Below, one piece after another: positions 1 to 64,000 of a stretch of DNA of 64,000 nucleotides (positions are counted from its first letter, which is position 1; every line of letters begins with the position of its first letter). This DNA comes from an uncultured bacterium (GTDB lineage: Bacteria > Abyssobacteria > SURF-5). Location of the stretch: positions 46,198-110,197 of the forward strand of contig CAZSKP010000015.1 in NCBI GenBank assembly GCA_964607485.1. Direction: 5' to 3'. The notes beneath the pieces were generated by a model. That model searched no databases. It was not told the origin of the DNA and worked only from the letters and a program-made list of their open reading frames with translations. The position numbers and the translations under genes were made by a program.

Positions 1-363
1 TGCTCCTTCGAGAGTATTGCGGCACGCATCGGCGATTTTCGTCAGCTCACCGCATCCCACGAAGGCGTCAACTTCGGGCATCTCCTTTGAGAGGTCTTCT
101 CCATAGCGCTGGTAGAGGCAGCCGGCGACTATCAACCCTCTGCACGAGCCCGCCTCCTTCATGCTGACCATCTCCAGTATGGACTCGATGGATTCCTCCG
201 CGGCGGGCTCGATGAACCCGCAGGTGTTAACGATTATCAGGTCGGCCTGCTGAGAGTTCGCGGCGACGCTGAATCCCTCGGCCACCAGAAAACCGAGCAT
301 AACCTCGGAGTCCACCTGGTTCTTCGCACATCCGAGGGTCTCTATCCATATTTTTTGTGACAA
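1..363 (-). CDS. rimO: Ribosomal protein S12 methylthiotransferase RimO, N-terminal part (runs off the window edge)
   Basis: Manual minus-strand translation from TTG at 363: LSQKIWIETLGCAKNQVDSE...ADLIIVNTCGFIEPAAEES...IVAGCLYQRY, the UPF0004 N-terminal motifs with RimO-type LGCxKNxVDSE and NTCGFI. Confidence 0.88.
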   Translation of the reverse strand, partial: MSQKIWIETLGCAKNQVDSEVMLGFLVAEGFSVAANSQQADLIIVNTCGFIEPAAEESIESILEMVSMKEAGSCRGLIVAGCLYQRYGEDLSKEMPEVDAFVGCGELTKIADACRNTLEGA

Positions 364-407
364 GGCTGCATCAACTCGCAGTAAGGGGTGGTCTGTTTCT
401 TTATACA

Positions 408-436
408 ACTATAACCACGGCATGAAAATAATTCAA
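408..436 (-). promoter_or_regulatory. sigma70-like promoter for rimO
   Basis: Minus strand TTGAAT-N17-TATAGT. Confidence 0.5.
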
Positions 437-518
437 TAGGAATCTGATGCGGACTGAAGCGGTTCGGCTGCGCTATTGGGTTGTGTTCGACCGGTTCCGG
501 TGAGAAAACCGTATCGGC

Positions 519-2831
519 CTAATCTCGATAGGCGCCGCGGGTGCGCAGGTAATCTTGCGCGACGAGTATCTCTCTCGCCTGACTGCCCTGAGACGGGCCC
601 ACGATGCCGTCGAGCTCCATCATGTCTATCAACCGTGCGGCCCGGGCGTAGCCGACGCGGAGTCGCCGCTGTATCATCGAGATGGACGCCTGCTGTGTGT
701 TGAGAACGAGCCGCACGGCGTCCTCGTAGAGCGGGTCGTCGTGGTCGTCGGTCGCTCTTGAATGACTGCTGACCACCTCGTCGAGCGCTTCCCGTTCCGG
801 GTCGAGGTATTCGGCCTCTCGTTGGGCCGTCAGGAACTCCACGATGCGGTTTATCTCGTGGTCCGTGATGTACACGCCCTGCGCCCTGATGGGCTTGGAC
901 AGGCCGGCAGGCAAGTACAGGAGGTCGCCGTTGCCTATCAGCTTCTCCGCGCCGTTCATGTCCAGAACCGTCCGCGAATCGACCCGCGAGGACACCTGGA
1001 ACGAGATGCGCGCCGGGAAGTTGGCCTTGATGACTCCCGTGATGACATCCACCGAGGGCCGCTGCGTAGCGAGCACGAGATGGATGCCGACCGCCCTCGC
1101 CAACTGTGCCAGCCGCATGATCGCGTCTTCCACCTCTATCGATGCCACCATCATCAGGTCGGCCAGTTCGTCTATGACGGTCACGATGTAAGGCAGCGGC
1201 TGAAGGAGCTGTTCTCCGAGAAACTCGCTCGAACCCAGCGGGGGAGAGACACCGCCGCTCACCTTCTGGTTGTACGATTCTATATTGCGGGCGCCCGCGC
1301 GAGCGAGCGTCTTGTAGCGGTCCTCCATCTCGTTGACGAGCCAGTGAAGATACTTTCCCGCCTCCTTCGGGTCGGTGATGACGGGCCAGAGCAGGTGCGG
1401 GATTCCGTTATACGGGCTGAGCTCGACCACTTTCGGGTCTATCATCATGAAGCGTACTTCCTCGGGTGTGCAATTGTAGAGGATGCTGGCGATGAGGGAG
1501 TTGACGCAGACCGTCTTGCCCGACCCGGTCGCGCCTGCGATGAGCAGGTGCGGCATGCCGGCCAGGTCGGCCACGAGCGGGTCGCCGGTGATCGTCTTCC
1601 CGAGCGAAATCGTGAGCTTCGAGCGCGAGTTGTGGAACTGCTCCGAGTCTATCACCTCGCGCAGGCACACGTCATCGCGCACCTTGTTGGGAACCTCGAT
1701 GCCGACCGCGGCCTTGCCGGGAATGGGCGCCTCGATTCGCACGCGGTAGGCCTCGAGTGCGAGCGCGAGGTCGTCGGACAGCGCGAGTATCTTGTTCACC
1801 TTGATCCCGGGCGCCAGCTTGAGCTCGAAGCGGGTGACGGCCGGGCCGCAGCTTATCTCCACCACCTGCGCCTCGATTCCAAACGTGGCAAGCGTGGATT
1901 CGAGCAGTTCGGACATTTCCGCGAGCGCTTGGCGGCGGTTCCTGTCGTTGCTGGCTTTCGGAGGATCGAGCAGCGACACCGGCGGCAGCTCGAATTCGCC
2001 CGCAGAGCGTCGGGGCGATTTGCTGACTTTCGCGCGGGCCGACGTTCGGCTTTTCAAGAGCTTCTTCGCAATGCTCGTTACCGGCTTCGCTCGTTTCGGC
2101 TCATTGATCTTGACTTCCTCGCGCTGGAGACCCTCCTGTGCAGCCGCGTCGCCTCTCTTTATGACGTATTCCCCCTTCTTGGTCATCTTCGGCGGCTTCT
2201 TCTTCAGCGCGATTGACAGGCCGCCGGGCAGTTTGGCATTGCCCGTGATGCCTTCATAGGCGAATCGGCCGACCTTCATAAGCATGGTAACCGACACCGC
2301 CCCCGCGATGGCCGCGAACGAAAAGAAGAGGAATTCGGTTGTAAGCAGAATGGATATCATGAAGAAGGTGAAGGCTACGACGCGGGCGCCTATCAGGCCG
2401 AACAGCCCCGCGAGGGCGTCGGAAACGTAGGGACCCATGACGCCCCCCGCGCTGAAGTAGCTCCCGGCGACCGTGAAATCGAACATGTGGGCGAGGCCGC
2501 TGACCGAAAGCAGCATCGTCACTAAGCCTATCAGCTTGAGGTAGATATCCTTGCCGGTCTTGCCCCAGAACGTGTTCCATGCCCATACCAGGAGGACGAG
2601 CGGAAGCAGATAGGCCGCTATTCCCACCGAGAACAACAGGCCCTCGGCCACGTTCGCGCCGACGACGCCGATCATGTTTTGCGCGGGCATATTGGGCGCG
2701 GAGGTGCGTGCGGACGTGTCCAGCGGGTTATACGACGCCAGACTCAGAAAGATCATTAACGCGAGACAGAGCAGCAGGAACCCCAATATCTCGCTTTTCA
2801 GGTTCGTCCTCAGCTTGGCCAGCGTTTGCAT
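519..2831 (-). CDS. ftsK: DNA translocase FtsK/SpoIIIE
   Basis: N-terminal TM helices, HLLIAGATGSGKT Walker A, VIDELADLMM, LATQRPSVDVITG, C-terminal gamma domain SMIQRRLRVGYARAARLID. Confidence 0.97.
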   Translation of the reverse strand: MQTLAKLRTNLKSEILGFLLLCLALMIFLSLASYNPLDTSARTSAPNMPAQNMIGVVGANVAEGLLFSVGIAAYLLPLVLLVWAWNTFWGKTGKDIYLKLIGLVTMLLSVSGLAHMFDFTVAGSYFSAGGVMGPYVSDALAGLFGLIGARVVAFTFFMISILLTTEFLFFSFAAIAGAVSVTMLMKVGRFAYEGITGNAKLPGGLSIALKKKPPKMTKKGEYVIKRGDAAAQEGLQREEVKINEPKRAKPVTSIAKKLLKSRTSARAKVSKSPRRSAGEFELPPVSLLDPPKASNDRNRRQALAEMSELLESTLATFGIEAQVVEISCGPAVTRFELKLAPGIKVNKILALSDDLALALEAYRVRIEAPIPGKAAVGIEVPNKVRDDVCLREVIDSEQFHNSRSKLTISLGKTITGDPLVADLAGMPHLLIAGATGSGKTVCVNSLIASILYNCTPEEVRFMMIDPKVVELSPYNGIPHLLWPVITDPKEAGKYLHWLVNEMEDRYKTLARAGARNIESYNQKVSGGVSPPLGSSEFLGEQLLQPLPYIVTVIDELADLMMVASIEVEDAIMRLAQLARAVGIHLVLATQRPSVDVITGVIKANFPARISFQVSSRVDSRTVLDMNGAEKLIGNGDLLYLPAGLSKPIRAQGVYITDHEINRIVEFLTAQREAEYLDPEREALDEVVSSHSRATDDHDDPLYEDAVRLVLNTQQASISMIQRRLRVGYARAARLIDMMELDGIVGPSQGSQAREILVAQDYLRTRGAYRD

Positions 2832-2963
2832 GCGCCGATCACCCCTTTTTCACGCGTCCGTACCGGATTTCGTACTAGGAAACATAATAGCACAATATAA
2901 TGAGGTATGTCAAGGGAAATGGGCGCTAAAATGCGACATCTTGCGGTGTCAAGAGGCAGACCG

Positions 2964-3407
2964 TCAGACGCCCGTGTGGCCGAAGCCGCCGGGACCGCGG
3001 GGGGTGGGGTCGAGGTCGGATGTCTCCTCGAGGGCGACCGGGGCGACGGGGGCTATTATCAACTGCGCGATGCGGTCGCCGCGCTTGAGCGTGACCGGCT
3101 CGCGGCCGAGGTTGACGAGAATGACCTTGAGCTCGCCCCGGTAATCGGCGTCGATTGTGCCGGGCGCGTTGATAATGGTGAGTCCGTGGTTGGCCGCCAG
3201 CCCGCTCCGGGGACGCACCTGGCCTTCATAGCCGGGCGGGATGGCGAAGGCGAAGCCGGTCGGGACGAGCCCGGTCGAGCCGGGGGATATGCTGAGCGGC
3301 CCGTCGAGCGCCGCCATGAGGTCCAGCCCGGAGCTGTGTTCGCTCATCTTCTTCGGGAGCGGCAGGTCGGGATTATGCGGAAGTCGTTTTATTTTGACGG
3401 TAACCAT
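2964..3407 (-). CDS. dut: dUTP diphosphatase
   Basis: [43 protein letters not shown] motifs. Confidence 0.97.
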
Positions 3408-3425
3408 GTCCGCAAAATTGGGTTA

Positions 3426-3536
3426 AAAGGGGAAAAGGGGAAAAACAACGACTCCGCAACTGAACATCATGAATCCCGAACTCTAAACCCTAAATCAATA
3501 TCCCCTTTCGCCCTTCGCCTTGCTCCTTTCGCCTTT
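3426..3536. repeat. Intergenic short degenerate tandem repeats (7-8-mers)
   Basis: AAAAGGGG x2 at about 3426-3445, AATCCCG/AACTCTA/AACCCTA at about 3473-3493, CCTTTCG/CCCTTCG/CCTTGCT/CCTTTCG/CCTTT at about 3504-3536; the purine and pyrimidine runs are partly complementary. Confidence 0.55.
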
Positions 3537-4775
3537 CTAAAGCTCCCGGAGGTCGAGCTTCTTGAGTGGGCCGAGGGCGACCACGTTGAGGACCTCATCC
3601 CGGAACAGTTCATGCGCGAGGTCTCTGATCTCGTCCGCGGTCACACTATCGATCTTGCGCATGATGGTCTGCAGGCCCTCGACGCGGTCGAGCGCGAGTA
3701 TCGAACGCGCCAGGCGCATCATGCGTCCCGACGTGCTTTCCAGCGACAGCACGATGTTGCCCTTGAGCTGTTCCTTTGCGCTCCTGAGCTCGTCGTCGGG
3801 GACCTTTCTCCTTTTCATTCTCGCCATCTCATCGAGGATGATATCAGAGGCCTTCTGCGTCTGCTTGGGGTTGAGCGCGGCGTACACGCCCAGCAGGCCC
3901 GTGTTTTCGTAGGAACTCAGAAACGTGTTGATCTGGTATGCCAGCCCCTCGTCCTCTCTCACGCGCTGATAGAGTCTCGAGGTCGAAGAGCCGCCGAGGA
4001 TGTTGGAGAGCAGGTTGAACGAATAGCGCTTGTCGTCGCTCGCGCTCACCCCGGGCACGCCGAGACAGAGGTGCACCTGCCCGATCCGACGGTGGAATAT
4101 CCTGTTGGCCGCCCGCACCTTGGGCGGCGGGTAAGCGTGCCGATTGTCCGATCCCCTCAGCCCGCCGAAGTGCTTTTCGCAGAGTTTTGTGAGCGATTCA
4201 TCTTTGAAGTGGCCGGCGGCTGCGATGAGCACGTTTGAGGGGACATACCAGCGATGGTAGTAATCCCTCACGACTCGCCGGTTCAGCCTGGACAGCGCGC
4301 GCTTTGAGCCCGTTATCGGAAAGCCGAGGGAATGTCTCCGCCACATGACCGAAGAGAGCAGGTCCACCACGTGTTCTTCAGGCGCGTCTATGTAAGATTG
4401 AATCTCTTCGGCGACGACGGCCTTTTCTTTTTCGAGGTCGCGGAACGTGGAATTGAGCAACACATCGGCCAGAATCTCCACGGCCACGTCGATGTGCGTA
4501 TCGAGGATTTTGGCGTACAGACACGTGTACTCGCGGCTGGTAAAGGCGTTGGCCGAGCCCCCCATGCCCTCGAGCAGCTCCATTATCTGGCGTGCGGTGC
4601 GGGTCTTTGTTCCCTTGAAGAACAGGTGCTCGAGCAGATGCGAGACCCCGTTGACCTCCGGGGTCTCGTTCACCGACCCCGCCCGGATCCATACACCGAG
4701 CGTCGCCGATTTGAAATGGGGTAGCCGCTCCGTTACGAGTTCGATTTTATTTGAGAGGCGGTGTCGTCTCAGCAA
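3537..4775 (-). CDS. M16 (pitrilysin/insulinase) family zinc peptidase
   Basis: GVSHLLEHLFFKGT (HxxEH), NAFTSREYT, SRLYQRVREDEGLAY; usual position downstream of pnp. Confidence 0.95.
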   Translation of the reverse strand: MLRRHRLSNKIELVTERLPHFKSATLGVWIRAGSVNETPEVNGVSHLLEHLFFKGTKTRTARQIMELLEGMGGSANAFTSREYTCLYAKILDTHIDVAVEILADVLLNSTFRDLEKEKAVVAEEIQSYIDAPEEHVVDLLSSVMWRRHSLGFPITGSKRALSRLNRRVVRDYYHRWYVPSNVLIAAAGHFKDESLTKLCEKHFGGLRGSDNRHAYPPPKVRAANRIFHRRIGQVHLCLGVPGVSASDDKRYSFNLLSNILGGSSTSRLYQRVREDEGLAYQINTFLSSYENTGLLGVYAALNPKQTQKASDIILDEMARMKRRKVPDDELRSAKEQLKGNIVLSLESTSGRMMRLARSILALDRVEGLQTIMRKIDSVTADEIRDLAHELFRDEVLNVVALGPLKKLDLREL

Positions 4776-4778
4776 TTC

Positions 4779-6887
4779 TCAATTTCCTGCGCCCACTTCT
4801 TTGTCGGCGGCCCGCTTGCTCAGGTTGATGCGGTTCTGTCGGTCTATCTCGATACACTTGACCGTCACGGTGTCGCCCTCTCTCAGGACGTCTTCGACCC
4901 GGCGGACGCGATGGTCGCTGAGCTCCGAGATGTGGACGAGGCCCTCCTTGCCGGGCAGAATCTCGACGAAAGCGCCGAATTTGAGAACGCGCTTGACCTT
5001 GCCGGTGTATATCTTGCCCACCTCGGCGTCCTCGACCAGTGCGCGTATCGTGTTGTACGCTTTCTCGCCCGCCTCCGAGTTCACGGCGGCGATGAGCACG
5101 CGCCCGTCGTCCTCCACGTTTATCTCAGCTCCGGTTTCGGCCACGATGCCGCGAATCACGCGTCCTCCCGGCCCGATGACGTCGCGAATCTTCTCGGGGT
5201 CAATGCGCATGTGGATTATCTTCGGGGCGTGCTTGGATATCTCGGCTCTCGGCGCCGCTATGGCCTCGAGCATTTTTTCGAGGATGAAGTTGCGGCCCTC
5301 GCGAGCCTGCTCGAGCGCCCGGGAGAGAATTTCCAGGTCGAGGCCCTCCGTCTTTATGTCGAGTTGAAAGCCGGTGATCCCGTTCTTGCTGCCGGCGACC
5401 TTGAAGTCCATGTCGCCGAGGTAGTCTTCGATTCCCAGGATGTCGCTCAAGATGACGGCCTCGCCGCCTTCCTGCACCAGCCCCATCGCGATCCCGGCGA
5501 CGGGCGCCTTGATGGCGACGCCGGCGTCCATAAGCGACAACGTAGCGCCGCAGACGGTCGCCATGGACGAGGAACCGTTGGATTCGAGGATGTCCGACAC
5601 CACGCGAATGGTATATGGAAATTCCTCGAACGAGGGCATCATGCTGACGAGCGAGCGTTCGGCGAGCGCGCCGTGGCCTATCTCGCGTCGTCCGGGGCCC
5701 CGGATGGGTCGTACCTCGCCGACGCTGTACGGCGGGAAATTGTAGTGGAGCATGAACGTCTTCTTGTATTCGCCGAAAAGCGAATCCATTATTTGCTCGT
5801 CGGTCGAGGTACCGAGCGTCGTCGCGACGAGGGCCTGAGTTTCTCCCCGCGTAAACAGCGACGAGCCGTGCACCCTCGGGAGCAGTCCGATCTCGCAACT
5901 TATCGGCCGGATCTCTTTCGGCCCTCGGCCGTCGGCCCTCAGTTTGTCTTTCAGTATCATGTTGCGGAGCAACTTCTTTTCGAGGCTGCCGAAAGCGGCT
6001 TTGATTTGGGCGACTTCCTCTTCTTTGGCGTCGGGAAAGCGCTTCATGGTCTCTTCGAGCAGATGGTCGGTTTGTTCGCGGCGCTTGAGCTTATCGGCAA
6101 CCCTGAATATTTCCATAAGCTTGGCGCTCGCGGATGACTCGACTTGCGCGATGATGTTCGCGTCGAGAACCACCTGCGGCGCAGGCAGCTTGAACTTGCC
6201 GCAGCGCGCCACCAGTTCCTCCTGCATCTTGATCGTGTCCTTGAGCATCTGATGGCCGAATTCGAGAGCGGCGATCATCGTCTCTTCATTGACTTCCTTG
6301 GCGCCTCCCTCGACCATCATTATTGCGTTCTTCGTGCCCGCAATCACGAGGTCGATGTCGCTCAGTTCGAGGTCTTTATAACTTGGGTTGACGACAAATT
6401 CGCCGTTGATTCTTCCCACTCTGACCGCGCCGATTATCTTCGTGAAGGGAATCTGCGAGATGGCCAGGGCCGCCGAAGCGCCTATTATCGACAACACGTC
6501 GGGGTCGTTTTCCTGGTCGTGCGAAATGACGGTCGCCATTATCTGCGTTTCGTTGAAGTAGCCGTCGGGGAACAGCGGTCTCAACGGCCTGTCGATGAGC
6601 CTGGAGGTCAGCGTCTCCTTCTCGCTGGGTCTTCCTTCTCGTTTGAAGAATCCGCCCGGAATCTTTCCCGCGGCGTACGTCTTCTCTCGATAATCGACGG
6701 TAAGCGGCAGGAAATCGATTCCCTCGCGGATGTCGGATGAAGCCACGGCGGTCACCAGGACGGCGGTATCGGCGTAAAATACACATGCGGCGCCATCGGC
6801 CTGCTTAGCCATGTGGCCGGTTTCAATTACCAGGTTGTGCCTTCCAAGCTTGGTTTCTACTTTCTCAATCATTACCGGTTTCTCCAT
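4779..6887 (-). CDS. pnp: Polyribonucleotide nucleotidyltransferase
   Basis: FLPLTVDYREK, GKIPGGFFKREGRP, RREIGHGALAER, SNGSSSMA, EDYLGDMDFKVAG, KH and S1 domains. Confidence 0.98.
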   Translation of the reverse strand: MEKPVMIEKVETKLGRHNLVIETGHMAKQADGAACVFYADTAVLVTAVASSDIREGIDFLPLTVDYREKTYAAGKIPGGFFKREGRPSEKETLTSRLIDRPLRPLFPDGYFNETQIMATVISHDQENDPDVLSIIGASAALAISQIPFTKIIGAVRVGRINGEFVVNPSYKDLELSDIDLVIAGTKNAIMMVEGGAKEVNEETMIAALEFGHQMLKDTIKMQEELVARCGKFKLPAPQVVLDANIIAQVESSASAKLMEIFRVADKLKRREQTDHLLEETMKRFPDAKEEEVAQIKAAFGSLEKKLLRNMILKDKLRADGRGPKEIRPISCEIGLLPRVHGSSLFTRGETQALVATTLGTSTDEQIMDSLFGEYKKTFMLHYNFPPYSVGEVRPIRGPGRREIGHGALAERSLVSMMPSFEEFPYTIRVVSDILESNGSSSMATVCGATLSLMDAGVAIKAPVAGIAMGLVQEGGEAVILSDILGIEDYLGDMDFKVAGSKNGITGFQLDIKTEGLDLEILSRALEQAREGRNFILEKMLEAIAAPRAEISKHAPKIIHMRIDPEKIRDVIGPGGRVIRGIVAETGAEINVEDDGRVLIAAVNSEAGEKAYNTIRALVEDAEVGKIYTGKVKRVLKFGAFVEILPGKEGLVHISELSDHRVRRVEDVLREGDTVTVKCIEIDRQNRINLSKRAADKEVGAGN

Positions 6888-6994
6888 TCTCAGTTCGGGT
6901 CATATTTATCTAAAGTCCGCATTGGACATGTTTCCCTTCCGGGCGGAATCGTTGCGTTTTCCTCGGCATGGATATGGCGGCGGAACGGGTCATG

Positions 6995-7264
6995 CTATTT
7001 CCGGAGGCCGAGGTCGCCGATGATTTTGCGGTAGCGTTCAATATCTTTTTGCTTCAGGTAGTTCAGAAGGCTGCGCCTTCGTCCGACCATCTTCAACAGG
7101 CCGCGGCGCGAATGGTGGTCCTTCTTGTGCGTCTCGAAGTGGTTGGTCAGCCCGTTAATGCGTTCGGTGAGCAGGGCGATCTGGACTTCCGGCGAGCCGG
7201 TGTCGCCGTCGTGAACTCGGTACTTGTTGATAATCCTGTGTTTTTCCTCTTTGGTGATCGTCAT
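6995..7264 (-). CDS. rpsO: 30S ribosomal protein S15
   Basis: [35 protein letters not shown]; start moved to ATG 7264 downstream of AAGGAGG. Confidence 0.98.
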
Positions 7265-7343
7265 CGATGTTTCTCCTCCTTTTTGGTGGTTTATCCCCAT
7301 TCCCAAGTGTGGCGTCGGAGTGTCGCCGACCTAGTGAATGGTT
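7265..7343 (-). ncRNA. Putative S15 ribosomal-protein leader (autoregulatory RNA)
   Basis: Minus strand AACCATTC-ACTAGGTC-GGCG-ACACTCCGA-CGCC-ACACTTGG-GAATGG-GGAT...AAGGAGG: nested stems ending just before the SD; resembles from memory the Firmicutes-type rpsO leader. Confidence 0.65.
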
Positions 7344-7363
7344 CCGAAGCTGCTCCGAGCGGG

Positions 7364-8548
7364 CTATCGATCGGTGAGAGCCTCGATTCCGGGGAGTTTC
7401 TTGCCCTCCAGAATCTCGAGCGATGCGCCGCCGCCCGTGGAAATGTGAGACATTTTGCCGGACAGGCCGAATTGAGTTATGGCAGCGGCGGTGTCTCCCC
7501 CTCCTATGACAGAGGTGGCATCGGAATCGGCCACGTACTGCGCAATCCTTCGTGTCCCCTCTGCAAACGGCTTCATCTCGAACGCGCCGAGCGGCCCGTT
7601 CCACACAACGGTTGCGGCGGCGTCGAGTTCGCGGCAAAACAGGTCGATGGTCTTCGGCCCAATGTCGAGCCCCATCCATCCAGCGTCGATGTCTTCTCCT
7701 TCCGTCACTTTGACGTTGGCGTTCTCGCTAAACTTTTCTGCGATTACATTATCGACAGGCAAGATGAACGCCTTCTTGAGACGCTTCGCCTTGTCTAAGG
7801 CCTCGCGGGCGACATCCATCTTGTCTTCTTCGAAAAGCGAATTTCCTATCGAGTGGCCCCGCGTTCGAAGGAACGTGTACGCCATGCCTCCGCCGATAAG
7901 AAACTTGTCGGCTTTGTCCATCAGGCTGTTTATCGCTCCGATCTTGTCCGATACCTTCGCGCCTCCGAGTATCGTCACGAACGGCCTGACGGGACTGTTG
8001 AGCACCCTCGAGAAATATTCGATCTCCTTCCCCATGAGGAGGCCCGCCACCGATTTGTCAACGAACCTGGTGATGCCCTCGGTCGAGGCGTGGGCGCGGT
8101 GGGCGGTCCCGAAGGCGTCGTTGACGTATATGTCGGCCAGCTTGGCCAACGCTTTGGCAAAATATTCGTCGTTCGCCTCTTCCTGCTCGTGGAAACGCAG
8201 GTTCTCGAGCAGAACGACGTCGCCCGGCTTCATGCCGGATACGGCTTTCTCGACGTCCTCTCCCACGCAGTCATCGACCTTCAGCACGGGCCTGCCCAGC
8301 AGTTCGCTCAGCCGCTTCGCCACGGGGTTCATCCGGAGTTTTTCCACCACCTTGCCCTTGGGACGGCCGAGATGGGACGCGAGTATGGCTTTTCCGTTGC
8401 GGTCGATGACGTAGCGTATCGTCGGGATGGTCTTGGATATCCGCGTGTCGTCCGAGACGCTCCCGTTCTCCAGGGGAACATTGAAATCGACGCGGATGAA
8501 GACCCTCTTGCCGTCGAGCGGAACATCTTTTATGGTAAGCTTGTTCAT
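7364..8548 (-). CDS. pgk: Phosphoglycerate kinase
   Basis: RVDFNVP, SHLGRPKG, LLENLRF, NDAFGTAHRAHAS, GGAKVSDKI, HISTGGGASLE. Confidence 0.98.
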   Translation of the reverse strand: MNKLTIKDVPLDGKRVFIRVDFNVPLENGSVSDDTRISKTIPTIRYVIDRNGKAILASHLGRPKGKVVEKLRMNPVAKRLSELLGRPVLKVDDCVGEDVEKAVSGMKPGDVVLLENLRFHEQEEANDEYFAKALAKLADIYVNDAFGTAHRAHASTEGITRFVDKSVAGLLMGKEIEYFSRVLNSPVRPFVTILGGAKVSDKIGAINSLMDKADKFLIGGGMAYTFLRTRGHSIGNSLFEEDKMDVAREALDKAKRLKKAFILPVDNVIAEKFSENANVKVTEGEDIDAGWMGLDIGPKTIDLFCRELDAAATVVWNGPLGAFEMKPFAEGTRRIAQYVADSDATSVIGGGDTAAAITQFGLSGKMSHISTGGGASLEILEGKKLPGIEALTDR

Positions 8549-8569
8549 TGACAGCTTTCACGTCATGCG

Positions 8570-9568
8570 CTAGCCGGCCATTCTTATAATCAGATCCACG
8601 CAGCGCTTCGAGTAGCCCCATTCGTTGTCGTACCAGGACACGACCTTGAACATCTTCGAGCCCATGGTCATGGTGAGTTGGGCGTCGAAAATGGACGAGT
8701 GCGGGTTTCCTATTATGTCGACCGACACCACCGGGTCCTCGCAGTATTCTATGATGCCCTTGTGCGTCGTCTCGGCCGCCTTCTTCATCACCCGGTTTAT
8801 CGCATCCACCGACACATCCTTTTTCGCTATCGCGACAAGGTCCGTCACCGAGGCGTCCTGAACGGGCACACGGAGCGCCATTCCGTCCAGCTTGCCGTTG
8901 AGCTCGGGAATCACCTTGCCCACCGCCTTGGCCGCGCCCGTAGTCGTGGGCACGATGGAAACGGCTGCCGAGCGTGCCCGCCTGAGGTCCTTGTGCGGCG
9001 CGTCAACAAGCCGCTGGTCGGCGGTGTATGCGTGCACCGTCGTTATCAGTCCCCACTCTATCGTGAACGCCTTGTTCAGCACATTCGCCATCGGGGCCAG
9101 ACAGTTGGTCGTGCACGACGCGTTGGAAACGATTGTATGCTCCGGCTTCAGCGCGACATCGTTCGCTCCGAGCACTATCATCGCGTCCACGTCGCCCTTC
9201 GGAGGAACGGTCAGCAGAACCTTCTTGGCGCCCGCCTTGACATGCTTTGCGCAGTCGTCGCGCTTGCGAAAGATGCCCGTGGATTCCACAACGACTTTTA
9301 CATCAAGGTCCTTCCACGGCAGTTTCGCCGGGTCGCGCTCGGCCAGCACCTTCACCTGCTTCTTGCCCACGACCAGTGCGCCGTCCTTGACTGAGACCTG
9401 TTCCGGGAACCGACGGTGGGTGGAATCGTATTTAAGAAGATGGGCCAGTGTAGAGGCATCGGTGATATCGTTGACGGCAACCACTTCGATTTCGGGGTGT
9501 TCGCGCGTGGCCCGATAAACCATGCGCCCTATTCGTCCAAATCCGTTGATTCCGACTCTGATGGCCAT
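8570..9568 (-). CDS. gap: Type I glyceraldehyde-3-phosphate dehydrogenase
   Basis: GINGFGRIGR, SNASCTTNCLAP, WYDNEWGYS; start at ATG 9568 after a GGGGA SD-like site. Confidence 0.98.
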   Translation of the reverse strand: MAIRVGINGFGRIGRMVYRATREHPEIEVVAVNDITDASTLAHLLKYDSTHRRFPEQVSVKDGALVVGKKQVKVLAERDPAKLPWKDLDVKVVVESTGIFRKRDDCAKHVKAGAKKVLLTVPPKGDVDAMIVLGANDVALKPEHTIVSNASCTTNCLAPMANVLNKAFTIEWGLITTVHAYTADQRLVDAPHKDLRRARSAAVSIVPTTTGAAKAVGKVIPELNGKLDGMALRVPVQDASVTDLVAIAKKDVSVDAINRVMKKAAETTHKGIIEYCEDPVVSVDIIGNPHSSIFDAQLTMTMGSKMFKVVSWYDNEWGYSKRCVDLIIRMAG

Positions 9569-9756
9569 CTTTTCCCCTTTCACTAGGTTTTTTCTGCCCA
9601 TAAACCTTCTAATATATCCAGCAATTATGTCACAAATGAAAAGAGAAGTCAATCGCCCCGGCGTGGGGGTTCAGCGGCGCTTCGGCGGAGTTGCTTCCTC
9701 AAACGAAGAGTGTTGCGGTTTCCTGCGATGGCCTGCGAAGGTGTAGGGAGATGATT

Positions 9757-10188
9757 TCAGCGGCGTCGTTGCGAGCCGGCCTGCAGCCGTCTGTTCATCA
9801 TGGCGACCCGGCCCGCCATGGCCCATGAGCCGGCGGTTATGCCCGTGTGGGCGTGAGGCGCCTCGGATTTCTGTTCCGATTCCATGGCAATTGCGATGGC
9901 GGCTCCTATGACGGCGACCATTTCTTCCTCGCCCGCCTCCCGCTCGTGTATTTCGGCCAGGCCGGCGGCCGGCGTTTCCACTTTATGTTTTTGCGCGCCT
10001 CTCGCCTCCTGCCGTGCGACGATTCGTGAGACGATCGCGCCGAGCAGTTGCATCGCGATCAGCAAAATCGCGAGCACGATGAACACTCCCACAAACCGAA
10101 TGAGCAGGGTGCTCATTATGAAGCCCCACGGCAGCTCGACGGCTCTTTGGATCAGCTCTTGCACGGGCACCTCGCGCGTACGCGTCAA
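9757..10188 (-). CDS. OadG/MmdD-like small membrane subunit of Na+-translocating decarboxylase (start uncertain)
   Basis: Single N-terminal TM (GVFIVLAILL), linker, EEMVAVIGAAIA helix and C-terminal SWAMAGR motif. Confidence 0.6.
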   Translation of the reverse strand: MTRTREVPVQELIQRAVELPWGFIMSTLLIRFVGVFIVLAILLIAMQLLGAIVSRIVARQEARGAQKHKVETPAAGLAEIHEREAGEEEMVAVIGAAIAIAMESEQKSEAPHAHTGITAGSWAMAGRVAMMNRRLQAGSQRRR

Positions 10189-10339
10189 GAAGCGCGGTTT
10201 TCACACATTTGCGCCAACGACGCCTATTATACAAATTCTGGGGAAAAAATCAACTCGACGGCGGCAGGTCGGGGAAATTAAGCAATACAAAAGATACATT
10301 CGCGGGAGGCATTGGAGCGACGAGAGGACATCTTCTTCC

Positions 10340-10963
10340 TTATTTCTGTTCGTCCAGCTTGACGCGGGTGCTGATGAACACGTGGTCGTCCTCTATCGAG
10401 TAGGCGAGACCGGTCTGCTGACAGATGCGCGTTATGATGGTCCTGAGCGGCAGCGGGTTGTCTGTCCTGATGCTGACTTCCGAATCCAGCAGGCCCTTGG
10501 ATTCGGCGAGCACCGTCTCATCCACTATGATGTTCACATCGGTCAAGAATGTAAGCGACTTGGCGACGTTGCGGACGTCCTCCTCCGAGAAATCCACCTG
10601 AACCAGTTGATTCAGCTTCTGGTAAAACTTGTCCTGGGCCTCGCCCTTGTCCTTTATCTCTTCGATGACTTTCTTGCAGCACTCTATCGATTCATCCACC
10701 ATGCGATCGATGCCGTGTGGACGCTCGTCGGGCAGGTTGGGATAATCTTTCCAGATGTTCTCGTACCCGCGGAGCGCCTCTCTGTACTTCCGCAGCGCGA
10801 GCGCGTAGTCCTTTCCCTCGAGCGCTTCCGCAGCCTGTTCCTCTATGGGTTTCACCTCGTGCAGAAACACGAACAGCGCGGATTTTTGAATCTCGAACGC
10901 CCCGACCTCGACCGAGGTCATGCACGACAACAGGACGATGAGAAGCAACGTCGCTCGCTTCAT
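10340..10963 (-). CDS. Secreted hypothetical protein with helical N-part and STN/secretin-N-like C-terminal domain
   Basis: Signal peptide; C-terminal VQVDFSEEDVRNVAKSL...VNIIVD...VSI...PLRTIITRIC..TGLAYSIEDDHVFIST pattern; ATGA overlap with upstream PHP gene. Confidence 0.6.
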   Translation of the reverse strand: MKRATLLLIVLLSCMTSVEVGAFEIQKSALFVFLHEVKPIEEQAAEALEGKDYALALRKYREALRGYENIWKDYPNLPDERPHGIDRMVDESIECCKKVIEEIKDKGEAQDKFYQKLNQLVQVDFSEEDVRNVAKSLTFLTDVNIIVDETVLAESKGLLDSEVSIRTDNPLPLRTIITRICQQTGLAYSIEDDHVFISTRVKLDEQK

Positions 10964-11667
10964 CGGCTTTCACCCGACAGCAAATTGCGGAAAGTTCCCG
11001 AAATGTTGTCGTAGATGTGCTCCAACCCATGTTTGCCGAACTCTATCAGCTTCAGCGGATTGGCGGCGATCTCGAGGCGGCCGGCCTTGACGGCGTCGAT
11101 TATGGCCTCCGTGTTTTTTTCGGCCTCGACGAGCGAGTAGGCCGAGCCGAATTTCTCCAGGTGATGACAATCGGACGTGCACACCAGCGGGAGCCCATGC
11201 TTCGCGGCCGTCCGGAGGGCGAACATGTTGAAATTTATCCGGCTGTGATAGAACCATGAAAATTCTAACGCATCAAACACATCGATGTTTCTTCCCACAA
11301 GCCACATGAGAGAAGAAAAGTCGGGGAAATATGGATGAGGAGCCACGACCATATTCTCAGGAGTTCGGAGCCTCCTCAGGTCGTCAAGGCTGCGTGCCTC
11401 GAGGATTTCATCGCGCGCGTTCACAACAAGCACGTGCTTTCCCCGGATATTCGCCTCGACGCCCGGAATGAGAACAATTCCCCGCTCACGCGCATAGTCC
11501 CGCAGATAGCTGCTGAAAGAAACGGCGTTGTGATTCGTGATGCTTATCGCGTCGAATCCCAGGTAGTACGCCTTATCTATCAACTCACAGCTTGTGTGCA
11601 GGACTGGCTCTTCCGGGTCGTCTGCAGTGTGTGTATGAAGGTCGACTTTCAGAAATTTCTTGGGCAT
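10960..11667 (-). CDS. PHP-domain metal-dependent phosphoesterase (start approximate)
   Basis: KVDLHTHT, AISITNHN, IPGVE, VAPHP, TSDCH motifs. Confidence 0.9.
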   Translation of the reverse strand: MPKKFLKVDLHTHTADDPEEPVLHTSCELIDKAYYLGFDAISITNHNAVSFSSYLRDYARERGIVLIPGVEANIRGKHVLVVNARDEILEARSLDDLRRLRTPENMVVAPHPYFPDFSSLMWLVGRNIDVFDALEFSWFYHSRINFNMFALRTAAKHGLPLVCTSDCHHLEKFGSAYSLVEAEKNTEAIIDAVKAGRLEIAANPLKLIEFGKHGLEHIYDNISGTFRNLLSGESR

Positions 11668-11766
11668 CTCAACTTCGATTTCTCTCATCAGGCGAAGCTT
11701 CTCCCACAATTTTAGTTGTGCAAAACAGATTTGTCAACGATGCCAGTGTTACATCAGTTATTCTGG

Positions 11767-11782
11767 TGCATAATTTGTGCCA
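11767..11782 (-). promoter_or_regulatory. sigma54-like -24/-12 promoter facing the PHP gene
   Basis: Minus strand TGGCACAAATTATGCA (GG-N10-GC). Confidence 0.55.
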
Positions 11783-11810
11783 GAAAAAGATTCGCTCAGC
11801 CTCCCGACGA

Positions 11811-11839
11811 TTGACTTTTCATATTTCGGGAAATATAAT
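11811..11839 (+). promoter_or_regulatory. sigma70 promoter of the kinase-Clp operon
   Basis: TTGACT-N17-TATAAT upstream of a GGAGG SD and GTG 11885. Confidence 0.7.
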
Positions 11840-11884
11840 GCGGAAGGAGCGGAGTGTGTCCCAACTCTGAGGGAGGGGGCTCTG

Positions 11885-14089
11885 GTGTTCGATATTGGCC
11901 AGTGGATTGAAGACCAATATCTCGTCCTCGAACGACACCGCGGCAGGCGGTGGACCGTCTATGTGGTGCAGGACCGCATTTCGGAGAATGTGTTCGTCAT
12001 CAAGAGACCCTCGGAAGTTCTGCTTCCCGACCCCCTCGCGGCGGACCATTTCGTCAACGAAGCGAGAATCTGGATAAACATCGGCGAATGCGATGAGGTC
12101 GTCAACGCGTACCTTATCAAGGAGTTTGAGGGAATACCCCACCTGTTCCTTGAGTACACTGACGGCCCCAGTCTCGAAGACATCCTAAGCTCGCGCCCCG
12201 GGAAACCGCTCCCCACCGACCAGGCCGTCGCCCTCATGAGGCAGCTCATTAACGGCATGAAGTTTCTTCATTCGGCGAGTCTGACGCCTGGAAATCGGGG
12301 TGTCGTACACGGCAGCCTGACCCCCCACGCCATCTTGACCAAATCGGGGAACATCAAGATAACCGACGTCGGCCTGGCCCACGCGTTGCGCCAGTCTTCC
12401 AGGATGCTTAATGCCGGCCACTTTCTCTGGGACATTTCATACATGGCGCCCGAGCAGTTACAGGACCTCCGCGAGGCCGACAAACTGACCGATATTTACT
12501 CGTTCGGTGCAATAATGTACGAAGTCGCGACGGGTACGTCGCCGATGATGGGGAAAAAACCCGAGGACCCCTTGAGCGACATCGTCCGGTTCGAGCCGGC
12601 TCACCCCCGGACGCGCAATCGCTCGTGCCCTCGGTGGCTGGAGGAAACGATTCTGAAATGCATGGCGCGGGAGCGGGCAAACCGCTTCCAGAGCTTCGAG
12701 CTGATTGACGCGTTCGTGAGCGAAGTGCTCAGGGGAGAGGAGGAAGCCTCGCCGGCTCGTGACGCGAAGGAGGAAACGGATTCCGCCCATACCTCGCGGG
12801 TGGCGCGTGTGCGCGGAGTGGCGAAGAAGGAATCGCGCCGGCTCGACCACTATTACGTCGGCGTCGAACACCTGATGCTCGGCCTCATTGCCGAAGAGGA
12901 AAGCGTCGTTGTGAGTTGTTTCGGCGACGCGGTAGACGCGGAACGGCTCCGTTCGGAAATTCTCTCCCATTTGCCGAAGGGGGAGGGGCCGTGGTATTGG
13001 GACGATATAAGAAAGACCCCGCGGTACAAACGCGTAATGAAGCTGGCGCGCAAGATAAAACGGGAACACAGCGACGACCGCATGCTCCCACAACACATCC
13101 TCCTCGCGATACTGAAGGAGGGACGGAACGTGCCGGTCCGCGTGCTCAAGGGATTGAACGTCGATGTCAAAGCCGCGGCCCGAAACCTGCGGCGGGAGAT
13201 GAAGCGCAGAAGGCCGGCAATCTTCGTTGCCGATTCCGAACCTGGCGCGATTAGTTTCACGATCAAGGTGGCCTGCACGACCGACATCCCCTGTTCCATT
13301 CCCTTCGTCGGCCGGCGCTCGGAACTGGAAAGAGCTCGCGGGCTGCTCCTCGACGACAGAAGAAGCGTCATGATAGTGGGCGAACCGGGGGTCGGAAAGA
13401 CGGCCTTCGTGCACGAACTTGAGTGTCTTGTTTCGGAAGCGTCGGGCGACGCAGGGCGCGAGAGCGGCGGCCTGGTCAAACTTCACGTCGCGTCCCTCAT
13501 CGCGAGCACCGAGGGAGGGGAACAGATTATCTCTAATCTCACGGACGCCATCAACTCGGTCGTCGGTTCCAAATCCATCCTGGTGATAGAGGACCTTCCG
13601 GTGGTTGTCGGCCTCGGCGGAAAACTGCCGCCGGGGGCTGTCGGCAGGATGCTCGAAGAGTACATCGTGTCCAAAGGGCTGGTCGTCGTGGCAACGACCA
13701 CGCGCGCAGGGTACGTGTCGTGCGAAGCGGAGCACGAGAACCTGGTCCCGTTTCTCGAAGTGATAAACCTGCGCGAGCCTTCGAGTGAAGAGACGTTCGA
13801 GATGCTGGTGGCGGCGAAGGAGACTCTTGAGAACGAGCACTCCGTCAGGATCGTCGATGAGGCGCTGACCGCCTCGGTCGACCTTTCGCGAGAGATCCAG
13901 GGGAGAGCGCTTCCTGCAAGGGCGTTCGAGCTGCTCGACCGCGCATGCGTCGGCGCGAGGTTGAGCGCAAGCACGCCTGAGCAGGCTCGCGAGCAGATCG
14001 TCATCGATGCGGAACGAGTGGAATATGCCCTGGCCGAAGCTCGGCAGCTCGAGCGGGCTCGGTCCGACCAAGAGCGTGGAGTCGTATAG
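11885..14089 (+). CDS. Fusion of Hanks-type (pseudo)kinase, Clp N-terminal domain and ClpA/B NBD1-like AAA+ domain
   Basis: Kinase fold (VIK, FVNEAR, LEY, HGSLTPHA, KITDVGL, YMAPEQ, DIYSFG); ClpN repeats (HYYVGVEHLMLGL, TPRYKRVMKLA...QHILLAILKE); FVGR, GEPGVGKT, EPS..E, RALPARAFELLDRAC; start moved to GTG 11885. Confidence 0.88.
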   Translation: MFDIGQWIEDQYLVLERHRGRRWTVYVVQDRISENVFVIKRPSEVLLPDPLAADHFVNEARIWINIGECDEVVNAYLIKEFEGIPHLFLEYTDGPSLEDILSSRPGKPLPTDQAVALMRQLINGMKFLHSASLTPGNRGVVHGSLTPHAILTKSGNIKITDVGLAHALRQSSRMLNAGHFLWDISYMAPEQLQDLREADKLTDIYSFGAIMYEVATGTSPMMGKKPEDPLSDIVRFEPAHPRTRNRSCPRWLEETILKCMARERANRFQSFELIDAFVSEVLRGEEEASPARDAKEETDSAHTSRVARVRGVAKKESRRLDHYYVGVEHLMLGLIAEEESVVVSCFGDAVDAERLRSEILSHLPKGEGPWYWDDIRKTPRYKRVMKLARKIKREHSDDRMLPQHILLAILKEGRNVPVRVLKGLNVDVKAAARNLRREMKRRRPAIFVADSEPGAISFTIKVACTTDIPCSIPFVGRRSELERARGLLLDDRRSVMIVGEPGVGKTAFVHELECLVSEASGDAGRESGGLVKLHVASLIASTEGGEQIISNLTDAINSVVGSKSILVIEDLPVVVGLGGKLPPGAVGRMLEEYIVSKGLVVVATTTRAGYVSCEAEHENLVPFLEVINLREPSSEETFEMLVAAKETLENEHSVRIVDEALTASVDLSREIQGRALPARAFELLDRACVGARLSASTPEQAREQIVIDAERVEYALAEARQLERARSDQERGVV

Positions 14090-14440
14090 TTGAAGTCCGA
14101 CAAGTCCCCCGCCGGGAAAACCGATAAAATCATCGTCGAGGTCATGAACGGGCCTGAGGACGGGCGCGTTGTCGTGTGCGACAAGATTCCTGTATCGATA
14201 GGCAGAGGAACCGACAACCGAGTATGCATTCCCTACGACCATCTCGTTTCGCGGCATCACGCCAAGATCGCAGGATCAGAGGGTAAGTTTCTCCTGTGCG
14301 ATTTGAACAGCACCAACGGCACTTTCGTGGGGAGCGAACGGGTTCGGGAAGACACGCCCATTGAGCCCAACAAGCTGTTTCGCGTGGGCGCGACCCTGCT
14401 GATGCTCAAACTCCGCTCAGCCGACGCATCGCCGAAATAG
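14090..14440 (+). CDS. Stand-alone FHA domain protein
   Basis: SIGR, VSRHHA, DLNSTNGTFV: canonical pThr-binding residues present. Confidence 0.93.
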   Translation: MKSDKSPAGKTDKIIVEVMNGPEDGRVVVCDKIPVSIGRGTDNRVCIPYDHLVSRHHAKIAGSEGKFLLCDLNSTNGTFVGSERVREDTPIEPNKLFRVGATLLMLKLRSADASPK

Positions 14441-14458
14441 ACGAGGAGCGTGACGTCC

Positions 14459-16360
14459 ATGGCACATGAGAAGGAGCCTGCGGCCGCCCGAAATCGTACG
14501 AAACACCGCCGCAAGCTTCCCTGCGCCAACCACCCGAGAAATCCCGCCGCAGCCCGCTGCGAGGTCTGTGGAAATCCGATATGCAGGGAGTGCGTGCAGT
14601 TCTACGACGGCGCGCACATCTGCGGTGAGCTGTGCTGGAACAAGAAGCGGTTGGACGAATCGGCAAAAGCCTCCAAAGAGGACAGGCTCCGGCGGCGACA
14701 AAAGGAAAAGAAAGCAAACCGTGCCGTGACGGTGGGGCTGTTGGCGGCGCTGGTCGTGGTTCTGGGGGCGGTCGGCGCTTTCGTGTACACTGTCGTGTCC
14801 GACCACTCGGGAGACAAAGCCTGGGAATTCGAGAATCCGGGAGGGTCCTTCGATTACGCGGTCCGACCGAACCTGAACTCCGTCTTCCTTCTGTCGGCGG
14901 ACGGAAACGTAGAGACAATCGACGCCTTGACCGGCGTGCTAAAATGGCGCGTCAAATTGCCCGAGAGGTCCGGCCACTCGGAACTGATGATAATCGATGA
15001 AGACCACTGTCTCGTCTATTTCGGGAACACGGTCTTGCTCTGTAAATCGGGCCGAGCGGCGCCGGCGTGGGAATTCAGTGCACCACAGCCTTTTCTGTGC
15101 GCCGAGCCGGTGCATTTGGATGACCGTCTCTACGCGGTAAGCTCCCCGGTCGGCTCCTTCTTCCAGGTGTTTCCCGAGCTGGAAGAGATGAGGTCTGCGC
15201 TCTTGATGTCTCCCGAGCTCGAATCGCTGAGGTCCGTGGTCCGGGCGCCGAGGCCGCAGTCAGATTCGGCCGGCGCAATCCCGCCCCCACGGGAACAACC
15301 GGAGACGGCCGGCGAGCAAGCCGAAGTGGAGCGGCTCTCCACGGTCAGCGCCGTGGACATGGCCTCCGGCAAAGGACTGTGGGACACCGAACTGGTAGGT
15401 CTTAGGGTCGAGGGCCTGCTGGCGGATGAAAGTCGGGTCTACGCGGTCGGCTATCAGTGGAGAGAATACGGGAGGTACGGCGCGGCCCCGGAACCGGAAG
15501 AGCCCAAACAGGAGGACTCCGCCGGCGACCAAGAAGCCTCACACGTCAGCTCCACCCAGCTTTGGGCGCTGAACGCGACAACCGGCGAGCCGGAGTGGAA
15601 GCTGGAAGGGATGGGCAATTTTCTGGTTTCTCCCATGAAGAGCGACGAGGGCATCGTCTTCTCGACAATGGAGAATATCTACTTGATCTCGCCCGAGGGA
15701 AAGATAAAATGGAAATATTCCCTCGGCGAGAGAGGTGTTTACGCGTTTCAGCCGAGCTATGACAAGCTCTTTGTCTCAACGGGCGACGGATTCCTTGTCT
15801 GCATCGACCTCGCCTCCGGACGCGAAAAGTGGACGACCGAGGTCGGCATGGGAGCCGACAGGATAGTCGTCAGTTCTCCGCTCGCATACGTCTCGTCACT
15901 GGTCAAGGTGGAGAAGGAAGCCCGGAGAGTAATAATGACGAAACGCTGGAAGGGGTCGGAGGACCTGTTGAAAAAAGCGCTGAAGCGAGACGAAGTGAGC
16001 TATGAAAGAGTCATCCACGGCATCGACGTCGAGAGCGGTGAGACGCGCTGGTCGATTCCGAAGATCGAGGGCGAGTTCGAATATGGGCGGGGATTTCTGT
16101 ACGCGTTGCGCTATTTCGAGAGGCTGCAACTCCTCGATGCCTCGGTCGACTCCAGCCAGATAGCCAAGACGGTGTCGAATCTGGGCGCGTACGACTGCCT
16201 GACCGGCGAGAAAGTCTGGGAGACCGGTATTGACGGCTACGCATCGGACCTGCGTCTGACCCCATTCGTCGGCATCGTGAAGTCACGCTCGCAAGTGCTT
16301 ACCGTCGGCGCGGCGGCCGAACAGCGTCCCGGACGCCTGATCGGAATTTCTCTCGAGTGA
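14459..16360 (+). CDS. B-box zinc finger + single TM + PQQ-like beta-propeller protein
   Basis: CANHP...CEVCGNPICREC...ICGELC; hydrophobic helix VTVGLLAALVVVLGAVGAFVY; repeated D..TG...W motifs (DALTGVLKW, DMASGKGLW, NATTGEPEW, DLASGREKW, DVESGETRW, DCLTGEKVW). Confidence 0.85.
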   Translation: MAHEKEPAAARNRTKHRRKLPCANHPRNPAAARCEVCGNPICRECVQFYDGAHICGELCWNKKRLDESAKASKEDRLRRRQKEKKANRAVTVGLLAALVVVLGAVGAFVYTVVSDHSGDKAWEFENPGGSFDYAVRPNLNSVFLLSADGNVETIDALTGVLKWRVKLPERSGHSELMIIDEDHCLVYFGNTVLLCKSGRAAPAWEFSAPQPFLCAEPVHLDDRLYAVSSPVGSFFQVFPELEEMRSALLMSPELESLRSVVRAPRPQSDSAGAIPPPREQPETAGEQAEVERLSTVSAVDMASGKGLWDTELVGLRVEGLLADESRVYAVGYQWREYGRYGAAPEPEEPKQEDSAGDQEASHVSSTQLWALNATTGEPEWKLEGMGNFLVSPMKSDEGIVFSTMENIYLISPEGKIKWKYSLGERGVYAFQPSYDKLFVSTGDGFLVCIDLASGREKWTTEVGMGADRIVVSSPLAYVSSLVKVEKEARRVIMTKRWKGSEDLLKKALKRDEVSYERVIHGIDVESGETRWSIPKIEGEFEYGRGFLYALRYFERLQLLDASVDSSQIAKTVSNLGAYDCLTGEKVWETGIDGYASDLRLTPFVGIVKSRSQVLTVGAAAEQRPGRLIGISLE

Positions 16361-16386
16361 ACGGCAGATGAACAATCTGGGAGACT

Positions 16387-17511
16387 ATGACCGGGAACAG
16401 GAGAAAAGAGGCAGGTCCCTCCCGCGGCGAGGCCGTCGCCAACTACATCACCGACCTTCTTAAGAACTCTATCGAGATAGTCACCGACTATTCCTGCAAG
16501 TATCATCCCGACCGCGCCGCCACCGCCGTCTGCGAATGGTGCAGCGCCGACCTTTGCTCCGATTGCGCGCACGTTCGAGGCCATCGGCTCGTGTGCCGCA
16601 ATTGCATGGGCTCACTCGACAGGACGTTTGCGGGAACGGGCGCCGCGTCGGTTCTGACGCGGCTGCTCACGCACCCAATTGTGGTCGCATTGGTGCTGAC
16701 GACATTGCTCGGAGGCCTGCTCGTCGGCCTCGGCAGGATTCATCGCAAGGGACTGCTGGGGGAAGTTCCGGCGACCGCCAGCGGGGTCGAAAAACAGTTT
16801 CGTCTGAAGCTCGTCCTGTATGCGCAGAAAGCCGACCGCATCGAAACCCACGCCGATGAACTCCAGAAAGTCGGCCGCACCGATGAGGCGGCGGCGGACT
16901 ATGACCGCGCCAGGTCCATCCACGAGATGCTGGCCCGCGAGGCCGCCGGCAGATGGGAGGAGCAGGCTTTCACTCTGGCGAGAGCGAGAATCCTGGAAAA
17001 AACGGGCGAACGCGCCTATGCCCAAGGGCTGTACGAAAACGTCGCCAACCTGCCCGGCGCAGACAAAACCTATCCCGTCATCGCGCAGTTTCATCTGGCC
17101 AAACTCCAGGAAAAGACGAACCCGGAAGAGGCGGTGGCGACGTACACGCGACTCCTGCGCGACGTCAACTTCGTTCCCGACAATTTCTCCCGCGCGGTCA
17201 ACATGATGGCGCATTCGCAGGGCGCTTACAACTACGACAGCCGGATACAATTTCACACGCGCACCGACTTCGATTTCGACACGGTCAAAGTGGAGACGCT
17301 GCTGGAGATGGGTCGGCTGTTGGCTGCTATGGGACGTACCGACGAGGCTGCGTTCAGACTGGGGCAGGCGGCCAACGAGGGATTTGGCACGAAGCTGGGC
17401 GAGCAGGCCACGGCTGAACTCAGGAAGCTCCACACCGTCGATGTGCCCGAGGAACCTCCCGAAGAAGAGGCCGAGAAAGAAGAAGAACTGACCATAACTC
17501 ACTTCGACTGA
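16387..17511 (+). CDS. B-box zinc finger + TM + TPR-like protein
   Basis: CKYHP...CEWCSADLCSDC...VCRNC; TM IVVALVLTTLLGGLLVGL; TPR-like helices; acidic C-terminal tail. Confidence 0.82.
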   Translation: MTGNRRKEAGPSRGEAVANYITDLLKNSIEIVTDYSCKYHPDRAATAVCEWCSADLCSDCAHVRGHRLVCRNCMGSLDRTFAGTGAASVLTRLLTHPIVVALVLTTLLGGLLVGLGRIHRKGLLGEVPATASGVEKQFRLKLVLYAQKADRIETHADELQKVGRTDEAAADYDRARSIHEMLAREAAGRWEEQAFTLARARILEKTGERAYAQGLYENVANLPGADKTYPVIAQFHLAKLQEKTNPEEAVATYTRLLRDVNFVPDNFSRAVNMMAHSQGAYNYDSRIQFHTRTDFDFDTVKVETLLEMGRLLAAMGRTDEAAFRLGQAANEGFGTKLGEQATAELRKLHTVDVPEEPPEEEAEKEEELTITHFD

Positions 17512-17547
17512 CGCCCGCGGCCGCTGCTGACGTCATGAGGACGGAAT

Positions 17548-18768
17548 ATGCTTTTTCCGGTCAAAATTGAGACAGAGATAGAAAAGTTTCCGATCTTCAC
17601 CTATCTCATAATAGTCGCAAACGCGGTCGTATTCCTGTCCATGCGGTTCCTTCCCGCGTCGGCGCTGGAAATGGCGTATTACGATTACGGATTCATCCCC
17701 GACCACATCGACGCCGTCTCGATGTTCACGTCGCTGTTTGTCCACGCGGGCTGGCTGCACATCGTTGGCAACATGTATTTTCTGTGGCTGTTTGGGCGGG
17801 CGGTGGAACAGCGATTGAACAGAGTGCTGTACGTGATCCTGTACTTCAGCAGCGGAGCGGCAGGCGGCCTCCTGCATGCGGGACTGACGCCCGCGTACAT
17901 GGCCGACATTCCCTGTATCGGCGCCTCGGGCGCAATCTCGGGTGTGCTCGGCACCTACATGATTCTGTATCCGTGGGAGGAAGTGTACTGCATCTACTTT
18001 TCTTTCACGATGAGATATGCCACTTCCATAACTCTGTCCAGCGTCTGGGTGCTGGGCTCGTGGTTCGTGCTGCAGTTTGCGGACGCGCTCTGGTTCACGC
18101 CGCAGACGGCGGAAGCTACGGTCGCATTCTGGGCTCACATCGGCGGGTTCGTGTTTGGCGGGCTGGTTGCGGCGGTCCTGAAGTACTCCGCCGCCTTTGC
18201 CGGTATGCTTCGCAGGCGTTCGGTCGTAATCGCACTCGAGGAATATTCCGACCTCCTCCACAAAGGCAGGACCGACGAGGCGGAGGAGAGATTGAAGACG
18301 GCCCTGAAGGCCGCACCATCGAACGCGCTCGTTCTCGGCGAGCTGGGAAGAATCGAGTTGCGCCGCGACAACCGGAGGGGTGCGCGAAAGCTGCTCCGCC
18401 GCTCCCTGAAGAAGGCTCTCAAGCAGAAGGACGACGCAAAAGCCGTGGCCGCATACTTTTCGTTGGTCGCGGCCCGGGAAGATCCTCCCAGCAACTCGCA
18501 GCGTCTCGTCATCGGCCGAAGGTTTGCGCGTTTGAAGAAGTACGGCCATGCCCTCGGAATCATGGGCGGCGCGTTCAAGCCCGACGCCGAGATGCACGGC
18601 CTGGATATGCTGCTGTACGAGATTGCGGAAATCTTCGCCGGCCCGCTGAAGGATTGGGGCCGTGCCGAGGCATCCTACAGGCTGCTGCGAGAGCTGTTTC
18701 CCCATTCTCCCCGCAGTCTGGACGCGGAATACCAGCTTCGCAAGTTGCAGGCGAAAGGAAGGGCCTGA
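17548..18768 (+). CDS. Rhomboid intramembrane serine protease with C-terminal TPR-like domain
   Basis: FVHAGWLHIVGNM, GASGA (catalytic Ser), WAHIGG (catalytic His), then a helical repeat domain. Confidence 0.93.
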   Translation: MLFPVKIETEIEKFPIFTYLIIVANAVVFLSMRFLPASALEMAYYDYGFIPDHIDAVSMFTSLFVHAGWLHIVGNMYFLWLFGRAVEQRLNRVLYVILYFSSGAAGGLLHAGLTPAYMADIPCIGASGAISGVLGTYMILYPWEEVYCIYFSFTMRYATSITLSSVWVLGSWFVLQFADALWFTPQTAEATVAFWAHIGGFVFGGLVAAVLKYSAAFAGMLRRRSVVIALEEYSDLLHKGRTDEAEERLKTALKAAPSNALVLGELGRIELRRDNRRGARKLLRRSLKKALKQKDDAKAVAAYFSLVAAREDPPSNSQRLVIGRRFARLKKYGHALGIMGGAFKPDAEMHGLDMLLYEIAEIFAGPLKDWGRAEASYRLLRELFPHSPRSLDAEYQLRKLQAKGRA

Positions 18769-18783
18769 GCCGGCCAGAGAGGC

Positions 18784-20496
18784 CTACCTCTTGGTCTCGG
18801 CCAGTTCCGGCAAGCGTTCGGGCGCGGGCTGTTCCTCGGCCGACGGCAGGGGCTTCCTCAGCATGTTGATGACCTCGACGATCATCCACACGACGAACAC
18901 TATGATGATGCCGTCTATTCCGAACAGCAGCCAGTGACCGCTCTTGTAGAACGCGACTATGTTCAGCGCCATAGCCCAGCCGGTCATTGCGACCATGAAG
19001 ATCATCGGCAGGCCCGTATATACGACGGACTTGCCCTTCTTGTGAAGGTACACGGTGATGACCATCAGGGCCAGGCCGGCAAGCAATTGGTTGCTGGCGC
19101 CGAACAATGGCCACAGGACCAGAGCACCCTGGCCGTTGGGCCTGACCAGCGCGAGCAGCAGGGCGGTGATGACCGCAAACGCCGTGGCGGGATGCCGTCG
19201 GGTCAGCGGTTTGATCTTGAAGCTCGCCGCCAGGTCGCTCACGACATAACGCTGAATTCTCGTCGCGGTATCGAGGGTCGTGGCCGCGAAGCTGACCACG
19301 AACACCCCCAGGATGGTCACGGCGAGAGTCTCGCCGACCCCGAGCGCTTCCAATAAATTCGCGCCGCCGTCCACGAACGCGGACACTTTTGCGCCGAGAC
19401 CGGAAACGGCCGCCCAACTTGCGTAGCGCGCGCTCCACGCCTCCGTGCCGCCGAGGCCGGCCGTGCACGCCAATATGACCATGGTCGCGAGGGCCGCTTC
19501 CATGATCATGCCGCCATAGCCGATGAACTGCGCGTGGGTCTCATTGGAAAGCTGCTTGGATGATGTTCCGGAGGCAACGAGGCTGTGAAAGCCCGAGATC
19601 GCGCCGCATGCTATGGTGATGAAGAGGAACGGCCACATCGACGGAGCGCCCTTGGGAGCGGCCACATAGGCCGGGGCGCTTATGTGCGGGTGCGCGGCTA
19701 CGAGACCGATGAACAGCAGGCCCATGGCGATGAGCAACTGGTGTGAGTTTATGTAGTCGCGCGGCTGGAGCAGCGTCTGAATCGGGAGCACCGACGCGAC
19801 GTAGGCGTATATCATCAGGATAACCACCCACGTTACCAGGGGAGAACCCAAGATGATTCCCGGCATCTCGAACGGAATGTATGTCCCGATCCAGACGAAA
19901 ACATAGAGCATGATGACCGCCACGATTGAAAGCGTCCGGGGGTTGGCGTTCTTCTTGTACACCAGGTAACCCAGGGTTACCGCGACAGGGACTTCCATCC
20001 AGATTGGAAATATCAGAGTCGGATACATGGTGAACAGGATGCCGATTATCATCGCGAATATCGAGACGACGATGAACAGGGCGAAAAAGATGACAAGGAG
20101 GAATAACAGGCGCGAGGTCGGACTGACGAGGTCGCTGGTGACCTCTCCGATGGATTTTCCCTTGTTGCGGGAAGAGATCACGAGGGAGCCGAAGTCGTGA
20201 ACGGCGCCCATCACGATTGACCCGACAATTACCCAGATGAGGGCGGGCACCCATCCCCAAATGACCCCTATGGCCGGGCCGACGATCGGGCCGGTCCCGG
20301 CGATGGACGTGAAGTGATGACCGAAAAGCACCTCTTTTTTCGTCGGAACATAATCCATGCCGTCGGCCATTTCATGGGCCGGGGTGACCGCCTCCCTGCT
20401 GAGAGCGAAGAGCTTTCGCCCCAGGAATCGTCCGTATGTCCTGTAGGCGATTATGAATCCGACGTAAACCAGAATACACAACACCAGCGAATTCAT
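18784..20496 (-). CDS. cstA: Carbon starvation protein A family peptide/pyruvate transporter
   Basis: TPAH..DGMDYVPT, FGHHFTSIAGTGPIVGP, LLQPRDYIN, IACGAISGFHSL, WPLFGASNQLLA. Confidence 0.95.
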   Translation of the reverse strand: MNSLVLCILVYVGFIIAYRTYGRFLGRKLFALSREAVTPAHEMADGMDYVPTKKEVLFGHHFTSIAGTGPIVGPAIGVIWGWVPALIWVIVGSIVMGAVHDFGSLVISSRNKGKSIGEVTSDLVSPTSRLLFLLVIFFALFIVVSIFAMIIGILFTMYPTLIFPIWMEVPVAVTLGYLVYKKNANPRTLSIVAVIMLYVFVWIGTYIPFEMPGIILGSPLVTWVVILMIYAYVASVLPIQTLLQPRDYINSHQLLIAMGLLFIGLVAAHPHISAPAYVAAPKGAPSMWPFLFITIACGAISGFHSLVASGTSSKQLSNETHAQFIGYGGMIMEAALATMVILACTAGLGGTEAWSARYASWAAVSGLGAKVSAFVDGGANLLEALGVGETLAVTILGVFVVSFAATTLDTATRIQRYVVSDLAASFKIKPLTRRHPATAFAVITALLLALVRPNGQGALVLWPLFGASNQLLAGLALMVITVYLHKKGKSVVYTGLPMIFMVAMTGWAMALNIVAFYKSGHWLLFGIDGIIIVFVVWMIVEVINMLRKPLPSAEEQPAPERLPELAETKR

Positions 20497-20540
20497 GTTC
20501 TTGTCCCTCCTCAGAAAACGCGAGACACAAAACCGATTTC

Positions 20541-20569
20541 ATCATACCAGATTGCACGCAGTGGGTCAA
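20541..20569 (-). promoter_or_regulatory. sigma70-like promoter of cstA
   Basis: Minus strand TTGACC-N17-TATGAT with extended -10 TG. Confidence 0.55.
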
Positions 20570-20739
20570 GAATTTGGAACGCGCTTCAAGCCTCGTTAAC
20601 TGATTGGCGCCCGTGATGTTTTCTTGACAAATTGTCGGGAAATGTGAGAGAATTGCGCCATTCTGTGGTAACGCCATCGATCCGGCAGGCGGGCGGGGAA
20701 GCGGCTGTTCGGACGGCCGATTTTTCGCTGACGTGCCGC

Positions 20740-20768
20740 TTGACAATGTGGGGACGATGGGGTATAAT
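20740..20768 (+). promoter_or_regulatory. Consensus sigma70 promoter of the TetR gene
   Basis: Perfect TTGACA-N17-TATAAT. Confidence 0.85.
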
Positions 20769-20774
20769 TATTAG

Positions 20775-20792
20775 TGAATGAACAGTCATTCA
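20775..20792. promoter_or_regulatory. TetR/FadR-type operator 1
   Basis: Palindrome TGAATGA-ACAG-TCATTCA over the predicted transcription start. Confidence 0.8.
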
Positions 20793-20801
20793 TAAAAGCC
20801 C

Positions 20802-21431
20802 GTGGCTAAACAAAAATCAATCGCTATCAGAGAATCAATCCTCGAATCCGCCACTAAGGTGTTCGCCAAGACGGGCTTCTATAAGGCGAAGGCCGTTGAA
20901 ATCGCCCGCAGGGCCAACATCGCGGTCGGGACTATCTATAACTATTTCAAAAACAAGGACGACATACTGATCTCGATTTTCAACGAGCGCATAGGCGAGC
21001 TCAATCGTTCGTTGAGAACCGCGATACAGCAGACCGACGACCCGGACGAAAAACTGGGAATCATCCTCGACTCCACAATCTCGATGATGGAAAGCGACAG
21101 AGAGCTTGCCGAGGTAGTCACGATCGAGCTGCGCCAGAGCAGCAAATTTTTCTCGAGCACGGCTATCGCTTCCGTAGTGGAGTTTCTCGACATCTTGACC
21201 GACGTCATTCATCAGGGGCAGCAGCGGGGTATCTACCGGGCCGACATGGATGCGAGGGTGGTGGCGCTCATCGCGCTTGGCGGACTCGAAAACCTGCTCC
21301 ACGTGTGGGTGCTGAGCGACAGGGTTCCGGAACTGAAGTCGAAATACAGCATCTCGCTGGCAGAGGGCAGGGAGGCGTTCAAGGGGCTGGTCAAGTACGG
21401 GCTTCGCCGTGACGCTCGAGAGCTCGAGTAG
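20802..21431 (+). CDS. TetR/AcrR family regulator, FadR(YsiA)-like
   Basis: ILESATKVFAKTGF...IARRANIAVGTIYNYFKNKDDILISIF HTH; ELRQS motif in the ligand domain. Confidence 0.93.
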   Translation: MAKQKSIAIRESILESATKVFAKTGFYKAKAVEIARRANIAVGTIYNYFKNKDDILISIFNERIGELNRSLRTAIQQTDDPDEKLGIILDSTISMMESDRELAEVVTIELRQSSKFFSSTAIASVVEFLDILTDVIHQGQQRGIYRADMDARVVALIALGGLENLLHVWVLSDRVPELKSKYSISLAEGREAFKGLVKYGLRRDARELE

Positions 21432-21543
21432 GGAACGGAAGCGCGTCGGCAGAAGGGAAGCATTGCCCAGGAGGAGCCAGGTTGTGAAGCGTGACTCGAC
21501 TGCGAATGTGTTAAGAGAGGGCGGTTTTTTTAAACTCTGGTGT

Positions 21544-21563
21544 ATGAATGAAGCTTCATTCAT
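21544..21563. promoter_or_regulatory. TetR/FadR-type operator 2, upstream of the MMPL gene
   Basis: Perfect 20-bp palindrome ATGAATGAAGCTTCATTCAT with the same half-site as operator 1. Confidence 0.82.
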
Positions 21564-21602
21564 GTGATAAGGATCGGCTGACTCTGTTATGAAGAGGCTT
21601 CC

Positions 21603-24041
21603 ATGAAAGCCGAGCTTCAACAAAACTACCGACAGGCGAACTGGATTATTCGACGAGTGCTGAGGCGTCCGCGGCTCACCATCTTTCTCTTCGTGCTGAC
21701 GGTCCTCGTTCTATCGCTCGGAATCGGAAAAGTGAAATTCGTCAACCGGTTTGAGAGGGACCTGCCGGAAGACGACCCCATTCTCCAGACCAATCGCCGA
21801 TTCGAGGAGGTCTTCGGCGAGCGTGACCTTCTCATGGTGGCCCTCGTGAATGAGGGGGGAATCTATAATGAGGAAACCCTCACGAAGCTTTTTGAAATCA
21901 CACGTGAGCTCGAAGAGGTCGAGGGAGTGATTCCGGGGAGCGTCAAGTCGCTCTGCACCGTGAAGAACATATCCGGCTCCGACTCTGTGCTCGACATCGG
22001 GCCTTTCTTCGAAGAGCCGCCTCGCACGGAGGAAGAGGTCGCGAAGATACGTGAATCGGTCGAGAACAATTTCATGGCGCGCGGACGGCTTGTCTCTCAC
22101 GACGGGACGGCCACCGTATTGCGTGCCAACCTTGCGTCCGACCACGACGTTGCGAAAGTGTACGAGCAGACGCGCGCCATCGCGCAGAAGTACTCCGGGC
22201 CGGAGCGCATGTACATCACCGGCGACACGGTGGTGGATTACGAGGTCACCAGCTCCATGCGAAAAGATGTCGCGATGCTGTTCCCCGTTGCGCTCATTCT
22301 TGCCGTGGCGATACTTCTCGTCGCGTTTCGAAGATTCGGCAGCGTTGTGGCTCCGTGCGCTGCGGTCATCGCAACGACAGCAGCATCGCTCGGTCTGATG
22401 GGATTTCTCGGATTGCCGGTGACCGTGGTCGGCAGCATTCTGCCGGTGGTCATCGTGGCGGTCGTGAGCGCGTATGGCATCCACATTGTCAATATCTTCG
22501 ACCATGAATGCGCAAAGGGAGGCGCGCGCAAGGATGTTCTCCGCCGGACGATGAACGCCGTGAGCGGGCCTGTCGCGATATCGGCGCTAACGTCGGCGAT
22601 CGGGTTCGGTTCTCTCATCATTTTCAAGATTCGCTCCATACATGATTTCGGCCTCGTCCTGGCCATTGCGATTCTGTTCGGACTCTGTTCTTCCGTGATA
22701 TTCATCCCGGCTGTCCTCGCAATTCTTCCGTCTAAAAGCGTTCGACGGAAGGAGTCGAACACATCGGCGTTTGTCGATTGGGTCATCCTTGGTTTCTATG
22801 AATTCGTTCAGAGGCGCAGGAAGATATTTGCGGTCGCCGTGGCGGCAGGGTTTCTCCTCTCGGTGGCGGCCACGTCCAGATTGAAGGTGGGGCTCGAACC
22901 CGCGAAGGTTTTTCCCGAGGGTCATCCCACGCGTCAGTCGCTCGACGTCTTCAACGAGGAACTCGGCGGCTCGACACATTTCAACGTGATGATCGACACC
23001 GGTCATGCCGACGGAATCATAGAGCCGGCGACGCTCGAGAAGATGGACGAGTTTCAGAAATTCGCCGAGTCGGAGCAACACGTCGGCTATGCCACCTCCT
23101 TTGTCGACGTGGTCAGGAGGCTGCATTCCGAACTGACAGCCGAAGAGCCCGAGGCCGGTTCGCTGCCCGAAGACAAGTCTCAGGTGGCGCAGTATCTGCT
23201 CCTCTACAGCCTTTCGGGCGACCCGACCGATTTCGAGGATTTAGTGGATTATGAGTATCGGAGGGCGAGGCTCGTCGTCATGCTCGACACGTACGACGAC
23301 GCCGAACACCTCGAGCTGTACGAGAAGTTGAAGGGGAAGGCGGAGGAACTCTTCGGGGGCGGCGCCCACACGGAATTCGGCGGGCGCGCAATGATCCTGA
23401 TCGGCCAGGACCGCTACATAGTTGTCGGCAAGATCCTGAACATTATCTGCTCGCTCGCGATAGTGTGGATGGTTTGCACGCTGTATTTCCGTTCTGTGAG
23501 CGCAGGCCTGTTAAGCATAGTGCCGCTTGGCGTCGCGACCGTTTACACGTTCGGCCTGATGGGTGTGACAGGGATGAGGCTGAACATGGCGACTGCGATG
23601 ACCACGGGCATAGCCGTCGGGGTCGGGGTCGATTTCGCCGTCCACTACATACACCGTTTCCGCGAGGAGTTTCTGCGGAGCGGCGACGACACGCTGGCCG
23701 TCCGGAACACCCTGCTCACGACCGGAAAAGGCATCATCTTCAACACGCTCTCGGTCTCGTTCGGATTCCTCGTGTTCATGGGGTCGCGGTTCCAGGTGTT
23801 GCACGACTTCGGCTGGCTCATAGCGCTGACCATGCTCACGTGCGCCGCGGGCACCCTGATGTTTCTGCCGCCTCTTATCCGCGTGTTGCGCCCGTATTTC
23901 ATCTACGGCAAAGAGCCACAATACATCACGATGGTTCTTTCTTTGCCGCAAGTGCGAATTCCGGGAACAAGACTGGAGCTCGGCCTCGACGCCCCATCTT
24001 GGCTGAGCTCCGGACTGAAGAGGATTTCTCACTATTTTTGA
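21603..24041 (+). CDS. MMPL/RND superfamily transporter
   Basis: Two repeats of TM + large extracytoplasmic loop + TM bundle; GVGVDFAVH motif; ALTSAIGFGSL. Confidence 0.92.
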   Translation: MKAELQQNYRQANWIIRRVLRRPRLTIFLFVLTVLVLSLGIGKVKFVNRFERDLPEDDPILQTNRRFEEVFGERDLLMVALVNEGGIYNEETLTKLFEITRELEEVEGVIPGSVKSLCTVKNISGSDSVLDIGPFFEEPPRTEEEVAKIRESVENNFMARGRLVSHDGTATVLRANLASDHDVAKVYEQTRAIAQKYSGPERMYITGDTVVDYEVTSSMRKDVAMLFPVALILAVAILLVAFRRFGSVVAPCAAVIATTAASLGLMGFLGLPVTVVGSILPVVIVAVVSAYGIHIVNIFDHECAKGGARKDVLRRTMNAVSGPVAISALTSAIGFGSLIIFKIRSIHDFGLVLAIAILFGLCSSVIFIPAVLAILPSKSVRRKESNTSAFVDWVILGFYEFVQRRRKIFAVAVAAGFLLSVAATSRLKVGLEPAKVFPEGHPTRQSLDVFNEELGGSTHFNVMIDTGHADGIIEPATLEKMDEFQKFAESEQHVGYATSFVDVVRRLHSELTAEEPEAGSLPEDKSQVAQYLLLYSLSGDPTDFEDLVDYEYRRARLVVMLDTYDDAEHLELYEKLKGKAEELFGGGAHTEFGGRAMILIGQDRYIVVGKILNIICSLAIVWMVCTLYFRSVSAGLLSIVPLGVATVYTFGLMGVTGMRLNMATAMTTGIAVGVGVDFAVHYIHRFREEFLRSGDDTLAVRNTLLTTGKGIIFNTLSVSFGFLVFMGSRFQVLHDFGWLIALTMLTCAAGTLMFLPPLIRVLRPYFIYGKEPQYITMVLSLPQVRIPGTRLELGLDAPSWLSSGLKRISHYF

Positions 24042-24060
24042 AAAGCGCCGGAAGGAGAGA

Positions 24061-24090
24061 AGGCTGGGTGCCACCCCTAACACCCAGCCT
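24061..24090. terminator. Hairpin between convergent genes
   Basis: AGGCTGGGTG-N10-CACCCAGCCT perfect 10-bp stem. Confidence 0.45.
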
Positions 24091-24172
24091 GATGAGGAAG
24101 AGACATAATCATAAGAGATTATGAAAATACTATAACATAGTCCTTTTCAAAAATCCAGCGTTCCCTCGACTG

Positions 24173-26032
24173 CTAGTCATCTTTTGCGTTAAGTTTCCGG
24201 CTGGTCGACGAGGAGCCCTCCGTGTGCAACTGTTTCCCGGAGCGCTCGTCCCGATTCTCAAGTTTTCTTCTCGCGTTCTGGATGTTCCGCCTCACCTGTT
24301 CCGCGTGGGGGAACAGCTCCAGTTCCTTCTCGTATTCCTTGATGGCCGCTTCATACTCACCCATCATTTCGTACGCCACTCCCATATTGCTGTGAACCCA
24401 TTGGAGGAAGGGGGCCAGCTCCAGCGCCGTTTTGTACTCGGCGACGGCTCGCTTGTAGTTTCCTCTGTAAAAATAAGCAAGCCCCAAGTTGAAATGGGCT
24501 TTCGCAAATCTATCCGCCACCCTCGCGGGGATGTCGGAGGCGTCTGGGAACTTGGCCAACGTTGTACTGAGCAGAGCGATGGCTTCTTGATGTTTGCCGG
24601 TCTGCAGGTAAAGAGAGCCGAGGCTGAGGCGGGCGTCGGGAGAGTCCGGGTCGAGGGACACCGCCGTGTTGAGTTCCCACAGGGCTCTGTCTGTGTCGCC
24701 CATTCCCGCCAGCACCATGCCCAGGTTGGTATGAGGCCTTGCTTTTCCGGGAGACTTTTCCGTCGCATCCTTCCACAGAGTGTATTCGTTTTTCCACACA
24801 CCGTTACGGCTGATCGTGAGAGCGGATAGAAGAAGGACAGTGGCGACGACCGCCGTGTTTATCAATTTCGCATGCTCCGTCTCAGAAAGGCCGCGAAGGG
24901 GCGCGTCGTAGAGTTTAGCCAGAAATGACGCCGCCACAAAAAGGACTCCTATCGAAGGCAGGTACACCCAACGCTCGCTTATGACGTCCCACAGGGGGAT
25001 TATCGAGGAAGTGGGCGTGAGCGTTATCAGGAACCAGAGGATTCCGAACGAGGCCAGTTTATTTTTCTTGAAGAGGAACACGGCTGAAAGCGTGAGGAGC
25101 AAGAGGAAGAGGAATGCCAGAAAAGTCGAGGGCTCGAAAAGCGAATGGGACAGGGGAAAATCGTAATCGATATTCTGTCCCATCGGAAGAAAGATGAGGC
25201 GCAGATAAGTGACGATGACGCGCATCTGAGTGAACAGGTTTGTGCTGATGCTGCGGATGGGGCGCGTTTCACCGATGGCTCCCAGATAAACAATTCTCCA
25301 AACCAATATTCCCGCCAGCACAAGCAGGAAGGGAATCACTTTCAATACCGACCGCTTCAGCTTCCTCCAATCTCCCTGCTCGACAAAATAGAAGTCGAGA
25401 ATCAAGAGGACCGCCGGGAGAGTCGCATTCGATTCTTTCACCCATAAGGAGAGGAAGAACGCCAGCACGGCTCCCGCAAAGAAGGCCGCGTGGGCCGGTC
25501 GCCGGCCACCGGCGTCGCCGTCTGTTCCGGGAAAAAACGCCCTCATGTACAGAGACAGCGAGAGCAGGAAAAAGACGGTCGCCAGCGAAGAGGTGCGGCC
25601 GCTCACGTAGGTGACTGCCTCCGTCATGACGGGATGGGCCGCGAACATCAACGCAACAAAGAGTGGAATATGTCGGGCCCCGGCTGATGCGACGCCTTTG
25701 CGTCTTATCCGGAGGACGCGAAGAATGCCGGAGGCGATGAAATAGAGAAGTATCGCATTGGCCAGGTGAAACAGAAAATTGGAGATGTGATAACCGAACG
25801 GGTCGAGCTTGTAGAAGTGGTAGTCAATCGCAAACGAGTACATCAGCAGGAACCTGCCGGGATACAGCCTGAAGAGTTCGCCGACATTGCCCAGGCTGCG
25901 CACCGCTGCGTTGCCGCCGGCCGCAAAATAGTCGTCGAAGTGAAAGGAGGTGCCGAACGAATTCAAATAGACAATCAGGCAGAGCAGCGAAACCAGCAGC
26001 ACGTTCACGAGGTGTCTATTTCTGTTCGTCAT
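24173..26032 (-). CDS. TMTC-like GT-C membrane glycosyltransferase with C-terminal TPRs
   Basis: FHFDD, GYHISNFLFH, HPVMTEAVTYVSGR, KE, ERWVYLPSIG, RNGVW...LW motifs, then TPR repeats. Confidence 0.85.
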   Translation of the reverse strand: MTNRNRHLVNVLLVSLLCLIVYLNSFGTSFHFDDYFAAGGNAAVRSLGNVGELFRLYPGRFLLMYSFAIDYHFYKLDPFGYHISNFLFHLANAILLYFIASGILRVLRIRRKGVASAGARHIPLFVALMFAAHPVMTEAVTYVSGRTSSLATVFFLLSLSLYMRAFFPGTDGDAGGRRPAHAAFFAGAVLAFFLSLWVKESNATLPAVLLILDFYFVEQGDWRKLKRSVLKVIPFLLVLAGILVWRIVYLGAIGETRPIRSISTNLFTQMRVIVTYLRLIFLPMGQNIDYDFPLSHSLFEPSTFLAFLFLLLLTLSAVFLFKKNKLASFGILWFLITLTPTSSIIPLWDVISERWVYLPSIGVLFVAASFLAKLYDAPLRGLSETEHAKLINTAVVATVLLLSALTISRNGVWKNEYTLWKDATEKSPGKARPHTNLGMVLAGMGDTDRALWELNTAVSLDPDSPDARLSLGSLYLQTGKHQEAIALLSTTLAKFPDASDIPARVADRFAKAHFNLGLAYFYRGNYKRAVAEYKTALELAPFLQWVHSNMGVAYEMMGEYEAAIKEYEKELELFPHAEQVRRNIQNARRKLENRDERSGKQLHTEGSSSTSRKLNAKDD

Positions 26033-26374
26033 ATTTTCGGTTCGCGCGAGAACGCCGGCCGCTCCCGGAAGGTCGGCAGGCGCATTCTCTCATCCGTCAT
26101 GGGCCGCCGCTTTGGTGAGGATGTGTTTCTTATTGATGTCGGGTGGAACACCGTGCGGGAACAACCATAACCTGCGTCAGAATTCGTTGTCACATTTAGA
26201 CCTGAGGCGGTTAGGATTCTAGCATAGTGACATGAGGGTGTCAAACGCGCTCGCAGCTCCAGGCGATGAGGCATCATACTCGCATTCGCTTGTCAAAGAT
26301 TCCCGATAATGACAACATTGATTATGTGCAGATTGCGGATATGTTGTATGCCTCAAGGGTAATAGGAGCAGATA

Positions 26375-27463
26375 ATGGAAACAAAGAACAATTCCAGTTT
26401 GAACCACTCAAAGAATGACAAGACGGGCTTTGACCGGAGGAAATTCATCGCCTATTCGGCCGGCGCCGGCGTCGGCCTGATAGCGATTGCCTCAGGAGGA
26501 AGAAGCGTCGCCCGCATGCTCAAGTCGCCGCCCGCCCAGGGTGCCCAACCGCCTCTCGCGGCGGCAGGAAGCAGCCGCGTCGTTGTGATACGGAGCGAAA
26601 ACCTCTTCCGGAAGAATCCGGCCGGCCCGGAGAAAACTGAAGTCGAGCGAATGCTGCAAGCGAGCATCAAAAACCTTTTCGATGCCAATGATTCCACTTC
26701 CGCCTTGCGGAAACTCTTCACGCCCGACGACGTCGTCGGGATAAAGGTCAACTGCATCGCCGGTCCGAATCTCTCAACTCATCCCCGCGTGGTGGCGGCC
26801 ATAGTCTCGGAATTGGAAAAGATTCCCATTCCCAGAGAGAGAATAACTATCTGGGACCGAACGGGCAGAGAGCTGGAGAGCGCCGGATACGGCGTCAATA
26901 TCGACGGACCCGGCGTGAGGTGTTACGGAACCGACGCCGTCGGGTACGAAGACAAGCCATCGTCGCGGGGAAGTTTCAACGGGCGTCTTAGCAAGATTCT
27001 CACTCGGCGGATCACGGCGCTTGTGAATGTGCCCATCCTGAAAAACCACGGCGGCGCGGGAGTCACGGTCGCGATGAAGAATCACTACGGTTCCTTCCAC
27101 AATCCCGGCCGTCATCACGGGAATGGGTGCGACCCATACATCGCCGACCTCAATTCGCTGGATGAAATCAAGGCCAAGACGAAGCTCATCGTGTGCGATG
27201 CGACAAGGGCTACGTGCAACGGCGGGCCGGGCTACAAGCCTGCCTTCGTCTGGCCGTATTCCGGGCTGATCCTTTCGTGCGACCCCGTGGCGATGGACAC
27301 AGTCGGCGCCAGGATTATCGACGAAAGACGAGCGGAAATCGGCCTCCCCACGCTTGTCGAAGCGGGAAGGCATCCGCGATGGCTTGCCTCCGCCGCCGAG
27401 AGAGGGCTCGGAAACACCGAGACGAACAAGATCGACCGGAGAACTCTGACCCTCCCGGCGTGA
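26375..27463 (+). CDS. Tat-exported DUF362 family protein
   Basis: DRRKF twin-arginine leader; VGIKVN, THP, NVPILKNH.GAGVTVAMKNHYG, DPVAMD. Confidence 0.85.
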   Translation: METKNNSSLNHSKNDKTGFDRRKFIAYSAGAGVGLIAIASGGRSVARMLKSPPAQGAQPPLAAAGSSRVVVIRSENLFRKNPAGPEKTEVERMLQASIKNLFDANDSTSALRKLFTPDDVVGIKVNCIAGPNLSTHPRVVAAIVSELEKIPIPRERITIWDRTGRELESAGYGVNIDGPGVRCYGTDAVGYEDKPSSRGSFNGRLSKILTRRITALVNVPILKNHGGAGVTVAMKNHYGSFHNPGRHHGNGCDPYIADLNSLDEIKAKTKLIVCDATRATCNGGPGYKPAFVWPYSGLILSCDPVAMDTVGARIIDERRAEIGLPTLVEAGRHPRWLASAAERGLGNTETNKIDRRTLTLPA

Positions 27464-27623
27464 TGAACTCGGCATAGCGGAGAGTCGCAGACCGGCTCTC
27501 GGTGGGAGAAGAACATACCAGTTCGATCCGAGGAGTCAGATAGTCAGAAGAAATATGGAGAGCTGTTACATTGTTTTTGTGAATGGTCGCAATCGTATTT
27601 GAGGGCATAGGTGTCATGACTCC

Positions 27624-27651
27624 GTAGGGGCGAACGGCCGTGCGCCCCTAC
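27624..27651. repeat. GTAG-family REP-like palindrome
   Basis: GTAGGGGCGAACGGCCGTGCGCCCCTAC. Confidence 0.75.
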
Positions 27652-27680
27652 AAGAGTCAACAAGAAAAGTCGAAAGGCTG

Positions 27681-28190
27681 TTACCCTCCCCAAGGCATAT
27701 TGGAATACGTCTCACTGAGCTTATCGCGGAATTCCCTGAAAAACTTCTCGTGGCCCTTTTCCCAGCGGGCAAGCATCTTCAAGGCGTCACTCGGTGCTCC
27801 CTCGGTCTTCTCGGCCATTCTTTCGTAAAACTCGCTCAGGTCTTTCTCGATCAGCCACGCCGTGTTGAACACCGTCACGTCGGGGACCATTGACTCATGA
27901 ATGCATTGCTCGAGGAATTCCGCCTTGGCGCGCTCGTCGAAATAGTTGGTCGGTTCCAGCGCGGCGCCTTTCGCACCTGACAGGTCGATATCGGCACCCC
28001 GCTCCAGACCTTCCAGAATCGTCGTGATGAACTCGATGTGGTGCTTCTCTTCTTCGATCAATCGCGTGAACGCGTCGACCGCGTCTCCGACCCCCATCCG
28101 GCGAAGCGAGGTCTCGAAGAAGCTCATCCCGGTCTTTTCCTGGTTGAGCGCATATTCGAAAATCTTGATCAGGTTCTGATTCTTGGCCAT
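27681..28190 (-). CDS. Rubrerythrin/ferritin-like di-iron protein
   Basis: ALNQE...EEEKHH and AWLIEK..FY...WEKGH duplicated E/ExxH helices. Confidence 0.88.
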   Translation of the reverse strand: MAKNQNLIKIFEYALNQEKTGMSFFETSLRRMGVGDAVDAFTRLIEEEKHHIEFITTILEGLERGADIDLSGAKGAALEPTNYFDERAKAEFLEQCIHESMVPDVTVFNTAWLIEKDLSEFYERMAEKTEGAPSDALKMLARWEKGHEKFFREFRDKLSETYSNMPWGG

Positions 28191-28412
28191 CTTCAATCCT
28201 CCACGTACCAGCCTATCGGATACCAAGCCCGCCTTGTCCTCCAACTATGTATCATCGGATGCGACATTGGCTAAGGCCTCCAGGCCCGTTCATCCCATTT
28301 CTACATATTGGAAGCGATTGACTATGGGAATAGCGTTCACTATAATGGCGGCAGTGTGAGCGATTTGTCAATGTTGCCCGGCCTGACTGTCATAAGCGGG
28401 AGGAGGCGTTAA

Positions 28413-29534
28413 GTGCCATTACCGTCCGAAAGATTCAAGGTGGCCGCAGTTCAAGCGGCGCCGTACCAGATGAACACCCAGGCCACCGTCGAAAAAGCGT
28501 GCAGACTCATTAAAGAGGCCTCGGCCAGCAATGTCAAATTGATTGTGTTCCCCGAATTGTTCGTCCCGGGCTATCCGAACGTGGTGCCGATGCGCTCGGG
28601 AGACGAGCCGAGCATTCCTCTCACGACCGAGGGGAAAAGCTGGCTGGACTACTGGGCCGATTTCACCAGAGCCGCCATACGGGTGCCGGGCGACGAAACC
28701 GACGCGCTGGGAATGGCGGCCGCAAAGGCGGGAGCCCATGTGGTCATCGGCGTGAATGAGCGCGACGAAGAGTTCGGACCCGGCACGGCCGTATTCAACA
28801 CGCTCGTCCTTATCGGGCCCGATGGCAAATACATCGGACGGCACAGGAAGCTGGTTCCCACGTTTCACGAACAGCTCTACCACAGCCGCGGCGATGGGGG
28901 CGACCTGAGGGTGTTCGACACCGATATCGGAAAGCTCGGTATGACAATATGTTATGAACATCTCCAGCCATTGATGAAATTCTCGTATTTCGCGATGGGA
29001 GAGCAGATACATTGCGCCGCCTGGCCGGGATGTCCCGATGCGCCGCTGTCCATTCGCCATATCGTCGATACTGCCTCGCGTCAGTATGCCATAGAGGGCG
29101 GACTGTTTGTCGTCCTGGCCTCACAGGTCGCCTCGCCCGACCCGGATTCGGCCCGCCATCGCTGCGCCTCGGAGTGGCGCTACTTTGGCGGGAGCGGCAT
29201 CATCAACCCACTGGGCCTGTATCTCGCGGGCCCTCTTTATGACGAGGAGGGCATACTGGTCGCCGAGATAGACCCCCAGGAAATCGGGCGGGCCAAGGCC
29301 ATCGTCGATATCACCGGCATCAACTCCAGACCGGACGTCTTTTCCCTGAGTGTCCGGACAGCGGGAGCCCCCATCATCCAAAAGGTCGGCGCGGCACGAG
29401 AGCCCCGAGAGCCCCAGGAAGAGACCCCTCAATCCCCCCAGCCGGCGCGAGAGGGGAATCCTGCGGCACGAGATCGCGGGCGGCGGGGCAGGGGAGTCGC
29501 CGGCCGAAAAGGGCCAGCTCGACGTCGCCCCTGA
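28413..29534 (+). CDS. Nitrilase / carbon-nitrogen hydrolase
   Basis: VFPE, HRKLVPT, ICYEH catalytic Glu-Lys-Cys triad; SRPDVF; low-complexity C-terminal tail. Confidence 0.92.
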   Translation: MPLPSERFKVAAVQAAPYQMNTQATVEKACRLIKEASASNVKLIVFPELFVPGYPNVVPMRSGDEPSIPLTTEGKSWLDYWADFTRAAIRVPGDETDALGMAAAKAGAHVVIGVNERDEEFGPGTAVFNTLVLIGPDGKYIGRHRKLVPTFHEQLYHSRGDGGDLRVFDTDIGKLGMTICYEHLQPLMKFSYFAMGEQIHCAAWPGCPDAPLSIRHIVDTASRQYAIEGGLFVVLASQVASPDPDSARHRCASEWRYFGGSGIINPLGLYLAGPLYDEEGILVAEIDPQEIGRAKAIVDITGINSRPDVFSLSVRTAGAPIIQKVGAAREPREPQEETPQSPQPAREGNPAARDRGRRGRGVAGRKGPARRRP

Positions 29535-29983
29535 CCTCCAGGGCTTGACATCCCCCATAAACGGCCCAATGCTCTCCGACCTCCCGGGCGGCGCCGAGGC
29601 CGCGGGAGGCGTCGCGGCCAGTTGTTCTGAAGAGGATTCGACCTGTCACTTCGCCTCCACACCAGACACACTCCTACCTCCAATCCTGTGACAATCGCGC
29701 GACGGCCGAGGTGGGATTTCTCCAGGCGGCTGTTCCTACACAGCGCACTTTGGACGTCCGACGAACGAAAATTTACAAATTTCATTCTGCGCCTTAACAT
29801 TCTATTTATCAATATATTATCCATATAACGTTAAGGTAATATCTTAACTTATTTTCCCAAATGTGCCAGTATCGATTGCGCGTCATGAACAGTGGGAGCA
29901 TGGAGGAAAAAGCCTGTTGAACGAACGTTTGGTTGAGGGCTCTTCAGTGGTCTCGCTGCTGGAAAAGCAGACCCGGTGAACGA

Positions 29984-31339
29984 TTAGATCTTCGGCGCGT
30001 CCTCGGTTGCCCGGGCGAACGCGATCCGGTTTCCGCCTGCCTTCTTGGCGTCATACATAGCCTTGTCGGCAATGTTGATGAAGTCTTCCAACCCGAGCGG
30101 GGGGCGGAACTCGGCGAGGCCGATGCTGAGGGTAAGCCGCTCCTTGAGGGATTGCGAGAGGGACTTCTGGAGGCGCTCGGCCACTTCGACGGCCTGGTCG
30201 GGCGTGGTCTCGGTGAGGATGATCGTGAACTCATCGCCGCCGTATCGGAAGGCATAGTCGACATGTTCGCGGGTGCAATCGGTTATGAGCGTGCCGACCT
30301 GCTCGAGGATGCGGTCTCCGGCCAGATGCCCCTTGGAGTCGTTCAGTTGCTTGAAATTATCCAGGTCCAGCAATAGCAGGCAAAGAGGGTGCTTCTGGCG
30401 GGTGGCGCGGGTCATCTCCTTTTCGAGCACGCGATAGAAGTGTCGCTGGTTGTAAAGAGATGTGAGGTTATCCTTTATCGAAAGCTCCTGCAGCTCGAGC
30501 TCGAGCTGTTTTTGTTCGGTGATATCCTTGAAAATGGCGATTATGCCGATTCTGTTGCCCTCCGCGTCCTGCAGGACCGAAGCCGACATGCTTGCGACTA
30601 TCGTCCGATTGTCCTTAGGGGCAAGTTCGATCTCGTAGTTTTGGACCTTGCCCTGGACCAGGATGGTGCCTATGAGCTTGTCCGCGGCTTCCTTTCCCCC
30701 GGCGCAGAAGCCGGACAGCGAATGGCCCACTATCTCGTTCACCGGCTTTCCGAAGAGGTTCTCAGTCCATCGGTTACAGAACTGTATGCGTCGCTCGGTA
30801 TCGAACGATATTATCGCGTCGACGGAGCTTTCAATCAGATTTTCGAGGTATTCCTTCGTCTCGCTGAGCTCGGTCAGCGTTTTCTCCTGTTCCTTGGTCG
30901 CCTCCCGGATTCTCTGTTCAAGAAACTGCTGGTAGTTCTTGTTCTCGATGATCAGCCTTTGTTTTTCCAGGGTGCGTTCGACGCTCAGCACGATGTGCTC
31001 GAGGTTGAACGGCTTGGCAATGTAGTCGTCGGCGCCGAGTTTCATGGCCCTGACGGCGCTGTCCACGTCGGTCCTGCCCGTGATCGCTATGATGCCGATA
31101 GTCGGATACTTCGTCTTCAGCACTTCGGTGAGGGTGAATCCGTCTATTCGGGGCATAAGGAGGTCGGTTATGACGATGTCGAAGGTCTGCTCACGGGCCA
31201 TGGCGAGCGCGTTTTCAGCGTTTTCGGTCGTTTTGCAGGAGTACCCTTCGGCCTCGAGCTTGGCGGCCAAGACATCGAGCACCGTGGGATCATCATCGAC
31301 AATCAGCAGTCTGTAATTGGGATCACTCGTCTCCTTCAT
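29984..31339 (-). CDS. Response regulator-PAS-GGDEF diguanylate cyclase
   Basis: LLIVDDD, ITDLLMP, DYIAKPF (REC); PAS; DNLTSLYN, DLDNFK..ND..GH..GD, RYGGDEF. Confidence 0.95.
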   Translation of the reverse strand: MKETSDPNYRLLIVDDDPTVLDVLAAKLEAEGYSCKTTENAENALAMAREQTFDIVITDLLMPRIDGFTLTEVLKTKYPTIGIIAITGRTDVDSAVRAMKLGADDYIAKPFNLEHIVLSVERTLEKQRLIIENKNYQQFLEQRIREATKEQEKTLTELSETKEYLENLIESSVDAIISFDTERRIQFCNRWTENLFGKPVNEIVGHSLSGFCAGGKEAADKLIGTILVQGKVQNYEIELAPKDNRTIVASMSASVLQDAEGNRIGIIAIFKDITEQKQLELELQELSIKDNLTSLYNQRHFYRVLEKEMTRATRQKHPLCLLLLDLDNFKQLNDSKGHLAGDRILEQVGTLITDCTREHVDYAFRYGGDEFTIILTETTPDQAVEVAERLQKSLSQSLKERLTLSIGLAEFRPPLGLEDFINIADKAMYDAKKAGGNRIAFARATEDAPKI

Positions 31340-31591
31340 ATCCTCCCACCCTGTTAAAACCCTAAACCTTAATATTATACCTCATAAACCCCACCGAAGT
31401 CCAGTCCCTATAGAGCCTTGTCTTCATATTGGCGAAAAAAAACGCCGACGCCGGGAGGGTGGAGGCGGCAATGGTGGGCCCAATCAGGCCTCTTTCGCTC
31501 TTTTTCGTCGGATTGTATGCCGGATTCGAGGCCGATTCATGTTTACAACGGGGCGGTTCTCTGGTAGTATTATGGGCCGGAGGAAACAGAA

Positions 31592-32230
31592 ATGACGACA
31601 ATATACCTCATCCGTCACGGTCAGACCGATTGGAACAGGGACAAAATCTTCCGCGGCAGGGCCGACGTGCCTCTTAACGAGCGTGGGCGCGAGGAAGCCA
31701 GCGCGCTCTCGAGACACCTGGAGCACGTCCGCCCGCGCGCATGCTATTCGAGCCCGCTCAGCCGCGCGTTTGAGACCGCCGAGATAGCCTGCCGCCCGCA
31801 CTCCCTCAAGGTGCAGTCCGACGAGGGCGTTATCGACATCGATTACGGCACGTGGCAGGGACTGCCCGACGCCGAGGTGAGCAAGCGGTTCGCCCCGTTG
31901 CGCCGACGCTGGCTCGAGACGCCCCATCGCGTCAAATTCCCCGGCGGCGAGAGCCTGGCGATGGTCAGGAAGCGTGCGCTCGACTCGCTGGAGCGCATCA
32001 GGTTCGAACACCCCGAGGGCATCGTGTTCGTGGTTGCGCATCGGGTGGTCACCAAGGTGATAATGTGCGCCGCCTTGGGGCTGGCCAACTCCGCCTTCTG
32101 GAAGATTCGGCAGGACAACTGCGCCTACAACATCATCGAGCTTTCCGAACAGGGCGCCGTCGTCGTCCTGATGAACGACACGTGCCACATGAGAGCCGCC
32201 GGCATCGCCCCGACGCTCGCCGACTTCTAG
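31592..32230 (+). CDS. Histidine phosphatase (phosphoglycerate mutase family)
   Basis: IYLIRHGQTDWN, SSPLSRAFETA, PGGES, VVAH. Confidence 0.93.
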   Translation: MTTIYLIRHGQTDWNRDKIFRGRADVPLNERGREEASALSRHLEHVRPRACYSSPLSRAFETAEIACRPHSLKVQSDEGVIDIDYGTWQGLPDAEVSKRFAPLRRRWLETPHRVKFPGGESLAMVRKRALDSLERIRFEHPEGIVFVVAHRVVTKVIMCAALGLANSAFWKIRQDNCAYNIIELSEQGAVVVLMNDTCHMRAAGIAPTLADF

Positions 32231-32271
32231 CCGCCCGCATCGTCGATTCATACGCGCGAACCAAGCGGAAC

Positions 32272-32344
32272 GCCACAGAGTTCACCGAGAGCACAGAGAC
32301 CTGGAAAGGAATAATCTCTCCGAGAACTCTGTGCCCTCTGTGGC
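32272..32344. repeat. 9-mer-repeat hairpin H1 (CACAGAG type)
   Basis: GCCACAGAG-TTCACCGAG-AGCACAGAG ... CTCCGAG-AACTCTGTG-CCCTCTGTG-GC. Confidence 0.8.
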
Positions 32345-32393
32345 TTTATCAATCCTCCCTGTGGTAAAATGCCGACATCGGGAAGAAACGTCC

Positions 32394-35300
32394 ATGCCGG
32401 AAGCCCCAGCCGAAATAACGCGCCTCATCGAGCGGTTCGACCGCAACATCGAATCCTACCGCGCCCCCGGCTACAAGGAAGCCCAACTGCGCGCCGAGTT
32501 CATCAATCTATTCTTTGAGGCGCTCGGCTGGGACGTGCGCAACATCGAGGGCCGCGCCGAGGCATACAAGGACGTGATCCACGAGGACGCCATCAAGGTT
32601 GGCGCGCCCGACTACTGCTTCCGCATCGGGGGCACGCGCAAGTTCTTCGTCGAGACCAAGAAACCCGCGATTGACATCAAGGCCGACGGCAGGGGCAAGG
32701 ACACGCCGGCCTATCAGCTTCGCCGCTACGCGTGGAGCGCAAAACTGCCGCTCTCCATCCTGACCGATTTCGAGGAGTTCGCCGTTTACGACTGTCGCAT
32801 CCGCCCGAAGCAGTCCGACAAGGTCAGCACCGCCCGCATCTTCTACTGCACACATCGAGAGTACCCGGAAAAGTGGGAATACATCGCAGGCATCTTCTCG
32901 AAGGAGGCGGTGCTGCTAGGCTCGTTCGACAAATACGCCGAATCCACGCGAGGCAAGCGCGGCACCTCGCAGGTTGACGCCGAGTTTCTAAAAGAAATCG
33001 AGGGCTGGCGCGAGATGCTCGCGCGCAACATCGCGCTGCGCAATCCCAACCTTTCGGTGCGCGAGCTGAACTTCTCCGTCCAGCGCACAATCGACCGCAT
33101 CATCTTCCTTCGCATGGCCGAAGACAGAGGCATCGAATCGTACGGGCAACTCCAGCAGCTCTTGAACGGAACCGAGGTGTACGCCCGGCTGCGCAACATA
33201 TACGACGGCGCCGACAAGCGTTACAACTCGGGCCTGTTCCATTTCCAGAAGGAGAAAGGCCGCGACGAGCCGCCCGACGAACTGACGCCGACCTTGAAGA
33301 TCGACGACAAGGCGCTCAAAGACATCTTCAAGCATCTCTACTATCCCGACAGCCCCTACGAGTTCTCCGTGCTCGGCGGCAACATCCTCGGCAATGTGTA
33401 CGAGCAGTTCCTCGGCAAGGTGATCCGCCTCACACCCGGCCACCGCGCCCGCGTCGAAGAGAAGCCGGAGGTGAAAAAGGCCGGCGGCGTGTACTACACG
33501 CCCTCCTACATCGTTGACTATATCGTCAAGCACACCGTCGGCAAATTATGCGAGGGAAAGACCCCGAAAGAGGTCTCGAAGCTCAAAATCCTCGACCCCG
33601 CGTGCGGCTCGGGCTCGTTCCTCATCGGCGCGTACACCTACCTGCTCGACTGGCACCGCGACCTGTACGCGAAGGAACCCAAGAAACACGCCGACAAGGT
33701 GTACCAGGGCCCCGGCGGACTGTGGTACCTCAGCACGCGCGAGAAGAAGAGGATACTGCTCAACAACATCTATGGCGTCGATATCGACGGTCAGTCCGTC
33801 GAGGTCACCAAGCTAAATTTGTTGCTGAAACTGCTCGAGGGCGAGAACCAGGACACGCTCGAACGCCAGTTGAAGCTGTGGCGCGAGCGCGCACTGCCCG
33901 ACCTCGCCTCGAACATCAAGTGCGGCAACTCGCTCATCGGCCCCGATTTTTATGATTTTCATCAGATGGACCTCTTCGACGAAGAGGAACGCTACCGCAT
34001 CAACGTGTTCGACTGGAACGCCGCCTTTCCCGAAATCTTCAAGGGCAAAAACCCCGGCTTCGATGCCGTCGTAGGAAATCCGCCATACGTGCGGATTCAG
34101 ACGATGAAGGAATGGGCTTCACAAGAGGCAGCATTCTACAAGGGCGCGTATGCAACCGCGGGTAAGGGAAATTATGACATCTATGTAGTGTTTGTCGAGA
34201 AAGGGCTTGCCTTGTTGCGGGAGAAAGGTTACTTAGGAGTCATAGTCTCAAGCAAATTCATGAAAGCGCAATATGGAGAACCGCTACGTGCACTAATAGC
34301 GAGTGGCAAGCATCTGGCCGAAGTTGTGCATTTTGAAAGCGAACAAGTCTTCGAGGGGCCGACAACTTACACTTGCCTACTATTCCTCAGCAAGAGTGAG
34401 CGACGATTTTATGATTATTCATGCATTCCCGACATACCTCTCTGGCGCAGCGGACACAGTTTTCCTCTTGCAAGACTGTCGGCTGAAAGCGTGGGTCATG
34501 GTCCATGGAACTTTTCGGTAGGTGAAGGAGCCTCAATCCTGAGGCGGCTGGAGAGTACACCAGTCAAGCTTAAGGATGTTTCGCGTCTTTTTGTAGGTTT
34601 GCAGACAGATGCCGATGATGTTTTCATTCTGGAACAAGTAGAATTAAGAGAAGATCGAGTAATTTGTTCTTCTAAAGCCACGGAAGAACAACACGAATTC
34701 GAGGATGTCCATTTAAAGAAACTCTTGAAGGGCTCCTTAAACATTCGCCGATATTATTTTTCCGACATTACGAAGCGACTCATTTTCCCTTATGAAACTG
34801 AGAATAATCGCTCAATACTTATCGACCAGACTGCGTACGCAAGAAGATTCCCTCTGACTTGGAGTTACCTCGTCCGTAACAGGGAAAGACTCGCTAGGCG
34901 AAGCAAAGGCAATTTGAAAAAATCGGAGTGGCATGGCTATGTTTACAAGAAGAATCATACGCTTTTCGGATATTCGAAGATCGTAGTGCCTTCAATTGGG
35001 ACGGGTAGTTGCTTTGCGCTAGATTCAGAGGGGGAATTCTATTTTGTCGGTAGCGGCGGCGGTGGGGGTGGTGGTTACGGCATTATTCCGCATCCCGAAC
35101 AAGAGTTTTCCCTCTACTATTTGCTCGGAGTTTTGAATTCGCGACTTCTCGATTATTTTCTGAAGAATACTAGCACGCCATACAGGGGCGGATACATTGC
35201 CCTGAATAAGCAGTACATCGAACAACTTCCTGTGCGTATAATCGACTTCTCCAACAGGCAGGAATTAGCCCGCCATGACAAGATGGTAAGCCTCGTCCAG

Positions 35301-35474
35301 ACAATGCTCGAACTGCATAAGAAGCTTCATGGGGCGAGGACGCCGGATGAGAAGACGATGCTCCAGCGGCAGATCGACGCGACCGACCGGCAGATCGACA
35401 ATATCGTGTACGAACTCTACGGGTTGACAGATGAGGAAATAGCTATAGTCGAAGAAGCAACGAAGAAGAGCTGA
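32394..35474 (+). CDS. Type IIG/IIC fused restriction endonuclease-m6A methyltransferase with target recognition domain
   Basis: N-terminal PDY..FVETK nuclease motif, GVYYTP, ILDPACGSGSFL (motif I), GNPPY (motif IV), TaqI-like TRD, C-terminal QID..VYELYGLT.EEI..VE. Confidence 0.93.
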   Translation: MPEAPAEITRLIERFDRNIESYRAPGYKEAQLRAEFINLFFEALGWDVRNIEGRAEAYKDVIHEDAIKVGAPDYCFRIGGTRKFFVETKKPAIDIKADGRGKDTPAYQLRRYAWSAKLPLSILTDFEEFAVYDCRIRPKQSDKVSTARIFYCTHREYPEKWEYIAGIFSKEAVLLGSFDKYAESTRGKRGTSQVDAEFLKEIEGWREMLARNIALRNPNLSVRELNFSVQRTIDRIIFLRMAEDRGIESYGQLQQLLNGTEVYARLRNIYDGADKRYNSGLFHFQKEKGRDEPPDELTPTLKIDDKALKDIFKHLYYPDSPYEFSVLGGNILGNVYEQFLGKVIRLTPGHRARVEEKPEVKKAGGVYYTPSYIVDYIVKHTVGKLCEGKTPKEVSKLKILDPACGSGSFLIGAYTYLLDWHRDLYAKEPKKHADKVYQGPGGLWYLSTREKKRILLNNIYGVDIDGQSVEVTKLNLLLKLLEGENQDTLERQLKLWRERALPDLASNIKCGNSLIGPDFYDFHQMDLFDEEERYRINVFDWNAAFPEIFKGKNPGFDAVVGNPPYVRIQTMKEWASQEAAFYKGAYATAGKGNYDIYVVFVEKGLALLREKGYLGVIVSSKFMKAQYGEPLRALIASGKHLAEVVHFESEQVFEGPTTYTCLLFLSKSERRFYDYSCIPDIPLWRSGHSFPLARLSAESVGHGPWNFSVGEGASILRRLESTPVKLKDVSRLFVGLQTDADDVFILEQVELREDRVICSSKATEEQHEFEDVHLKKLLKGSLNIRRYYFSDITKRLIFPYETENNRSILIDQTAYARRFPLTWSYLVRNRERLARRSKGNLKKSEWHGYVYKKNHTLFGYSKIVVPSIGTGSCFALDSEGEFYFVGSGGGGGGGYGIIPHPEQEFSLYYLLGVLNSRLLDYFLKNTSTPYRGGYIALNKQYIEQLPVRIIDFSNRQELARHDKMVSLVQTMLELHKKLHGARTPDEKTMLQRQIDATDRQIDNIVYELYGLTDEEIAIVEEATKKS

Positions 35475-35485
35475 AAAGATTTCAG

Positions 35486-35572
35486 ACCACGGGGAGCACG
35501 GGGAACCACGGGGGAACGACAGAAAGGATTTAAAGATAGTTTTTCCCCGTGACACCCCGTGTCCCCCGTGGT
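35486..35572. repeat. 9-10-mer-repeat hairpin H2 (CACGGGG type)
   Basis: ACCACGGGG-AGCACGGGG-AACCACGGGG ... CCCCGTG-ACACCCCGTG-TCCCCCGTG-GT. Confidence 0.85.
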
Positions 35573-35599
35573 TGAAGAAGGTCTCTAAGATTGCAGCCT

Positions 35600-35683
35600 C
35601 AAATCGACAGCCTTATATATTAACTCCACGGCCTCACCGACGACGAAATCGCCATCGTCGAAGAAGCAACTCAAAAGAAATGA
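35600..35683 (+). pseudogene. Remnant of a second R-M C-terminus
   Basis: Translates QIDSLIY*LHGLTDDEIAIVEEATQKK*, versus the intact gene end QIDNIVYELYGLTDEEIAIVEEATKKS*. Confidence 0.85.
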
Positions 35684-35694
35684 AGGACATTCCA

Positions 35695-35800
35695 AACCAC
35701 GGAGAGCACGGAGATACACGGAGATAGAAAACCAGAAGAACTTCCGAACTTAATAAGAGTCTTTGACTTTCCTCCGTGCCCCTCCGTGTGCTCCGTGGTT
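35695..35800. repeat. 9-10-mer-repeat hairpin H3 (CACGGAG type)
   Basis: AACCACGGAG-AGCACGGAG-ATACACGGAG ... CTCCGTG-CCCCTCCGTG-TGCTCCGTG-GTT. Confidence 0.85.
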
Positions 35801-35827
35801 GAAAAAATCTTTTGAGGTAATTACGTA

Positions 35828-36211
35828 ATGGACCTGAAGGATTGCGATGAAGACCTGATAGAAAGAATCATCACTGCCGCCATCGCGGTTCATCGTTCGC
35901 TGGGCCCCGGCCTACTCGAATCGGTATATGAGCATGCACTCATGATCGAATTAGATAAAGCGGGGATTCCGGCACGTAATCAGGTGGAAATCGCGGCGCA
36001 GTATAGCGGTCAAGACCTCGGCCTCGGTTTTCGGGCCGATATTATCGTGGCTGATTCGCTGCTGTTGGAAATCAAATCCGTCAAGGAACTCACCGACCTG
36101 CATGTGGCACAACTGATTACGTACCTCAAACTGCTCGGCTTCAAGCGCGGCTACCTCCTGAATTTCAACAAAAAGCTCCTCAAAGACGGCATAAGACGCA
36201 TTTCCATCTAG
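35828..36211 (+). CDS. GxxExxY protein (predicted PD-(D/E)XK nuclease fold)
   Basis: VHRSLGPGLLESVYE, FRADIIV, LLEIKS, AQLITYLK, GYLLNF. Confidence 0.95.
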   Translation: MDLKDCDEDLIERIITAAIAVHRSLGPGLLESVYEHALMIELDKAGIPARNQVEIAAQYSGQDLGLGFRADIIVADSLLLEIKSVKELTDLHVAQLITYLKLLGFKRGYLLNFNKKLLKDGIRRISI

Positions 36212-36329
36212 TTCCCCGTGACGTCCCGTGGTTGAAATAATCTTTGAGGTAACCCAGAAAGCTCTCAGAAAGATTTTTCCCTACCAGATCTCTGTGTTCT
36301 CGGTGTCCTCTGTGGCTTCATCAATCTTC
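36212..36329. repeat. Two orphan right arms of the 9-mer hairpins
   Basis: TTCCCCGTG-ACGTCCCGTG-GTT (36212-36233) and TCTCTGTG-TTCTCGGTG-TCCTCTGTG-GC (36289-36316). Confidence 0.75.
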
Positions 36330-36358
36330 GCCTTTGCGGTGAAGAATGTGTCAGCGGG

Positions 36359-38689
36359 CTACTTCTTGGCCGCCAGGATTTCGGTTTTCTTCAGGTGGTG
36401 GCGTTCGACGACAAGCGATATCGTGTTGCCCGATTGGTCGGCGGGGAAGAAGTAGAACCGGGGGCTGGTCTCGGTGTAGTTCTCCGACGTGTATCCCTCC
36501 AGCACCTCTCCGTCGTGAAACGTGAGCCTCATGTGGGTGCCGTGAATCTGTGTCTCGGGCGACACGATCTTCCTGCCTATCTGCCCGTCGAAGTCTCTGA
36601 CGAAATAGACGGCCTTCAGGTCGGCGAATGCGACATATGTCTCGTCGGTCGAACCGGGCAGCGCATCTCTCGGGAGCAGGCTGAAACCGTCGCTCTCGAT
36701 GTCCCAACTGGCCGGGGTCCCTTTCAGGATGCGCCCGTCGAGGTATCTGACCACGATTTGTTTGTACGGATGCGGGTTCTCGAACCGAAACGCGTATGAC
36801 CCTATCTCGACCATATCCCTGTGGCTCAGCGGCGTCGGCTGGTTTATCTTTTGAAGATTCACTATGACGGAGTTCCTGCCGACGGGTTCGATGAATATTC
36901 GCACCTTTCCTCTATCGTTCCGGGCATACACCTCGCAGTGGGCGGCCGCGACTGATTTGTGAGGCAGAGTGACGCCCGCGTCCTTGGAGCTTCCGAACGT
37001 CAGAGAATCACGTCCCAGAGTCTTTCCCACATTGTGCAGGTTAATGGTCACCAGCCTCGACTTCTCGCGCGGCTTGCCCTTGAGATGCAGGAGGACAAGC
37101 TTTCCTTCCAGCGCGCTATCCGGTCGGAGTCTCAGCCACCAGTAACCCGCCGCGGCCGCAATCAGCGCCACCATAAAGATTATGAGACCGGGAACCACAA
37201 GTTTCCCAAGCCATGAGAACAGGCCCGAGATCGCCCGGCTGCCCGCCGACGGAGGCGCCACCTTGATGCGGACCTCGATCAGGCTCTTGGAAAAGCCCAC
37301 TGCGCCTCTTGCGCCCGAGAGGTGAATGGCGCCTTCGAGTGTCATGGAATGGGCGGCCTGAAAGCTTTCGTCCGTCGCGACGGTGACCACGAGTTCCCGT
37401 ATATTGTCCTGCTTCTCGACCTTTGCGGCAAGCGTCATGCCTTCGGGCAGCACGATGTCGGAGTCGGCCCTGAAGTCTTCACCGGCGGCAGCCTCGTTGG
37501 GCACAAGCAGAACGCTCTGCGTTTCCTGGAATACCCTGCGAGGGTCGATCGGCCCGAACTCGAGCCGCCCTTCCTGCATAACCTCAACATGCGGCTGGCG
37601 GATTGTCATCGTAATGGGAATCTCGGGAGGGTCGATAAAAAGCACCTGCCCGGGCAGCGGCTTGAGCTCGAGTGCGCCGACGATGGTTCCCTCGTGCAGG
37701 CTGTCCACCTTTATAATGAAGTCTCTGTTCCAGGCTTTGTTCGAGCAGTTGAGCGCGGGCGGCGAGACTTCGATAATCGTCTTCCATGACGGGTTTTCCC
37801 TGAATCGCGAGTTTGCGCCGGTTACGATGATGTTCTGCGAAAGGTTCCCACGGCCAGGGAAGAAAGCCAGCGATACGGTGGCGACCGCCTTGGGGCCGAG
37901 GAGCGTTCCGAGGTCTATGGAAACGGGCTCGACGAATACCTGTGAGAAGGCGAGCGGCGGCTTTCTTTTCGGAGCCCCGGGGAGGCCTCCGCCGACGTCG
38001 AACGATGAGCCTTTCACGGTCTTCATGAAGGATAAGACCTCGGGGTCGGGGTCATCGCCGAGCGAGAGATAGAAGAATGACGACGTGGGGCGTTCGAGCA
38101 GGCCGGGATACTTTTTCAGTATTTCATCGAACGTCATGGGATTGGCGACGCCCTCAGGGGGATTGTTCTTCCCGTCGGACATAAGCACCAAGGATCTCAG
38201 GTGGTCGGGGTATTTCTCCGCCAGCAGGCGCAACTCCTCCATCCCTTTGTCGAGCGCGCCTGTTATGTAAGTGTAGTACTGGTTGGGTTCAAGGCCTGCA
38301 AGCTCGCGCTCGATGAGCTTCATGTCCTCATCCGACGAAATCTTCTGCCGAATTCGCAGCTCCACTTTCTCGCCGAAACTGATCAGCACCACGTTGTCGC
38401 CCGGCTGCCCCTCGTGTACATATTCGAGTATGGCGTGCTTTACGTCGTGGAAGATGCTTTGCATGCTGGAAGAGGTATCGACGAGAAAGACGATGTCGTG
38501 GTTCTTTTCGGTGCGGTCGGACGCCATTGCGGGCCGGCCGGCGAAAACGGCGGGGAGGAAGAAGAAGACAATTGCAAGAGCGAAGAGCAAACGATACTGC
38601 CCGCCGAGCGTACCGACTACGGCATGATCGCCCCTCGCGGAGTGGCCACGGAAGTTTGTTAGGATGCGCCTTCGCGCCAAGATGGTCAT
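36359..38689 (-). CDS. Membrane-anchored VWA + beta-rich repeats + TM + degenerate FHA + C-terminal duplicated beta domain (DUF6982-like); start approximate
   Basis: Signal-like hydrophobic stretch, IVFLVDTSSSM MIDAS, LMSDG, TM VVPGLIIFMVALIAAAAGYWW, FHA-like fold, VVRYLDGRILKG...LKAVYFVRDF..LTFHDGEVLEG; the track ORF is over-extended across the opposite-strand ligase gene. Confidence 0.8.
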   Translation of the reverse strand: MTILARRRILTNFRGHSARGDHAVVGTLGGQYRLLFALAIVFFFLPAVFAGRPAMASDRTEKNHDIVFLVDTSSSMQSIFHDVKHAILEYVHEGQPGDNVVLISFGEKVELRIRQKISSDEDMKLIERELAGLEPNQYYTYITGALDKGMEELRLLAEKYPDHLRSLVLMSDGKNNPPEGVANPMTFDEILKKYPGLLERPTSSFFYLSLGDDPDPEVLSFMKTVKGSSFDVGGGLPGAPKRKPPLAFSQVFVEPVSIDLGTLLGPKAVATVSLAFFPGRGNLSQNIIVTGANSRFRENPSWKTIIEVSPPALNCSNKAWNRDFIIKVDSLHEGTIVGALELKPLPGQVLFIDPPEIPITMTIRQPHVEVMQEGRLEFGPIDPRRVFQETQSVLLVPNEAAAGEDFRADSDIVLPEGMTLAAKVEKQDNIRELVVTVATDESFQAAHSMTLEGAIHLSGARGAVGFSKSLIEVRIKVAPPSAGSRAISGLFSWLGKLVVPGLIIFMVALIAAAAGYWWLRLRPDSALEGKLVLLHLKGKPREKSRLVTINLHNVGKTLGRDSLTFGSSKDAGVTLPHKSVAAAHCEVYARNDRGKVRIFIEPVGRNSVIVNLQKINQPTPLSHRDMVEIGSYAFRFENPHPYKQIVVRYLDGRILKGTPASWDIESDGFSLLPRDALPGSTDETYVAFADLKAVYFVRDFDGQIGRKIVSPETQIHGTHMRLTFHDGEVLEGYTSENYTETSPRFYFFPADQSGNTISLVVERHHLKKTEILAAKK

Positions 38690-38878
38690 TCCCAAACCTT
38701 GTGAGGCCCAGTATAGCACCTTCGCGAGTTCTTTTTCAAGGAAGCCGACCGGCGGGGATCTGATTACTCTGTTCCTCGACAGTGCTTCACATCGCGGGGG
38801 GATATATGATAGAATCTGCTCCGAAGCGCCTTGGCGCTGAGTCGTCCTCAAGCTGGATGCGCTATTCGGAGGTGTGTA

Positions 38879-40531
38879 ATGGAGAAACCATGGCTCAAGC
38901 ATTACGACTACTTTGTGCCCACAACGCTTCGGTACCCGAAGGTGCCGGTTCACTTCATGCTCGACATGGCGGCATCGAGGTTTAAAGATGCCCCTGCAAC
39001 CGATTTCTACGGAGCCGAGCTGAGCTATCGAGAGCTCAGGGCACAGGTCAACAAGCTTGCCTCTGCGCTTGTCGGGATTGGAATCAAGAAGGGCGACCGT
39101 GTCGGCCTGATGCTGCCCAACTGTCCTCAAATCATCATCGCATACTACGCCGTACTGCGCATCGGGGCCATCGTGGTCAACGTGAATCCGCTTTACACCG
39201 AGCGTGAACTGGAGCACCAGGCAAATGACAGCGGAATGGAGACGATGTTCTGTCTCGATATGCACGTAGATAAGGTGAGGAAGATCAAGAAGGAGACCTC
39301 GATCAAGCGGACAGTGGTCACCCGCATAACCGATTTCATGATCCCGGAAGTGAGAGACGCCGCGGGCGCCTATGAGCTCATGGAGGCGGAACACGGATTT
39401 CTGAACTTGTTGAACAGCGCCGGCGACAGTCTTCCGCCCGTGGTGGAGATAGACGTTAGGGAGCCCGCCGTTCTTCAATACACCGGCGGCACGACGGGCC
39501 TGAGCAAGGGCGCCACGCTTTCGCACATGAATATCCTTGCCAATACGCTTCAGACGGCGATGTGGGCCAGGGACCTCATGCCGCGCGACCAGCAGATTTA
39601 TCTCATTGTCATTCCAATCTTTCATTCATACGGGATGACGTGCGGCATGAACAGCGGCATCTTCAACGGAGTGAAGATGGTGCTCATCCCTCGTTTCGAT
39701 ATCGACCAAATGCTGAACGCGTTTGCCACTCATGATGTGACATACTTTCCCGGCGTGCCCACGCTGTTCACCGCCATACTGAACCATCCGAACGCGGCGG
39801 AGGCGGGGCTCGACCGCGTGGCGGTCTTTAACTCGGGCTCGGCTCCTCTTCCCATCGAGACGATAAACGGCATCACGGCTCTGGGCATCTCGATGACCGA
39901 AGGCTATGGCCTCAGCGAGGCCTCGCCCGTTACGCATTCCACGCCCTTTCTCGGCATCAGAAAACCCGGGAGCATAGGCATTCCTTTCCCCGACACCGAC
40001 GCCAAGATCGTCGATCCCGAAGACTGGCAGAAAGAGCGTCCCGTCGGAAGTGACGGCGAGCTTATCATCAAAGGCCCGCAGGTTATGCTCGGCTACTGGA
40101 ACAAGCCGGAGGAAACCGAGCAGACGCTGAAGGACGGGTGGCTGCTGACGGGCGACATCGCCCGCATGGACGAGGACGGCTATTTCTACATAGTGGACAG
40201 GAAGAAGGACTTGATAATCGCCGGTGGTTATAATATCTATCCCCGCGAAGTGGACGAGGTGCTGTTCTCTCATCCGAAAGTGCTCGAGGCCGTCACGGTG
40301 GGCGTCCCTCACGAATATCGGGGTGAGACCGTCAAGGCATTCATCGTTCTCCAGCCGGGCGAAAAAGCGACCGCGGATGAGATTACCGCTTTCTGCAAGG
40401 AGAATCTCGCCGCCTACAAGGTGCCCAAGATAATAGAATTCAGGGACGAGCTGCCGAAAACGGCGGTGGGCAAAATCCTCCGCAAGGAACTCAGGGCCGA
40501 AGAACTGGCGAAGGCGAAAAAGGGGAAATAG
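38879..40531 (+). CDS. Long-chain fatty acid-CoA ligase
   Basis: MEKPWL, LQYTGGTTGLSKG, EGYGLSEASP, TGD, DRKKD, LPKTAVGK. Confidence 0.95.
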   Translation: MEKPWLKHYDYFVPTTLRYPKVPVHFMLDMAASRFKDAPATDFYGAELSYRELRAQVNKLASALVGIGIKKGDRVGLMLPNCPQIIIAYYAVLRIGAIVVNVNPLYTERELEHQANDSGMETMFCLDMHVDKVRKIKKETSIKRTVVTRITDFMIPEVRDAAGAYELMEAEHGFLNLLNSAGDSLPPVVEIDVREPAVLQYTGGTTGLSKGATLSHMNILANTLQTAMWARDLMPRDQQIYLIVIPIFHSYGMTCGMNSGIFNGVKMVLIPRFDIDQMLNAFATHDVTYFPGVPTLFTAILNHPNAAEAGLDRVAVFNSGSAPLPIETINGITALGISMTEGYGLSEASPVTHSTPFLGIRKPGSIGIPFPDTDAKIVDPEDWQKERPVGSDGELIIKGPQVMLGYWNKPEETEQTLKDGWLLTGDIARMDEDGYFYIVDRKKDLIIAGGYNIYPREVDEVLFSHPKVLEAVTVGVPHEYRGETVKAFIVLQPGEKATADEITAFCKENLAAYKVPKIIEFRDELPKTAVGKILRKELRAEELAKAKKGK

Positions 40532-40577
40532 AACCTGACGCTTCTTCAAGTAAATCGGCGTTCTTTCTCGGCATTTT

Positions 40578-40605
40578 GCAGGGGCGGTTCTCGAACCGCC
40601 CCTAC
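40578..40605. repeat. GTAG-family REP-like palindrome
   Basis: GCAGGGGCGGTTCTCGAACCGCCCCTAC. Confidence 0.72.
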
Positions 40606-40681
40606 ATCGTCGAAGAAACCCGCTGTAACATCTTTGCCGCTGCAGGCATTCGAGTAACAGGTGGTAAGCAAGGAAAGTAAG

Positions 40682-42052
40682 ATGACGAAGGACAGACCCA
40701 ATCGAGTGTCGGCCCTCTTGGCCGACCTCTATGAGCTGACGATGTCGGCGAGCTACTATAATGAGAAAATGTTTGCGCCGGCCACGTTCAGCCTGTTCAT
40801 CCGAAACTTTCCGGAGAACTGGGGCTACTTCGTCGCCGCCGGGCTCGACGAGGTCCTCGATTATATCGAGCATTTTCATTTCATCGACACGGATATCGAC
40901 TACCTGAAAACGACCGGCCTGTTCTCAAACGAATTCCTGGATTTCCTTGCCGACGTGAGGTTCACGGGCGATGTCTGGGCGATGAAGGAGGGCGAAGTCT
41001 TTTTTGCCGACGAGCCGATCCTGGAGGTGACCGCCCCGATAATCGAAGCGCAGCTCGTGGAGACCTACATAATTAACGCCATCCATCTCCAATCATTGAT
41101 CTGCACGAAGGCGTCTCGATGTGTGACGGCCTCGAAGGGGAGGACGTTGGTGGACTTTTCGCTTCGACGCACCCATGGCATCGACGCGGGCATCAAGGTT
41201 GCGCGGTCGAGCCACATCGCCGGATTCGGCGCCACCAGCAACGTGCTGGCCGGGCGGCTGTACGGTGTCCCGATAAGCGGAACGATGGCGCACTCATACA
41301 TCACGGCTTTCGAGGAGGAGATAGAATCGTTCCGGGCCTTTGCGCGCGCTCATCCCGACAATACGATTCTTCTCATCGACACGTACGACACGCTCTCCGG
41401 CGCGCGGAAGGCATGCGAGGTGGGACGCGAGATGAAGGAACGCGGCCAGAAACTCCGGGGCGTGAGGCTCGACAGCGGCGACATGGCCGACCTGAGCAAG
41501 AAGGTGCGCAAAATGCTCGACGAAGCCGGGCTGAATGACACGATGATATTCGCCAGCAGCGGATTCGACGAGTACAAAATCACCGATGTCCTTGCACGGA
41601 GGGCTCGGATAGACGGCTTCGGCGTCGGAACCAACATGGGTGTCTCCGAGGATGTGCCCAGCACCGACATGGCATATAAGATGGTGGAGTATGATGCGCG
41701 GCCGGTCCTGAAACTGAGCTTCGGCAAGGTTACTCTGCCGGCGGGAAAACAAGTCTATCGCGCCCTGGATCGCAACGGCCGATTCGCGCGGGACACGATC
41801 GCCCTGCGGGGTGAAACGGCGGTCCCGCAATCCTCTCCACTCTTGGCAAAGGTCCTGGAGAAGGGACGTCGCGTTTTCGGCGAGACTCTCGACGACGCCA
41901 GAAAACGGTGCGCCGCTTCGCTGAAGGGGCTGCCCGAGAAAGTCGCCCGCGTCACAGACCCCGAAAGATACACCGTCCGGGAAAGCAAAGAGCTGAAGAA
42001 GCTGACCAACGTCGTCCGGGGCCAGGTGCGGAAACAAATAAGAAACCGATAG
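40682..42052 (+). CDS. pncB: Nicotinate phosphoribosyltransferase
   Basis: LLADLYELTM, DFSLRR, GTMAHS, LIDTYD, GVRLDSGD, FGVGT. Confidence 0.95.
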   Translation: MTKDRPNRVSALLADLYELTMSASYYNEKMFAPATFSLFIRNFPENWGYFVAAGLDEVLDYIEHFHFIDTDIDYLKTTGLFSNEFLDFLADVRFTGDVWAMKEGEVFFADEPILEVTAPIIEAQLVETYIINAIHLQSLICTKASRCVTASKGRTLVDFSLRRTHGIDAGIKVARSSHIAGFGATSNVLAGRLYGVPISGTMAHSYITAFEEEIESFRAFARAHPDNTILLIDTYDTLSGARKACEVGREMKERGQKLRGVRLDSGDMADLSKKVRKMLDEAGLNDTMIFASSGFDEYKITDVLARRARIDGFGVGTNMGVSEDVPSTDMAYKMVEYDARPVLKLSFGKVTLPAGKQVYRALDRNGRFARDTIALRGETAVPQSSPLLAKVLEKGRRVFGETLDDARKRCAASLKGLPEKVARVTDPERYTVRESKELKKLTNVVRGQVRKQIRNR

Positions 42053-42154
42053 CATTTTGGAAAATGAGGATTGAGAATCTATCCACTAATTAGCCCGCGA
42101 TGATGCATTTGTTCCGCTCGCCGAAATCGTGCGCCGTGACCGAGTGGGGGAAGA

Positions 42155-42958
42155 ATGAACGCAGCCACGAAAGGCAGGATAATGGTCGGCTGTTCGGGCT
42201 GGAGCTACCAGCACTGGAGGGGACTTTTCTACCCGCACGACTTGCCGCAGAAGAAGTGGTTCTCGTTCTATGCGGAAACCTTTGATACCGTCGAGATAAA
42301 TAATACGTTTTACAACCTGCCTGCCGAGAAAACATTCCAAGGATGGGCCGAAAAAGCCGGTCCGGAATTCATTTACAGCGTCAAGGCCAACCGTTACATC
42401 ACACACGTCAAGAGACTCAAAGGCGTCGAGGAAGCCCTGCCGCGATTCCTCGAGCGGGCCCGCCTGCTGGAGCGACATCTCGGCCCCATCTTGTATCAGC
42501 TTCCTCCCAACTGGCGATGCGACATTCCGCGGCTCGATGCTTTCCTGAGACAGCTCCCCGATGACCTGACACACGTGTTTGAGTTTCGGGACGAACGCTG
42601 GCTGAACGAGGACGTGTTCACATTGCTGAAAGATGGCGGCGTGAGCCTCTGTGTGCACGACATGGGCGGCTTGCAGGTGCCTCGGCTGGCGATGGGACGG
42701 GTTGCATACGTCCGCTTCCACGGGCACGCCGGCAAGTACGCGGGCAAATACCCCGAGCAATCGCTCCGGCCATGGGCTGAATGGCTGAAGAGCGAGGCTG
42801 GCAGGAAACGCGATATCTATGCATACTTTAACAACGATGAGTCCGCCCATGCGGTTCATGATGCGCTGACACTCCGCAGGAAGCTGCTGGATTCTGCAAG
42901 ATTCAATCGACCGGGCAAACCCAATGCCTCGGCATTGTGCGCAAACAGCAGCCCATAA
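42155..42958 (+). CDS. DUF72 family protein
   Basis: GCSGWSY..W.G.FYP, VEINNTFY, ITH, LYQLPP, EFR, YVRFHG, YFNND. Confidence 0.93.
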   Translation: MNAATKGRIMVGCSGWSYQHWRGLFYPHDLPQKKWFSFYAETFDTVEINNTFYNLPAEKTFQGWAEKAGPEFIYSVKANRYITHVKRLKGVEEALPRFLERARLLERHLGPILYQLPPNWRCDIPRLDAFLRQLPDDLTHVFEFRDERWLNEDVFTLLKDGGVSLCVHDMGGLQVPRLAMGRVAYVRFHGHAGKYAGKYPEQSLRPWAEWLKSEAGRKRDIYAYFNNDESAHAVHDALTLRRKLLDSARFNRPGKPNASALCANSSP

Positions 42959-42972
42959 GAAGGAGAACGGCC

Positions 42973-44103
42973 ATGTTCGGAAAACGAATCACCCTGTTCA
43001 GACTTTTCGGGTTCGCGGTCAGGATAGACATGAGCTGGATTATCATAGCTGCGCTTGTCACCTGGTCCCTCGCAGCCGGGTTCCCGCACTACTACAAAGG
43101 CCTTTCCACGCAGACCTATTGGCTGATGGGAGCAGTCGGCGCTCTGGGCCTCTTCGTCTCGATTGTTTTCCACGAGATGTGCCACTCGCTCGTGGCGCGA
43201 AGATACGGGCTGCCGATGAAGGGAATTACGCTCTTCATATTCGGAGGCGTGGCTGAAATGGATGACGAGCCTCCCAGCGCCAAGGCGGAGTTGATGATGG
43301 CGATTGCGGGGCCGGCGTCGAGCGTATTGCTCGCAGTAGGATTCGGCATAATCTACGTCTTTGGTAGACTGGCGGCGTGGCCATCTCCGGTTAGCGGCGT
43401 TCTCGGTTATCTGGGGCTGATCAATATAGTGCTGGCCGCCTTTAACCTCGTTCCCGCGTTTCCGCTCGATGGGGGCCGAGTGCTGAGGGCGCTGCTGTGG
43501 AGCTGGAAAGACAACGTCAAGTGGGCTACTCGCGTGGCGTCGCAGATAGGGTCGGGATTCGGGCTGGTGCTCATAATACTGGGAGTGTGGAACATATTGT
43601 TGGGAAATCTGGTCGGCGGCATATGGTGGTTCCTGATAGGGATGTTCGTGCGGGGCGCGGCCAACATGTCGTACCAGCAGCTTCTCACCCGTCAGGCTCT
43701 CGAGGGAGAACCCGTACACCGCTTCATGGAACAAAATCCCGTGACCGTTTCGTCTTCGATTTCCCTCGAAGATTTGATCGAGAACTATATCTACAAATTT
43801 CATTTCAAGATGTTCCCTGTCGTTGATAACGACAGGCTTGTCGGCTGCATCAGCACGCGCGAGGTGAAGGAAGTCCCCCGGGGCGAATGGCCGCAGCGCA
43901 CGGTGGGCGACCTGCTCACACGATGTTCCGTCGATAACACAATTCGGCCCGATGCCGATTCCATGGAGGCGCTCTCGAAGATGCGTAAGACAGGGACGAG
44001 CCGGCTCGTCGTGGTCGATGGAGACCGGCTGGTCGGAATCATCTCGTTGAAGGACATGCTGAAATTCCTATCGCTGAAGGTTGAGCTCGAAGAGGGCGCG
44101 TGA
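42973..44103 (+). CDS. Site-2 protease (M50) with CBS pair
   Basis: HEMCH (HExxH), FGGVA, AGP, FNLVPAFPLDGGR, two C-terminal CBS motifs. Confidence 0.95.
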   Translation: MFGKRITLFRLFGFAVRIDMSWIIIAALVTWSLAAGFPHYYKGLSTQTYWLMGAVGALGLFVSIVFHEMCHSLVARRYGLPMKGITLFIFGGVAEMDDEPPSAKAELMMAIAGPASSVLLAVGFGIIYVFGRLAAWPSPVSGVLGYLGLINIVLAAFNLVPAFPLDGGRVLRALLWSWKDNVKWATRVASQIGSGFGLVLIILGVWNILLGNLVGGIWWFLIGMFVRGAANMSYQQLLTRQALEGEPVHRFMEQNPVTVSSSISLEDLIENYIYKFHFKMFPVVDNDRLVGCISTREVKEVPRGEWPQRTVGDLLTRCSVDNTIRPDADSMEALSKMRKTGTSRLVVVDGDRLVGIISLKDMLKFLSLKVELEEGA

Positions 44104-44188
44104 CATACCCTCGAGCCGCATCCGAACGCGGGCTCAGGTTGTCACAGAGATTCGCGCAATGCAGGTTCAGATTCTCACAAGGATTCCT

Positions 44189-44216
44189 GTAGGGGCGCAC
44201 GGCCCTGCGCCCCTGC
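44189..44216. repeat. GTAG-family REP-like palindrome
   Basis: GTAGGGGCGCACGGCCCTGCGCCCCTGC, nearly identical to 27624-27651. Confidence 0.75.
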
Positions 44217-44298
44217 ATTTACATCTACGAGTATCCAAAATGAAGAAATGTGATTTAATCATCGAAAATCCGTAGCTGCTACTCGGAGCAGCGATAGT

Positions 44299-44398
44299 CG
44301 TCATTCTGAGCGCAGCGAAGAATCTCGAAGAATGCGGTAGGTTTGGGCCAAAAATCAGATCCTTCACTTGGGCCTGCGGCCCTTCGTTCAGGATGACA
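44299..44398. repeat. CGTC-type REP doublet (REPIN-like)
   Basis: CGTCATTCTGAGCGCAGCGAAGAATCTC ... AGATCCTTCAC..CTTCGTTCAGGATGACA inverted arms. Confidence 0.7.
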
Positions 44399-44440
44399 AG
44401 AACGTGATGCATTTCATCCCCGCCATAGTAACTTGGAAGT

Positions 44441-45685
44441 TTGGAGAAACTCCATTTGAATAAACCGCTCAGGATTACGCCGGCGAAAATGGTTGCGCTC
44501 GGCGTGGGATTCTTTGGAACGAATTTTGTCTGGGCGTTCCACTCCTCTTCGATGCCGCTTTTTCTCAAAAGGTTCACGGACTCGAAGTTCGAAATATCGC
44601 TCGTTCTCAGCCTGGCCGGCGTGATGGGTTGCATCGTTCCCCCCGTTATCGGTTACTTCAGTGACCGCACCTTTACGCGGTTCGGCCGGCGAAAGCCTTA
44701 CATTTTCTTAGGGATGCTGGGCGTGTTGTTCTGTGTGCTGAGCCTGCCGCGCATCGTAGCGTTCGGGATTGTGGCGGCCGTATCGGCGCTGATGTACCTC
44801 TCGCTTGCTTCCGCCGATTCGATGTACATGGCACTGCTTCCGGATATAACGCCGACCGAGCAGCGCAGCACCGCGAGCGGTGTCATGAACCTTTTCGGAA
44901 GCCTCGGTCTGATCTGCTACTTCGTTCTGGGCTCGTGGATATGGGATACCCACCAGATGGCGACGTTCAGCATGGTGGCTCTTCTTCCCTTCGGCCTGGT
45001 GCTTGCTGCAATACTCTTTCTCAGGGAGCCGAAACTTCCCGAGGAGAGGCCCGCGGCGGAGAGAAATCCGTTTGCGTATCTGAAAGGACTCGTGCAGGAG
45101 AGCAACGCGCTGAAGTTTTTCGTCGGACAGTCCTTCTGGTGGCTCGGTCTCTGGGTGATCTCCTCCTTTATCACCCTGTTCATGGTCGAAGACATCGGAG
45201 TATCCGAGGGAAATTCGATGCTTGTCCCGATGGCCTTCGCCGTTGTCGCGACGATCTTCGTTCTGCCGCTCGGCATGCTGGGAGACCGGGTCGGGCGCAA
45301 GGGGATATTAATGTTCATGGTCGCGCTCTGGGCGGTTATCGACATTCTCATGTATTTCTCCCGGGGTTTCACTTCCGCGCTGGTCGCGGTGGGAGCGGCG
45401 GGCATCCCCTATGCAGCAGTGATGGGCGTCGGATATGCCTACATGCTCGACCTCGTGCCCGAGGGACGCACGGCGGAATTCGTCGGATACAACTTCCTGA
45501 GTCAGATCGCGCCCCAGATTCTCGGCCCGCTCGTCGGGGGGAAACTGATCGATGCGATGGGGTATCGGTCCATCTTTCCCGCGGGGGCGGTATTCGCAAT
45601 CATCGGCCTCGTCATCCTGAACTTTGTCCACCCCCGTCAAGAGACAAAAGCCGTTGCGGAAGTCGAGAAGCAACTTCCTCTATGA
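44441..45685 (+). CDS. MFS transporter (sucrose/maltose-like subfamily); start may be 44489
   Basis: About 12 TM; GYFSDRT.TRFGRRKPY and GMLGDRVGRK MFS loop motifs. Confidence 0.9.
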   Translation: MEKLHLNKPLRITPAKMVALGVGFFGTNFVWAFHSSSMPLFLKRFTDSKFEISLVLSLAGVMGCIVPPVIGYFSDRTFTRFGRRKPYIFLGMLGVLFCVLSLPRIVAFGIVAAVSALMYLSLASADSMYMALLPDITPTEQRSTASGVMNLFGSLGLICYFVLGSWIWDTHQMATFSMVALLPFGLVLAAILFLREPKLPEERPAAERNPFAYLKGLVQESNALKFFVGQSFWWLGLWVISSFITLFMVEDIGVSEGNSMLVPMAFAVVATIFVLPLGMLGDRVGRKGILMFMVALWAVIDILMYFSRGFTSALVAVGAAGIPYAAVMGVGYAYMLDLVPEGRTAEFVGYNFLSQIAPQILGPLVGGKLIDAMGYRSIFPAGAVFAIIGLVILNFVHPRQETKAVAEVEKQLPL

Positions 45686-45729
45686 AGGCGTCGGGGGCTC
45701 TTGGGCGCGGGCGGGTTCGAGCCGGTCGC

Positions 45730-46809
45730 TCAAGGGGCGGACATCCACGCCTCGCCGCCGGGCCGGCGGAAGAGGTGGATGTTTTCTTCGGGGACAGAGA
45801 ACGAGATGGCGCCGGACTCCTGTTTCAGGTCCGGACTCGACACGACCCTGGCTTCTCCTTCGGGTGTTCTCACGAGAATGACCGACCGATTTCCGAGCGG
45901 CTCGACCGCCAGTATCTCGCCCGAGAATTCGATGCCCCTCCCGTCGAATCCGACATCCTCCGGACGGAACCCGAACGCCGCCGCTTCCGGTGGCGCGGTG
46001 GCGGCCTTCCTGAACCGCTCCGGAATCGGAACGGACCGCCCGCTTTGAAAAACAAGGGTTCCCTCCTGCGGGCGGACGGTGAAGAAGTTCATTCGCGGAC
46101 TTCCCACAAAACCCGCCACGAACTCGTTGGCAGGACTGCGATAAATCTCCGCGGGAGGGCCCGCCTGCTGTATTCGGCCTTCGTGCAGCACGGCGACGAC
46201 GTCCGACATTGCCATCGCTTCGACCTGGTCGTGTGTGACATAGATGACCGTTGCGCCGATGCGCGAGAATAGCATCTTCAACTCCGTGCGCGTCCGCTCG
46301 CGCAGCAGCGCGTCGAGATTCGAGAGCGGTTCATCCATCAGGAACGCCTCGGGGTGTCGCACCAGCGCGCGCGCCAGCGCCACGCGTTGACGCTCGCCGC
46401 CGGACAGCGGGCCGGGCCGCTTCTCCAGGTGCTCGGTGATTTCGAGCAGGTCCGCCGTCTCTTTCACGAGGCGCTCGATCTCATCCTCGTTCATGTTTCT
46501 CAGCCTGAGAGGAGTGGCGATGTTCTTATAGACGGTCATGTGCGGATACAACGCGTAGCTTTGGAAGACCATCGAGACGTTGCGCCTGGCCGGAGGCAGT
46601 CGGGTGATGTCGCGTCCCCCGATGGCGACCGCTCCTTCGTCGGGAACTTCCAATCCCGCGATGATTCTGAGCAGCGTGGTCTTGCCGCATCCGCTGGGAC
46701 CGAGAAGGGTGAAGAACGTCCCGTCGGGAACCTCGAATGAGACGTTCCTGAGCACCTGCTTTCGACGGCCGAAGGATTTTGAGATATTTCTTATTTCAAT
46801 CAACGCCAT
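45730..46809 (-). CDS. Carbohydrate ABC transporter ATP-binding subunit
   Basis: GPSGCGKT, VFQSYALYPH, LSGGERQRVA, LMDEPLSNLDA, YVTHDQ. Confidence 0.95.
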   Translation of the reverse strand: MALIEIRNISKSFGRRKQVLRNVSFEVPDGTFFTLLGPSGCGKTTLLRIIAGLEVPDEGAVAIGGRDITRLPPARRNVSMVFQSYALYPHMTVYKNIATPLRLRNMNEDEIERLVKETADLLEITEHLEKRPGPLSGGERQRVALARALVRHPEAFLMDEPLSNLDALLRERTRTELKMLFSRIGATVIYVTHDQVEAMAMSDVVAVLHEGRIQQAGPPAEIYRSPANEFVAGFVGSPRMNFFTVRPQEGTLVFQSGRSVPIPERFRKAATAPPEAAAFGFRPEDVGFDGRGIEFSGEILAVEPLGNRSVILVRTPEGEARVVSSPDLKQESGAISFSVPEENIHLFRRPGGEAWMSAP

Positions 46810-46833
46810 CGGAATCTATTCCCGCCGCCCGCA

Positions 46834-47664
46834 TCATTCCTTCACCGCTCCAGCGGTGAGGCCTGCCACGATCTTTCTCTGGAATATCAGGACCAACAGA
46901 ATGACGGGGAGGCTGGTCACGACCACCGCCGCGGCCACCTGGCCCCACGGAATCTCGTATTTGCTCGCGCCGGATAGCATGGAGATGCCCACTGTGGCCA
47001 CGCGGAGCGAATCCTTTGTGACGAGCGTCAGCGCGAACAGGAACTCGTTCCATGAAAATATGAAGGCGAGCAAACCGGCCGTCACCGCGACGGGCATCGA
47101 AAGGGGGATCACCACCCGAAAAAACGCTCCAAGGTAACTGAAGCCGTCCACGCGCGCCGCATCGACGAGGTCGCGCGGAAAACGCTCGAAGAAATTCTCC
47201 AGCACCCAGAACACGATGCTTATGTGAAACGCTGCGTGCACCAGGATGAGCCCGATATACGTGTTCGTGAGCCGCAGCGAGCCGAAGAAATCATAGATGG
47301 GCACGAGAAAGAGGATGGGCGGCAATATGCCGGGCAGCAGAAACGCGAGCATCAGCCACACGCGCCACCGCCTCCGCACCCAGGCGACCGAGTAAGCGGC
47401 GAGCGCCCCGGCCACGAGCGCGAGTGACGCCGATGCCGTCGCCACCAATAAGCTGTTGAAGATGTACCGTCCGAACGGGCGCCGCTCGAACATGCCGGTG
47501 TAGTTCTCGATGGTTGCGGCCTGCGGCAGGAGCGTCTGCGGCAGGCGCATGACTTCGCGTTGCGGTTTCAAAGACGTTGACAGTTCCCACGCGAACGGCG
47601 CCAGTGAAAACACGACGAGAGTCGCCAGGAGAACGTAGCCGAGAACCTTCGCGCCCCTGCCCAT
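46834..47664 (-). CDS. Carbohydrate ABC transporter permease
   Basis: FPRDLVDAARVDG EAA loop, FIFSWNEFLFA, GLTAGAVK; true start MGRGAK at 47664 overlaps the upstream stop. Confidence 0.93.
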   Translation of the reverse strand: MGRGAKVLGYVLLATLVVFSLAPFAWELSTSLKPQREVMRLPQTLLPQAATIENYTGMFERRPFGRYIFNSLLVATASASLALVAGALAAYSVAWVRRRWRVWLMLAFLLPGILPPILFLVPIYDFFGSLRLTNTYIGLILVHAAFHISIVFWVLENFFERFPRDLVDAARVDGFSYLGAFFRVVIPLSMPVAVTAGLLAFIFSWNEFLFALTLVTKDSLRVATVGISMLSGASKYEIPWGQVAAAVVVTSLPVILLVLIFQRKIVAGLTAGAVKE

Positions 47665-48539
47665 CAAAACCTCCTGCGCGACAGAAAGGAGACCGTCGTC
47701 GCGATGAAGACCACGATGATGAACATCGTCACCGACAACGCGGCCCCATAACCGACGTTCAAGAAGCGGAACGTCTCCTTCGTGATATACAACGAAATCA
47801 TCTCGGTCTTGCTGCTCGGACCTCCGCCCGTCAGCACCCACACCAGGTCGAATATGCCGATTGTCTGAACGATTCGAAACAACAGCGCCGTGAGGATGTA
47901 CGGAGTGAGCATTGGCAGGGTGATGAGGAAAAACCGGCGCACGCGGCCGGCGCCGTCGATAGCGGCCGCCTCGTACAGGTCCTGCGGTATGACCGCCAGT
48001 CCCGCCAAAAGAATGATACCTATAAACGGCGCCGTTTTCCAAGTGTCGGCGAAAACAATCGTCGCGAATGCCCAGCGGGGATTGCCGAGAAACGATATGG
48101 GAGCGTTGGCGATGCCCAGTCTCAGTATCAGGTCGTTCATCACGCCGTAGTCTTCATAGAAAATCCATCGCCACGCGAACCCCATGACCGCTGGAGGAAG
48201 CACCCACGGCACCAACAGCGACGCCCGAAAGAATCCGCGCCCGCGCACGGGGCTCGCGAGCAAGAGCGCCATGGCGAAGCCAAGCACGAATTCCAGCGAG
48301 ACGGAGATGGCCGCAAACACGAATGTCCTTATCAGGCTGTCGGCAAACAGCTCGTCACCGAACAGTCGGGAATAGTGCTGGAGACCGAATGCGCCGTCGC
48401 GTCCGATGAACGAAGTGCGAACGGCGAGGAAGGCCGGGTACAGGAACACAAACGCGCACAGAATGATCGCCGGAAGCAGGATCGCCGATAAGAAATAGGC
48501 GTCGGGATGGATTTTTCTCAGACGGGAGCCGAGCGCCAT
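47664..48539 (-). CDS. Carbohydrate ABC transporter permease
   Basis: WKTAPF, IPQDLYEAAAIDGA, LTGGGP. Confidence 0.95.
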   Translation of the reverse strand: MALGSRLRKIHPDAYFLSAILLPAIILCAFVFLYPAFLAVRTSFIGRDGAFGLQHYSRLFGDELFADSLIRTFVFAAISVSLEFVLGFAMALLLASPVRGRGFFRASLLVPWVLPPAVMGFAWRWIFYEDYGVMNDLILRLGIANAPISFLGNPRWAFATIVFADTWKTAPFIGIILLAGLAVIPQDLYEAAAIDGAGRVRRFFLITLPMLTPYILTALLFRIVQTIGIFDLVWVLTGGGPSSKTEMISLYITKETFRFLNVGYGAALSVTMFIIVVFIATTVSFLSRRRF

Positions 48540-48640
48540 GCTCCTCTGATTCCTTTACGCTATTGAGCCCTGCATTACGAATATCCCTATGAGCCAGATC
48601 GGCGCAGGCTTGTTCCCGCTTGGCTCTGCGCCGCGACGGC

Positions 48641-48720
48641 CGTCATTCTGAGCGTAGCGAAGAATCTCAAGAGACATCTCGTTTCCGTAGAAGAGATTCT
48701 TCGCTTCGCTCAGGATGACA
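48641..48720. repeat. CGTC-type REP doublet (REPIN-like)
   Basis: CGTCATTCTGAGCGTAGCGAAGAATCTC-N24-GAGATTCTTCGCTTCGCTCAGGATGACA. Confidence 0.78.
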
Positions 48721-48746
48721 TGGTTTGGGACATTGTTTTGCCGATC

Positions 48747-50018
48747 TCAATAAGAGGTTCTCGACAAAATTTCCTCGATCTCTTCTGCGGCCTTGCCGGC
48801 GGCCTGCTCGGGCGTTTCCGTGCCGGTCAGCACGGCGCTCACGTGACGCTGGAGCGAATCGCTTATCTCCGGATACCGGGGATGAATGGGCCGGGGCTCG
48901 GCATGGAGAAGGACCTTGTAGAGTTCGGGGTAATGCGGGTTCAGCGACAACATCTCGGGGTCGTCGTACAGAGCCTTCAGCGAAGGCGCGCCCCCTTGCC
49001 TGCGCACGAATATCTTGAGCGATTCAGGACTGGCCGCATGCAACGCGAACTTCCACGCTTCCCCCTTGTGTTTGGAAAACTGTGATATTCCGAAACCCCA
49101 GCCGCCGAGCGTCGAGGATGACGACTTGCCCGGCGCGTGAACCATCGGAATAATGCCGACTTTGCCCCGAATCGCCGACCCCTCTTCCTGACACGCCTTC
49201 CAGGCATACGGCCAGTTGCGCATGAAGACGCTCTTGCCCGAGAGGAACGTCGCCAGCGTCTCGTTCTCCTCGTAGGTCCTCACCGCCTCGGGTACGATCT
49301 TCTCCTTGAAGACGGCGTCGCGCATCCATTGCAGGGCCTCGACCGACTCGGGACTATCCAGCACGCACTTTCCGTCGGCGTCGAGCACGTCGCCCCCGAA
49401 CCCGCGCAGAATCTCCAAGAACGCGCACGTCAGCCCCTCGTACTGTTTCCCCTGGAAGACAAAGCCCCACAGCTCGGGCGGAGACTGGAGCCTCTTCGCC
49501 GCGGCCACGAGGTCGGCGAACGTTTTCGGCGGCTCGATGCCGGCGTCTTCGAGCAAATCCTTCCGATAGTAGAGCATCCCGCCGTCGGAGCGAATGGGGA
49601 TACGCCAGATGTGACCGGCATACTTGCACCCCTCAATATCGCCGGGCAGGAATTTCTCCTGCATCATGGGCGGGAAGTGGTCGTCGAGAGGAACCAGCCA
49701 GCCGGCCGCCGCGAACTTCGGCACCCAGATGACGTCGAGGTAGATGAGGTCGTACGTGGTGTCTTTGGCCAGCAGGCTCGCCGAGTATTGGCTCTCGCGC
49801 GTATCGGTCGAGGCCGGGCCTTCGATGAGGTTCACTTTGATGAGCGGATTCCTCGCTTCAAAATTCGCTATCACCTCCGCCCACGCGCCGCTCTTGTCCT
49901 CGGCGTCGAGGAAGCTGATGGTGGTCTTATCCTCCTCCCGTCCTCCGCAGCCGGAGACAAGGAAGAGTAACACGACCGCGAGCGAAAGAATCGGAAAGGA
50001 TTTTAGCAAAACGCGCAT
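48747..50018 (-). CDS. Carbohydrate ABC substrate-binding lipoprotein
   Basis: Lipobox VSGC, DVIW..KFA, LYYRKDLL, QGKQYEGL, FMRNWPYAW, TLGGW. Confidence 0.93.
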   Translation of the reverse strand: MRVLLKSFPILSLAVVLLFLVSGCGGREEDKTTISFLDAEDKSGAWAEVIANFEARNPLIKVNLIEGPASTDTRESQYSASLLAKDTTYDLIYLDVIWVPKFAAAGWLVPLDDHFPPMMQEKFLPGDIEGCKYAGHIWRIPIRSDGGMLYYRKDLLEDAGIEPPKTFADLVAAAKRLQSPPELWGFVFQGKQYEGLTCAFLEILRGFGGDVLDADGKCVLDSPESVEALQWMRDAVFKEKIVPEAVRTYEENETLATFLSGKSVFMRNWPYAWKACQEEGSAIRGKVGIIPMVHAPGKSSSSTLGGWGFGISQFSKHKGEAWKFALHAASPESLKIFVRRQGGAPSLKALYDDPEMLSLNPHYPELYKVLLHAEPRPIHPRYPEISDSLQRHVSAVLTGTETPEQAAGKAAEEIEEILSRTSY

Positions 50019-50121
50019 GAGCGCCTCCGATGGGTTGACGGCAGCGGGAACGGACTACTTTCGACATTGCGTGATGCACCACCGGGCTTTGCGCATAGAT
50101 TAACAACCTCGGCGGGTGATG

Positions 50122-51387
50122 TCAAGACGAGCGGGAGGACGAACGAGGTTTCTTGGCGCGCCCCGTGGCGTTGTCCAGCCGGTCGATGATTGCCGCGCCG
50201 ACCGAGTCGCCCCACACGTTCACGGTCGTTCGGCAGCGGTCGAGGAACCAGTCGATCGACAGCAGCATTCCTATTCCCTCGAGCGGCAGTCCGACCGACT
50301 TGAGCACGACCACCATCGTCACCAGCCCGGCTTCCGGAATTCCCGCCGCGCCTATTGCGGCCAGCGTGGCCGTCAAGAATATGATCACCTGCTGCGGGAA
50401 GGCGAGCGGCACGCCATAGGCCTGCGCGATGAAAATCGCCGCGACCGCCTCGTACAGGGCCGTGCCGTCCATGTTGATGGTCGCTCCGATCGGAAGCACG
50501 AACGATGCGGACCGGTTCGAAACCCCGTTCTTCTCCTTGACGCATTCCATGGTGAGCGGCAGGGTGGCGGAACTGGACGCCGTCGAGAAGGCGGTGGTCA
50601 GCGCGTTTCCCATGTTGAACGCGTACCGGCCCGGTCGTCGCCTGCCCACGAGCCACAACAGCGCCGGCAGCACGACGACGCCGTGAATGAGGAGCCCCGC
50701 GATGACGGTCAGCGCATACTTGAGGAGCTTCGCCAGTTCGCCCCAGAACAGCGGCCCGCCGCCCGCCTTGCCGAGGCGGTAGGCTATCAGCGCGAAGACA
50801 CCTACCGGGGCGAAATACATGATGATATGCACCATCTTCATGACGGCCTCGTTCACGGTCTCGAAAAACGAGAGCACCGGCTTGCCCCGGTCGCCCAGCG
50901 TCGTGAGCACTCCGCCGAAGAACAGCGAAAATACTATCAGCGGCAGCACCTCGGTTTTGATTGCCGCGTCGAATATGTTCTCGGGAACCATCCCCAGAAT
51001 AACGGATGTGAGGGACAGTTCCTTGCTCAGAACCTCCTTGGGAGCTTCGATTCCGGCGATGTTGATGCCGCCGCCCGGCCGCACGATATTGACGAGGATA
51101 ATGCCGACGACGACCGAAATCGCGGTGGTGGACATGAAGTAAATCAGCGTGCGGAGACCGGTGTTGCCAATCTTTCGTACGTCGCCCAGGTTGCTGATGC
51201 CTGCGATCATCGAGGCCACGATGAGCGGAACGATCATCGTCTTCAGCGCGTTGAGAAAAAGGTCGCCCAGCCACTTCACCGTCACCATGCGCTCGCCGAA
51301 GAACCATCCGCACAGACCCCCTGCGACTATGCCGATAAGTATGCCCACGAGAATCACGTTGCTTGCACGCCGATTGAACTCGGACAT
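50122..51387 (-). CDS. Dicarboxylate/amino acid:cation symporter (DAACS)
   Basis: AFSTASSSATLP, LPIGATINMDGTALY, GAAGIP, DWFLDRCRTTVNVWGD; start MSEFN after GGAGG. Confidence 0.95.
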   Translation of the reverse strand: MSEFNRRASNVILVGILIGIVAGGLCGWFFGERMVTVKWLGDLFLNALKTMIVPLIVASMIAGISNLGDVRKIGNTGLRTLIYFMSTTAISVVVGIILVNIVRPGGGINIAGIEAPKEVLSKELSLTSVILGMVPENIFDAAIKTEVLPLIVFSLFFGGVLTTLGDRGKPVLSFFETVNEAVMKMVHIIMYFAPVGVFALIAYRLGKAGGGPLFWGELAKLLKYALTVIAGLLIHGVVVLPALLWLVGRRRPGRYAFNMGNALTTAFSTASSSATLPLTMECVKEKNGVSNRSASFVLPIGATINMDGTALYEAVAAIFIAQAYGVPLAFPQQVIIFLTATLAAIGAAGIPEAGLVTMVVVLKSVGLPLEGIGMLLSIDWFLDRCRTTVNVWGDSVGAAIIDRLDNATGRAKKPRSSSRSS

Positions 51388-51519
51388 AAGTGGAATGCCT
51401 CCTCCCATCTGTTTGATATTCGGCGATTGACCCTGCTGAAACGCACGTGGCCGTGCATTCGCGCAAATTATTGCGAAGAGGGTACCAATTTTTACCGGCC
51501 AAGTCAACCCGCGCAAAGT

Positions 51520-53823
51520 CTAAGCGGAGGGTCGGAAGAGAAGAAGAAACAGGCTCCCCACGTTCAGTAATGAGGCGGCGACGCACGCCCAGGGGATGCC
51601 GAGAACCGGGATGAGGAGGGCGGTCGTGAGCATCGCTCCGAGGCAGGAGCCGAGCAGGTCTACTCCGTAGGTGTAACCGGCGGAACGAGCCACGCCGGGC
51701 GCCTCCGCGAGCCACAGCGCGTTGGCCAGCGGAAACTGCAAGCCGCCGACGAATCCCGCGAGGAAAGCCAGCAGCGGAAATGCCGCTTGTGCCTGAAGCG
51801 CGAACGCGCGCGCCGTCGGGTCGGCCTCGCCCGCCCGCGAGAAGATGACGAGCGCTCCCAGCAGCAGCATCGGATACGCACACACCGCCGCCTGAATCAG
51901 GACGAACGCGCGCCGGCCGGCGCCGCCCTTCTCGATGAATCGGCCGATGGCGGCGGCTCCGACCGTCAGCCCCATCATGAACGCCGTGATGATTATCGCC
52001 ACCTTGTAGTACACGTACCCGTGTATCGCCTGGAACCCCAACAGAGTGACGACCTCGATGGTTATCTCGGCGAAGCCGGTCGTGCCGACGGCGACGAGAA
52101 TGGATTTCGGCCCCCAGGCCAGCGGGAACAGTCGCTGTGTCAATATGGCGGCGAGGAACACCGCAGCTATGGCCGTCACGAGCCAGGACGGGCGCACTCG
52201 CGAAAAGGCGGCGAGAATCCTGCCGGAAGTGTCCTCGAACTGCTTGCTCCACAGGACCGCGTGGTAGTAGTAGCACACGGGGGCGAGGTCGGTGTTGACG
52301 CGTGCCACGGCGGTCGCCAGCGCCTCGTCGAGCCGCTCCTTGCGTTCCTCCGACAACCGGAAAGGCAGATAGTATTCCCTCATGAAGAGCAGCCGGTTCG
52401 TTATCCCTCGCTCCTTGAGACGCTTGAGCAGAGTGGCGCTGTCGAGCGTCAGGATTCCCGGCTTGTTACATGCCAGAAAGATGTTCGTCTCGCCGGGAAC
52501 CACCTTCACGTCGGGGAACACTTCGCGGAGCGTCTTGTCCAGGCATCCCAGAAACTGGCTCAACTCGGGCGAGATGTAGTTCTCGGCGGAATTCACCCGA
52601 AACGACAGGATTCCATCGGCAGCCAGCCTGCTCTTGCATTCGCGGAAAAACTCGAGCGTGTAGAATCGGTTTATCAGCGCGGTGTACGGGTCGGGCAGGT
52701 TTACGATGATGACGTCATAGGTTTCGCCGCTCTGTTTGACAAACAGCCGGCCGTCGACGGTGTGCACGCTCACTCTCGGGTCGTCGAGCGCGTCGGTGAT
52801 GTCGGGCGGGAAAAACCGTCTGACCAACTGGATAACAAGAGGGTCGAGCTCGAGATAGTCAACGTGTTCGACCGGATGCTTGAGCACTTCGTTCAGCGAG
52901 CCGCTCACGCCGCCCCCGATGAGAAGCACTCTCTTGGGAGACGGATGCTCGAGAAGGGCGAAGTGAACCGCCTCCTCGGCCGAAAATCTGTCCGGGTGAG
53001 AAAACATCAGCAGTCCGTTTTCGTAGAGCGACTTCTGTTCCTCCTCCTCGACGAATGTGATGTTTCCATAAATCGAATCTTCCGAGTACGTCACGTGCCG
53101 CTCTCCCCACACCCACCCCAGCGTGAGCGTGCGAAGCCGGTCGGCTCCTCCGAAAAAGGCCGCAGCCGCCACCGCGACTGTCAGTACAGAGACCACTATC
53201 GCGGCGGGTCGCAACCGCCTGTCCATCGCGAGCATCGCCCCAGATGCCGCCAGGTTGAGAACGAGCAGCGTGCACGCGATCTCGGAGGGGTCGAGTGTCC
53301 ACACAAGAACCCATGCGAAAGCGATTCCCCCAATGGCCGCGCCGAGCGCCTCGTATATGTACACCGACCCTATCGAGACGGCCGCCTCCTCCTCGGTGCT
53401 CCACACGTGACAGAAGAGGGCGAACAAGAACCCGAGCAGAAAGCACAGGGGCGCCAGCACGAGGAAGGAGGAGACGATGATGGGGAAGTAGCCGACGATT
53501 TCGCCGGTGGAGGCGCGTCGGAGAAACAGGGGGATCGCCCTCACGCACATCAGGGAGCCGACGCTCGCCAGCCCGAGCAGCGCCTGGAGGATAGCAAGCG
53601 CCGAGAGGCGGCCGAATATCTTGACCCTGGGCACGAGCAGCCCCGCCAGAAGGCTTCCGAGTCCCACCCAGAACAGCCAGCCGCCGAGCAGGATGCCGAG
53701 CGAGAGCTCGTTGCCGTAGAAGACGACGATGAGCTCACGCATGAGCAGCACCTGGCCCACCATCGAGGTGAATCCGAGCGCAGCGAACAAATGGAGGGGC
53801 TTCTTCATCTCTCGCAGGCTCAT
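51520..53823 (-). CDS. Fused membrane domain / spermidine synthase-like SAM-fold protein
   Basis: N-terminal TMs (QVLLMREL..FYGNE), HPSPKRVLLIGGG, ELDP, DGR, YDVIIVNLPDP, C-terminal TMs with YGVDLLGSCLG. Confidence 0.88.
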   Translation of the reverse strand: MSLREMKKPLHLFAALGFTSMVGQVLLMRELIVVFYGNELSLGILLGGWLFWVGLGSLLAGLLVPRVKIFGRLSALAILQALLGLASVGSLMCVRAIPLFLRRASTGEIVGYFPIIVSSFLVLAPLCFLLGFLFALFCHVWSTEEEAAVSIGSVYIYEALGAAIGGIAFAWVLVWTLDPSEIACTLLVLNLAASGAMLAMDRRLRPAAIVVSVLTVAVAAAAFFGGADRLRTLTLGWVWGERHVTYSEDSIYGNITFVEEEEQKSLYENGLLMFSHPDRFSAEEAVHFALLEHPSPKRVLLIGGGVSGSLNEVLKHPVEHVDYLELDPLVIQLVRRFFPPDITDALDDPRVSVHTVDGRLFVKQSGETYDVIIVNLPDPYTALINRFYTLEFFRECKSRLAADGILSFRVNSAENYISPELSQFLGCLDKTLREVFPDVKVVPGETNIFLACNKPGILTLDSATLLKRLKERGITNRLLFMREYYLPFRLSEERKERLDEALATAVARVNTDLAPVCYYYHAVLWSKQFEDTSGRILAAFSRVRPSWLVTAIAAVFLAAILTQRLFPLAWGPKSILVAVGTTGFAEITIEVVTLLGFQAIHGYVYYKVAIIITAFMMGLTVGAAAIGRFIEKGGAGRRAFVLIQAAVCAYPMLLLGALVIFSRAGEADPTARAFALQAQAAFPLLAFLAGFVGGLQFPLANALWLAEAPGVARSAGYTYGVDLLGSCLGAMLTTALLIPVLGIPWACVAASLLNVGSLFLLLFRPSA

Positions 53824-53854
53824 TCTGTGACCGATTGACCGACTCGTCTCAACG

Positions 53855-54277
53855 TCAGTGAAGGAGAGCGATGCCGGCAACGACCAGTATCGTCCCAAAC
53901 AGCTTCTGGACTGTCAAGCTTTCGCCCAGCAATAGGACCGCCATAATGAACGCGATGAGCGGGAAACCGCCGACGATTGGCACCACCCGGCTTGCCTCCG
54001 CATATTTGAGGGCCTTGTAGTACGTCCACTGGCCCAGCAGGCCCGAAAACAGGCCCGAAAGAATGATGAAGAACCACGACCTCGCGTCCACTCCCTGCCA
54101 TGCGCGTTCGCGTAAGGATATGGCGACGGCCGCTCCCGCCACGAGCGATATCGCAAAGCTGCGCGCCGCCACTCCCGCCATCGGCTGCAACTTGCTCAGC
54201 GCGAGCTTGTCGAAAATGGATGCGCTGCCCCAGAAGAGTGTGGTCAACAGCGCGAACAGAAAAGCTTGATATGGCAT
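53855..54277 (-). CDS. EamA/DMT family small transporter
   Basis: FWG...IFDKLAL, YYKALKY.EASRVVPI, LLLGESLT. Confidence 0.9.
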   Translation of the reverse strand: MPYQAFLFALLTTLFWGSASIFDKLALSKLQPMAGVAARSFAISLVAGAAVAISLRERAWQGVDARSWFFIILSGLFSGLLGQWTYYKALKYAEASRVVPIVGGFPLIAFIMAVLLLGESLTVQKLFGTILVVAGIALLH

Positions 54278-54363
54278 ATCATCGTTCTCCCCTTCGCTCC
54301 ACGAATTTCAACTAACAGCCTTGTGGTCCAATGAGTGGCTCGCTCCTGAGCCGCACACAGGTC

Positions 54364-55635
54364 TCATCGCCAGACAAACCATATGAAAAGGTACGCGGTG
54401 AAGGTGGCCACCAGTGTAAACGGCACTCCGATTCTCGCAAACTCGCGCAGGCTCACATGGTGGCCGCGTCTGGAAAGGATGCCGACGCCGACGATGTTGG
54501 CGGAAGCTCCGATGGGCGTGATGTTGCCGCCGAGGCTGGCGCCGATGAGCAGGCCGAACATGAGCAGCGCCTGGGAGACGCCCATGTCGGCGGCCAGGCT
54601 CTGCGCAACGGGCAGCATCGCGAGCAGATAGGGCACGTTATCGACGAACGCAGAGAAGAGGACGGAGATCCAGACGATGAGCGAATAGGCCACAAAGACA
54701 TTGTCACCCGACATTTTCTCAAACACGATTGTGATGTCGCCTATCCAGCCGACGCGGGTGAGCGCTCCCACCACGACGAATACTCCCATCAGAAAAAACG
54801 TGGTCTGCCAGTCGAGGGAGGTGAACAGCCTTATCACGTTTCCCTTCTGCGCCGCCGCGTACCACACGAACCCTGCAACGCCGAAGACCATGCAGATGAT
54901 GCCCGCCATGTACCCGAATCCCGGGTCGGCGAGGGACGAAAGCGCGAGGAGCACGATCATACCCACGAGCATGAGCGGAGGCGTCCACGTCTTCACCCTC
55001 TGTGTTCGCTCGATCTGAATCGATTGTTTCATGCTGCGGAAGATGAAGTAGAGCGCCGCGAACGAGGCGATGGCGCCCAATTGCACACCGAAGAAGATGC
55101 TCGGCTTTCCCATGTAGAAGAAGAAGTCGTTGAAACTCATCTTCGCGAAACCGGCCAGGAGCATGCTCGGAGGGTCGCCTATCAGCGTGGCCGCGCCTTG
55201 CAGATTGGAGCTTATCGAGAGCCCGATTATCATCGGAACGGGGGAGATGTGCAGCCGGTCGGTTATGGCAAGCGCGACGGGCGCAACAATCAGGACGGTC
55301 GCTACGTTTTCCACAAAGGCGGAGATGAACGACGTGAGGGCGCATATTGCGATGACCGCCCACACGGCGCTCCGAGTTCTCTGCACGACCAGCTCGGCCA
55401 GGTAAGCGGGCGTGTTCGACGCCATGAACAGCTCGGCCACGACCAGCGTTCCCCAGAAGATGCCCATCACGTTCCAGTTGATCAGCGTGAACGCCTCGAG
55501 CGGGCCGACCACGCCCAACACGATCAGCGCGAGGGCGCCGAGGACGGCCGAGTGCATCCTGCGTCGGGGAATGAATACCAGCGCGAAGTAAGTGCCGATG
55601 AAGATTATGAGAGCTGCGTATCTGTCAAATTGCAA
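54364..55635 (-). CDS. ArsB/NhaD (ion transporter superfamily) permease
   Basis: ISAFVENV, SNLQGAATLIGDPPS, SAFVDNVPY, LGGNITPIGASAN. Confidence 0.9.
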   Translation of the reverse strand: MQFDRYAALIIFIGTYFALVFIPRRRMHSAVLGALALIVLGVVGPLEAFTLINWNVMGIFWGTLVVAELFMASNTPAYLAELVVQRTRSAVWAVIAICALTSFISAFVENVATVLIVAPVALAITDRLHISPVPMIIGLSISSNLQGAATLIGDPPSMLLAGFAKMSFNDFFFYMGKPSIFFGVQLGAIASFAALYFIFRSMKQSIQIERTQRVKTWTPPLMLVGMIVLLALSSLADPGFGYMAGIICMVFGVAGFVWYAAAQKGNVIRLFTSLDWQTTFFLMGVFVVVGALTRVGWIGDITIVFEKMSGDNVFVAYSLIVWISVLFSAFVDNVPYLLAMLPVAQSLAADMGVSQALLMFGLLIGASLGGNITPIGASANIVGVGILSRRGHHVSLREFARIGVPFTLVATFTAYLFIWFVWR

Positions 55636-55690
55636 CGTCTGGGGTCTCCGGAAGCCGTCACACGAATGCGTTACGAACTGTTCGCGTGCC

Positions 55691-56353
55691 TCACATCTTG
55701 CCGCCCGATCCCATCTGAATGATTATCGAAATGATGCCCCGGCGCACCATCATCACGCCTATGGCCGCGAGCAAGAGACTGACCACCTTGGCCATTCCCT
55801 TTGCGCCGTTCTCACCCATGAACCCCAGAATCTTGTTGGCATTGAGCAGCGCAACGGCGACGATTCCGAGGTTTATCAGGAGGCTCGCCATCGTGGGCCA
55901 CACGCCGTAGAGGTCGAGCATCATGATGAGCACGGTCAGCACGGCGGGCCCGATTATGAGCGGCGTCCCTATCGGCACAACGCCTATTTCGGAGGAGGAT
56001 TCCCTCTGGGGTTTGCCGCTCCAGACGAGATCGACAATCGCCAGAAAGAAAAGCAGCGCGCCCCCGGCGATCTGAAAGTCGGCCACGGTTATCCCCAACA
56101 GCTTGAACACCGTCTTGCCGACAAGGAGAAACGCTATGGATATTACGAAGGCGGTCACGATGGACTGCATGGCGATTCTGCGTTTTTGCTCTGCGGGAAT
56201 TCCGCTGGTCAGGCCCGTGTACAGAGGAATGATCCCGATGATGTCGATAGCGACGAAGAGCGGGATGAACGTGTGGATATAGGGGGCCATGAGTTTGAAG
56301 TATTCGTGCCAAAAGGTGTTCATCAGAGTGTTGGAGTGTGGAATCAGGCTCAC
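55691..56353 (-). CDS. MarC family membrane protein (start approximate)
   Basis: LFVAIDIIG..P, FQIAGG, VVPIGTPLIIGP, LLLAAIGV. Confidence 0.92.
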   Translation of the reverse strand: MSLIPHSNTLMNTFWHEYFKLMAPYIHTFIPLFVAIDIIGIIPLYTGLTSGIPAEQKRRIAMQSIVTAFVISIAFLLVGKTVFKLLGITVADFQIAGGALLFFLAIVDLVWSGKPQRESSSEIGVVPIGTPLIIGPAVLTVLIMMLDLYGVWPTMASLLINLGIVAVALLNANKILGFMGENGAKGMAKVVSLLLAAIGVMMVRRGIISIIIQMGSGGKM

Positions 56354-56508
56354 GGCCTGATACGGGACAATGCGCCAGAGCAGATTCAGGCGGAATTATA
56401 GAGTATAAGCGGAGGCATGTCAATCGAGTGCAGTATCCGAGCGACAGGAGATGCCTTTTCCAAACTTTTCATCGAAGAAATGAGAAGCCCATGCGGGGAT
56501 AAGAATGC

Positions 56509-56538
56509 TTGACAGAAGGCCGCTTTCTTTGGTACTAT
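56509..56538 (+). promoter_or_regulatory. sigma70 promoter ahead of riboswitch 1
   Basis: TTGACA-N18-TACTAT with extended -10 TG. Confidence 0.65.
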
Positions 56539-56556
56539 AACCCATGGGAAATTTGC

Positions 56557-56605
56557 GGTGATGGAGTTCACCCAATAACCGCCCATCCGGGCTGATAACT
56601 CCTAC
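56557..56605 (+). ncRNA. Fluoride (crcB) riboswitch 1, upstream of the dynamin-like gene
   Basis: GGTGATGGAGTTCACC-CAATAACC-GCCC-ATCC-GGGC-TGATAACTCCTAC: P1 GGTGA/TCACC, pseudoknot GGAGT/ACTCC, conserved GATGG and CTGAT...CTAC. Confidence 0.88.
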
Positions 56606-56686
56606 CAAAGCTCTTGCTCTGGCGGGAGTTGGTTTGGATGGTTCATGCAGCTCCTTCCAGAGGTGAAAATGGAAGGAGTTTTTGTT

Positions 56687-58540
56687 ATGGACCACCGGGC
56701 TCATGAGTCACCCCCTTTTGCTCCCGGCGCTGAACCCACGGCCAGGCCCAAACAGGCTGAGATAATCAAGAGCAACAACGTCTTCGTTCCCGACGACCTG
56801 GCGACGTTGCTGCGTCAGGCGCTTGAACGCGTTTCCGGTCTTGGGCCAGAGTTTTCCTCGGAATCCGGGAGGCTTCGCGACCTATCTGATCGCCTTGGCG
56901 AAGGCCGGTTTCACCTGGCGGTTCTCGGCCAGTTCAAACGCGGAAAGAGCACACTGCTGAATGCGCTCCTCGGCGAGCCCATCTTGCCGACCTCCGTCAT
57001 TCCGCTCACAGCCATTCCCACATTTGTCCGCGTGGGCGAGAAGCTGAGAGTCAGAGTCCTGTACGAGAACGACAATGCCGCCGATGAATTCGCCCCGCAT
57101 ACAGGGGAAGAGGCGGCGAAGATTTTGTCGCGGTTTGTGACCGAGGCGGGCAACCCGAAGAACACGCTTGGCGTTTCCAGTGTCGAGCTGTTTCATCCGG
57201 CCGGTATCCTCCGGAAGGGCGTGGTCCTGATCGACACCCCCGGCATAGGCTCCACGTTCCGGCACAACACGGAGGCCACCCTCAATTTTCTGCCACAGTG
57301 CGATGCCGCACTGTTCCTTGTTTCTGCCGACCCTCCCGTGACTGAGGTGGAAACTGAGTTCCTCAGTCAGGTCCGCTCGAAGGTGACTCGTCTGTTTTTT
57401 ATCCTCAATAAAGTGGACTATCTGGATGGGGACGAACTCGACGCAGCTCTGCAGTTTTTCAAGAAGATTCTGAAGGAGCGGGCTGGCATCGAGGAAGAGA
57501 CCCCCATCTTCTGCGTATCCGCAAGAGTGGGGCTGAACGCGCGGGCGGCAAATGACCCTGCGACATGGGCAAAAAGCGGCCTGATGGAGGTCGAAAAACA
57601 TTTGGTTGACTTTCTTGCCCAAGAAAAAGCCGCGGTGTTGAGGAATGCGGTCTCAAGAAAGGCGTGCGATGTTGTAGAAAACGTTCTCATGAGGCTGCGC
57701 CTGGTCATCCGCTCATGGCAAATGCCTTTGGAAGACCTTCAGCAACGACTGGAGGTCTTCGGGCGGAGGCTCGCAGAGATAGCCCGTGAAAGGATGATTG
57801 CGGATGATGTTCTGAAAGGCGACCGCAGACGTATGCACGAATTCCTGCAGGAGCAGTCCGAGGAGCTTCGCAGAGAAGCAAGGGTTTACCTTGAAGGTGT
57901 CATCAAAGAGGCTTCGGCTGTGGCTGGTGAGGGTGAGGTCGTTTCGGAGACCCTGCAAGCGCGCATGGCAGGTGTCATCCCCGACTTCTTCGAGCATCAG
58001 TTGGGCGTGACATCGGAATTGTTTGAGAAGAAGGCGGCGGAGGTTCTCGGTGTCCATCAACAAAGGGCGGACTCCTTGATCGAGTCTGTCCGAAAGGCCG
58101 CTGCCGACTTATTCGATGTTCCCTATCATGCGCCCGAGAGCACAGGAGCTTTTAAGATGTACCGCGAGCCTCATTGGGTCACGCACAAGTGGTCTTCGAC
58201 GATAAACCCGATCCCTCCAGGCGCAATCGACAGGCTCTTGCCCTCGCGCGTTCGAAAGGCAAGAGTCATGAAACGGCTGCTAGATGAGATTCATGTGCTG
58301 GTAGTGAGCAACGTTGAGAACTTGCGATGGGCCACCTATCAGAGTATCGAGCAAACATTCCTTCGCTTTGGCTCCGCCCTCGACGAGCGGCTTGCTGACA
58401 CGATATCGGCCACACACGGGGCCATTCAGGCGGCGCTTGAAAAACGCAAAGCGCATTCGCAGTTTATTGCCGGCGAAAGTTCGAGATTGCAGTCATTTGT
58501 TGACGGTCTGACAAAGATAAAGGAACGCATTGAGAGATAA
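56687..58540 (+). CDS. Bacterial dynamin-like GTPase
   Basis: LAVLGQFKRGKSTLLNAL (G1), PLT (G2), LIDTPG (G3), LNKVD (G4), CVSA, long helical stalk; ATG 56687 after AAGGAG. Confidence 0.92.
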   Translation: MDHRAHESPPFAPGAEPTARPKQAEIIKSNNVFVPDDLATLLRQALERVSGLGPEFSSESGRLRDLSDRLGEGRFHLAVLGQFKRGKSTLLNALLGEPILPTSVIPLTAIPTFVRVGEKLRVRVLYENDNAADEFAPHTGEEAAKILSRFVTEAGNPKNTLGVSSVELFHPAGILRKGVVLIDTPGIGSTFRHNTEATLNFLPQCDAALFLVSADPPVTEVETEFLSQVRSKVTRLFFILNKVDYLDGDELDAALQFFKKILKERAGIEEETPIFCVSARVGLNARAANDPATWAKSGLMEVEKHLVDFLAQEKAAVLRNAVSRKACDVVENVLMRLRLVIRSWQMPLEDLQQRLEVFGRRLAEIARERMIADDVLKGDRRRMHEFLQEQSEELRREARVYLEGVIKEASAVAGEGEVVSETLQARMAGVIPDFFEHQLGVTSELFEKKAAEVLGVHQQRADSLIESVRKAAADLFDVPYHAPESTGAFKMYREPHWVTHKWSSTINPIPPGAIDRLLPSRVRKARVMKRLLDEIHVLVVSNVENLRWATYQSIEQTFLRFGSALDERLADTISATHGAIQAALEKRKAHSQFIAGESSRLQSFVDGLTKIKERIER

Positions 58541-58658
58541 TGCCTGGAATGGCCGCTCTTGTCGAGCGCTTGATGCGGCGGGATTCCGGTTTTCCAAGTA
58601 ATACTCCACCGTCCGGCGGGTTTATGATCGACCTGCCCGTCACCAAAGAACTCCTTTT

Positions 58659-59024
58659 TCAAGGAGACCCCTGTGTGCCCGAGGCGTTCTCGGAATTGTG
58701 CCGGTAGGCAATGACCCGCACTTTTTCCACGGTCACCAATCCCTCGCCAATCATTTTGTCGAGCTGCGGCAGCAATGCTTCAATCTTGTCCTCGGCATCG
58801 ACGATCTCGACGACCACGGGGAGGTCCTCGGAAAGCCGCAACACCTTCGAGGTGTGAATCCGGCTGTTGGCCCCGAAACCCAGAAAGCCCCGAAGCACTG
58901 TCGCTCCGGCCAATCCTCGTTCGCGGGCCTCTTCCACGATGACCTCATAGAGCGGCCTGCCGCCGGCCTTATCGCTCTCCCCGATGAAAACACGCAACAG
59001 AACCGCTTCCGATGGAAGCTTCAT
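58659..59024 (-). CDS. DUF190 PII-like protein
   Basis: LLRVFIGESD, GLAGATVLRGFLGFG, LSEDLPVVVEIVD, EGLVTVE; usual neighbour of crcB. Confidence 0.93.
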   Translation of the reverse strand: MKLPSEAVLLRVFIGESDKAGGRPLYEVIVEEARERGLAGATVLRGFLGFGANSRIHTSKVLRLSEDLPVVVEIVDAEDKIEALLPQLDKMIGEGLVTVEKVRVIAYRHNSENASGTQGSP

Positions 59025-59038
59025 CTGTCATCCCTCCT

Positions 59039-59416
59039 TTAAGCCATCCGGCCGAGTGCCATCCCCGCAAACAGCGCGACGAACCCGAGCCCGTTCTGCA
59101 TTGCGACGTTGGCCGCCGCGTACATCCACTCGGCTGACCGGACGAGTTCTCCGGTCTCGAGCATAAACGCCGAAAACGTCGTGAAAGCGCCAAGAAAGCC
59201 GACCAGCACGAGTGTGCGCACCTCGCCCGAAACCGGCCACCGGCTTTCGAACAGCGCCCAGAGCACCCCCGCCATGAAGCATCCCGTCAGGTTGACCCCC
59301 ACCGTTCCCCATGGGAAGGACGCGCCAAAGATCCTATGGACGAATCCGGCCAGTCCGTAACGGGTCAACGTCCCCACAGCGCCGGCGAAGGCCAGCCATG
59401 CAAGTTTCTGGATCAT
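59039..59416 (-). CDS. crcB: Fluoride channel FluC/CrcB
   Basis: GAVGTLTRY, FPWGT..VN..GC, GFLGAFTTFS..E. Confidence 0.96.
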   Translation of the reverse strand: MIQKLAWLAFAGAVGTLTRYGLAGFVHRIFGASFPWGTVGVNLTGCFMAGVLWALFESRWPVSGEVRTLVLVGFLGAFTTFSAFMLETGELVRSAEWMYAAANVAMQNGLGFVALFAGMALGRMA

Positions 59417-59463
59417 GATAGAATCCCCCTTTCTTGAATCCCACCGGGCCGTGCCACAGGCAC

Positions 59464-59489
59464 AAAAAACCCCGCTTTGCAAGCGGGTT
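59464..59489 (-). terminator. Intrinsic terminator in the crcB leader
   Basis: Minus strand AACCCGCTT-GCA-AAGCGGGG-TTTTTT between the aptamer and the start codon. Confidence 0.75.
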
Positions 59490-59533
59490 CAAGGCCGCCT
59501 GGCGACGACCCCACCGCTACCAAAGCCTGCGCG

Positions 59534-59584
59534 GCAGGAGTCATCAGCCCGACCCGGGCGGTTGGCAGGGGGACTCCATCCCCT
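59534..59584 (-). ncRNA. Fluoride (crcB) riboswitch 2, upstream of crcB
   Basis: Minus strand AGGGGATGGAGTCCCCC-TGCCAACC-GCCCG-GGT-CGGGC-TGATGACTCCTGC. Confidence 0.92.
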
Positions 59585-59595
59585 ATTTGAAAACA

Positions 59596-59624
59596 ATTAT
59601 ACCGGCAATCCTCGCTGAGGTCAA
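59596..59624 (-). promoter_or_regulatory. sigma70 promoter of the crcB-DUF190 unit
   Basis: Minus strand TTGACC-N17-TATAAT just upstream of the aptamer. Confidence 0.75.
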
Positions 59625-59647
59625 GCGGATTCTCAGAGCTCGGAACG

Positions 59648-61225
59648 CTATTCTCCTCTCCTCAGCGCTCTTCCGGGGAAGACTCCCTTGAATTCGCCGT
59701 GTTCCATTACAATCTGTCCGTTGACGATCACGTATTCGATTCCCGACGGCGACTTGCAGGGGTTCGCAAGCGAGGCCCCGGGGTCAAGGTTATCGGGGTC
59801 GAAGATCGTGATGTCGGCATAGGCCCCCTTGTTGATAATGCCCCGCCCGCGCAGCCCGAACTTCTTGGCGGGAAGCGAGGTTATCTTCTCTATCGCGGCG
59901 GGAAGCGGGAGGATGTGATTCTTGTAGACGAATTCGCTGAGGTATTGCGGAAACGCGCCGAACGTTCGCGGATGAATTATTGAATTTTTGAAGTAGAGCG
60001 GGATGCGCGTGGGAAAGGCATCGGAGGACACCATTGCGCCCGGCTGCTTGATCGCGGCCCTCTCGTTGCTCTTGCTTATGCAGTCATAATAGACGAACCT
60101 GTTCAGCCCTTCGGCCAGTGTGATGTCGAGAATGACCGATATGGGGTCGCGACCCTCCAGCTTTGCCGCGCTGTAAAGGTCCATACCTTGCAGTGGCTGA
60201 TAACGCGGCGTCTTTAGGTACGGGAACGTGACGCCGTGGTAGGAATACGGGCTGGGAAACAGCTTTCTCACATAGTCTTCTATTTCTGCGCGAGCGGTGG
60301 GCGTTCTTGCGTGTTTCTTGAATTTTCGGTCGTCCGAGGCCAGCCGGGGCGGCATGAGCACCCTCAACGGGGCGCAGCCGACGGTGTACGGAAAGCAGTC
60401 GATATGTACGTTTATCCCCCCAAGCCGCATCTTGCCGATGAGTTCCAGCGCCTGCTTCTGTTTGGGCCAGTTGATGCGGTCGAGCGTCTTGAAGTGAGAT
60501 ATCTGAAGCGACACCCCGCTCTTGTTGGCCACCGCTATTGCCTCGGACAAGGTGTCCAGAATTTTGTCTCCCTCGTCGCGGAGGTGCACCGACAGGACGC
60601 CGTCCCTTTTCGCCGCCACCATGGAGAGTTCGGCCAGTGTTTCCAGAAACGGGGTCGCCTCGAGCGGCCGCGCCGAGATTCCTGTCGATAATCCGAATGC
60701 ACCCTCTTCCAGCGACTTGGCGAGGAGGCGCTTCATTTTCTTGAGGTCGGCACGCTCGGGAGACGAAGCTCCCCCTCCGGCGGCCTTTCCGCCGAGCGAG
60801 TCGTGACCTATGAGGCTCCCGAAATTGATGGCTATCCCGCATTTTTCGAGAGCATCCAGAAACCGGTCGAATGATTTCCACGCAAATTCGGCTTCTTTGC
60901 CGGGGATGTAAAACGCGTGCGACTCGTTCCAGGGGTAGGCCGAACTGCCGCAGTTTCCGCCGATTTCGGTCGTAACTCCCTGCATTACCTTGTTTTTCAT
61001 GGCGGGGTCGAGAAGGAAGAAATGGTCCGCATGCGAATGGACATCAATGAAGCCCGGAGCGACGCAGAGGCCGTTCGCGTCGATCACTCTTTTCCCTTGA
61101 AGACGAGCCCGACCAATACAAACAGAATCGATTTTGTCTCCACGTATCCCGACTGCTCCCCTGTAAAGAGAGGGCGACATCCCATCCACGATCCATCCGT
61201 TCTCAATCACCATATCCGGCTTCAT
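59648..61225 (-). CDS. N-acyl-D-amino-acid deacylase-like amidohydrolase
   Basis: APGFIDVHSHAD, QGVTTEIGGNCG, VHLRDE, QISHFK, HPRTFGAFP, ADITIFDP. Confidence 0.92.
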   Translation of the reverse strand: MKPDMVIENGWIVDGMSPSLYRGAVGIRGDKIDSVCIGRARLQGKRVIDANGLCVAPGFIDVHSHADHFFLLDPAMKNKVMQGVTTEIGGNCGSSAYPWNESHAFYIPGKEAEFAWKSFDRFLDALEKCGIAINFGSLIGHDSLGGKAAGGGASSPERADLKKMKRLLAKSLEEGAFGLSTGISARPLEATPFLETLAELSMVAAKRDGVLSVHLRDEGDKILDTLSEAIAVANKSGVSLQISHFKTLDRINWPKQKQALELIGKMRLGGINVHIDCFPYTVGCAPLRVLMPPRLASDDRKFKKHARTPTARAEIEDYVRKLFPSPYSYHGVTFPYLKTPRYQPLQGMDLYSAAKLEGRDPISVILDITLAEGLNRFVYYDCISKSNERAAIKQPGAMVSSDAFPTRIPLYFKNSIIHPRTFGAFPQYLSEFVYKNHILPLPAAIEKITSLPAKKFGLRGRGIINKGAYADITIFDPDNLDPGASLANPCKSPSGIEYVIVNGQIVMEHGEFKGVFPGRALRRGE

Positions 61226-61537
61226 TCCTTCACCTCCCGGGAAAATTGACCCTCATCACATGTTCCAACACCGAACAGACCTCCTGCCTTCACTAATGAA
61301 GTCGTTTGCGGGGCCGAATTTCTTCCCTTCCGGCGCGGACTGTGTTAGCCTGAGAAGGCACTGGGGGCAAAAAAGCCGGTCGGACGGGGGATAATCGGTT
61401 AGGGAATAGTGTTTTTTGAAGGGGCCTTTTGAGGGCAGGATGGTTGCCGGACAGCGGGGAACCGTGCAGGTGTTCGTAAGGGCAGGCCGCTGTGCCTGCT
61501 CTGCGAGTTTCCTATATCCACATCTTGTGTTTCACGC

Positions 61538-61564
61538 TAAAGTTTTCGCTATATCTGCCGAAAA
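61538..61564 (+). promoter_or_regulatory. sigma28 (FliA)-like promoter
   Basis: TAAA-N15-GCCGAAAA, one mismatch to TAAA-N15-GCCGATAA. Confidence 0.65.
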
Positions 61565-61618
61565 TTATAGTAGCGTACAGGGAGGCAGCTTCGGGCAGTC
61601 GAACAATATGGAGGCAAA

Positions 61619-62374
61619 ATGATCGACCTCGCAAGTATGATAGGCAATATCCCCCAGGGCCTTGGACCTTTCCAAAACTCGCTGGCGAATCTGGCGCCGT
61701 TGGCCGAACATCAGGCTGCCCAGGCTCCAGCCGATTCGGTAGAGCTGAGCTCGTCCCTCAAGGATGGTCAGAGCTTCACCGTAGAGATACTTATGGTTCA
61801 GGTGAGCATGCAGGTCTCTTCCCGGGTAGGGGCAACCGACTCGGTCCAGCAGGCATACTCCTCCCCGCTCGACCTGTCCCCCGATGCCACGGCGAACCGA
61901 ATATTTCAGTTCTCGATGGGAATGTTTGGCATATATCAGGCGCAGCACCCCGACGAGCCTTCCGACGTCGCGCTCGCCAACTTCGAGGAACTGGTGCGCG
62001 GCGCCATAGACGAAGGCTTCGACGATGCGCTCCAGATACTCGACAAGTTGGGAAAACTCGATGAGGCGACGAACGAGTTCGTGAACAATACCCGCTCGAT
62101 TCTCGGAAGACTTCTCGACGCATTCTTCAGCCCTGAAGAAGGCGACTTATCCGGGGACTCTCCGTCGTCGGATAATCCCGCCGGGGTCTCCGAGGCGTTT
62201 TTCCAGCTCGAATATCAGTATTTTTCTCTCCAGGCATCATCCATCCAGAAGGGAACGGACGGGCTTTCCACGCATCAGTCCGAAGCTTCTGTAAACGTGC
62301 AGGCCGAGACACTCAGCATTTCGGCAGCCTACCGGCAGGGAGTGCAAGAGCCGGTCCTCCAGATCGTCGCATAG
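61619..62374 (+). CDS. DUF5610-like hypothetical protein
   Basis: LSPDATANRIFQFS..F..Y...HP...F...RGAIDEGFDDA..IL pattern recalled for DUF5610; GGAGG SD. Confidence 0.65.
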   Translation: MIDLASMIGNIPQGLGPFQNSLANLAPLAEHQAAQAPADSVELSSSLKDGQSFTVEILMVQVSMQVSSRVGATDSVQQAYSSPLDLSPDATANRIFQFSMGMFGIYQAQHPDEPSDVALANFEELVRGAIDEGFDDALQILDKLGKLDEATNEFVNNTRSILGRLLDAFFSPEEGDLSGDSPSSDNPAGVSEAFFQLEYQYFSLQASSIQKGTDGLSTHQSEASVNVQAETLSISAAYRQGVQEPVLQIVA

Positions 62375-62673
62375 GGACAGTGCCGACGCTTCAGACGCGA
62401 GCCCGTTTTTTCCGCGTTCGCTCGATGCCCAAATTTGTACGCGGTCCCGGCCCGATGGCGCTGTCACCGGAGCCCTGTTGATCTTCCAAAGATATATCTC
62501 TATTGCTCCCGCTTCAGCGTTCTCAAATCCTCCCGAGCGGGCCTGATTTCGTAAGTCGTTTGTTTTCAAATTATTATCACAACACGAAGGCGCCGGCTTT
62601 CCAGACACGACGGTGCTCTCTCCGCGCACACCCGCTTCCTTACCGGGCCGCAGGCGGGTTTGATGCAGGCTCT

Positions 62674-62689
62674 TGGTACGAATATTGCT
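62674..62689 (+). promoter_or_regulatory. sigma54-like -24/-12 promoter
   Basis: TGGTACGAATATTGCT (GG-N10-GC), with an AT-rich IHF-like tract at about 62552-62580. Confidence 0.6.
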
Positions 62690-62748
62690 TTTTCGCGCGA
62701 AGGTATTGTCTTGTATTCCAAAACCACCAATGCCGGGAGGTGACGCGA

Positions 62749-63852
62749 GTGTCCTTTATCGATGAACACAGTGGACGTCAGCAAGAGGTTGATTTCTTGG
62801 ATAACCTGAAGGAAGACCTGGGCGTCCTTGAAAACTCGTGGAACAAGAAAAAGCTGAGCAGAAAGAAGGTAGTCAAGCATTTTATTGGGATCGTGGATTC
62901 CATCCTTGAAATTGCGCAGTCCGAATCGTTCGAGCCGTTCGAACCTGTCTGCGCCCATATCAGGGAATTCCTGATGTCGGTCGCAGGCGGAAAGGCCGAG
63001 CTGGAGCAGAGCTTCTGGAGCATGACGCTGGAACTGATGGACATTCTCAGGGACTCACTTCGCGACGGAGCCGTCGCGCTTGCCGATTTGGAAGAATGGA
63101 GATCGGGCTGGTGGGCGGATGCACCGCCTCAAGGCTCTCAGCAGGAGGACCCCACCGGCGATTTCGACCTCCGGGAGTCACCACTCCAGGAGTCACCACC
63201 GGAGGAAGTGGACGATAACGTGGAAGCGCTTGGCCGGGAGGAAGACGAAATGGGCGAAACTTCACAAATGGACGCAAAAGAACTGCTTCAAAAGGCGCAG
63301 GAAGCTTTATCGTCTGGAAACGGCGATAACGCCAAGGAACTCGCGCTGAAAGCGGCCGAACTGATTGCAAAGCTGGAAGCCGAGGAAGCCCAAAAGAGGG
63401 AAAAGGGACTGAGAGACGACCTCGAAATGGCGGCGCATGTGGAAGTTGAGGCTGAAGAAACGCTGAAGCACCTCGTGGAGGAATTGGACGAACGAGAACG
63501 GGAACTCACCCCCATGCGCAACCGTCTCGCGGACGCTCAGGCATCGTTCGAAACCCAGCAGCGCGCATGCCACCAACTGAAGACCCAGATAGACGAAACC
63601 GAAGCTGAGCTGCAATCGCTCGAGGAGAAACACAAGCGCCTGCTCGACGAGTTCCACGAAGCCATGCCGGCACGCGACGCGGCCGAGCGCGAATGCTCGA
63701 AGCTCGAAACGGAAATGGAGAGGCTGGCTCCGGAAGTCGAGACCATAAGCGACAGCGTCAACGCCGCCGAGACTCAGCTGGCAAAGGCCCGGAAAAAAAG
63801 AGAAGAAATAGAAGCGGAACTGGAAAAGCTCACCCAGAAAACTGCGGTATAA
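62749..63852 (+). CDS. Hypothetical protein: HPt/CheA-P1-like helical N-domain, acidic linker, long coiled coil
   Basis: GTG start after GGAGGTG; four-helix pattern FL....E.L..LE; long heptad-rich acidic C-terminal half. Confidence 0.7.
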   Translation: MSFIDEHSGRQQEVDFLDNLKEDLGVLENSWNKKKLSRKKVVKHFIGIVDSILEIAQSESFEPFEPVCAHIREFLMSVAGGKAELEQSFWSMTLELMDILRDSLRDGAVALADLEEWRSGWWADAPPQGSQQEDPTGDFDLRESPLQESPPEEVDDNVEALGREEDEMGETSQMDAKELLQKAQEALSSGNGDNAKELALKAAELIAKLEAEEAQKREKGLRDDLEMAAHVEVEAEETLKHLVEELDERERELTPMRNRLADAQASFETQQRACHQLKTQIDETEAELQSLEEKHKRLLDEFHEAMPARDAAERECSKLETEMERLAPEVETISDSVNAAETQLAKARKKREEIEAELEKLTQKTAV

Positions 63853-64000
63853 GACGGCTCATCCGTGCAGATTCCCGCTTTTCCACACGAGGGGGGAGAA
63901 TACCCCCGACGGAAGGAGCCGGTCGCTGTCGCCATATGACCTTTCCATATAGACGCCTGCCGTCGGTCGGTTCGGCAGCCTCATTCATAGAGATACCATC

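Follow-up and report, generated by a model that had tools for sequence, protein, structure and literature searches.

Work on bacterial rhomboids has usually treated them as enzymes of a single chain, and little is known of their partners and substrates. Among the closest described systems to the locus reported here is YqgP (GluP)-FtsH of Bacillus subtilis, in which an active rhomboid takes part in membrane-protein quality control together with an AAA+ partner (PMC7231995). Prokaryotic B-boxes, binuclear treble clef domains found in the membrane proteins of Burroughs et al. 2011, have been linked to the way in which membrane proteins fold, remain stable, and are proteolyzed (PMC4506424, which cites Burroughs 2011). 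ClpC2 of the Actinomycetota is described as a non-proteolytic ClpC N-domain homologue with one of two phosphoarginine (pArg) sites (10.64898/2026.06.30.735635), and in Mycobacterium the pseudokinase MviN is paired with the FHA protein FhaA, with phosphorylation by another kinase (PMC12599244). A 2025 atlas lists seven bacterial pseudokinase families, all with substitutions of the beta-3 Lys, and its main text does not contain the term "Clp" (10.1101/2025.01.12.632604).

The window, the whole 64,000-nucleotide stretch of DNA that we analyzed, carries a five-gene operon of the uncultured family Ca. Abyssubacteria that can be set beside each of these systems. Its promoter and products, P1 to P5, are as follows.

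11811..11839, + strand: sigma-70-type promoter TTGACT-N17-TATAAT, 11/12 consensus matches, activity predicted
11885..14089, + strand: P1, 734 aa, Hanks-type pseudokinase (1-285), ClpC-like N-terminal domain (ClpN, 303-442), and degenerate AAA+ D1 (470-715), with neither D2 nor a transmembrane segment (TM), from Pfam, AlphaFold2, residue tallies, and ClpC alignment
14090..14440, + strand: P2, 116 aa, stand-alone FHA domain (PF00498, E 3e-15)
14450..16360, + strand: P3, 636 aa, cytosolic binuclear B-box, basic helix, single TM (94-112, N-in), and outer PQQ/BamB-like beta-propeller, from Pfam, charge, and a structural model
16387..17511, + strand: P4, 374 aa, N-terminal IxDLL helix, B-box, single TM (98-116), outer helical/TPR domain, acidic linker, and conserved C-terminal ITHF motif, from an alignment (n=24) and a complex prediction with P5
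17548..18768, + strand: P5, 406 aa, six-TM rhomboid with GASG and H197 intact (PF01694, E 2e-27, residues 58-211), then a predicted cytosolic TPR domain (TPR by Pfam)

The operon has two layers, a membrane core (P3-P4-P5) and a cytosolic pair (P1-P2). We tentatively favor, at somewhat less than an even chance, the reading that it specifies a rhomboid complex under the control of a partner protein, which would serve membrane-protein turnover in connection with ClpCP and be constitutively expressed and vertically inherited. No description of the five-gene operon or of the kinase-ClpN-D1 fusion was found in titles and abstract openings of the openly accessible literature or in passages of PMC12599244, 10.1101/2025.01.12.632604, PMC7159879, PMC8195603, and PMC12615303.

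The arrangement of one promoter followed by five co-oriented genes, reported in a preliminary description of this DNA with gaps of 0-36 bp, was borne out by the open reading frames and a promoter scan; the five frames lie on the + strand in the order P1-P2-P3-P4-P5, with intergenic gaps of 0, 9, 26, and 36 bp. The region holds six promoter-like sites, whereas shuffled sequence gave 1.5 on average. At 10/10 loci, a promoter matching 11-12/12 positions stands 60 to 80 bases ahead of the P1 start (the window, eight relatives, and one metagenome contig). The P1 start is most likely the GTG at 11885, because orthologues begin there, and not the longest-ORF start at 11777, a position that precedes the promoter. 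A convincing terminator was not found (7 candidates versus 6.5 expected), and Rfam gave no matches within 9000-22000. The preliminary description had also entertained a conflict system, and an anti-phage or other conflict function could draw on the matches of P1 to the PADLOC kinase models PD-T4-6 and mad6 and on the occurrence of pseudo-enzymes, TPRs, and propellers in conflict systems described by Kaur et al. 2020 (PMC7159879). However, those matches are generic and limited to the kinase fold, P2 to P5 have none, and no effector domain is present. The chromosomal site is fixed, the same divergent PHP gene being the neighbor in 7/9 relatives; the sigma-70 promoter is conserved; codon use is native (GC3 of 0.72-0.76 in the operon genes versus 0.73-0.80 in housekeeping genes); and P1 is found as a single full-length match in 9/9 family genomes. 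Against this evidence we give a conflict function hardly any credence.

The center of the membrane core is P5, which by its catalytic residues is probably an active rhomboid. The Ser-His dyad that the preliminary description had reported is intact, S127 and H197 being kept, together with G125 and N75, in 32/32 rows and H71 in 31/32. Like YqgP, P5 has a C-terminal TPR domain; unlike that of YqgP, which is extracellular, the TPR domain of P5 is predicted to be cytosolic, the topology having been deduced from hydropathy and a weak GlpG alignment. YqgP also has an adaptor in its own N-terminal domain, whereas here that place would be taken by a separate membrane-spanning B-box protein, P4. The preliminary description had put forward pairwise structure prediction as a check, and binding of P4 to P5 is predicted: the complex scored 0.76, while the best of three controls reached 0.01. 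The mark used for this score was passed by 116/157 solved complexes versus 2/215 mismatched pairs, and by 7/44 blind-picked neighboring genes; the prediction covered P4-P5, one of ten possible operon pairs. Contacts agreed by at least 87% between runs, and partner pLDDT was at least 78.

In the model P4 grips P5 on both membrane faces, with the P4 B-box on the cytosolic TPR domain of P5, P4 residues 119-124 (including the invariant G122 and L124) among those at the outer face of P5, and P5 W195, two residues from H197, within the interface. Conservation differs between these surfaces. Within its outer part, P4 is more conserved at the interface than away from it (0.78 versus 0.63, p 0.002); its cytosolic interface shows no such excess over the surrounding residues (0.65 versus 0.71, p 0.9), and conservation of the P5 interface is not significant (p 0.07-0.31). 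We propose that P4 may be a dedicated, non-substrate partner subunit of P5. As predicted by this one model, its IxDLL helix and B-box would plug into the cytosolic TPR domain, and its segment after the TM would cover the outer loops at the entrance to the active site; P4 would thus be placed to gate P5 or to hand over substrates.

The two proteins that the preliminary description had characterized as a B-box, a single TM, and then a propeller (P3) or TPR domain (P4) are as it said. In P3, Pfam places the B-box at 22-49 and a PQQ_2 propeller, and 8/8 zinc ligands (Cys/His) are kept in 10/10 rows; the Pfam match of the P4 B-box is weak and under the cut-off (E 0.007), and all eight Cys/His ligands are present in 24/24 rows. 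Pfam also finds the TPR of P4. The two fingers are homologous (hhalign probability 93.6%). Compared with the B-box membrane proteins of Burroughs et al. 2011, the domains are carried here on separate single-pass proteins, one of them predicted to be docked on the TPR domain of a rhomboid. The model of P3 (pLDDT 72) matches beta-propellers including BamB, and P3 18-125 gave no usable ESM Atlas match. P4 has no solved relative by sequence search, its ESM Atlas matches are all below 0.9 and to generic TPR proteins, and a scan of genome contigs with P4 alone returned one weak, unrelated locus among 503 candidates. Conserved FHA target threonines in P4 were considered and rejected, since T22 is not invariant and the residues after T371 are missing in many rows of the n=24 alignment.

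Topology bears directly on whether P5 cuts these proteins. The charge before the TM of P3 is +5 to +9 in 9/10 rows, those in which a TM was called, which makes it strongly N-in. The charge bias of P4 is the opposite of that of an N-in/C-out protein in 21/24 rows, and its N-in placement therefore leans on the complex model. P3 (by charge) and P4 (by the complex model) are thus both predicted to be N-in/C-out, the reverse of rhomboid substrates, which as a rule are N-out/C-in and are cut near the outer end of the TM (PMC2941825). The preliminary description had proposed that P5 cuts P3 and P4 in the membrane and frees soluble B-box fragments, to be read in the cytoplasm by P1 and P2. One operon does contain a rhomboid with an intact dyad, two single-pass B-box proteins, and cytosolic readers, and P4 is predicted to bind P5. 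However, P3 is strongly N-in, the B-box of P4 is modeled on the cytosolic TPR domain, and cleavage on the outer side would keep the B-box anchored through the TM. By a simplified cleavage rule (substrate position P1 small, P4 large and hydrophobic, P2' hydrophobic), no site is kept in at least 40% of rows after the TM in P4 protein residues 111-140 or P3 protein residues 109-135, and the best sites fall inside the TMs (14/24 rows for the P4 protein and 7/10 for the P3 protein). Moreover, P1-P2 are absent upstream of P3-P4 in two genomes (G004 and G394), and P4-P5 were not found in a third (G005). We regard fragment release as very improbable. Shedding of P3 or P4 as P5 substrates seems to us unlikely as well, if a little less so. 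A precedent is Star, a type II protein that rhomboids can accept as a substrate provided that its motif loops back (PMC2941825), and the model brings P4 119-124 to the outer face of P5 and W195, near H197, into the interface. Against this stand the lack of a kept motif beyond either TM and a model with no named contact of P4 to S127 or H197, in which unnamed residues are uncertain.

P1 fuses degenerate versions of several enzymes. The preliminary description had named it a pseudokinase-ClpN-AAA+ protein; the three parts stand (Pfam kinase 24-272, Clp_N, and AAA_lid_9), and the AAA+ part is refined to a single degenerate D1. Its AlphaFold2 model (mean pLDDT 82) matches StkP/PknB kinases and ClpC. 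Across 28 alignment rows, the catalytic Asp of the HRD motif is kept in 2 and is otherwise Asn (19), Gly (5), Ser (1), or Val (1); one Gly of the Gly-rich loop remains (20/28), and the alpha-C Glu59 occurs in 1/28, the sequence of the window itself. These losses led us to reject P1 as a working kinase. The beta-3 Lys K40 is kept in 27/28 (one row being incomplete), as is the DFG Asp D161. P1 resembles MviN-FhaA in pairing a pseudokinase with an FHA protein, P2. Unlike MviN, described as a membrane flippase without the beta-3 Lys, it is a soluble protein that retains Lys40 and Asp161 and continues into Clp domains.

P1 is homologous in its N-domain and D1 to the ClpC/ClpB Hsp100 unfoldases, with ClpC among the top fold matches, and is 29% identical to the genome's own ClpC in an alignment that stops after D1, the second AAA+ domain being absent. 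Unlike those unfoldases it has neither D2 nor a middle domain. Walker A is kept (K505 and T506, each in 27/28), Walker B has a Glu-Asp swap in most rows with the catalytic Glu in 0/28, the pore-loop Tyr (position 545) is present in 0/28, and both Arg of the Arg finger are present in 3/28. A working unfoldase was rejected on the lack of D2 and of the Walker B Glu and pore Tyr, and P1 probably cannot unfold substrates or dock ClpP; D1 may bind ATP and should neither hydrolyze it nor thread substrate. With the AAA+ domain of the operon degenerate, any unfolding would depend on ClpC or FtsH from outside the operon. The ClpN domain is the best conserved of P1 (0.75 versus 0.64 and 0.56 in the others). 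E328 (28/28), T378 (27/28), and R380 (28/28) align to ClpC E32, T81, and R83; the ClpC Thr31 position is Val in 28/28, and the T105/E106 equivalents are Pro and Gln. We take T31/E32/T81/R83 and T105/E106 to be the two pArg sites of ClpC, and ClpN would then retain one of two phosphoarginine-type sites, putatively for binding. If it does keep one such site, P1 would be like ClpC2 in this respect; unlike that transcriptional repressor, it has no DNA-binding domain and carries a pseudokinase and a dead D1. The same genome encodes a catalytically intact sister kinase-ClpN, a paralogue of P1. As an obligate partner of P1 this paralogue was rejected, a close kinase match being present in 3/9 relatives and the ClpN part matched in 1.

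P2 retains its FHA motifs (GR, SxxH, and NGT), with G38 R39, S54 R55 H57, and N76 G77 invariant in 10/10 rows; these are the motifs of phosphothreonine (pThr) binding. Since P1 lacks the catalytic Asp, pThr for P2 must come from another kinase, and since P1 probably also cannot unfold substrates or dock ClpP, the term "self-contained" used in the preliminary description no longer fits. The genome encodes 23 kinase domains as well as mcsA-mcsB-clpC and clpP, and McsB is encoded in 11/11 genomes of the phylum. In the reading that we favor, P2 would read pThr written by other kinases, P1 would be a scaffold of dead enzymes, and the two would link the membrane core to Ser/Thr kinases and McsB-ClpC-ClpP, while P3, judged from gene order and co-occurrence, would act as another receptor anchored by a B-box, with an outer propeller for sensing or recruiting clients. 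The outcome would be a regulated, ERAD-like route for membrane-protein turnover.

The genes are conserved together, as the preliminary description required, and yet not as one fixed unit. The five-gene order recurs in 7/9 family relatives and, as far as the contigs extend, in three metagenome contigs, and P4-P5 are adjacent in 8/8 relatives that have both. In G005 (97% complete) P4 and P5 were not found and P1-P2-P3 remain, so the trio has a use without this rhomboid. G004 has P1-P2-P3' at the usual site, while its P3''-P4-P5 stand apart from them and lack P1-P2 within 15 kb upstream; P3'' lies in two parts at the ends of C2 and C82, which share no exact overlap of at least 16 bases, and the two parts are probably one gene. 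The pair P1-P2 was found only in this family, whereas the membrane core has distant sisters in scattered, uncultured lineages (P3 about 20% identical; P5 30-37% identical, full length). P3 and P5 sisters appear to share one contig in three pairs, judged from exactly equal contig size and source among 16 x 15 proteins compared. In G394, of another phylum, a P3 sister is directly followed by a P4 sister without P1-P2 upstream. No rhomboid-TPR protein was found in this genome (91% complete; the contig ends inside the P4 sister), and its sole rhomboid match is a plain 218-aa rhomboid at another location. The assignment of that contig is provisional, because the P3 sister occurs in 1/13 genomes of the phylum. 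A Planctomycetota-directed search arrived at a 3-genome phylum with 0/3 matches, and a second sample of 401 genomes, mostly the same ones, gave nothing new.

These separations invite the reading that one promoter serves two largely separate functions, a P4-P5 rhomboid-partner pair and a P1-P2-P3 phospho-signaling scaffold with no working link to ClpCP or the rhomboid, in which P1 is phosphorylated by another kinase, FHA is recruited, and P3 is an envelope sensor. Besides G005 and G004, the intact FHA motifs, the number of kinase domains, the MviN-FhaA precedent (PMC12599244), and the BamB-type fold of P3 speak for it. However, P3 accompanies both halves, being duplicated in G004, beside P4 in G394, and apparently on the contigs of P5 sisters, which ties the halves together; ClpN is the best-conserved part of P1; and the alignment of P1 showed no evident conserved Thr in the activation loop that would suit an FHA site. 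We consider separate functions rather doubtful. A bolder form of the turnover reading, which we hold to be similarly doubtful, is that P3-P4-P5 would be an obligate multi-subunit rhomboid whose transmembrane regulatory subunit ties gating at the outer face to a B-box/TPR latch in the cytosol, and that in the Abyssubacteria the dead kinase-ClpC chimera would read pThr (via FHA) and pArg and pass the products on to ClpCP; this would amount to a bacterial ERAD based on B-boxes, in which phospho-codes replace ubiquitin.

The reach of these findings is limited, the full system being found in one uncultured family and the core in scattered uncultured lineages. Within it, P1 is an unusual pseudo-enzyme in which a kinase, a ClpC N-domain, and a D1 are all degenerate yet conserved, and the intact sister kinase-ClpN allows comparison. 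P4 is a concrete candidate for a rhomboid partner, with a predicted residue-level interface that is testable with two genes, and with this operon the part that prokaryotic B-boxes are predicted to play in the proteolysis of membrane proteins becomes open to testing.

The operon encoding P1 (a kinase-ClpN-AAA+ fusion), P2 (FHA), P3 (B-box-TM-propeller), P4 (B-box-TM-TPR), and P5 (rhomboid-TPR) is laid out as the preliminary description proposed, with five co-oriented genes separated by 0, 9, 26, and 36 bp and one promoter, identified here as TTGACT-N17-TATAAT, which stands before P1 in 10 of the 10 loci examined. GTG 11885 is the most likely start of P1, since its orthologues begin there, and the GC3 of the operon genes (0.72 to 0.76) agrees with that of pnp, pgk, gap, and cstA (0.73 to 0.80). 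A divergent PHP gene adjoins the operon in 7 of 9 relatives, and its surroundings include the following features.

10340-10963, minus strand: 207-aa protein with a hydrophobic N-terminal stretch and no Pfam match (66 to 73% identity; 7 of 9 relatives have it beside the PHP gene)
11767-11782, minus strand: TGGCAC-N5-ATGCA, a sigma-54-like motif pointing to the PHP gene (lookalikes in at least 5 of 9 other upstream sequences compared)
11737-11709: sigma-70-like site, likewise directed towards the PHP gene

Our set comprised 11 genomes of the phylum, 10 of them in the family. All 9 family relatives carry a full-length P1 (51 to 58% identity), against 0 of 31 other genomes. Co-occurrence of the five genes holds for most of the family, as 7 of 9 relatives carry all of them in order (two with P5 cut by a contig end) and three metagenome contigs keep the same order as far as each extends, but two relatives, G005 and G004, deviate. 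In G005 (97% complete) cstA comes after P1-P2-P3, and neither P4 nor P5 was found; in G004 the usual site carries P1-P2 with a diverged P3, and a second P3 lies elsewhere together with P4-P5. This second P3 is split across two contig ends, and the 15 kb preceding its start contain no P1-P2. Searching 1.84 billion representatives with a profile recovered P3 sisters (B-box-TM-propeller) outside the family at about 20% identity, one of them named as Planctomycetota, and P5 also has full-length rhomboid-TPR sisters there (30 to 37% identity). Among the 16 and 15 proteins compared, three P3-sister/P5-sister pairs share exactly the same contig size and the same source, from which we infer that each pair lies on one contig. 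Sampling of 391 genomes outside the family gave a P3 sister in one, G394 of another phylum, where a P4 sister follows directly at a contig end; P1-P2 are absent upstream, and neither the P1 fusion nor a rhomboid-TPR protein was found in that genome. On this distribution, P3-P4-P5 looks like an older core and P1-P2 like an addition specific to the family, with P3 apparently going along with each of them. That one promoter serves two separate functions strikes us as unlikely.

The Ser-His dyad of P5 is intact as claimed earlier (S127 and H197 in 32 of 32 alignment rows), and its TPR would be cytoplasmic because the rhomboid has six TMs. P3 is clearly N-in, with the beta-propeller as its outer domain. 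P4 consists, in order, of an IxDLL helix, the B-box, the TM, and helical repeats and ends in an ITHF tail that is conserved; its topology is ambiguous from charge bias alone. P5 and P4 were chosen for complex prediction because they are always retained or lost as a pair. The predicted complex scored 0.76 (best of three controls, 0.01), with at least 87% contact agreement between runs and partner pLDDT of at least 78; the mark for such scores, which applies roughly to our own alignments, is one that 116 of 157 solved complexes attain, compared with 2 of 215 mismatched pairs. This pass is not obviously memorised, since no solved chain is similar to P4 in sequence. In the model, P4 12-68 is predicted to contact the P5 TPR (226-383) and P4 112-174 to contact P5 38-52, 109-121, and W195; interface conservation is supported for the outer side of P4 only (p 0.002), three other comparisons being not significant. 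Binding of a B-box protein to the rhomboid, one of the outcomes that the preliminary description wanted checked, is thus predicted for this pair, but without a confident named contact to S127, H197, TM2, or TM5 (residues left unnamed may still touch). TM2 and TM5 form the rhomboid substrate gate. According to a review (PMC12615303), the clients of pseudoproteases are bound elsewhere than at this gate. The ITHF tail is likewise unnamed in the predicted interface, and the P3 propeller is a candidate binder for it.

17497-17511: P4 C-terminus, conserved ITHF tail preceded by an acidic linker

The preliminary description had the rhomboid releasing B-box fragments, to be read by the Clp-like scaffold and FHA. 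As PMC2941825 has it, rhomboid substrates are N-out as a rule and are cleaved at the outer end of the TM or farther out, within a motif with a small residue at substrate position P1 and hydrophobic ones at substrate positions P4 and P2', and one type II substrate is accounted for by looping back. P3 and P4 (the latter from the complex model) are both N-in, the reverse of usual substrates, no conserved cleavage motif was found after their TMs, and even a cut would liberate the outer domain instead of the B-box. We hold B-box release to be very unlikely. Regulated shedding we hold to be quite unlikely.

The AlphaFold2 model of P1 (pLDDT 82) combines a PknB/StkP-like kinase, a ClpC N-domain, and a single AAA+ domain. 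In an alignment of 28 of 35 matches (left out were the self match, four partial, and three unrelated ones), Lys40 and Asp161 of the kinase are kept in 27, the catalytic Asp in 2, and the alpha-C Glu in 1, and the Gly loop is reduced, which makes it a pseudokinase by sequence under the three-residue criterion (PMC12599244), possibly one that still binds ATP. In the AAA+ domain, Walker A is intact in 27 of 28, the Walker B DE is mainly ED, the catalytic Glu and the pore Tyr occur in none, and both finger arginines occur in 3; alignment to the genome's own ClpC revealed no D2. The N-domain is the most conserved part (0.75) and retains the equivalents of E32, T81, and R83 of Bacillus subtilis ClpC, whereas Val replaces T31 and Pro/Gln replace T105/E106. 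We take these residues to belong to the phosphoarginine (pArg) sites, and on that assumption one site may survive. In this P1 would resemble ClpC2 (10.64898/2026.06.30.735635). A near-invariant PKGEGPWxW loop (P1 residues 364-372, window about 12974-13000) lies between both ClpN repeats and is missing from ClpC; it is likely a binding surface for some partner.

The genome encodes mcsA-mcsB-clpC and clpP, and McsB is present in 11 of 11 genomes of the phylum. At L045:4045-12382 (contig C8), mcsA-mcsB-clpC stands beside genes that we presume from sequence features to be lolC/E-like, lolD-like, and bamA-like, so that the pArg system sits among envelope-biogenesis genes. Among the 23 kinase domains of the genome, P1 groups with that of a kinase-ClpN protein as its sister (98/98, long branches). 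HRD and DFG are intact in this sister, which makes an active kinase-Clp fusion the probable ancestor of P1. The conflict system suggested earlier finds matches to the kinase domain, but these go no further than the kinase fold, synteny is fixed, and the signals are housekeeping-like; we consider a defence role very unlikely. Further signalling and other genes of this genome were recorded as follows.

L013:7245-18677 (contig C20): cluster of two vWA-FecR-FHA-DUF6982 proteins, a CHASE2-cyclase-kinase, the putatively active kinase-ClpN sister of P1, and an FHA-GAF-cyclase; parts also in G002 and G009
36359-39625, minus strand: 1088-aa vWA-FHA-DUF6982 protein sharing its architecture class with the L013 pair
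C2:79820-96235: seven Ser/Thr kinase ORFs in tandem, most with TPR-like parts
C21:34894, C40:39561, C45:2266, C45:15894, C55:22570: five further B-box proteins, four with predicted TM helices, possible additional clients or partners
32331-35474, plus strand: 1047-aa restriction-modification fusion (Eco57I-type methylase, TaqI_C), adjoining a GC dip (0.48 at 34001-36000)
56645-58540, plus strand: 631-aa dynamin-family GTPase (PF00350)

All parts of the operon are known families, and the theme is already known. Library searches and term searches in selected papers turned up neither the five-gene combination, nor a membrane-spanning partner like the one predicted here for an active bacterial rhomboid, nor a kinase-ClpN-dead-D1 fusion; an earlier mention would be likeliest in Burroughs 2011.

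The architecture, the residue losses, and the co-conservation are directly observed, and we tentatively favor, at somewhat less than an even chance, a mechanism of membrane-protein turnover. P4, predicted to clamp P5 on both membrane faces, would gate the rhomboid or hand it clients, P3 would be a sensor or recruiter of clients, and P1-P2 would form a phospho-reading scaffold that connects the core to kinases and McsB-ClpCP. Such a system would be akin in spirit to YqgP-FtsH (PMC7231995) and to the prokaryotic B-box role predicted earlier (PMC4506424, citing Burroughs 2011).

Follow-up and report, generated by a model that had tools for sequence, protein, structure and literature searches.

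The fusion gene and its operon

The window, by which we mean the whole 64,000-nucleotide stretch of DNA that was analysed, carries an operon that includes a kinase-ClpN-AAA+ fusion gene, an FHA gene, and genes for two B-box proteins and a rhomboid protease. The likely start of the fusion is the GTG at 11885, which has GGAGG 8 nt upstream and a position shared by relatives. The frame is open from 11777, neither a stop nor a frameshift lies inside the gene, and there is no second NBD, which bears out the full-length ORF described in an earlier note on this DNA. Hydropathy analysis found no transmembrane segment in the fusion, and its structural model has a mean pLDDT of 72 and a pTM of 0.55. Near-full-length relatives are 711-770 aa long, and all of them stop after the NBD1 lid. 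The features are as follows:

11885..14089, + strand: pseudokinase-ClpN-pseudo-NBD1 fusion, 734 aa (Pfam Pkinase, Clp_N, AAA_lid_9)
11897..12724, + strand: pseudokinase domain, residues 5-280 (from motif counts and dN/dS)
11936-11953, + strand: G-loop HRGRRW (read in sequence)
11996-12004, + strand: beta3 VIK (read in sequence)
12050-12073, + strand: FVNEARIW, with the alphaC Glu (read in sequence)
12308-12331, + strand: HGSLTPHA at the HRDxKPxN position (read in sequence)
12365-12373, + strand: DVG at the DFG position (read in sequence)
12428-12454, + strand: WDISYMAPE (read in sequence)
12788..13210, + strand: ClpN double repeat, residues 302-442 (from alignment to ClpC NTD structures)
13292..13969, + strand: Clp NBD1-type AAA+ domain and lid, residues 470-695
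13379-13402, + strand: Walker A GEPGVGKT, intact
13577-13594, + strand: Walker B ILVIED, reading ED
13739-13756, + strand: NLVPFL, Arg-finger segment (read in sequence)
14090..14440, + strand: stand-alone FHA protein, 116 aa, beginning on the base after the fusion stop
14150-14164, + strand: GPEDG loop of the FHA, with Asp24 as the predicted contact for the ClpN pocket
14450..16360, + strand: B-box zinc finger-single TM-PQQ-type beta-propeller protein (Pfam; TM 93-111), third operon gene
16387..17511, + strand: B-box-single TM-TPR protein with an invariant T33 (weak Pfam matches; TM 98-116)
17548..18768, + strand: rhomboid intramembrane protease with C-terminal TPR (Pfam)

Fusion orthologues were present in 9/9 genomes of the same family, spanning 8 genera at 50-57% identity, and in none of 31 other genomes; the fusion is full-length in 10/10 genomes of 8 genera. 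The FHA gene adjoins it in all 10 genomes (that of the window and 9/9 relatives). The pThr-binding residues of the window FHA are intact (G38-R39, S54-R55-x-H57 and N76), and the G-R, S-x-x-H and N-G motifs are likewise intact in its nine orthologues. The B-box-beta-propeller gene is next in order in 9/9 relatives, and the B-box-TPR and rhomboid genes each lie within the locus in 7/9.

The fusion had zero Clp family matches in NCBIfam at E 1e-40, PADLOC returned generic kinase matches only, the FHA and Clp_N fell in generic clusters of an atlas look-up, and our literature search found no paper on the fusion operon. The window operon has no MoxR-vWA or GTPase core of the ternary conflict systems; in the excerpt of Kaur et al. 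(PMC7159879) used here, ClpN is mentioned on vWA proteins only. Related ClpN domains do occur elsewhere in fusions with TCAD9.

We estimated dN/dS by NG86 for two congeneric pairs only, at dS of 0.4-2.7 (near saturation), and obtained 0.19 and 0.13 for the whole fusion, with operon neighbours at 0.11-0.20. The two pairs gave 0.135 and 0.115 for the kinase, 0.091 and 0.071 for ClpN, and 0.30 and 0.23 for NBD1; NBD1 of the host ClpC gave 0.036 and 0.003. ClpN is the most constrained domain of the fusion, with 43% of its columns at least 90% conserved (kinase 27%, NBD 10%).

The ClpN pocket and the FHA protein

The ClpN double repeat, situated between kinase and NBD, had been left unanalysed in the earlier note. 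Its retained pocket, E328, T378, P379, R380 and R419, corresponds to B. subtilis ClpC E32, T81, P82, R83 and R122; these five are conserved in 30-31 of 30-31 rows, and Val replaces T31 in 31/31. The E32-R122 pair forms pArg2 of ClpC, also the MecA site (PMC12583610, in excerpt), and T81, R83 and T31 were placed in this pocket by repeat symmetry and the complex model described below. The second pocket is lost: T105/E106 are P402/Q403 in the window copy, and the E106 position is Q/H and the T105 position P/S in 30/30 relatives. Judged by these residues, the fusion ClpN has one adaptor/phosphoarginine pocket, not the two, pseudo-symmetric to each other, of the ClpC type. ClpS (0/10 genomes) and MecA (0/1) were considered as its ligand and neither was found. 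A ClpA-like origin, suggested by a resemblance, was set aside, since the 39 PDB matches did not include an N-domain of ClpA.

Other phyla also have the variant ClpN, where it sits on intact Clp motors and on TCAD9 fusions; none of the NCBIfam cut-offs is reached by the nearest full Clp proteins. Among 61 ClpN clusters from 160 loci, a same-strand FHA lies in the locus in 22/25 clusters with the variant signature (20/23 without the two family orthologues) versus 0/18 canonical-site ClpC/B clusters, the latter hand-counted from the listing; these counts overstate independence because the loci share ancestry and were retrieved with patterns drawn from this type of ClpN. Of the three signature clusters lacking an FHA, L099 is short, and the L139/L181 and L124 clusters have room for one. 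The Asp-Gly loop is invariant in 33/33 of the paired FHAs. Its motif matched 0/36 control FHA rows, about 3 of which are poorly anchored; one control, L272, carries TEDG close by. Two FHAs, L100 and L101, have lost the pThr residues and kept GPEDG. Elsewhere the Asp-Gly FHAs adjoin intact Clp motors, and the intact variant relatives keep RRF in 25/25, both Walker A motifs in 24/25 and an IGF-like loop in 20/25.

The docking site was named in writing ahead of modelling, and the model agrees with it. The FHA-ClpN complex scored 0.72, 0.73 and 0.72 in three runs, compared with 0.01 for the best of 3 controls; the runs share at least 74% of contacts, with partner pLDDT of 86-87, and the lowest-error contacts join FHA Asp24 to T378, R380, P379 and Y381. 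The score mark was reached by 116/157 solved pairs and 2/215 mismatched pairs, a calibration only roughly valid for our input of author-built paired 33-row alignments, and the predictor may favour the pocket through prior exposure to solved Clp N-domain/adaptor complexes. The FHA is thus predicted to dock on ClpN by Asp24, leaving its pThr site free. The two domains concerned have 104 residues (FHA 10-113) and 143 residues (ClpN 300-442). By complex score and co-occurrence it is predicted to be a Clp adaptor in the sense of N-domain docking, and the adaptor of the module is most likely the FHA rather than the fusion.

A conserved Thr of the fusion was considered as the FHA target and discarded, since the linker Thr is kept in just 13/30. 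The earlier note held that the FHA would need phosphorylation by another kinase. The host genome is consistent with another kinase acting, encoding 26 kinase-like domains of which about 20 have HRD and DFG; docking on the fusion, as predicted, would need no phosphorylation. An active paralogue as obligate partner kinase was rejected, with a full-length match in just 4/10 genomes.

The same pocket might be read in two other ways. We consider it unlikely that the FHA works with the host ClpC pocket T7/R9/T105/E106 and that the fusion is an anti-adaptor sink, sequestering FHA or FHA-cargo and so gating pThr-dependent ClpCP degradation. Pocket 1 of the host ClpC is intact and pocket 2 lost (T81N, R83Q, R122H) in 10/10 genomes, ClpP is present, the pockets are pseudo-symmetric, and the family yielded no intact variant-class motor, all of which suit such a sink. 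However, an FHA neighbour occurs at 0/18 canonical loci, and ClpC is missing the variant class marks Y324, P417 and the Trp linker. ClpC pocket 2 is also lost in G010, the one same-class genome, in which neither fusion nor FHA was found, and a co-evolved partition of pockets between host ClpC and fusion is weakened by that case.

It seems quite unlikely that the fusion is instead a ClpC2-like reader in which the pocket binds McsB-made phosphoarginine proteins, buffering or sensing them, with the FHA a bystander. Equivalents of the five pocket residues are retained, mcsB adjoins clpC in 10/10 genomes, and ClpC2 binds phosphoarginine through one of two sites (PMC13345244, in excerpt); against this, Val for T31 removes a pocket hydroxyl, Asp-Gly FHAs accompany this pocket across phyla, and in the model it is occupied by Asp24. 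Because McsB occurs in 10/10 genomes, phosphoarginine stays a candidate ligand, and it could compete with the FHA in the way that it competes with the acidic helix of ClpC2 itself.

Catalytic losses in the kinase and AAA+ domains

The kinase domain has a recognisable fold (Pfam PF00069, E 1e-25) and is 33-37% identical to ten intact kinases. All the motifs listed in the earlier note are present as it gave them, and the losses are family-wide, neither chance nor copy-specific. Among the 30 relatives with a residue at the HRD-Asp position, N occurs in 21, G in 6, and S, V and D in one each, P0020 alone having the Asp. The family is also without the HRD Arg, the catalytic Lys (a variable position), the alphaC Glu, the G-loop and the GT, whereas HRD-Asp, alphaC-Glu, DFG-Phe and GT are all present in 12/12 of the closest intact kinases. 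The beta3 Lys is retained in 28/28 relatives, DFG-Asp in 28/30 and the catalytic-loop Asn in 23/30, and Trp23 and new C-lobe residues are invariant. The note's retained beta3 Lys therefore holds for the family; its retained alphaC Glu is peculiar to the window copy (E in 1/28, K/R in 23), and the loop Asn it reported as lost is absent from this copy and kept in most relatives. A pseudokinase has been defined as lacking one or more of beta3 Lys, HRD-Asp and DFG-Asp (PMC12599244, in excerpt), and with HRD-Asp missing in 29/30 the domain is, by its residues, a pseudokinase. Its combination of HG[N/G]L, intact beta3 Lys and ClpN fusion matched none of ActPs1-3, GLW, CP1, DYD or DLHK as described in that excerpt.

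Alignment of the NBD with NBD1 of ClpB, ClpA and ClpC runs over its full length, and the motif assignments are therefore in register. The Walker B catalytic Glu is found in 0/29 relatives (D 23, N 3, G 3), the first Arg finger in 0/29 and the second in 9/29, and the pore loop is variable; the first Walker B acid (29/29), the Walker A Lys (28/29), the PFxGR linker and the sensor-1 Thr are retained. A ClpN double repeat followed by NBD1 is the class I Clp/Hsp100 layout, and the fusion has it without M-domain, NBD2, ClpP-docking loop, Walker B Glu, conserved Arg fingers or conserved pore loop. The trees of ClpN+NBD1 leave the origin of the fusion unfixed: on a long branch, it stands beside P0220 in one and inside an M-domain-less clade in the other, which excluded 23 of 64 rows, and sisterhood with the host ClpC is not rejected by one AU test (p 0.37). 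Signature columns favour the M-domain-less clade 10 to 3, for sequences chosen with the family profile.

The homologue alignment and dN/dS comparison proposed in the earlier note found the substitutions conserved (HRD-Asp 1/30, Walker B Glu 0/29, whole-fusion dN/dS 0.13-0.19). These comparisons show both catalytic sets to be lost family-wide, with ATP-pocket residues, folds and one ClpN pocket under purifying selection, and they support that note's suggestion of a double pseudo-enzyme serving as a nucleotide-binding scaffold.

We think it very unlikely that the protein is not fully dead, acting as a weak or atypical kinase with Asn for Asp, as a slow ATPase with swapped Walker B acids, or as both. 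Asn takes the place of this Asp in JAK JH2 and HER3, and the retained beta3 Lys, DFG-Asp, loop Asn, Walker A Lys and first Walker B acid would favour residual activity. Pseudokinases with alternative chemistry exist (PMC12599244, in excerpt). Yet N, G, S and V all occur at the HRD-Asp position, K/R at that of the alphaC Glu, and D, N and G at that of the Walker B Glu; the catalytic Lys varies, the window copy also lacks the loop Asn, and a conserved Arg finger is absent. No compensating invariant acid stood out from column conservation.

The earlier note also proposed a dominant-negative or adaptor for ClpC/ClpB. An AAA+ subunit that has no Arg finger would shut down the adjacent subunit, and the NBD1 fold, lid and Walker A are kept. 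A docking partner should, however, keep a surface matching the host ClpC NBD1, which is 95% identical within the family; the fusion NBD1 averages 42%, its columns at least 90% conserved (16/159) are nearly all in the pocket or core, and NBD2 and M-domain are missing. Insertion into ClpC/ClpB rings, whether to poison them or to adapt substrates, is unsupported and highly improbable. A decaying gene duplicate is practically untenable and a pseudogene ruled out: NBD1 is relaxed about ten times or more relative to ClpC, but the gene has orthologues in 9/9 genomes, is full-length throughout the 8 genera, evolves at a dN/dS like that of its operon neighbours, and has gained new invariant residues.

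A probable motor-less scaffold and its relation to known systems

We therefore favour, as the probable reading, a family-conserved dead kinase/ATPase fusion that acts as a motor-less scaffold, its ClpN binding the adjoining FHA and thereby recruiting pThr proteins. Asp24 of the FHA would serve as an anion mimic in the T378-P379-R380 pocket, as adaptors or phosphoarginine do on ClpC. The presumed ancestry is a system of kinase, FHA adaptor and Clp unfoldase that is intact elsewhere and whose motor parts (NBD2, ClpP loop, pore loop, Arg fingers) are gone here; with the motor lost, the scaffold would hold or position its phosphoprotein cargo instead of unfolding it. Each of the two dead domains likely binds ATP or ADP and would thereby serve as a structural switch or a surface for docking, and the phosphate would be written by other kinases. 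In the least certain step, cargo or signal may pass to the downstream B-box membrane proteins and the rhomboid.

More tentatively, as a possibility we do not hold to be the likelier outcome, we propose that in bacteria and some archaea a Hanks kinase marks a protein, and an Asp-Gly FHA reads the pThr and docks on an M-domain-less Clp, which unfolds the protein for ClpP; the ClpN-FHA plug would have been reused on TCAD9 and, here, on a dead fusion as a scaffold coupled to the rhomboid. Targeting to Clp is known to rely on ClpS, on adaptors of the MecA type or on phosphoarginine. If true, an FHA as Clp N-domain adaptor would link Ser/Thr-kinase signalling directly to Clp remodelling or proteolysis, and the pThr degradation pathway would be the prokaryotic counterpart of phosphodegron adaptors in eukaryotes. 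The fusion itself is a clear example of a single chain in which two enzymes have lost catalysis while the strongest selection acts on a protein-binding pocket, and it illustrates a route from proteolytic module to scaffold.

We compared this scaffold with known systems as presented in excerpts of the papers cited. Plant SMXL proteins similarly reuse Clp ATPase architecture in signalling without the ClpP loop; they are eukaryotic, with both NBDs and an M domain and no kinase or FHA (PMC9133912). CP1 pseudokinases with a COG3899 ATPase are also cytosolic pseudokinase-ATPase fusions (PMC12599244), whereas here the ATPase is a degenerate Clp NBD1 with ClpN. The T6SS set PpkA-Fha-ClpV brings together a Ser/Thr kinase, an FHA protein and a Clp ATPase, and Fha1 is required for ClpV1 foci (PMC3953482); the excerpt describes no direct FHA-ClpN docking, our relatives score below the TssH cut-off, and T6SS families were found in 0/38 neighbour ORFs scanned (of 91).

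In MviN-FhaA of Mycobacterium tuberculosis (PMC12599244), a bacterial pseudokinase scaffold likewise recruits an FHA protein and the phosphate comes from another kinase. FhaA binds pThr on the MviN tail, whereas here an acidic loop is predicted to dock on ClpN with the pThr site free; and the MviN pseudokinase cannot bind ATP and has no Clp domains, whereas the fusion keeps beta3 Lys and DFG-Asp. The ClpC N-domain ligands MecA, ClpS and phosphoarginine (PMC12583610, PMC10149685, PMC5515868) offer the same pocket type and the same logic, in which a small protein recognises a mark on the substrate and attaches to the N-domain. The differences are an FHA as adaptor, of which those excerpts describe none for the ClpC N-domain, a pThr mark, one pocket, and no motor after the fusion ClpN. 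ClpC2 of Actinomycetota (PMC13345244) is also motor-less, with a ClpC-like N-domain in which one of two phosphoarginine pockets remains and can be filled by acidic residues. It is a DNA-binding repressor, whereas the fusion ClpN sits between pseudokinase and pseudo-NBD1 and, from residue equivalence, appears to have kept the opposite pocket.

The fusion protein and its family

The following features are discussed.
11885-14089, + strand: fusion ORF of 734 aa (residues numbered from the GTG at 11885), joining a kinase domain to a ClpN double repeat (12788-13210) and a Clp NBD1-type AAA+ module with lid
14090-14440, + strand: FHA gene, its first base directly after the fusion stop codon
16387-17511: gene for a B-box-TPR protein
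10340-11709, - strand: PHP-domain gene and a gene for an unknown 207-aa protein, which point away from the operon and keep this position in 7/9 relatives

Re-reading the sequence placed each motif named in the earlier note at its position within 11885-14089, and the double pseudo-enzyme described there is real and conserved. Full-length orthologues (50-57% identity) are present in all other family genomes (9/9) and in 0/31 further ones, the one same-class genome G010 among them. In relatives, the genes downstream encode FHA (9/9), B-box/propeller (9/9), B-box/TPR (7/9) and rhomboid (7/9) proteins. A protein search, with the 7998 best candidates scored, yielded 31 family members (the window copy and five partial sequences included), below which identity drops to ClpC at ~28-30%; four members are labelled Ca. 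Abyssobacteria/Abyssubacteria or Ca. Hydrogenedentota. Among the best 150 matches of a profile search against 1.84 billion representatives, the top consisted only of family members and fragments, and in three further proteins (P0161, P0207, P0241) a kinase is fused to a complete Clp ATPase with two NBDs.

The top PDB matches of the single-chain model (mean pLDDT 72, pTM 0.55, 10-row alignment) were ClpC, Hsp104, ClpA and ClpB; trees of the Clp part gave conflicting placements. The closest intact kin of the pseudokinase include a kinase-ClpN paralogue in its own genome (4/10 genomes) and kinase-propeller and kinase-TPR proteins, an echo of the propeller and TPR genes in the operon. The paralogue (G000:C20:63702-65039, L002; also L044-L046; full match in 4/10 genomes) combines an intact-looking kinase with a degenerate ClpN and, within the genome, is the nearest relative of the pseudokinase. 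Its neighbours there, as named from sequence, are a cyclase-like-kinase gene on one side and an FHA-containing cyclase-like gene on the other.

The ClpN pocket and its FHA neighbour

We lean towards the fusion being a motor-less scaffold on which FHA, docked via Asp24, reads phosphothreonine (pThr) while cargo is held. The fusion family retains the equivalents of B. subtilis ClpC E32 (31/31 rows), T81 (30/31), P82 (31/31), R83 (31/31) and R122 (30/30); relative to that protein, T31 is replaced by Val and T105/E106 by Pro/Gln. PMC12583610 places ClpC E32 and R122 in pocket pArg2, and T7, R9 and E106 in pArg1, with MecA contacting both; repeat symmetry suggests that T81, R83 and T31 belong to pArg2. 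Host ClpC has the reverse pattern (T81N, R83Q, R122H in 10/10 family genomes), and the pocket is also lost in G010.

Across these ten genomes and G010, pocket 2 is gone from ClpC (T81N, R83Q, R122H/Q) and pocket 1 retained; 89 other ClpC proteins retain T/S81 and R/K83. McsB is present in 10/10 family genomes and ClpP in the own genome; ClpS was found in 0/10 genomes and MecA in 0/1. An mcsA-mcsB-clpC operon lies at G000:C8:133942-138007 (L003) and at loci L047-L056. As a lead, the atlas feature clusters nearest to the ClpN segment 12770-13219 consist of stand-alone proteins of 142-157 aa, and two of these clusters have recorded phage members.

An anti-adaptor for host ClpC is the foremost alternative, though a doubtful one. 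Slightly less probable still is a pArg reader.

The scaffold reading draws on a complex model. ClpN (residues 300-442) and FHA (residues 10-113) were co-folded from paired 33-row alignments, the site having been predicted beforehand. Complex scores were 0.72, 0.73 and 0.72 (best of three controls, 0.01), against a mark that 116/157 solved and 2/215 mismatched pairs reach and that is only rough for our own alignments. Runs agreed in at least 74% of contacts, with partner pLDDT of 86-87. The tightest predicted contacts join FHA Asp24 to T378, R380, P379 and Y381; G326, Y324 and residues 414-416 surround it, R419 is in the interface, and the pThr-binding R39, S54, R55 and N76 are absent from the listed interface residues. 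No Clp partner appears in the names of 25 solved FHA relatives; solved N-domain/adaptor complexes exist, so the model may draw on memory of the pocket. As a prediction, it supports FHA binding to ClpN.

Scans with the fusion ClpN type gave 160 loci, thus chosen by ClpN pattern. Clustering at 70% N-domain identity gave 61 clusters, of which 25 carry a signature based on ClpN alone. Carriers of the variant N-domain are ClpN-TCAD9 proteins and Clp ATPases without an M-domain, the latter from records titled Chthonomonadales, Chloroflexi, Anaerolineae, Acidobacteriaceae and Ca. Methanoperedens. A same-strand FHA gene is found in 22/25 signature clusters (18 no more than 400 nt away, 4 with a kinase gene in between), 0/18 canonical ClpC/ClpB clusters and 3/18 remaining clusters, all near-miss members, these being phylogenetically non-independent counts from ClpN-selected loci. 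Seven sister clusters with a lost TPR motif have no FHA gene. Asp-Gly occupies the FHA beta1-beta2 loop in 33/33 aligned rows; across six genomes, 0/36 control rows matched the motif, although a single control row has TEDG nearby.

Several loci merit description. L165, L189, L228, L239, L245, L250 and L255 encode sister Clp ATPases with HYYLGVEH, without the TPR motif or an FHA neighbour. FHAs at L100:4748-5086 and L101:8178-8591 adjoin intact variant Clp ATPases, lack the pThr-binding Ser/Arg/Asn and retain GPEDG. L127:3262-12603 (record Ca. Methanoperedens, an archaeon) holds in one run kinase-TPR, variant Clp ATPase (220-aa N-terminal extension), FHA, TPR protein and second kinase; at L098:4070-11298, an ECF sigma factor precedes variant Clp ATPase, FHA, long TPR protein and desampylase-like (JAB) ORF. 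L114, L123, L126, L135, L155, L174 and related Anaerolineae/Chloroflexia loci conserve the order divergent kinase, M-domain-less Clp ATPase, ~1350-aa kinase-TPR, FHA with G-P-x-D-G. A two-gene unit of small FHA and ~640-aa variant ClpN-TCAD9 protein (TCAD9: PF19974, APH-kinase-like, from Pfam on 3 unit proteins) occurs at L187, L205, L233, L237, L241, L242, L249 and L253, and partially at L195, L226, L227 and L243, in housekeeping surroundings that include murA, leuB or cystathionine gamma-synthase.

Of 25 full Clp relatives examined, all have RRF Arg fingers, 24 retain Walker A in both NBDs, 24 match the Walker B pattern of NBD1 and 20 carry an IGF-like loop; by sequence they look like working, ClpP-docking motors, often with kinase-TPR genes alongside. 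None passed the ClpA, ClpB or TssH cut-offs, and 38 scanned neighbour ORFs (91 listed) matched no T6SS family.

Catalytic losses and selection

Among fusion-family rows with a residue at the position concerned, the kinase keeps beta3 Lys and G-loop Trp23 (28/28 each), the catalytic-loop Asn (23/30) and DFG-Asp (28/30). The HRD-Asp position is N 21, G 6, S 1, V 1 and D 1 of 30, JH2 and HER3 being the pseudokinase comparison for Asn there, and the alphaC position K 16, R 7 and E 1 of 28. All canonical residues are present in the 12 closest intact kinases. The kinase details in the earlier note hold for the window copy, of which the alphaC Glu and the lost loop Asn are copy-specific. In NBD1, the Walker A Lys persists in 28/29 rows and the Thr in 27/29; Walker B is E-D in most rows, its catalytic position is Glu in 0/29, Arg fingers remain in 0/29 (first) and 9/29 (second), and the pore loop is variable. 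On these alignments, the catalytic losses are ancestral to the fusion family. By established kinase and AAA+ chemistry, both domains would retain nucleotide-binding residues without those for turnover; residual activity, to which the kept Lys residues and the missing Walker B Glu are both relevant, is unlikely.

In two congeneric pairs with dS near saturation, dN/dS was 0.135/0.115 for the kinase, 0.091/0.071 for ClpN, 0.30/0.23 for the NBD large subdomain, 0.19/0.13 for the whole fusion (operon neighbours 0.11-0.20) and 0.036/0.003 for host ClpC NBD1. Columns at least 90% conserved number 60/141 in ClpN, 74/276 in the kinase and 16/159 in the NBD, there nearly all in the pocket or core. NBD1 no longer behaves as a ring-forming motor, which argues against co-assembly with ClpC, and the earlier proposal of a dominant-negative or adaptor for ClpC/ClpB loses ground; a ring poison is quite improbable. 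The sequences indicate a gene under maintenance, and decay can be set aside.

Proposed role and known systems

In the motor-less scaffold, FHA Asp24 would dock in the ClpN pocket, and the docked FHA would read pThr written by other kinases. The own genome has 26 kinase-like domains; seven HRD/DFG kinase ORFs form a tandem array at G000:C2:79820-96229, and motif-deviant domains lie at C9:113710, C21:41931, C28:39518 and C11:117726. Because NBD2, the ClpP loop, the pore loop and the Arg fingers are gone, cargo would be held, not unfolded. Each of the dead domains probably binds nucleotide and serves as a docking surface. By gene order, the complex may be linked to the B-box membrane proteins and rhomboid. 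The B-box-TPR protein has an invariant Thr33 (8/8), N-terminal to its TM segment and immediately preceding the B-box, as a candidate phosphosite for FHA to read.

It is the predicted FHA-ClpN docking, and the pathway to which it points, that drives interest. Among the open-access main texts that our literature search listed, none describes a fusion of pseudokinase and Clp or an FHA domain as Clp adaptor. The nearest systems there are MviN-FhaA (PMC12599244) and T6SS PpkA-Fha-ClpV (PMC3953482). The fusion is a fresh variant of two known kinds, the pseudokinase scaffold and the Clp N-domain with its adaptor.

Follow-up and report, generated by a model that had tools for sequence, protein, structure and literature searches.

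To our knowledge, most bacterial and archaeal dynamin-like proteins (DLPs) have no known physiological trigger. Among the described systems closest to the one reported here, IniA of Mycobacterium (iniBAC) is induced by isoniazid and ethambutol, and the DLP of Nostoc punctiforme (BDLP) inserts a hydrophobic paddle into lipid. The second relevant group of systems are the operons controlled by the fluoride riboswitch (RF01734, the crcB motif). According to parts of two published accounts, genes associated with this motif encode CrcB/Fluc, EriC-F/CLC-F, Na+/H+ antiporters, enolase, pyrophosphatase, HAD proteins, formate hydrogen lyase, MutS-like proteins and Usp (Weinberg 2010, PMC2864571; Stockbridge and Wackett 2024, PMC11139923). 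The locus described here, from an uncultured bacterium of the Abyssobacteria (SURF-5), shares with the canonical RF01734 operons the aptamer family, found at full score, a competing stem that overlaps the 3' pseudoknot strand and a predicted ON-switch logic. It also shares their neighbourhood, as a crcB-DUF190 unit lies 1 kb away and genes for enolase, NhaP-type exchangers, MFS transporters, Usp and MutS-like proteins are found near its relatives. It differs from them in the gene that is regulated, which is a dynamin-like GTPase.

The window, i.e., the whole 64,000-nt stretch that was analysed, contains the features listed in Table 1. A reading made from the sequence only had placed a complete fluoride aptamer at 56557-56605, and these positions are the core of an RF01734 match that covers model positions 1-64 of 64 (Rfam cmscan; 55.9 bits, E 8.2e-13) and lies clearly above the gathering score of 34 bits. 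It aligns almost perfectly with the consensus, at posterior probabilities that are mostly maximal, and the two pseudoknot strands, GGAGU in the P1 loop (56563-56567) and ACUCC in the 3' tail (56598-56602), are complementary. The whole 4.7-Mb genome was found to hold two RF01734 aptamers, both within 3 kb. The proposed layout, in which a sigma-70 promoter and the aptamer precede a single dynamin-like gene, is present in full: the promoter, predicted by consensus only, has 10 of 12 consensus matches, and the GTPase gene is monocistronic with the next genes convergent. Translation is likely to start at ATG 56687 and not at the in-frame upstream ATG 56645.

Table 1. Features of the riboswitch-GTPase unit and of the neighbouring crcB-DUF190 unit (positions in the window).
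Feature	Position	Strand	Details
Sigma-70-like promoter of riboswitch-GTPase unit	56509..56538	+	TTGACA, 18 nt, TACTAT, TG extension
Fluoride riboswitch aptamer (RF01734)	56548..56611	+	Rfam cmscan
Hairpin 1	56597..56630	+	Arms 56597-56611/56616-56630; in MFE fold
Predicted anti-terminator/anti-sequestor helix	56617..56663	+	56617-56631 with 56648-56663; suggested by folding
Hairpin 2 and U-run	56650..56686	+	Terminator-like stem also enclosing the Shine-Dalgarno
Dynamin-like GTPase gene (P0003), 617 aa	56687..58540	+	ORF translation, Dynamin_N, AF2, Foldseek
DUF190 (PII-like) gene, 121 aa	58659..59024	-	PF02641 E 2.6e-42; co-oriented behind crcB
crcB (Fluc fluoride channel family), 125 aa	59039..59416	-	PF02537 E 8.6e-25
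Terminator-like hairpin, second aptamer to crcB	59471..59487	-	7 pairs, 5 G-C, then T-run GTTTTTTGTG
Second fluoride aptamer (RF01734)	59592-59528	-	55.1 bits, E 1.5e-12
Sigma-70-like promoter of crcB unit	59596..59624	-	TTGACC, 17 nt, TATAAT; 11/12 matches

The leader of the GTPase gene folds far better than shuffled versions of itself (z = -5.13; 0 of 200 shuffles as good). Hairpin 1, which had been described as a competing hairpin that captures the pseudoknot strand, appears in the MFE fold; it is predicted to pair the aptamer strand ACUCC and hence to compete with the ligand-bound fold, and the segment 56593-56632 folded alone reaches -18.4 kcal/mol. Hairpin 2, for which a position of 56651-56683 with a T-run and a hidden Shine-Dalgarno had been given, was recovered as a 10-bp stem (arms 56650-56659/56670-56679; -16.0 kcal/mol). 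It encloses the Shine-Dalgarno GGAAGGAG (56671-56678) and is followed by the U-run UUUUUGUU (56679-56686), which runs directly into the start codon. It was not among the calls of a terminator scan of the window, because its 10-nt loop exceeds the 8-nt limit of that scan. In silico, unconstrained nascent transcripts form hairpin 1 (-18.4) and next hairpin 2. The predicted anti-terminator helix arises only if downstream pairing of the aptamer is blocked; transcripts ending at 56656-56674 then adopt it at -15.4 to -24.0 kcal/mol, and once 56680 is transcribed it is displaced in the MFE, which flips back to hairpin 2. In these simulations the alternative helices of the leader behave as a relay, and the expression platform, a competitor of the ligand-bound fold, abuts the start codon. 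A proxy of the ligand-bound state still folds hairpin 2 at equilibrium (full leader -44.6 kcal/mol), and the ON state would therefore work only under kinetic control.

The second aptamer, which the sequence-only reading had overlooked, lies ahead of crcB and the DUF190 gene on the opposite strand, in a unit convergent with the GTPase gene. The CrcB protein matches PF02537 over residues 7-119 of 125 with 87.5 bits (cut-off 32.9), and is below the cut-off of every NCBIfam CrcB equivalog (best 99.8 vs. 129 bits). A neighbouring crcB, which had been suggested as something to look for among homologues, is present here together with its own aptamer.

The association between aptamer and GTPase is conserved among relatives of the protein. 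In a genome collection of 185,579 species, relatives occur in at least 565, and clustering at 50% identity gives at least 150 representatives that match the GTPase full-length. Cultured organisms with a homologue include Carboxydothermus hydrogenoformans and Moorella/Neomoorella species (52-54% identity). The 80 best loci from other species (45-58% identity) span at least nine bacterial phyla as well as methanogenic archaea, and were all scanned at the Rfam gathering threshold (758 kb in total). The scans gave 108 RF01734 aptamers, and 73 of the 80 loci have an above-threshold aptamer upstream of the GTPase gene on the same strand; this is the outcome of the homologue census that the sequence-only reading had called for. 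The aptamer is directly upstream in 63 loci (median 125 nt to the aligned region) and further upstream in 10. Two of the remaining seven loci have a sub-threshold aptamer where one would be expected (30.9 and 28.6 bits), so that direct pairing amounts to 63-65 of the 80 family members. For three others (L011, L050, and L051) the upstream sequence is short or absent, and in L020 and L049, both with full 5-kb flanks, an aptamer was not found even at E up to 1. A regular-expression search for the aptamer core detected 34 loci, all of which were confirmed by Rfam, which added 39 more. The P1 stems vary between loci by compensatory pairs (GGTG/CACC, GGGG/CCCC, GGCG/CGCC, GGAG/CTCC). Sections of a recent review (Stockbridge and Wackett 2024, PMC11139923) put the share under riboswitch control at only about 15% for Flucs and about 30% for CLC-Fs, and the pairing of DLP and aptamer is tighter than these figures for the exporters.

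The neighbours of the homologues belong to classic families of the fluoride regulon. Within 4 kb of the GTPase gene the 80 loci contain enolase (24), Na+/H+ exchangers (16 + 4), MFS (12), Usp (8), MutS-V-like (7), DUF190 (6), and CrcB (4) genes. ORFs were called crudely and clustered by BLAST, with the family name of each cluster taken from one representative, a procedure that missed the GTPase ORF itself in 6 of the 80 loci. Many relatives also have another DLP, a paralogue, or TPR/HEAT proteins next to them. Such a partner was not found in the 64-kb window and the solo GTPase gene may therefore not be the full machine.

The GTPase itself is a dynamin-family protein with a G domain and a helical stalk, of the fold class of IniA and BDLP, as judged from its sequence and from a predicted structure. 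Pfam Dynamin_N matches residues 77-243 (E 1.7e-29; 103.5 bits against a cut-off of 27). The catalytic motifs, i.e., G1 GQFKRGKST (G81-T89), T108 of switch I, G3 DTPG (D183-G186), and G4 NKxD (N241, K242, D244), are invariant in an alignment of 27 sequences. The AF2 model (mean pLDDT 79.8) has a G domain and a long helical stalk, with helices at 314-344, 348-412, 420-476, and 520-616. The best Foldseek matches are IniA (6j73, E 1.3e-21), Nostoc BDLP (2j69), the Campylobacter DLP pair (5owv), SynDLP, and mitofusins; E-values of the DLP matches range from 1e-21 to 1e-11, yet their TM-scores are low (0.3-0.46). Conservation extends over the whole length to an unusual degree, the mean column identity being 60% with the stalk helices included, and the motifs NxENLRWA and PxWV are invariant across phyla. 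A transmembrane segment or hydrophobic paddle was not found, as the top 19-residue Kyte-Doolittle window, located in the G domain, scores 1.35. At the tip, loop 477-520 (pLDDT 55-66) is not hydrophobic but rich in proline, aromatic and basic residues; judging from sequence, it could bind an interface through its basic residues and a conserved P-[YH]-W-V motif (residues 495-498). Some homologues carry source names of ribosome-associated GTPases (EngB, Era, Der), an identity rejected in view of the Dynamin_N domain, the stalk and the Foldseek matches.

Among characterised DLPs, IniA and Nostoc BDLP give the best structural and sequence-profile matches. IniA, the best Foldseek match (6j73/6j72, E about 1e-21), is of similar size, has a single G domain and a helical stalk and is likewise without a transmembrane segment, although sequence identity is only 19% and TM-scores are 0.33-0.37. 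The structure entry is titled 'isoniazid inducible', and in both cases the gene would be switched on by a toxic agent instead of being constitutive, which for the GTPase is a prediction. In contrast to IniA, the inducer here would be fluoride, sensed by RNA and not by a protein regulator, and the GTPase gene has no IniB or IniC partner. Nostoc BDLP (2j68/2j69/2w6d) is the best match in a profile search of PDB sequences (2j68, E 4.5e-33), with a match that covers G domain and neck, and has the same type of P-loop and overall architecture; similarity in the stalk is marginal (domain 3, 1.9 bits), and the tip region equivalent to its paddle (477-520) is not hydrophobic in the GTPase. DynA of Bacillus subtilis and LeoA/LeoBC belong to the same superfamily and give weak model matches. 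The GTPase is a member of neither NCBIfam DynA (NF052648; 75.7 bits, cut-off 1600) nor LeoA/HP0731 (NF041922; 15.4 bits, cut-off 325). DynA is a fused double DLP whereas the GTPase has one G domain, and the three-gene arrangement of LeoABC is absent here, where the context is one of fluoride and not defence genes. The PADLOC matches to LeoA (69.7 bits) and LeoBC (53.7 bits) reflect shared dynamin ancestry, and with the fluoride genes around it a role in phage defence was rejected.

The GTPase gene is the sole dynamin-family gene in the genome. A second Dynamin_N match belongs to Der/EngA, a double GTPase that also carries a KH domain, and is not a second dynamin. A homologue of the GTPase was not found at E 1e-30 in any of the 30 relatives that were sampled, nine of which are from the same family. 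A FastTree phylogeny (85 rows) places the archaeal sequences in a single clade that is nested within the bacterial sequences. GC content is 0.55-0.56 around the unit compared with 0.59-0.62 in the left flank, a mild dip that is indecisive for transfer. We read the GTPase as a dedicated and horizontally mobile member of the fluoride regulon.

A fluoride riboswitch very probably controls the GTPase gene as part of the fluoride response. This was the core of the sequence-only reading, and it is supported by the Rfam score, the nearby crcB and the census of homologues. An orphan aptamer, left in front of the gene by rearrangement and without meaningful control of it, is extremely unlikely. The adjacency to the crcB unit and the lower GC do make some history of rearrangement or transfer likely; however, such an orphan is contradicted by the direct same-strand pairing in 63 of the 80 homologue loci and by a complete expression platform that abuts the start codon. 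A further explanation for the control itself is compensation, i.e., that the GTPase is poisoned by fluoride and over-produced to restore its activity, as for the riboswitch-controlled enolase and pyrophosphatase. Enolase is the commonest neighbour of the homologues (24 loci), and for this enzyme the compensation logic is given in part of the review by Stockbridge and Wackett (2024, PMC11139923). The genome does not, however, contain another dynamin-family gene for the housekeeping level, the sole copy is behind a leader predicted to be OFF by default, and the gene is missing from all of the sampled relatives, so that it does not provide a housekeeping function in need of a top-up. Compensation is accordingly regarded as very unlikely.

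The job of the protein is less certain than its control. Membrane protection or remodelling, a role suggested by family membership, has slightly less than an even chance. It is conceivable that the GTPase instead acts on a protein complex, the nucleoid or ribosomes, in the manner of the clamp-binding dynamin CrfC. It is without a hydrophobic paddle or transmembrane segment, MutS-V-like ATPases, TPR and HEAT proteins recur near its relatives, and the unusual conservation over the whole length, invariant motifs included, suggests a specific conserved partner. On the other hand, its closest structural and sequence relatives (IniA, BDLP, Cj-DLP1/2, mitofusins) are all membrane-active, the match to the CrfC model is limited to the P-loop (25.8 bits vs. 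a cut-off of 1146), and IniA too binds lipid by a loop and not by a hydrophobic paddle. We therefore find a non-membrane role unlikely, if not negligible. Another alternative lets fluoride act twice, by switching on the RNA and then by locking the G-domain dimer as a complex of GDP and metal fluoride (MgF3- or AlFx), which would make the GTPase a fluoride-stabilised tether, scaffold or sensor and not a cycling enzyme. Metal fluorides promote G-domain dimers in the dynamin superfamily. The protein would be made only at high fluoride, so that its GTPase cycle runs with the inhibitor present, its catalytic motifs are invariant, and dynamin-family structures with GDP-AlFx or described as 'transition-like' are among the fold matches (8eew, 5gom, 9kff). 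In the analyses made here, however, nothing in the sequence sets the nucleotide pocket of the clade apart from that of other BDLPs, and a version in which the protein is a fluoride sink would be implausible on stoichiometry, with micromolar protein facing millimolar ion. Such dual action is decidedly unlikely. It is tempting to speculate further that a pan-prokaryotic, horizontally traded 'fluoride dynamin' evolved for fluoride stress and uses the ion twice, through the riboswitch and then through a G-domain dimer frozen by GDP-metal fluoride, the dimer then serving as a fluoride-gated tether or scaffold at the membrane that shields the envelope or organises export. This is a long shot, which if true would give the first dynamin with a transition-state mimic as its physiological effector and reveal that fluoride toxicity has an envelope arm.

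On balance we lean towards a fluoride-ON riboswitch unit whose sole cargo is a DLP from a clade dedicated to the fluoride regulon, with a membrane-protective role. For this unit we infer a response to the ligand, kinetic control, action at the membrane and a benefit for fluoride tolerance. Without fluoride, hairpin 1 would take the 3' pseudoknot strand and hairpin 2 would be able to form, so that transcription stops at the U-run, the Shine-Dalgarno is hidden, or both. In the presence of fluoride, the 3' pseudoknot strand would be kept in the aptamer pseudoknot, and the freed 3' arm of hairpin 1 may pair co-transcriptionally with the 5' arm of hairpin 2, which would then come too late, so that the GTPase mRNA is finished and translated. 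The product would be a soluble or peripheral enzyme of the BDLP/IniA type with intact catalytic motifs. It may assemble on the cytoplasmic membrane and protect, reseal or reorganise it under fluoride/HF stress, alongside the separately switched CrcB channel encoded next door.

The sequence-only reading had put forward the link between fluoride and a dynamin as uncharacterised, and a published description of a dynamin behind a fluoride riboswitch was not found in the literature searched; an entry under a generic 'GTP-binding protein' label in the gene tables of Baker et al. (2012) is possible. The terms 'dynamin' and 'GTP'/'GTPase' are absent from McCown 2017 (PMC5473149) and have 0 occurrences in the available portions of Weinberg 2010 (PMC2864571) and Stockbridge and Wackett 2024 (PMC11139923). 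In those same portions of the 2024 review (PMC11139923), a response arm of the DLP type is likewise absent.

As the pairing recurs in most relatives across phyla, the GTPase family looks like a dedicated component of how microbes respond to fluoride stress, and one that is so far undescribed. This ties a whole clade of DLPs to one defined, cheap and titratable signal, so that their function becomes testable by the addition of NaF, and a possible use lies in the engineering of fluoride-tolerant strains for organofluorine work. In fluoride biology, the family points to an arm of the fluoride response beyond export, pH homeostasis and the replacement of inhibited enzymes.

The fluoride aptamer that a sequence-only reading had placed between a promoter and a dynamin-like GTPase gene was recovered as a full-length Rfam match well over the gathering score, with the promoter 5' of it as claimed. 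Both leader hairpins lie exactly where they had been described, and the T-run UUUUUGUU directly follows hairpin 2, which encloses the Shine-Dalgarno (SD) sequence. The leader as a whole folds better than shuffled controls (z = -5.13), none of 200 shuffles being equally good. Hairpin 2 is absent from the output of a terminator scan because its loop of 10 nt exceeds the limit of the tool. A longer in-frame ORF from ATG 56645 would begin inside the structured leader and lacks a ribosome-binding site; this start was rejected and 56687 was therefore taken as the start of the gene.

Features of the GTPase leader, the second fluoride unit and neighbouring genes (positions in the window)
Feature	Position	Strand	Description
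792-aa protein gene	51520-53898	-	spermidine-synthase domain mid-protein
CitMHS/ArsB-type transporter gene	54364-55635	-	
MarC-family membrane protein gene	55691-56353	-	
Sigma-70 promoter	56395-56423	-	TTGACA, 17 nt, TATAAT; 12/12
Sigma-70-like promoter	56509-56538	+	TTGACA, 18 nt, TACTAT, TG extension; consensus match
Fluoride aptamer (RF01734)	56548-56611	+	55.9 bits, gathering score 34, E 8.2e-13
Hairpin 1	56597-56611 with 56616-56630	+	overlaps 3' end of aptamer
Hairpin 2	56650-56659 with 56670-56679	+	SD GGAAGGAG inside; UUUUUGUU, then ATG 56687
GTPase gene	56687-58540	+	617 aa, translation
DUF190 (PII-like) gene	58659-59024	-	PF02641, E 2.6e-42
crcB	59039-59416	-	PF02537, E 8.6e-25
Terminator-like hairpin and T-run	59487-59471	-	second aptamer unit; terminator scan
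Second fluoride aptamer (RF01734)	59592-59528	-	55.1 bits
Promoter of second aptamer unit	59624-59596	-	11/12 consensus matches
DUF5610 protein gene	61619-62374	+	
449-aa coiled-coil protein gene	62503-63852	+	weak DUF1771 match

A second fluoride aptamer, absent from the sequence-only reading, precedes crcB and a DUF190 gene in a unit convergent with the GTPase gene, 118 nt separating the two stop codons. Only two fluoride aptamers were found in the whole genome (4.7 Mb, 97.5% complete), both of them here, and the GTPase is therefore already part of a small fluoride island. The perfect sigma-70 promoter divergent from the riboswitch promoter faces the MarC-family and CitMHS/ArsB-type genes, neither of which has an aptamer in front in the Rfam scan of the window.

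The association of aptamer and GTPase recurs widely. More than 3,104 proteins belong to the family at E 1e-3 among 8,000 candidates scored, at least 150 cluster representatives (50% identity) match over the full length at E 1e-148 or better, and a species-level genome collection holds at least 565 confirmed stretches with a relative. The best 80 of these loci (labelled L with a number; 45-58% identity to the window GTPase; 758 kb in total) were all scanned at Rfam gathering thresholds, and 108 fluoride aptamers were found across 73 of them; for scale, the genome of the window has 2 per 4.7 Mb. The count of homologues with an upstream aptamer, which had been proposed as a check, gave 63/80 in which a same-strand aptamer immediately precedes the GTPase, the gap to the aligned region being no more than 359 nt (median 125 nt), and another 10/80 whose same-strand aptamer is 518-3,958 nt upstream, with further ORFs of that strand intervening. 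P1 stems vary across loci through compensatory pairs. Seven of the 80 loci have no above-threshold aptamer; among them, upstream sequence is absent for L011 and limited to 3.3 kb and 0.9 kb for L050 and L051. Re-scanned permissively, the six loci apart from L011 yielded aptamers below threshold, in the position where one was expected, in L010 (30.9 bits) and L070 (28.6 bits), and still none in L020 and L049, which have full flanks. By record titles and NCBI labels, direct aptamers occur in nine bacterial phyla (Thermodesulfobacteriota, Planctomycetota, Acidobacteriota, Bacillota, Spirochaetota, Myxococcota, Pseudomonadota, Calditrichota, and Omnitrophota) and in archaea (Methanoregulaceae and Methanomicrobiaceae).

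Two or more aptamers are present in 28/80 loci, and in 11/80 (L022, L033, L045, L047, L052, L063, L072, L073, L074, L076, and L080) the GTPase is preceded, by no more than 500 nt, by a second aptamer on the opposite strand, so that two riboswitch units diverge back to back. Other RNA matches were a group II intron domain at the edge of L050 (71-141, +; 39.8 bits, threshold 40) and, with no bearing on the finding, a cobalamin riboswitch (L015 883-1108, -; 71.2 bits) and an Acido-Lenti-1 RNA (L011 6265-6310, +; 40.6 bits) in flanks.

The neighbourhoods of the 80 loci were described from crude calls, for which the longest ORFs (70 aa or more) within 4 kb were picked greedily; the GTPase ORF itself was left unpicked in 6/80 loci. 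These calls were BLAST-clustered, and one representative of each of 17 clusters was Pfam-scanned. Recurrent neighbours were enolase (24 loci), Na+/H+ exchangers (16 and 4), MFS (12), Usp (8), a prenyltransferase-like toroid protein (8), MutS-domain-V ATPases (7), TPR (6), DUF190 (6), HEAT (5), and CrcB (4), together with 38 additional dynamin-family ORFs. The majority of them are classic fluoride-regulon families according to the accessible text of Weinberg 2010 (PMC2864571) and of Stockbridge and Wackett 2024 (PMC11139923). In some operons (e.g., L034, L077) paired MutS-domain-V ATPases of about 510 aa lie between aptamer and GTPase; these are probably the 'mutS' genes reported with crcB RNAs in the accessible part of the 2010 paper (PMC2864571). 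The toroid protein (about 294 aa) matches the prenyltransferase alpha-alpha-toroid weakly (E 2.7e-10), and in L074 its gene (463-1347) is directly 3' of another aptamer (393-455).

Folding of growing transcripts predicts that the leader would act as a three-helix relay. Unconstrained transcripts fold hairpin 1 (-18.4 kcal/mol) before hairpin 2. When the aptamer was barred from downstream pairing to mimic the pseudoknot with fluoride bound, the 3' arm of hairpin 1 (56617-56631) paired in silico with 56648-56663, a segment that contains the 5' arm of hairpin 2, in RNAs whose 3' ends lie at 56656-56674; the energy of this helix goes down to -24.0 kcal/mol. As the minimum-energy fold of the constrained RNAs reverts to hairpin 2 (-28.8 kcal/mol) from 56680 on, an ON state would be possible only with kinetic, co-transcriptional control. 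The U-run abutting the start codon likewise suggests control of this kind in the model, to which SD occlusion may possibly contribute.

The dynamin-like identity of the gene held: Pfam Dynamin_N matches residues 77-243 (E 1.7e-29), and the P-loop GQFKRGKST, T108, DTPG, and NKxD do not vary among 27 aligned homologues, in which conservation is high from end to end (mean column identity 60%). In the AlphaFold2 model (mean pLDDT 79.8, pTM 0.55) the G domain is followed by long helices (314-344, 348-412, 420-476, 520-616) and a poorly defined loop, 477-520, in which a P-[YH]-W-V motif with prolines and basic residues is conserved. Foldseek against the PDB ranked the mycobacterial stress-inducible dynamin-like protein (DLP) IniA first (6j73, E 1.3e-21), followed by the Nostoc BDLP, the Campylobacter DLP pair, SynDLP, and mitofusins, with low TM-scores (0.3-0.46) as expected from differing hinge conformations; a profile search of PDB sequences gave BDLP as best (E 4.5e-33). 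The protein falls outside the curated families DynA (75.7 bits, cut-off 1600) and LeoA/HP0731 (15.4 bits, cut-off 325), and its PADLOC matches to LeoA/LeoBC are weak. As no transmembrane or strongly hydrophobic segment was found (best 19-residue hydropathy 1.35, within the G domain), it is read as a soluble or peripheral DLP of the BDLP/IniA type, whose membrane contact, if any, does not show in the sequence.

The GTPase is the sole dynamin-family gene of its genome, the other Dynamin_N match being rejected as Der/EngA, and a search at E 1e-30 of 30 sampled relatives, 9 of the same family, did not recover the gene. A FastTree was built from 85 rows, comprising the window GTPase, 74 called GTPases, and 10 paralogues of 450 aa or longer; 28 cluster members that were shorter, and the 6 loci whose GTPase ORF had not been called, were omitted. 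It unites the 13 archaeal rows in one clade (support 99), which joins a Spirochaetota group (support 96) within bacterial diversity. The seven aptamer-less rows are dispersed (6 label changes, clustering no greater than in shuffles). The root is midpoint only, and no direction of transfer is therefore claimed. GC near the GTPase unit is slightly below that of the left side. Taken together, tree, distribution, and GC fit a mobile stress gene moving together with its riboswitch.

The role of the protein is the weak link. The best-supported reading draws an analogy to IniA and other stress-induced DLPs: under fluoride/HF stress the GTPase may assemble at the cytoplasmic membrane to protect or repair it, working alongside the CrcB channel. 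To this we give somewhat less than an even chance. A membrane anchor is not visible in the sequence, however, and the unusual full-length conservation is also compatible with a specific conserved partner; the latter would fit a role outside the membrane, which we nevertheless consider unlikely. Direct action of metal-fluoride-GDP on the GTPase is a little less likely still. Compensation for a fluoride-inhibited GTPase is improbable because the genome has no constitutive dynamin copy and the sampled relatives lack the gene. That the aptamer is an orphan that happens to stand in front of the GTPase is contradicted by the direct, same-strand arrangement in most of the 80 loci, and is the least credible of these explanations.

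In the literature searched, outside Baker et al. 2012 and supplementary tables, where a generic GTP-binding label is possible, no paper was found that connects fluoride riboswitches or crcB with dynamins or DLPs, and 'dynamin', or 'GTPase' in that sense, is absent from the accessible text of PMC11139923, PMC2864571, PMC5473149, PMC9971707, and PMC7266159. The GTPase clade is read as a new member family of the fluoride riboswitch regulon, itself a known kind of system, and bacterial and archaeal dynamins would thereby gain a defined, titratable trigger.
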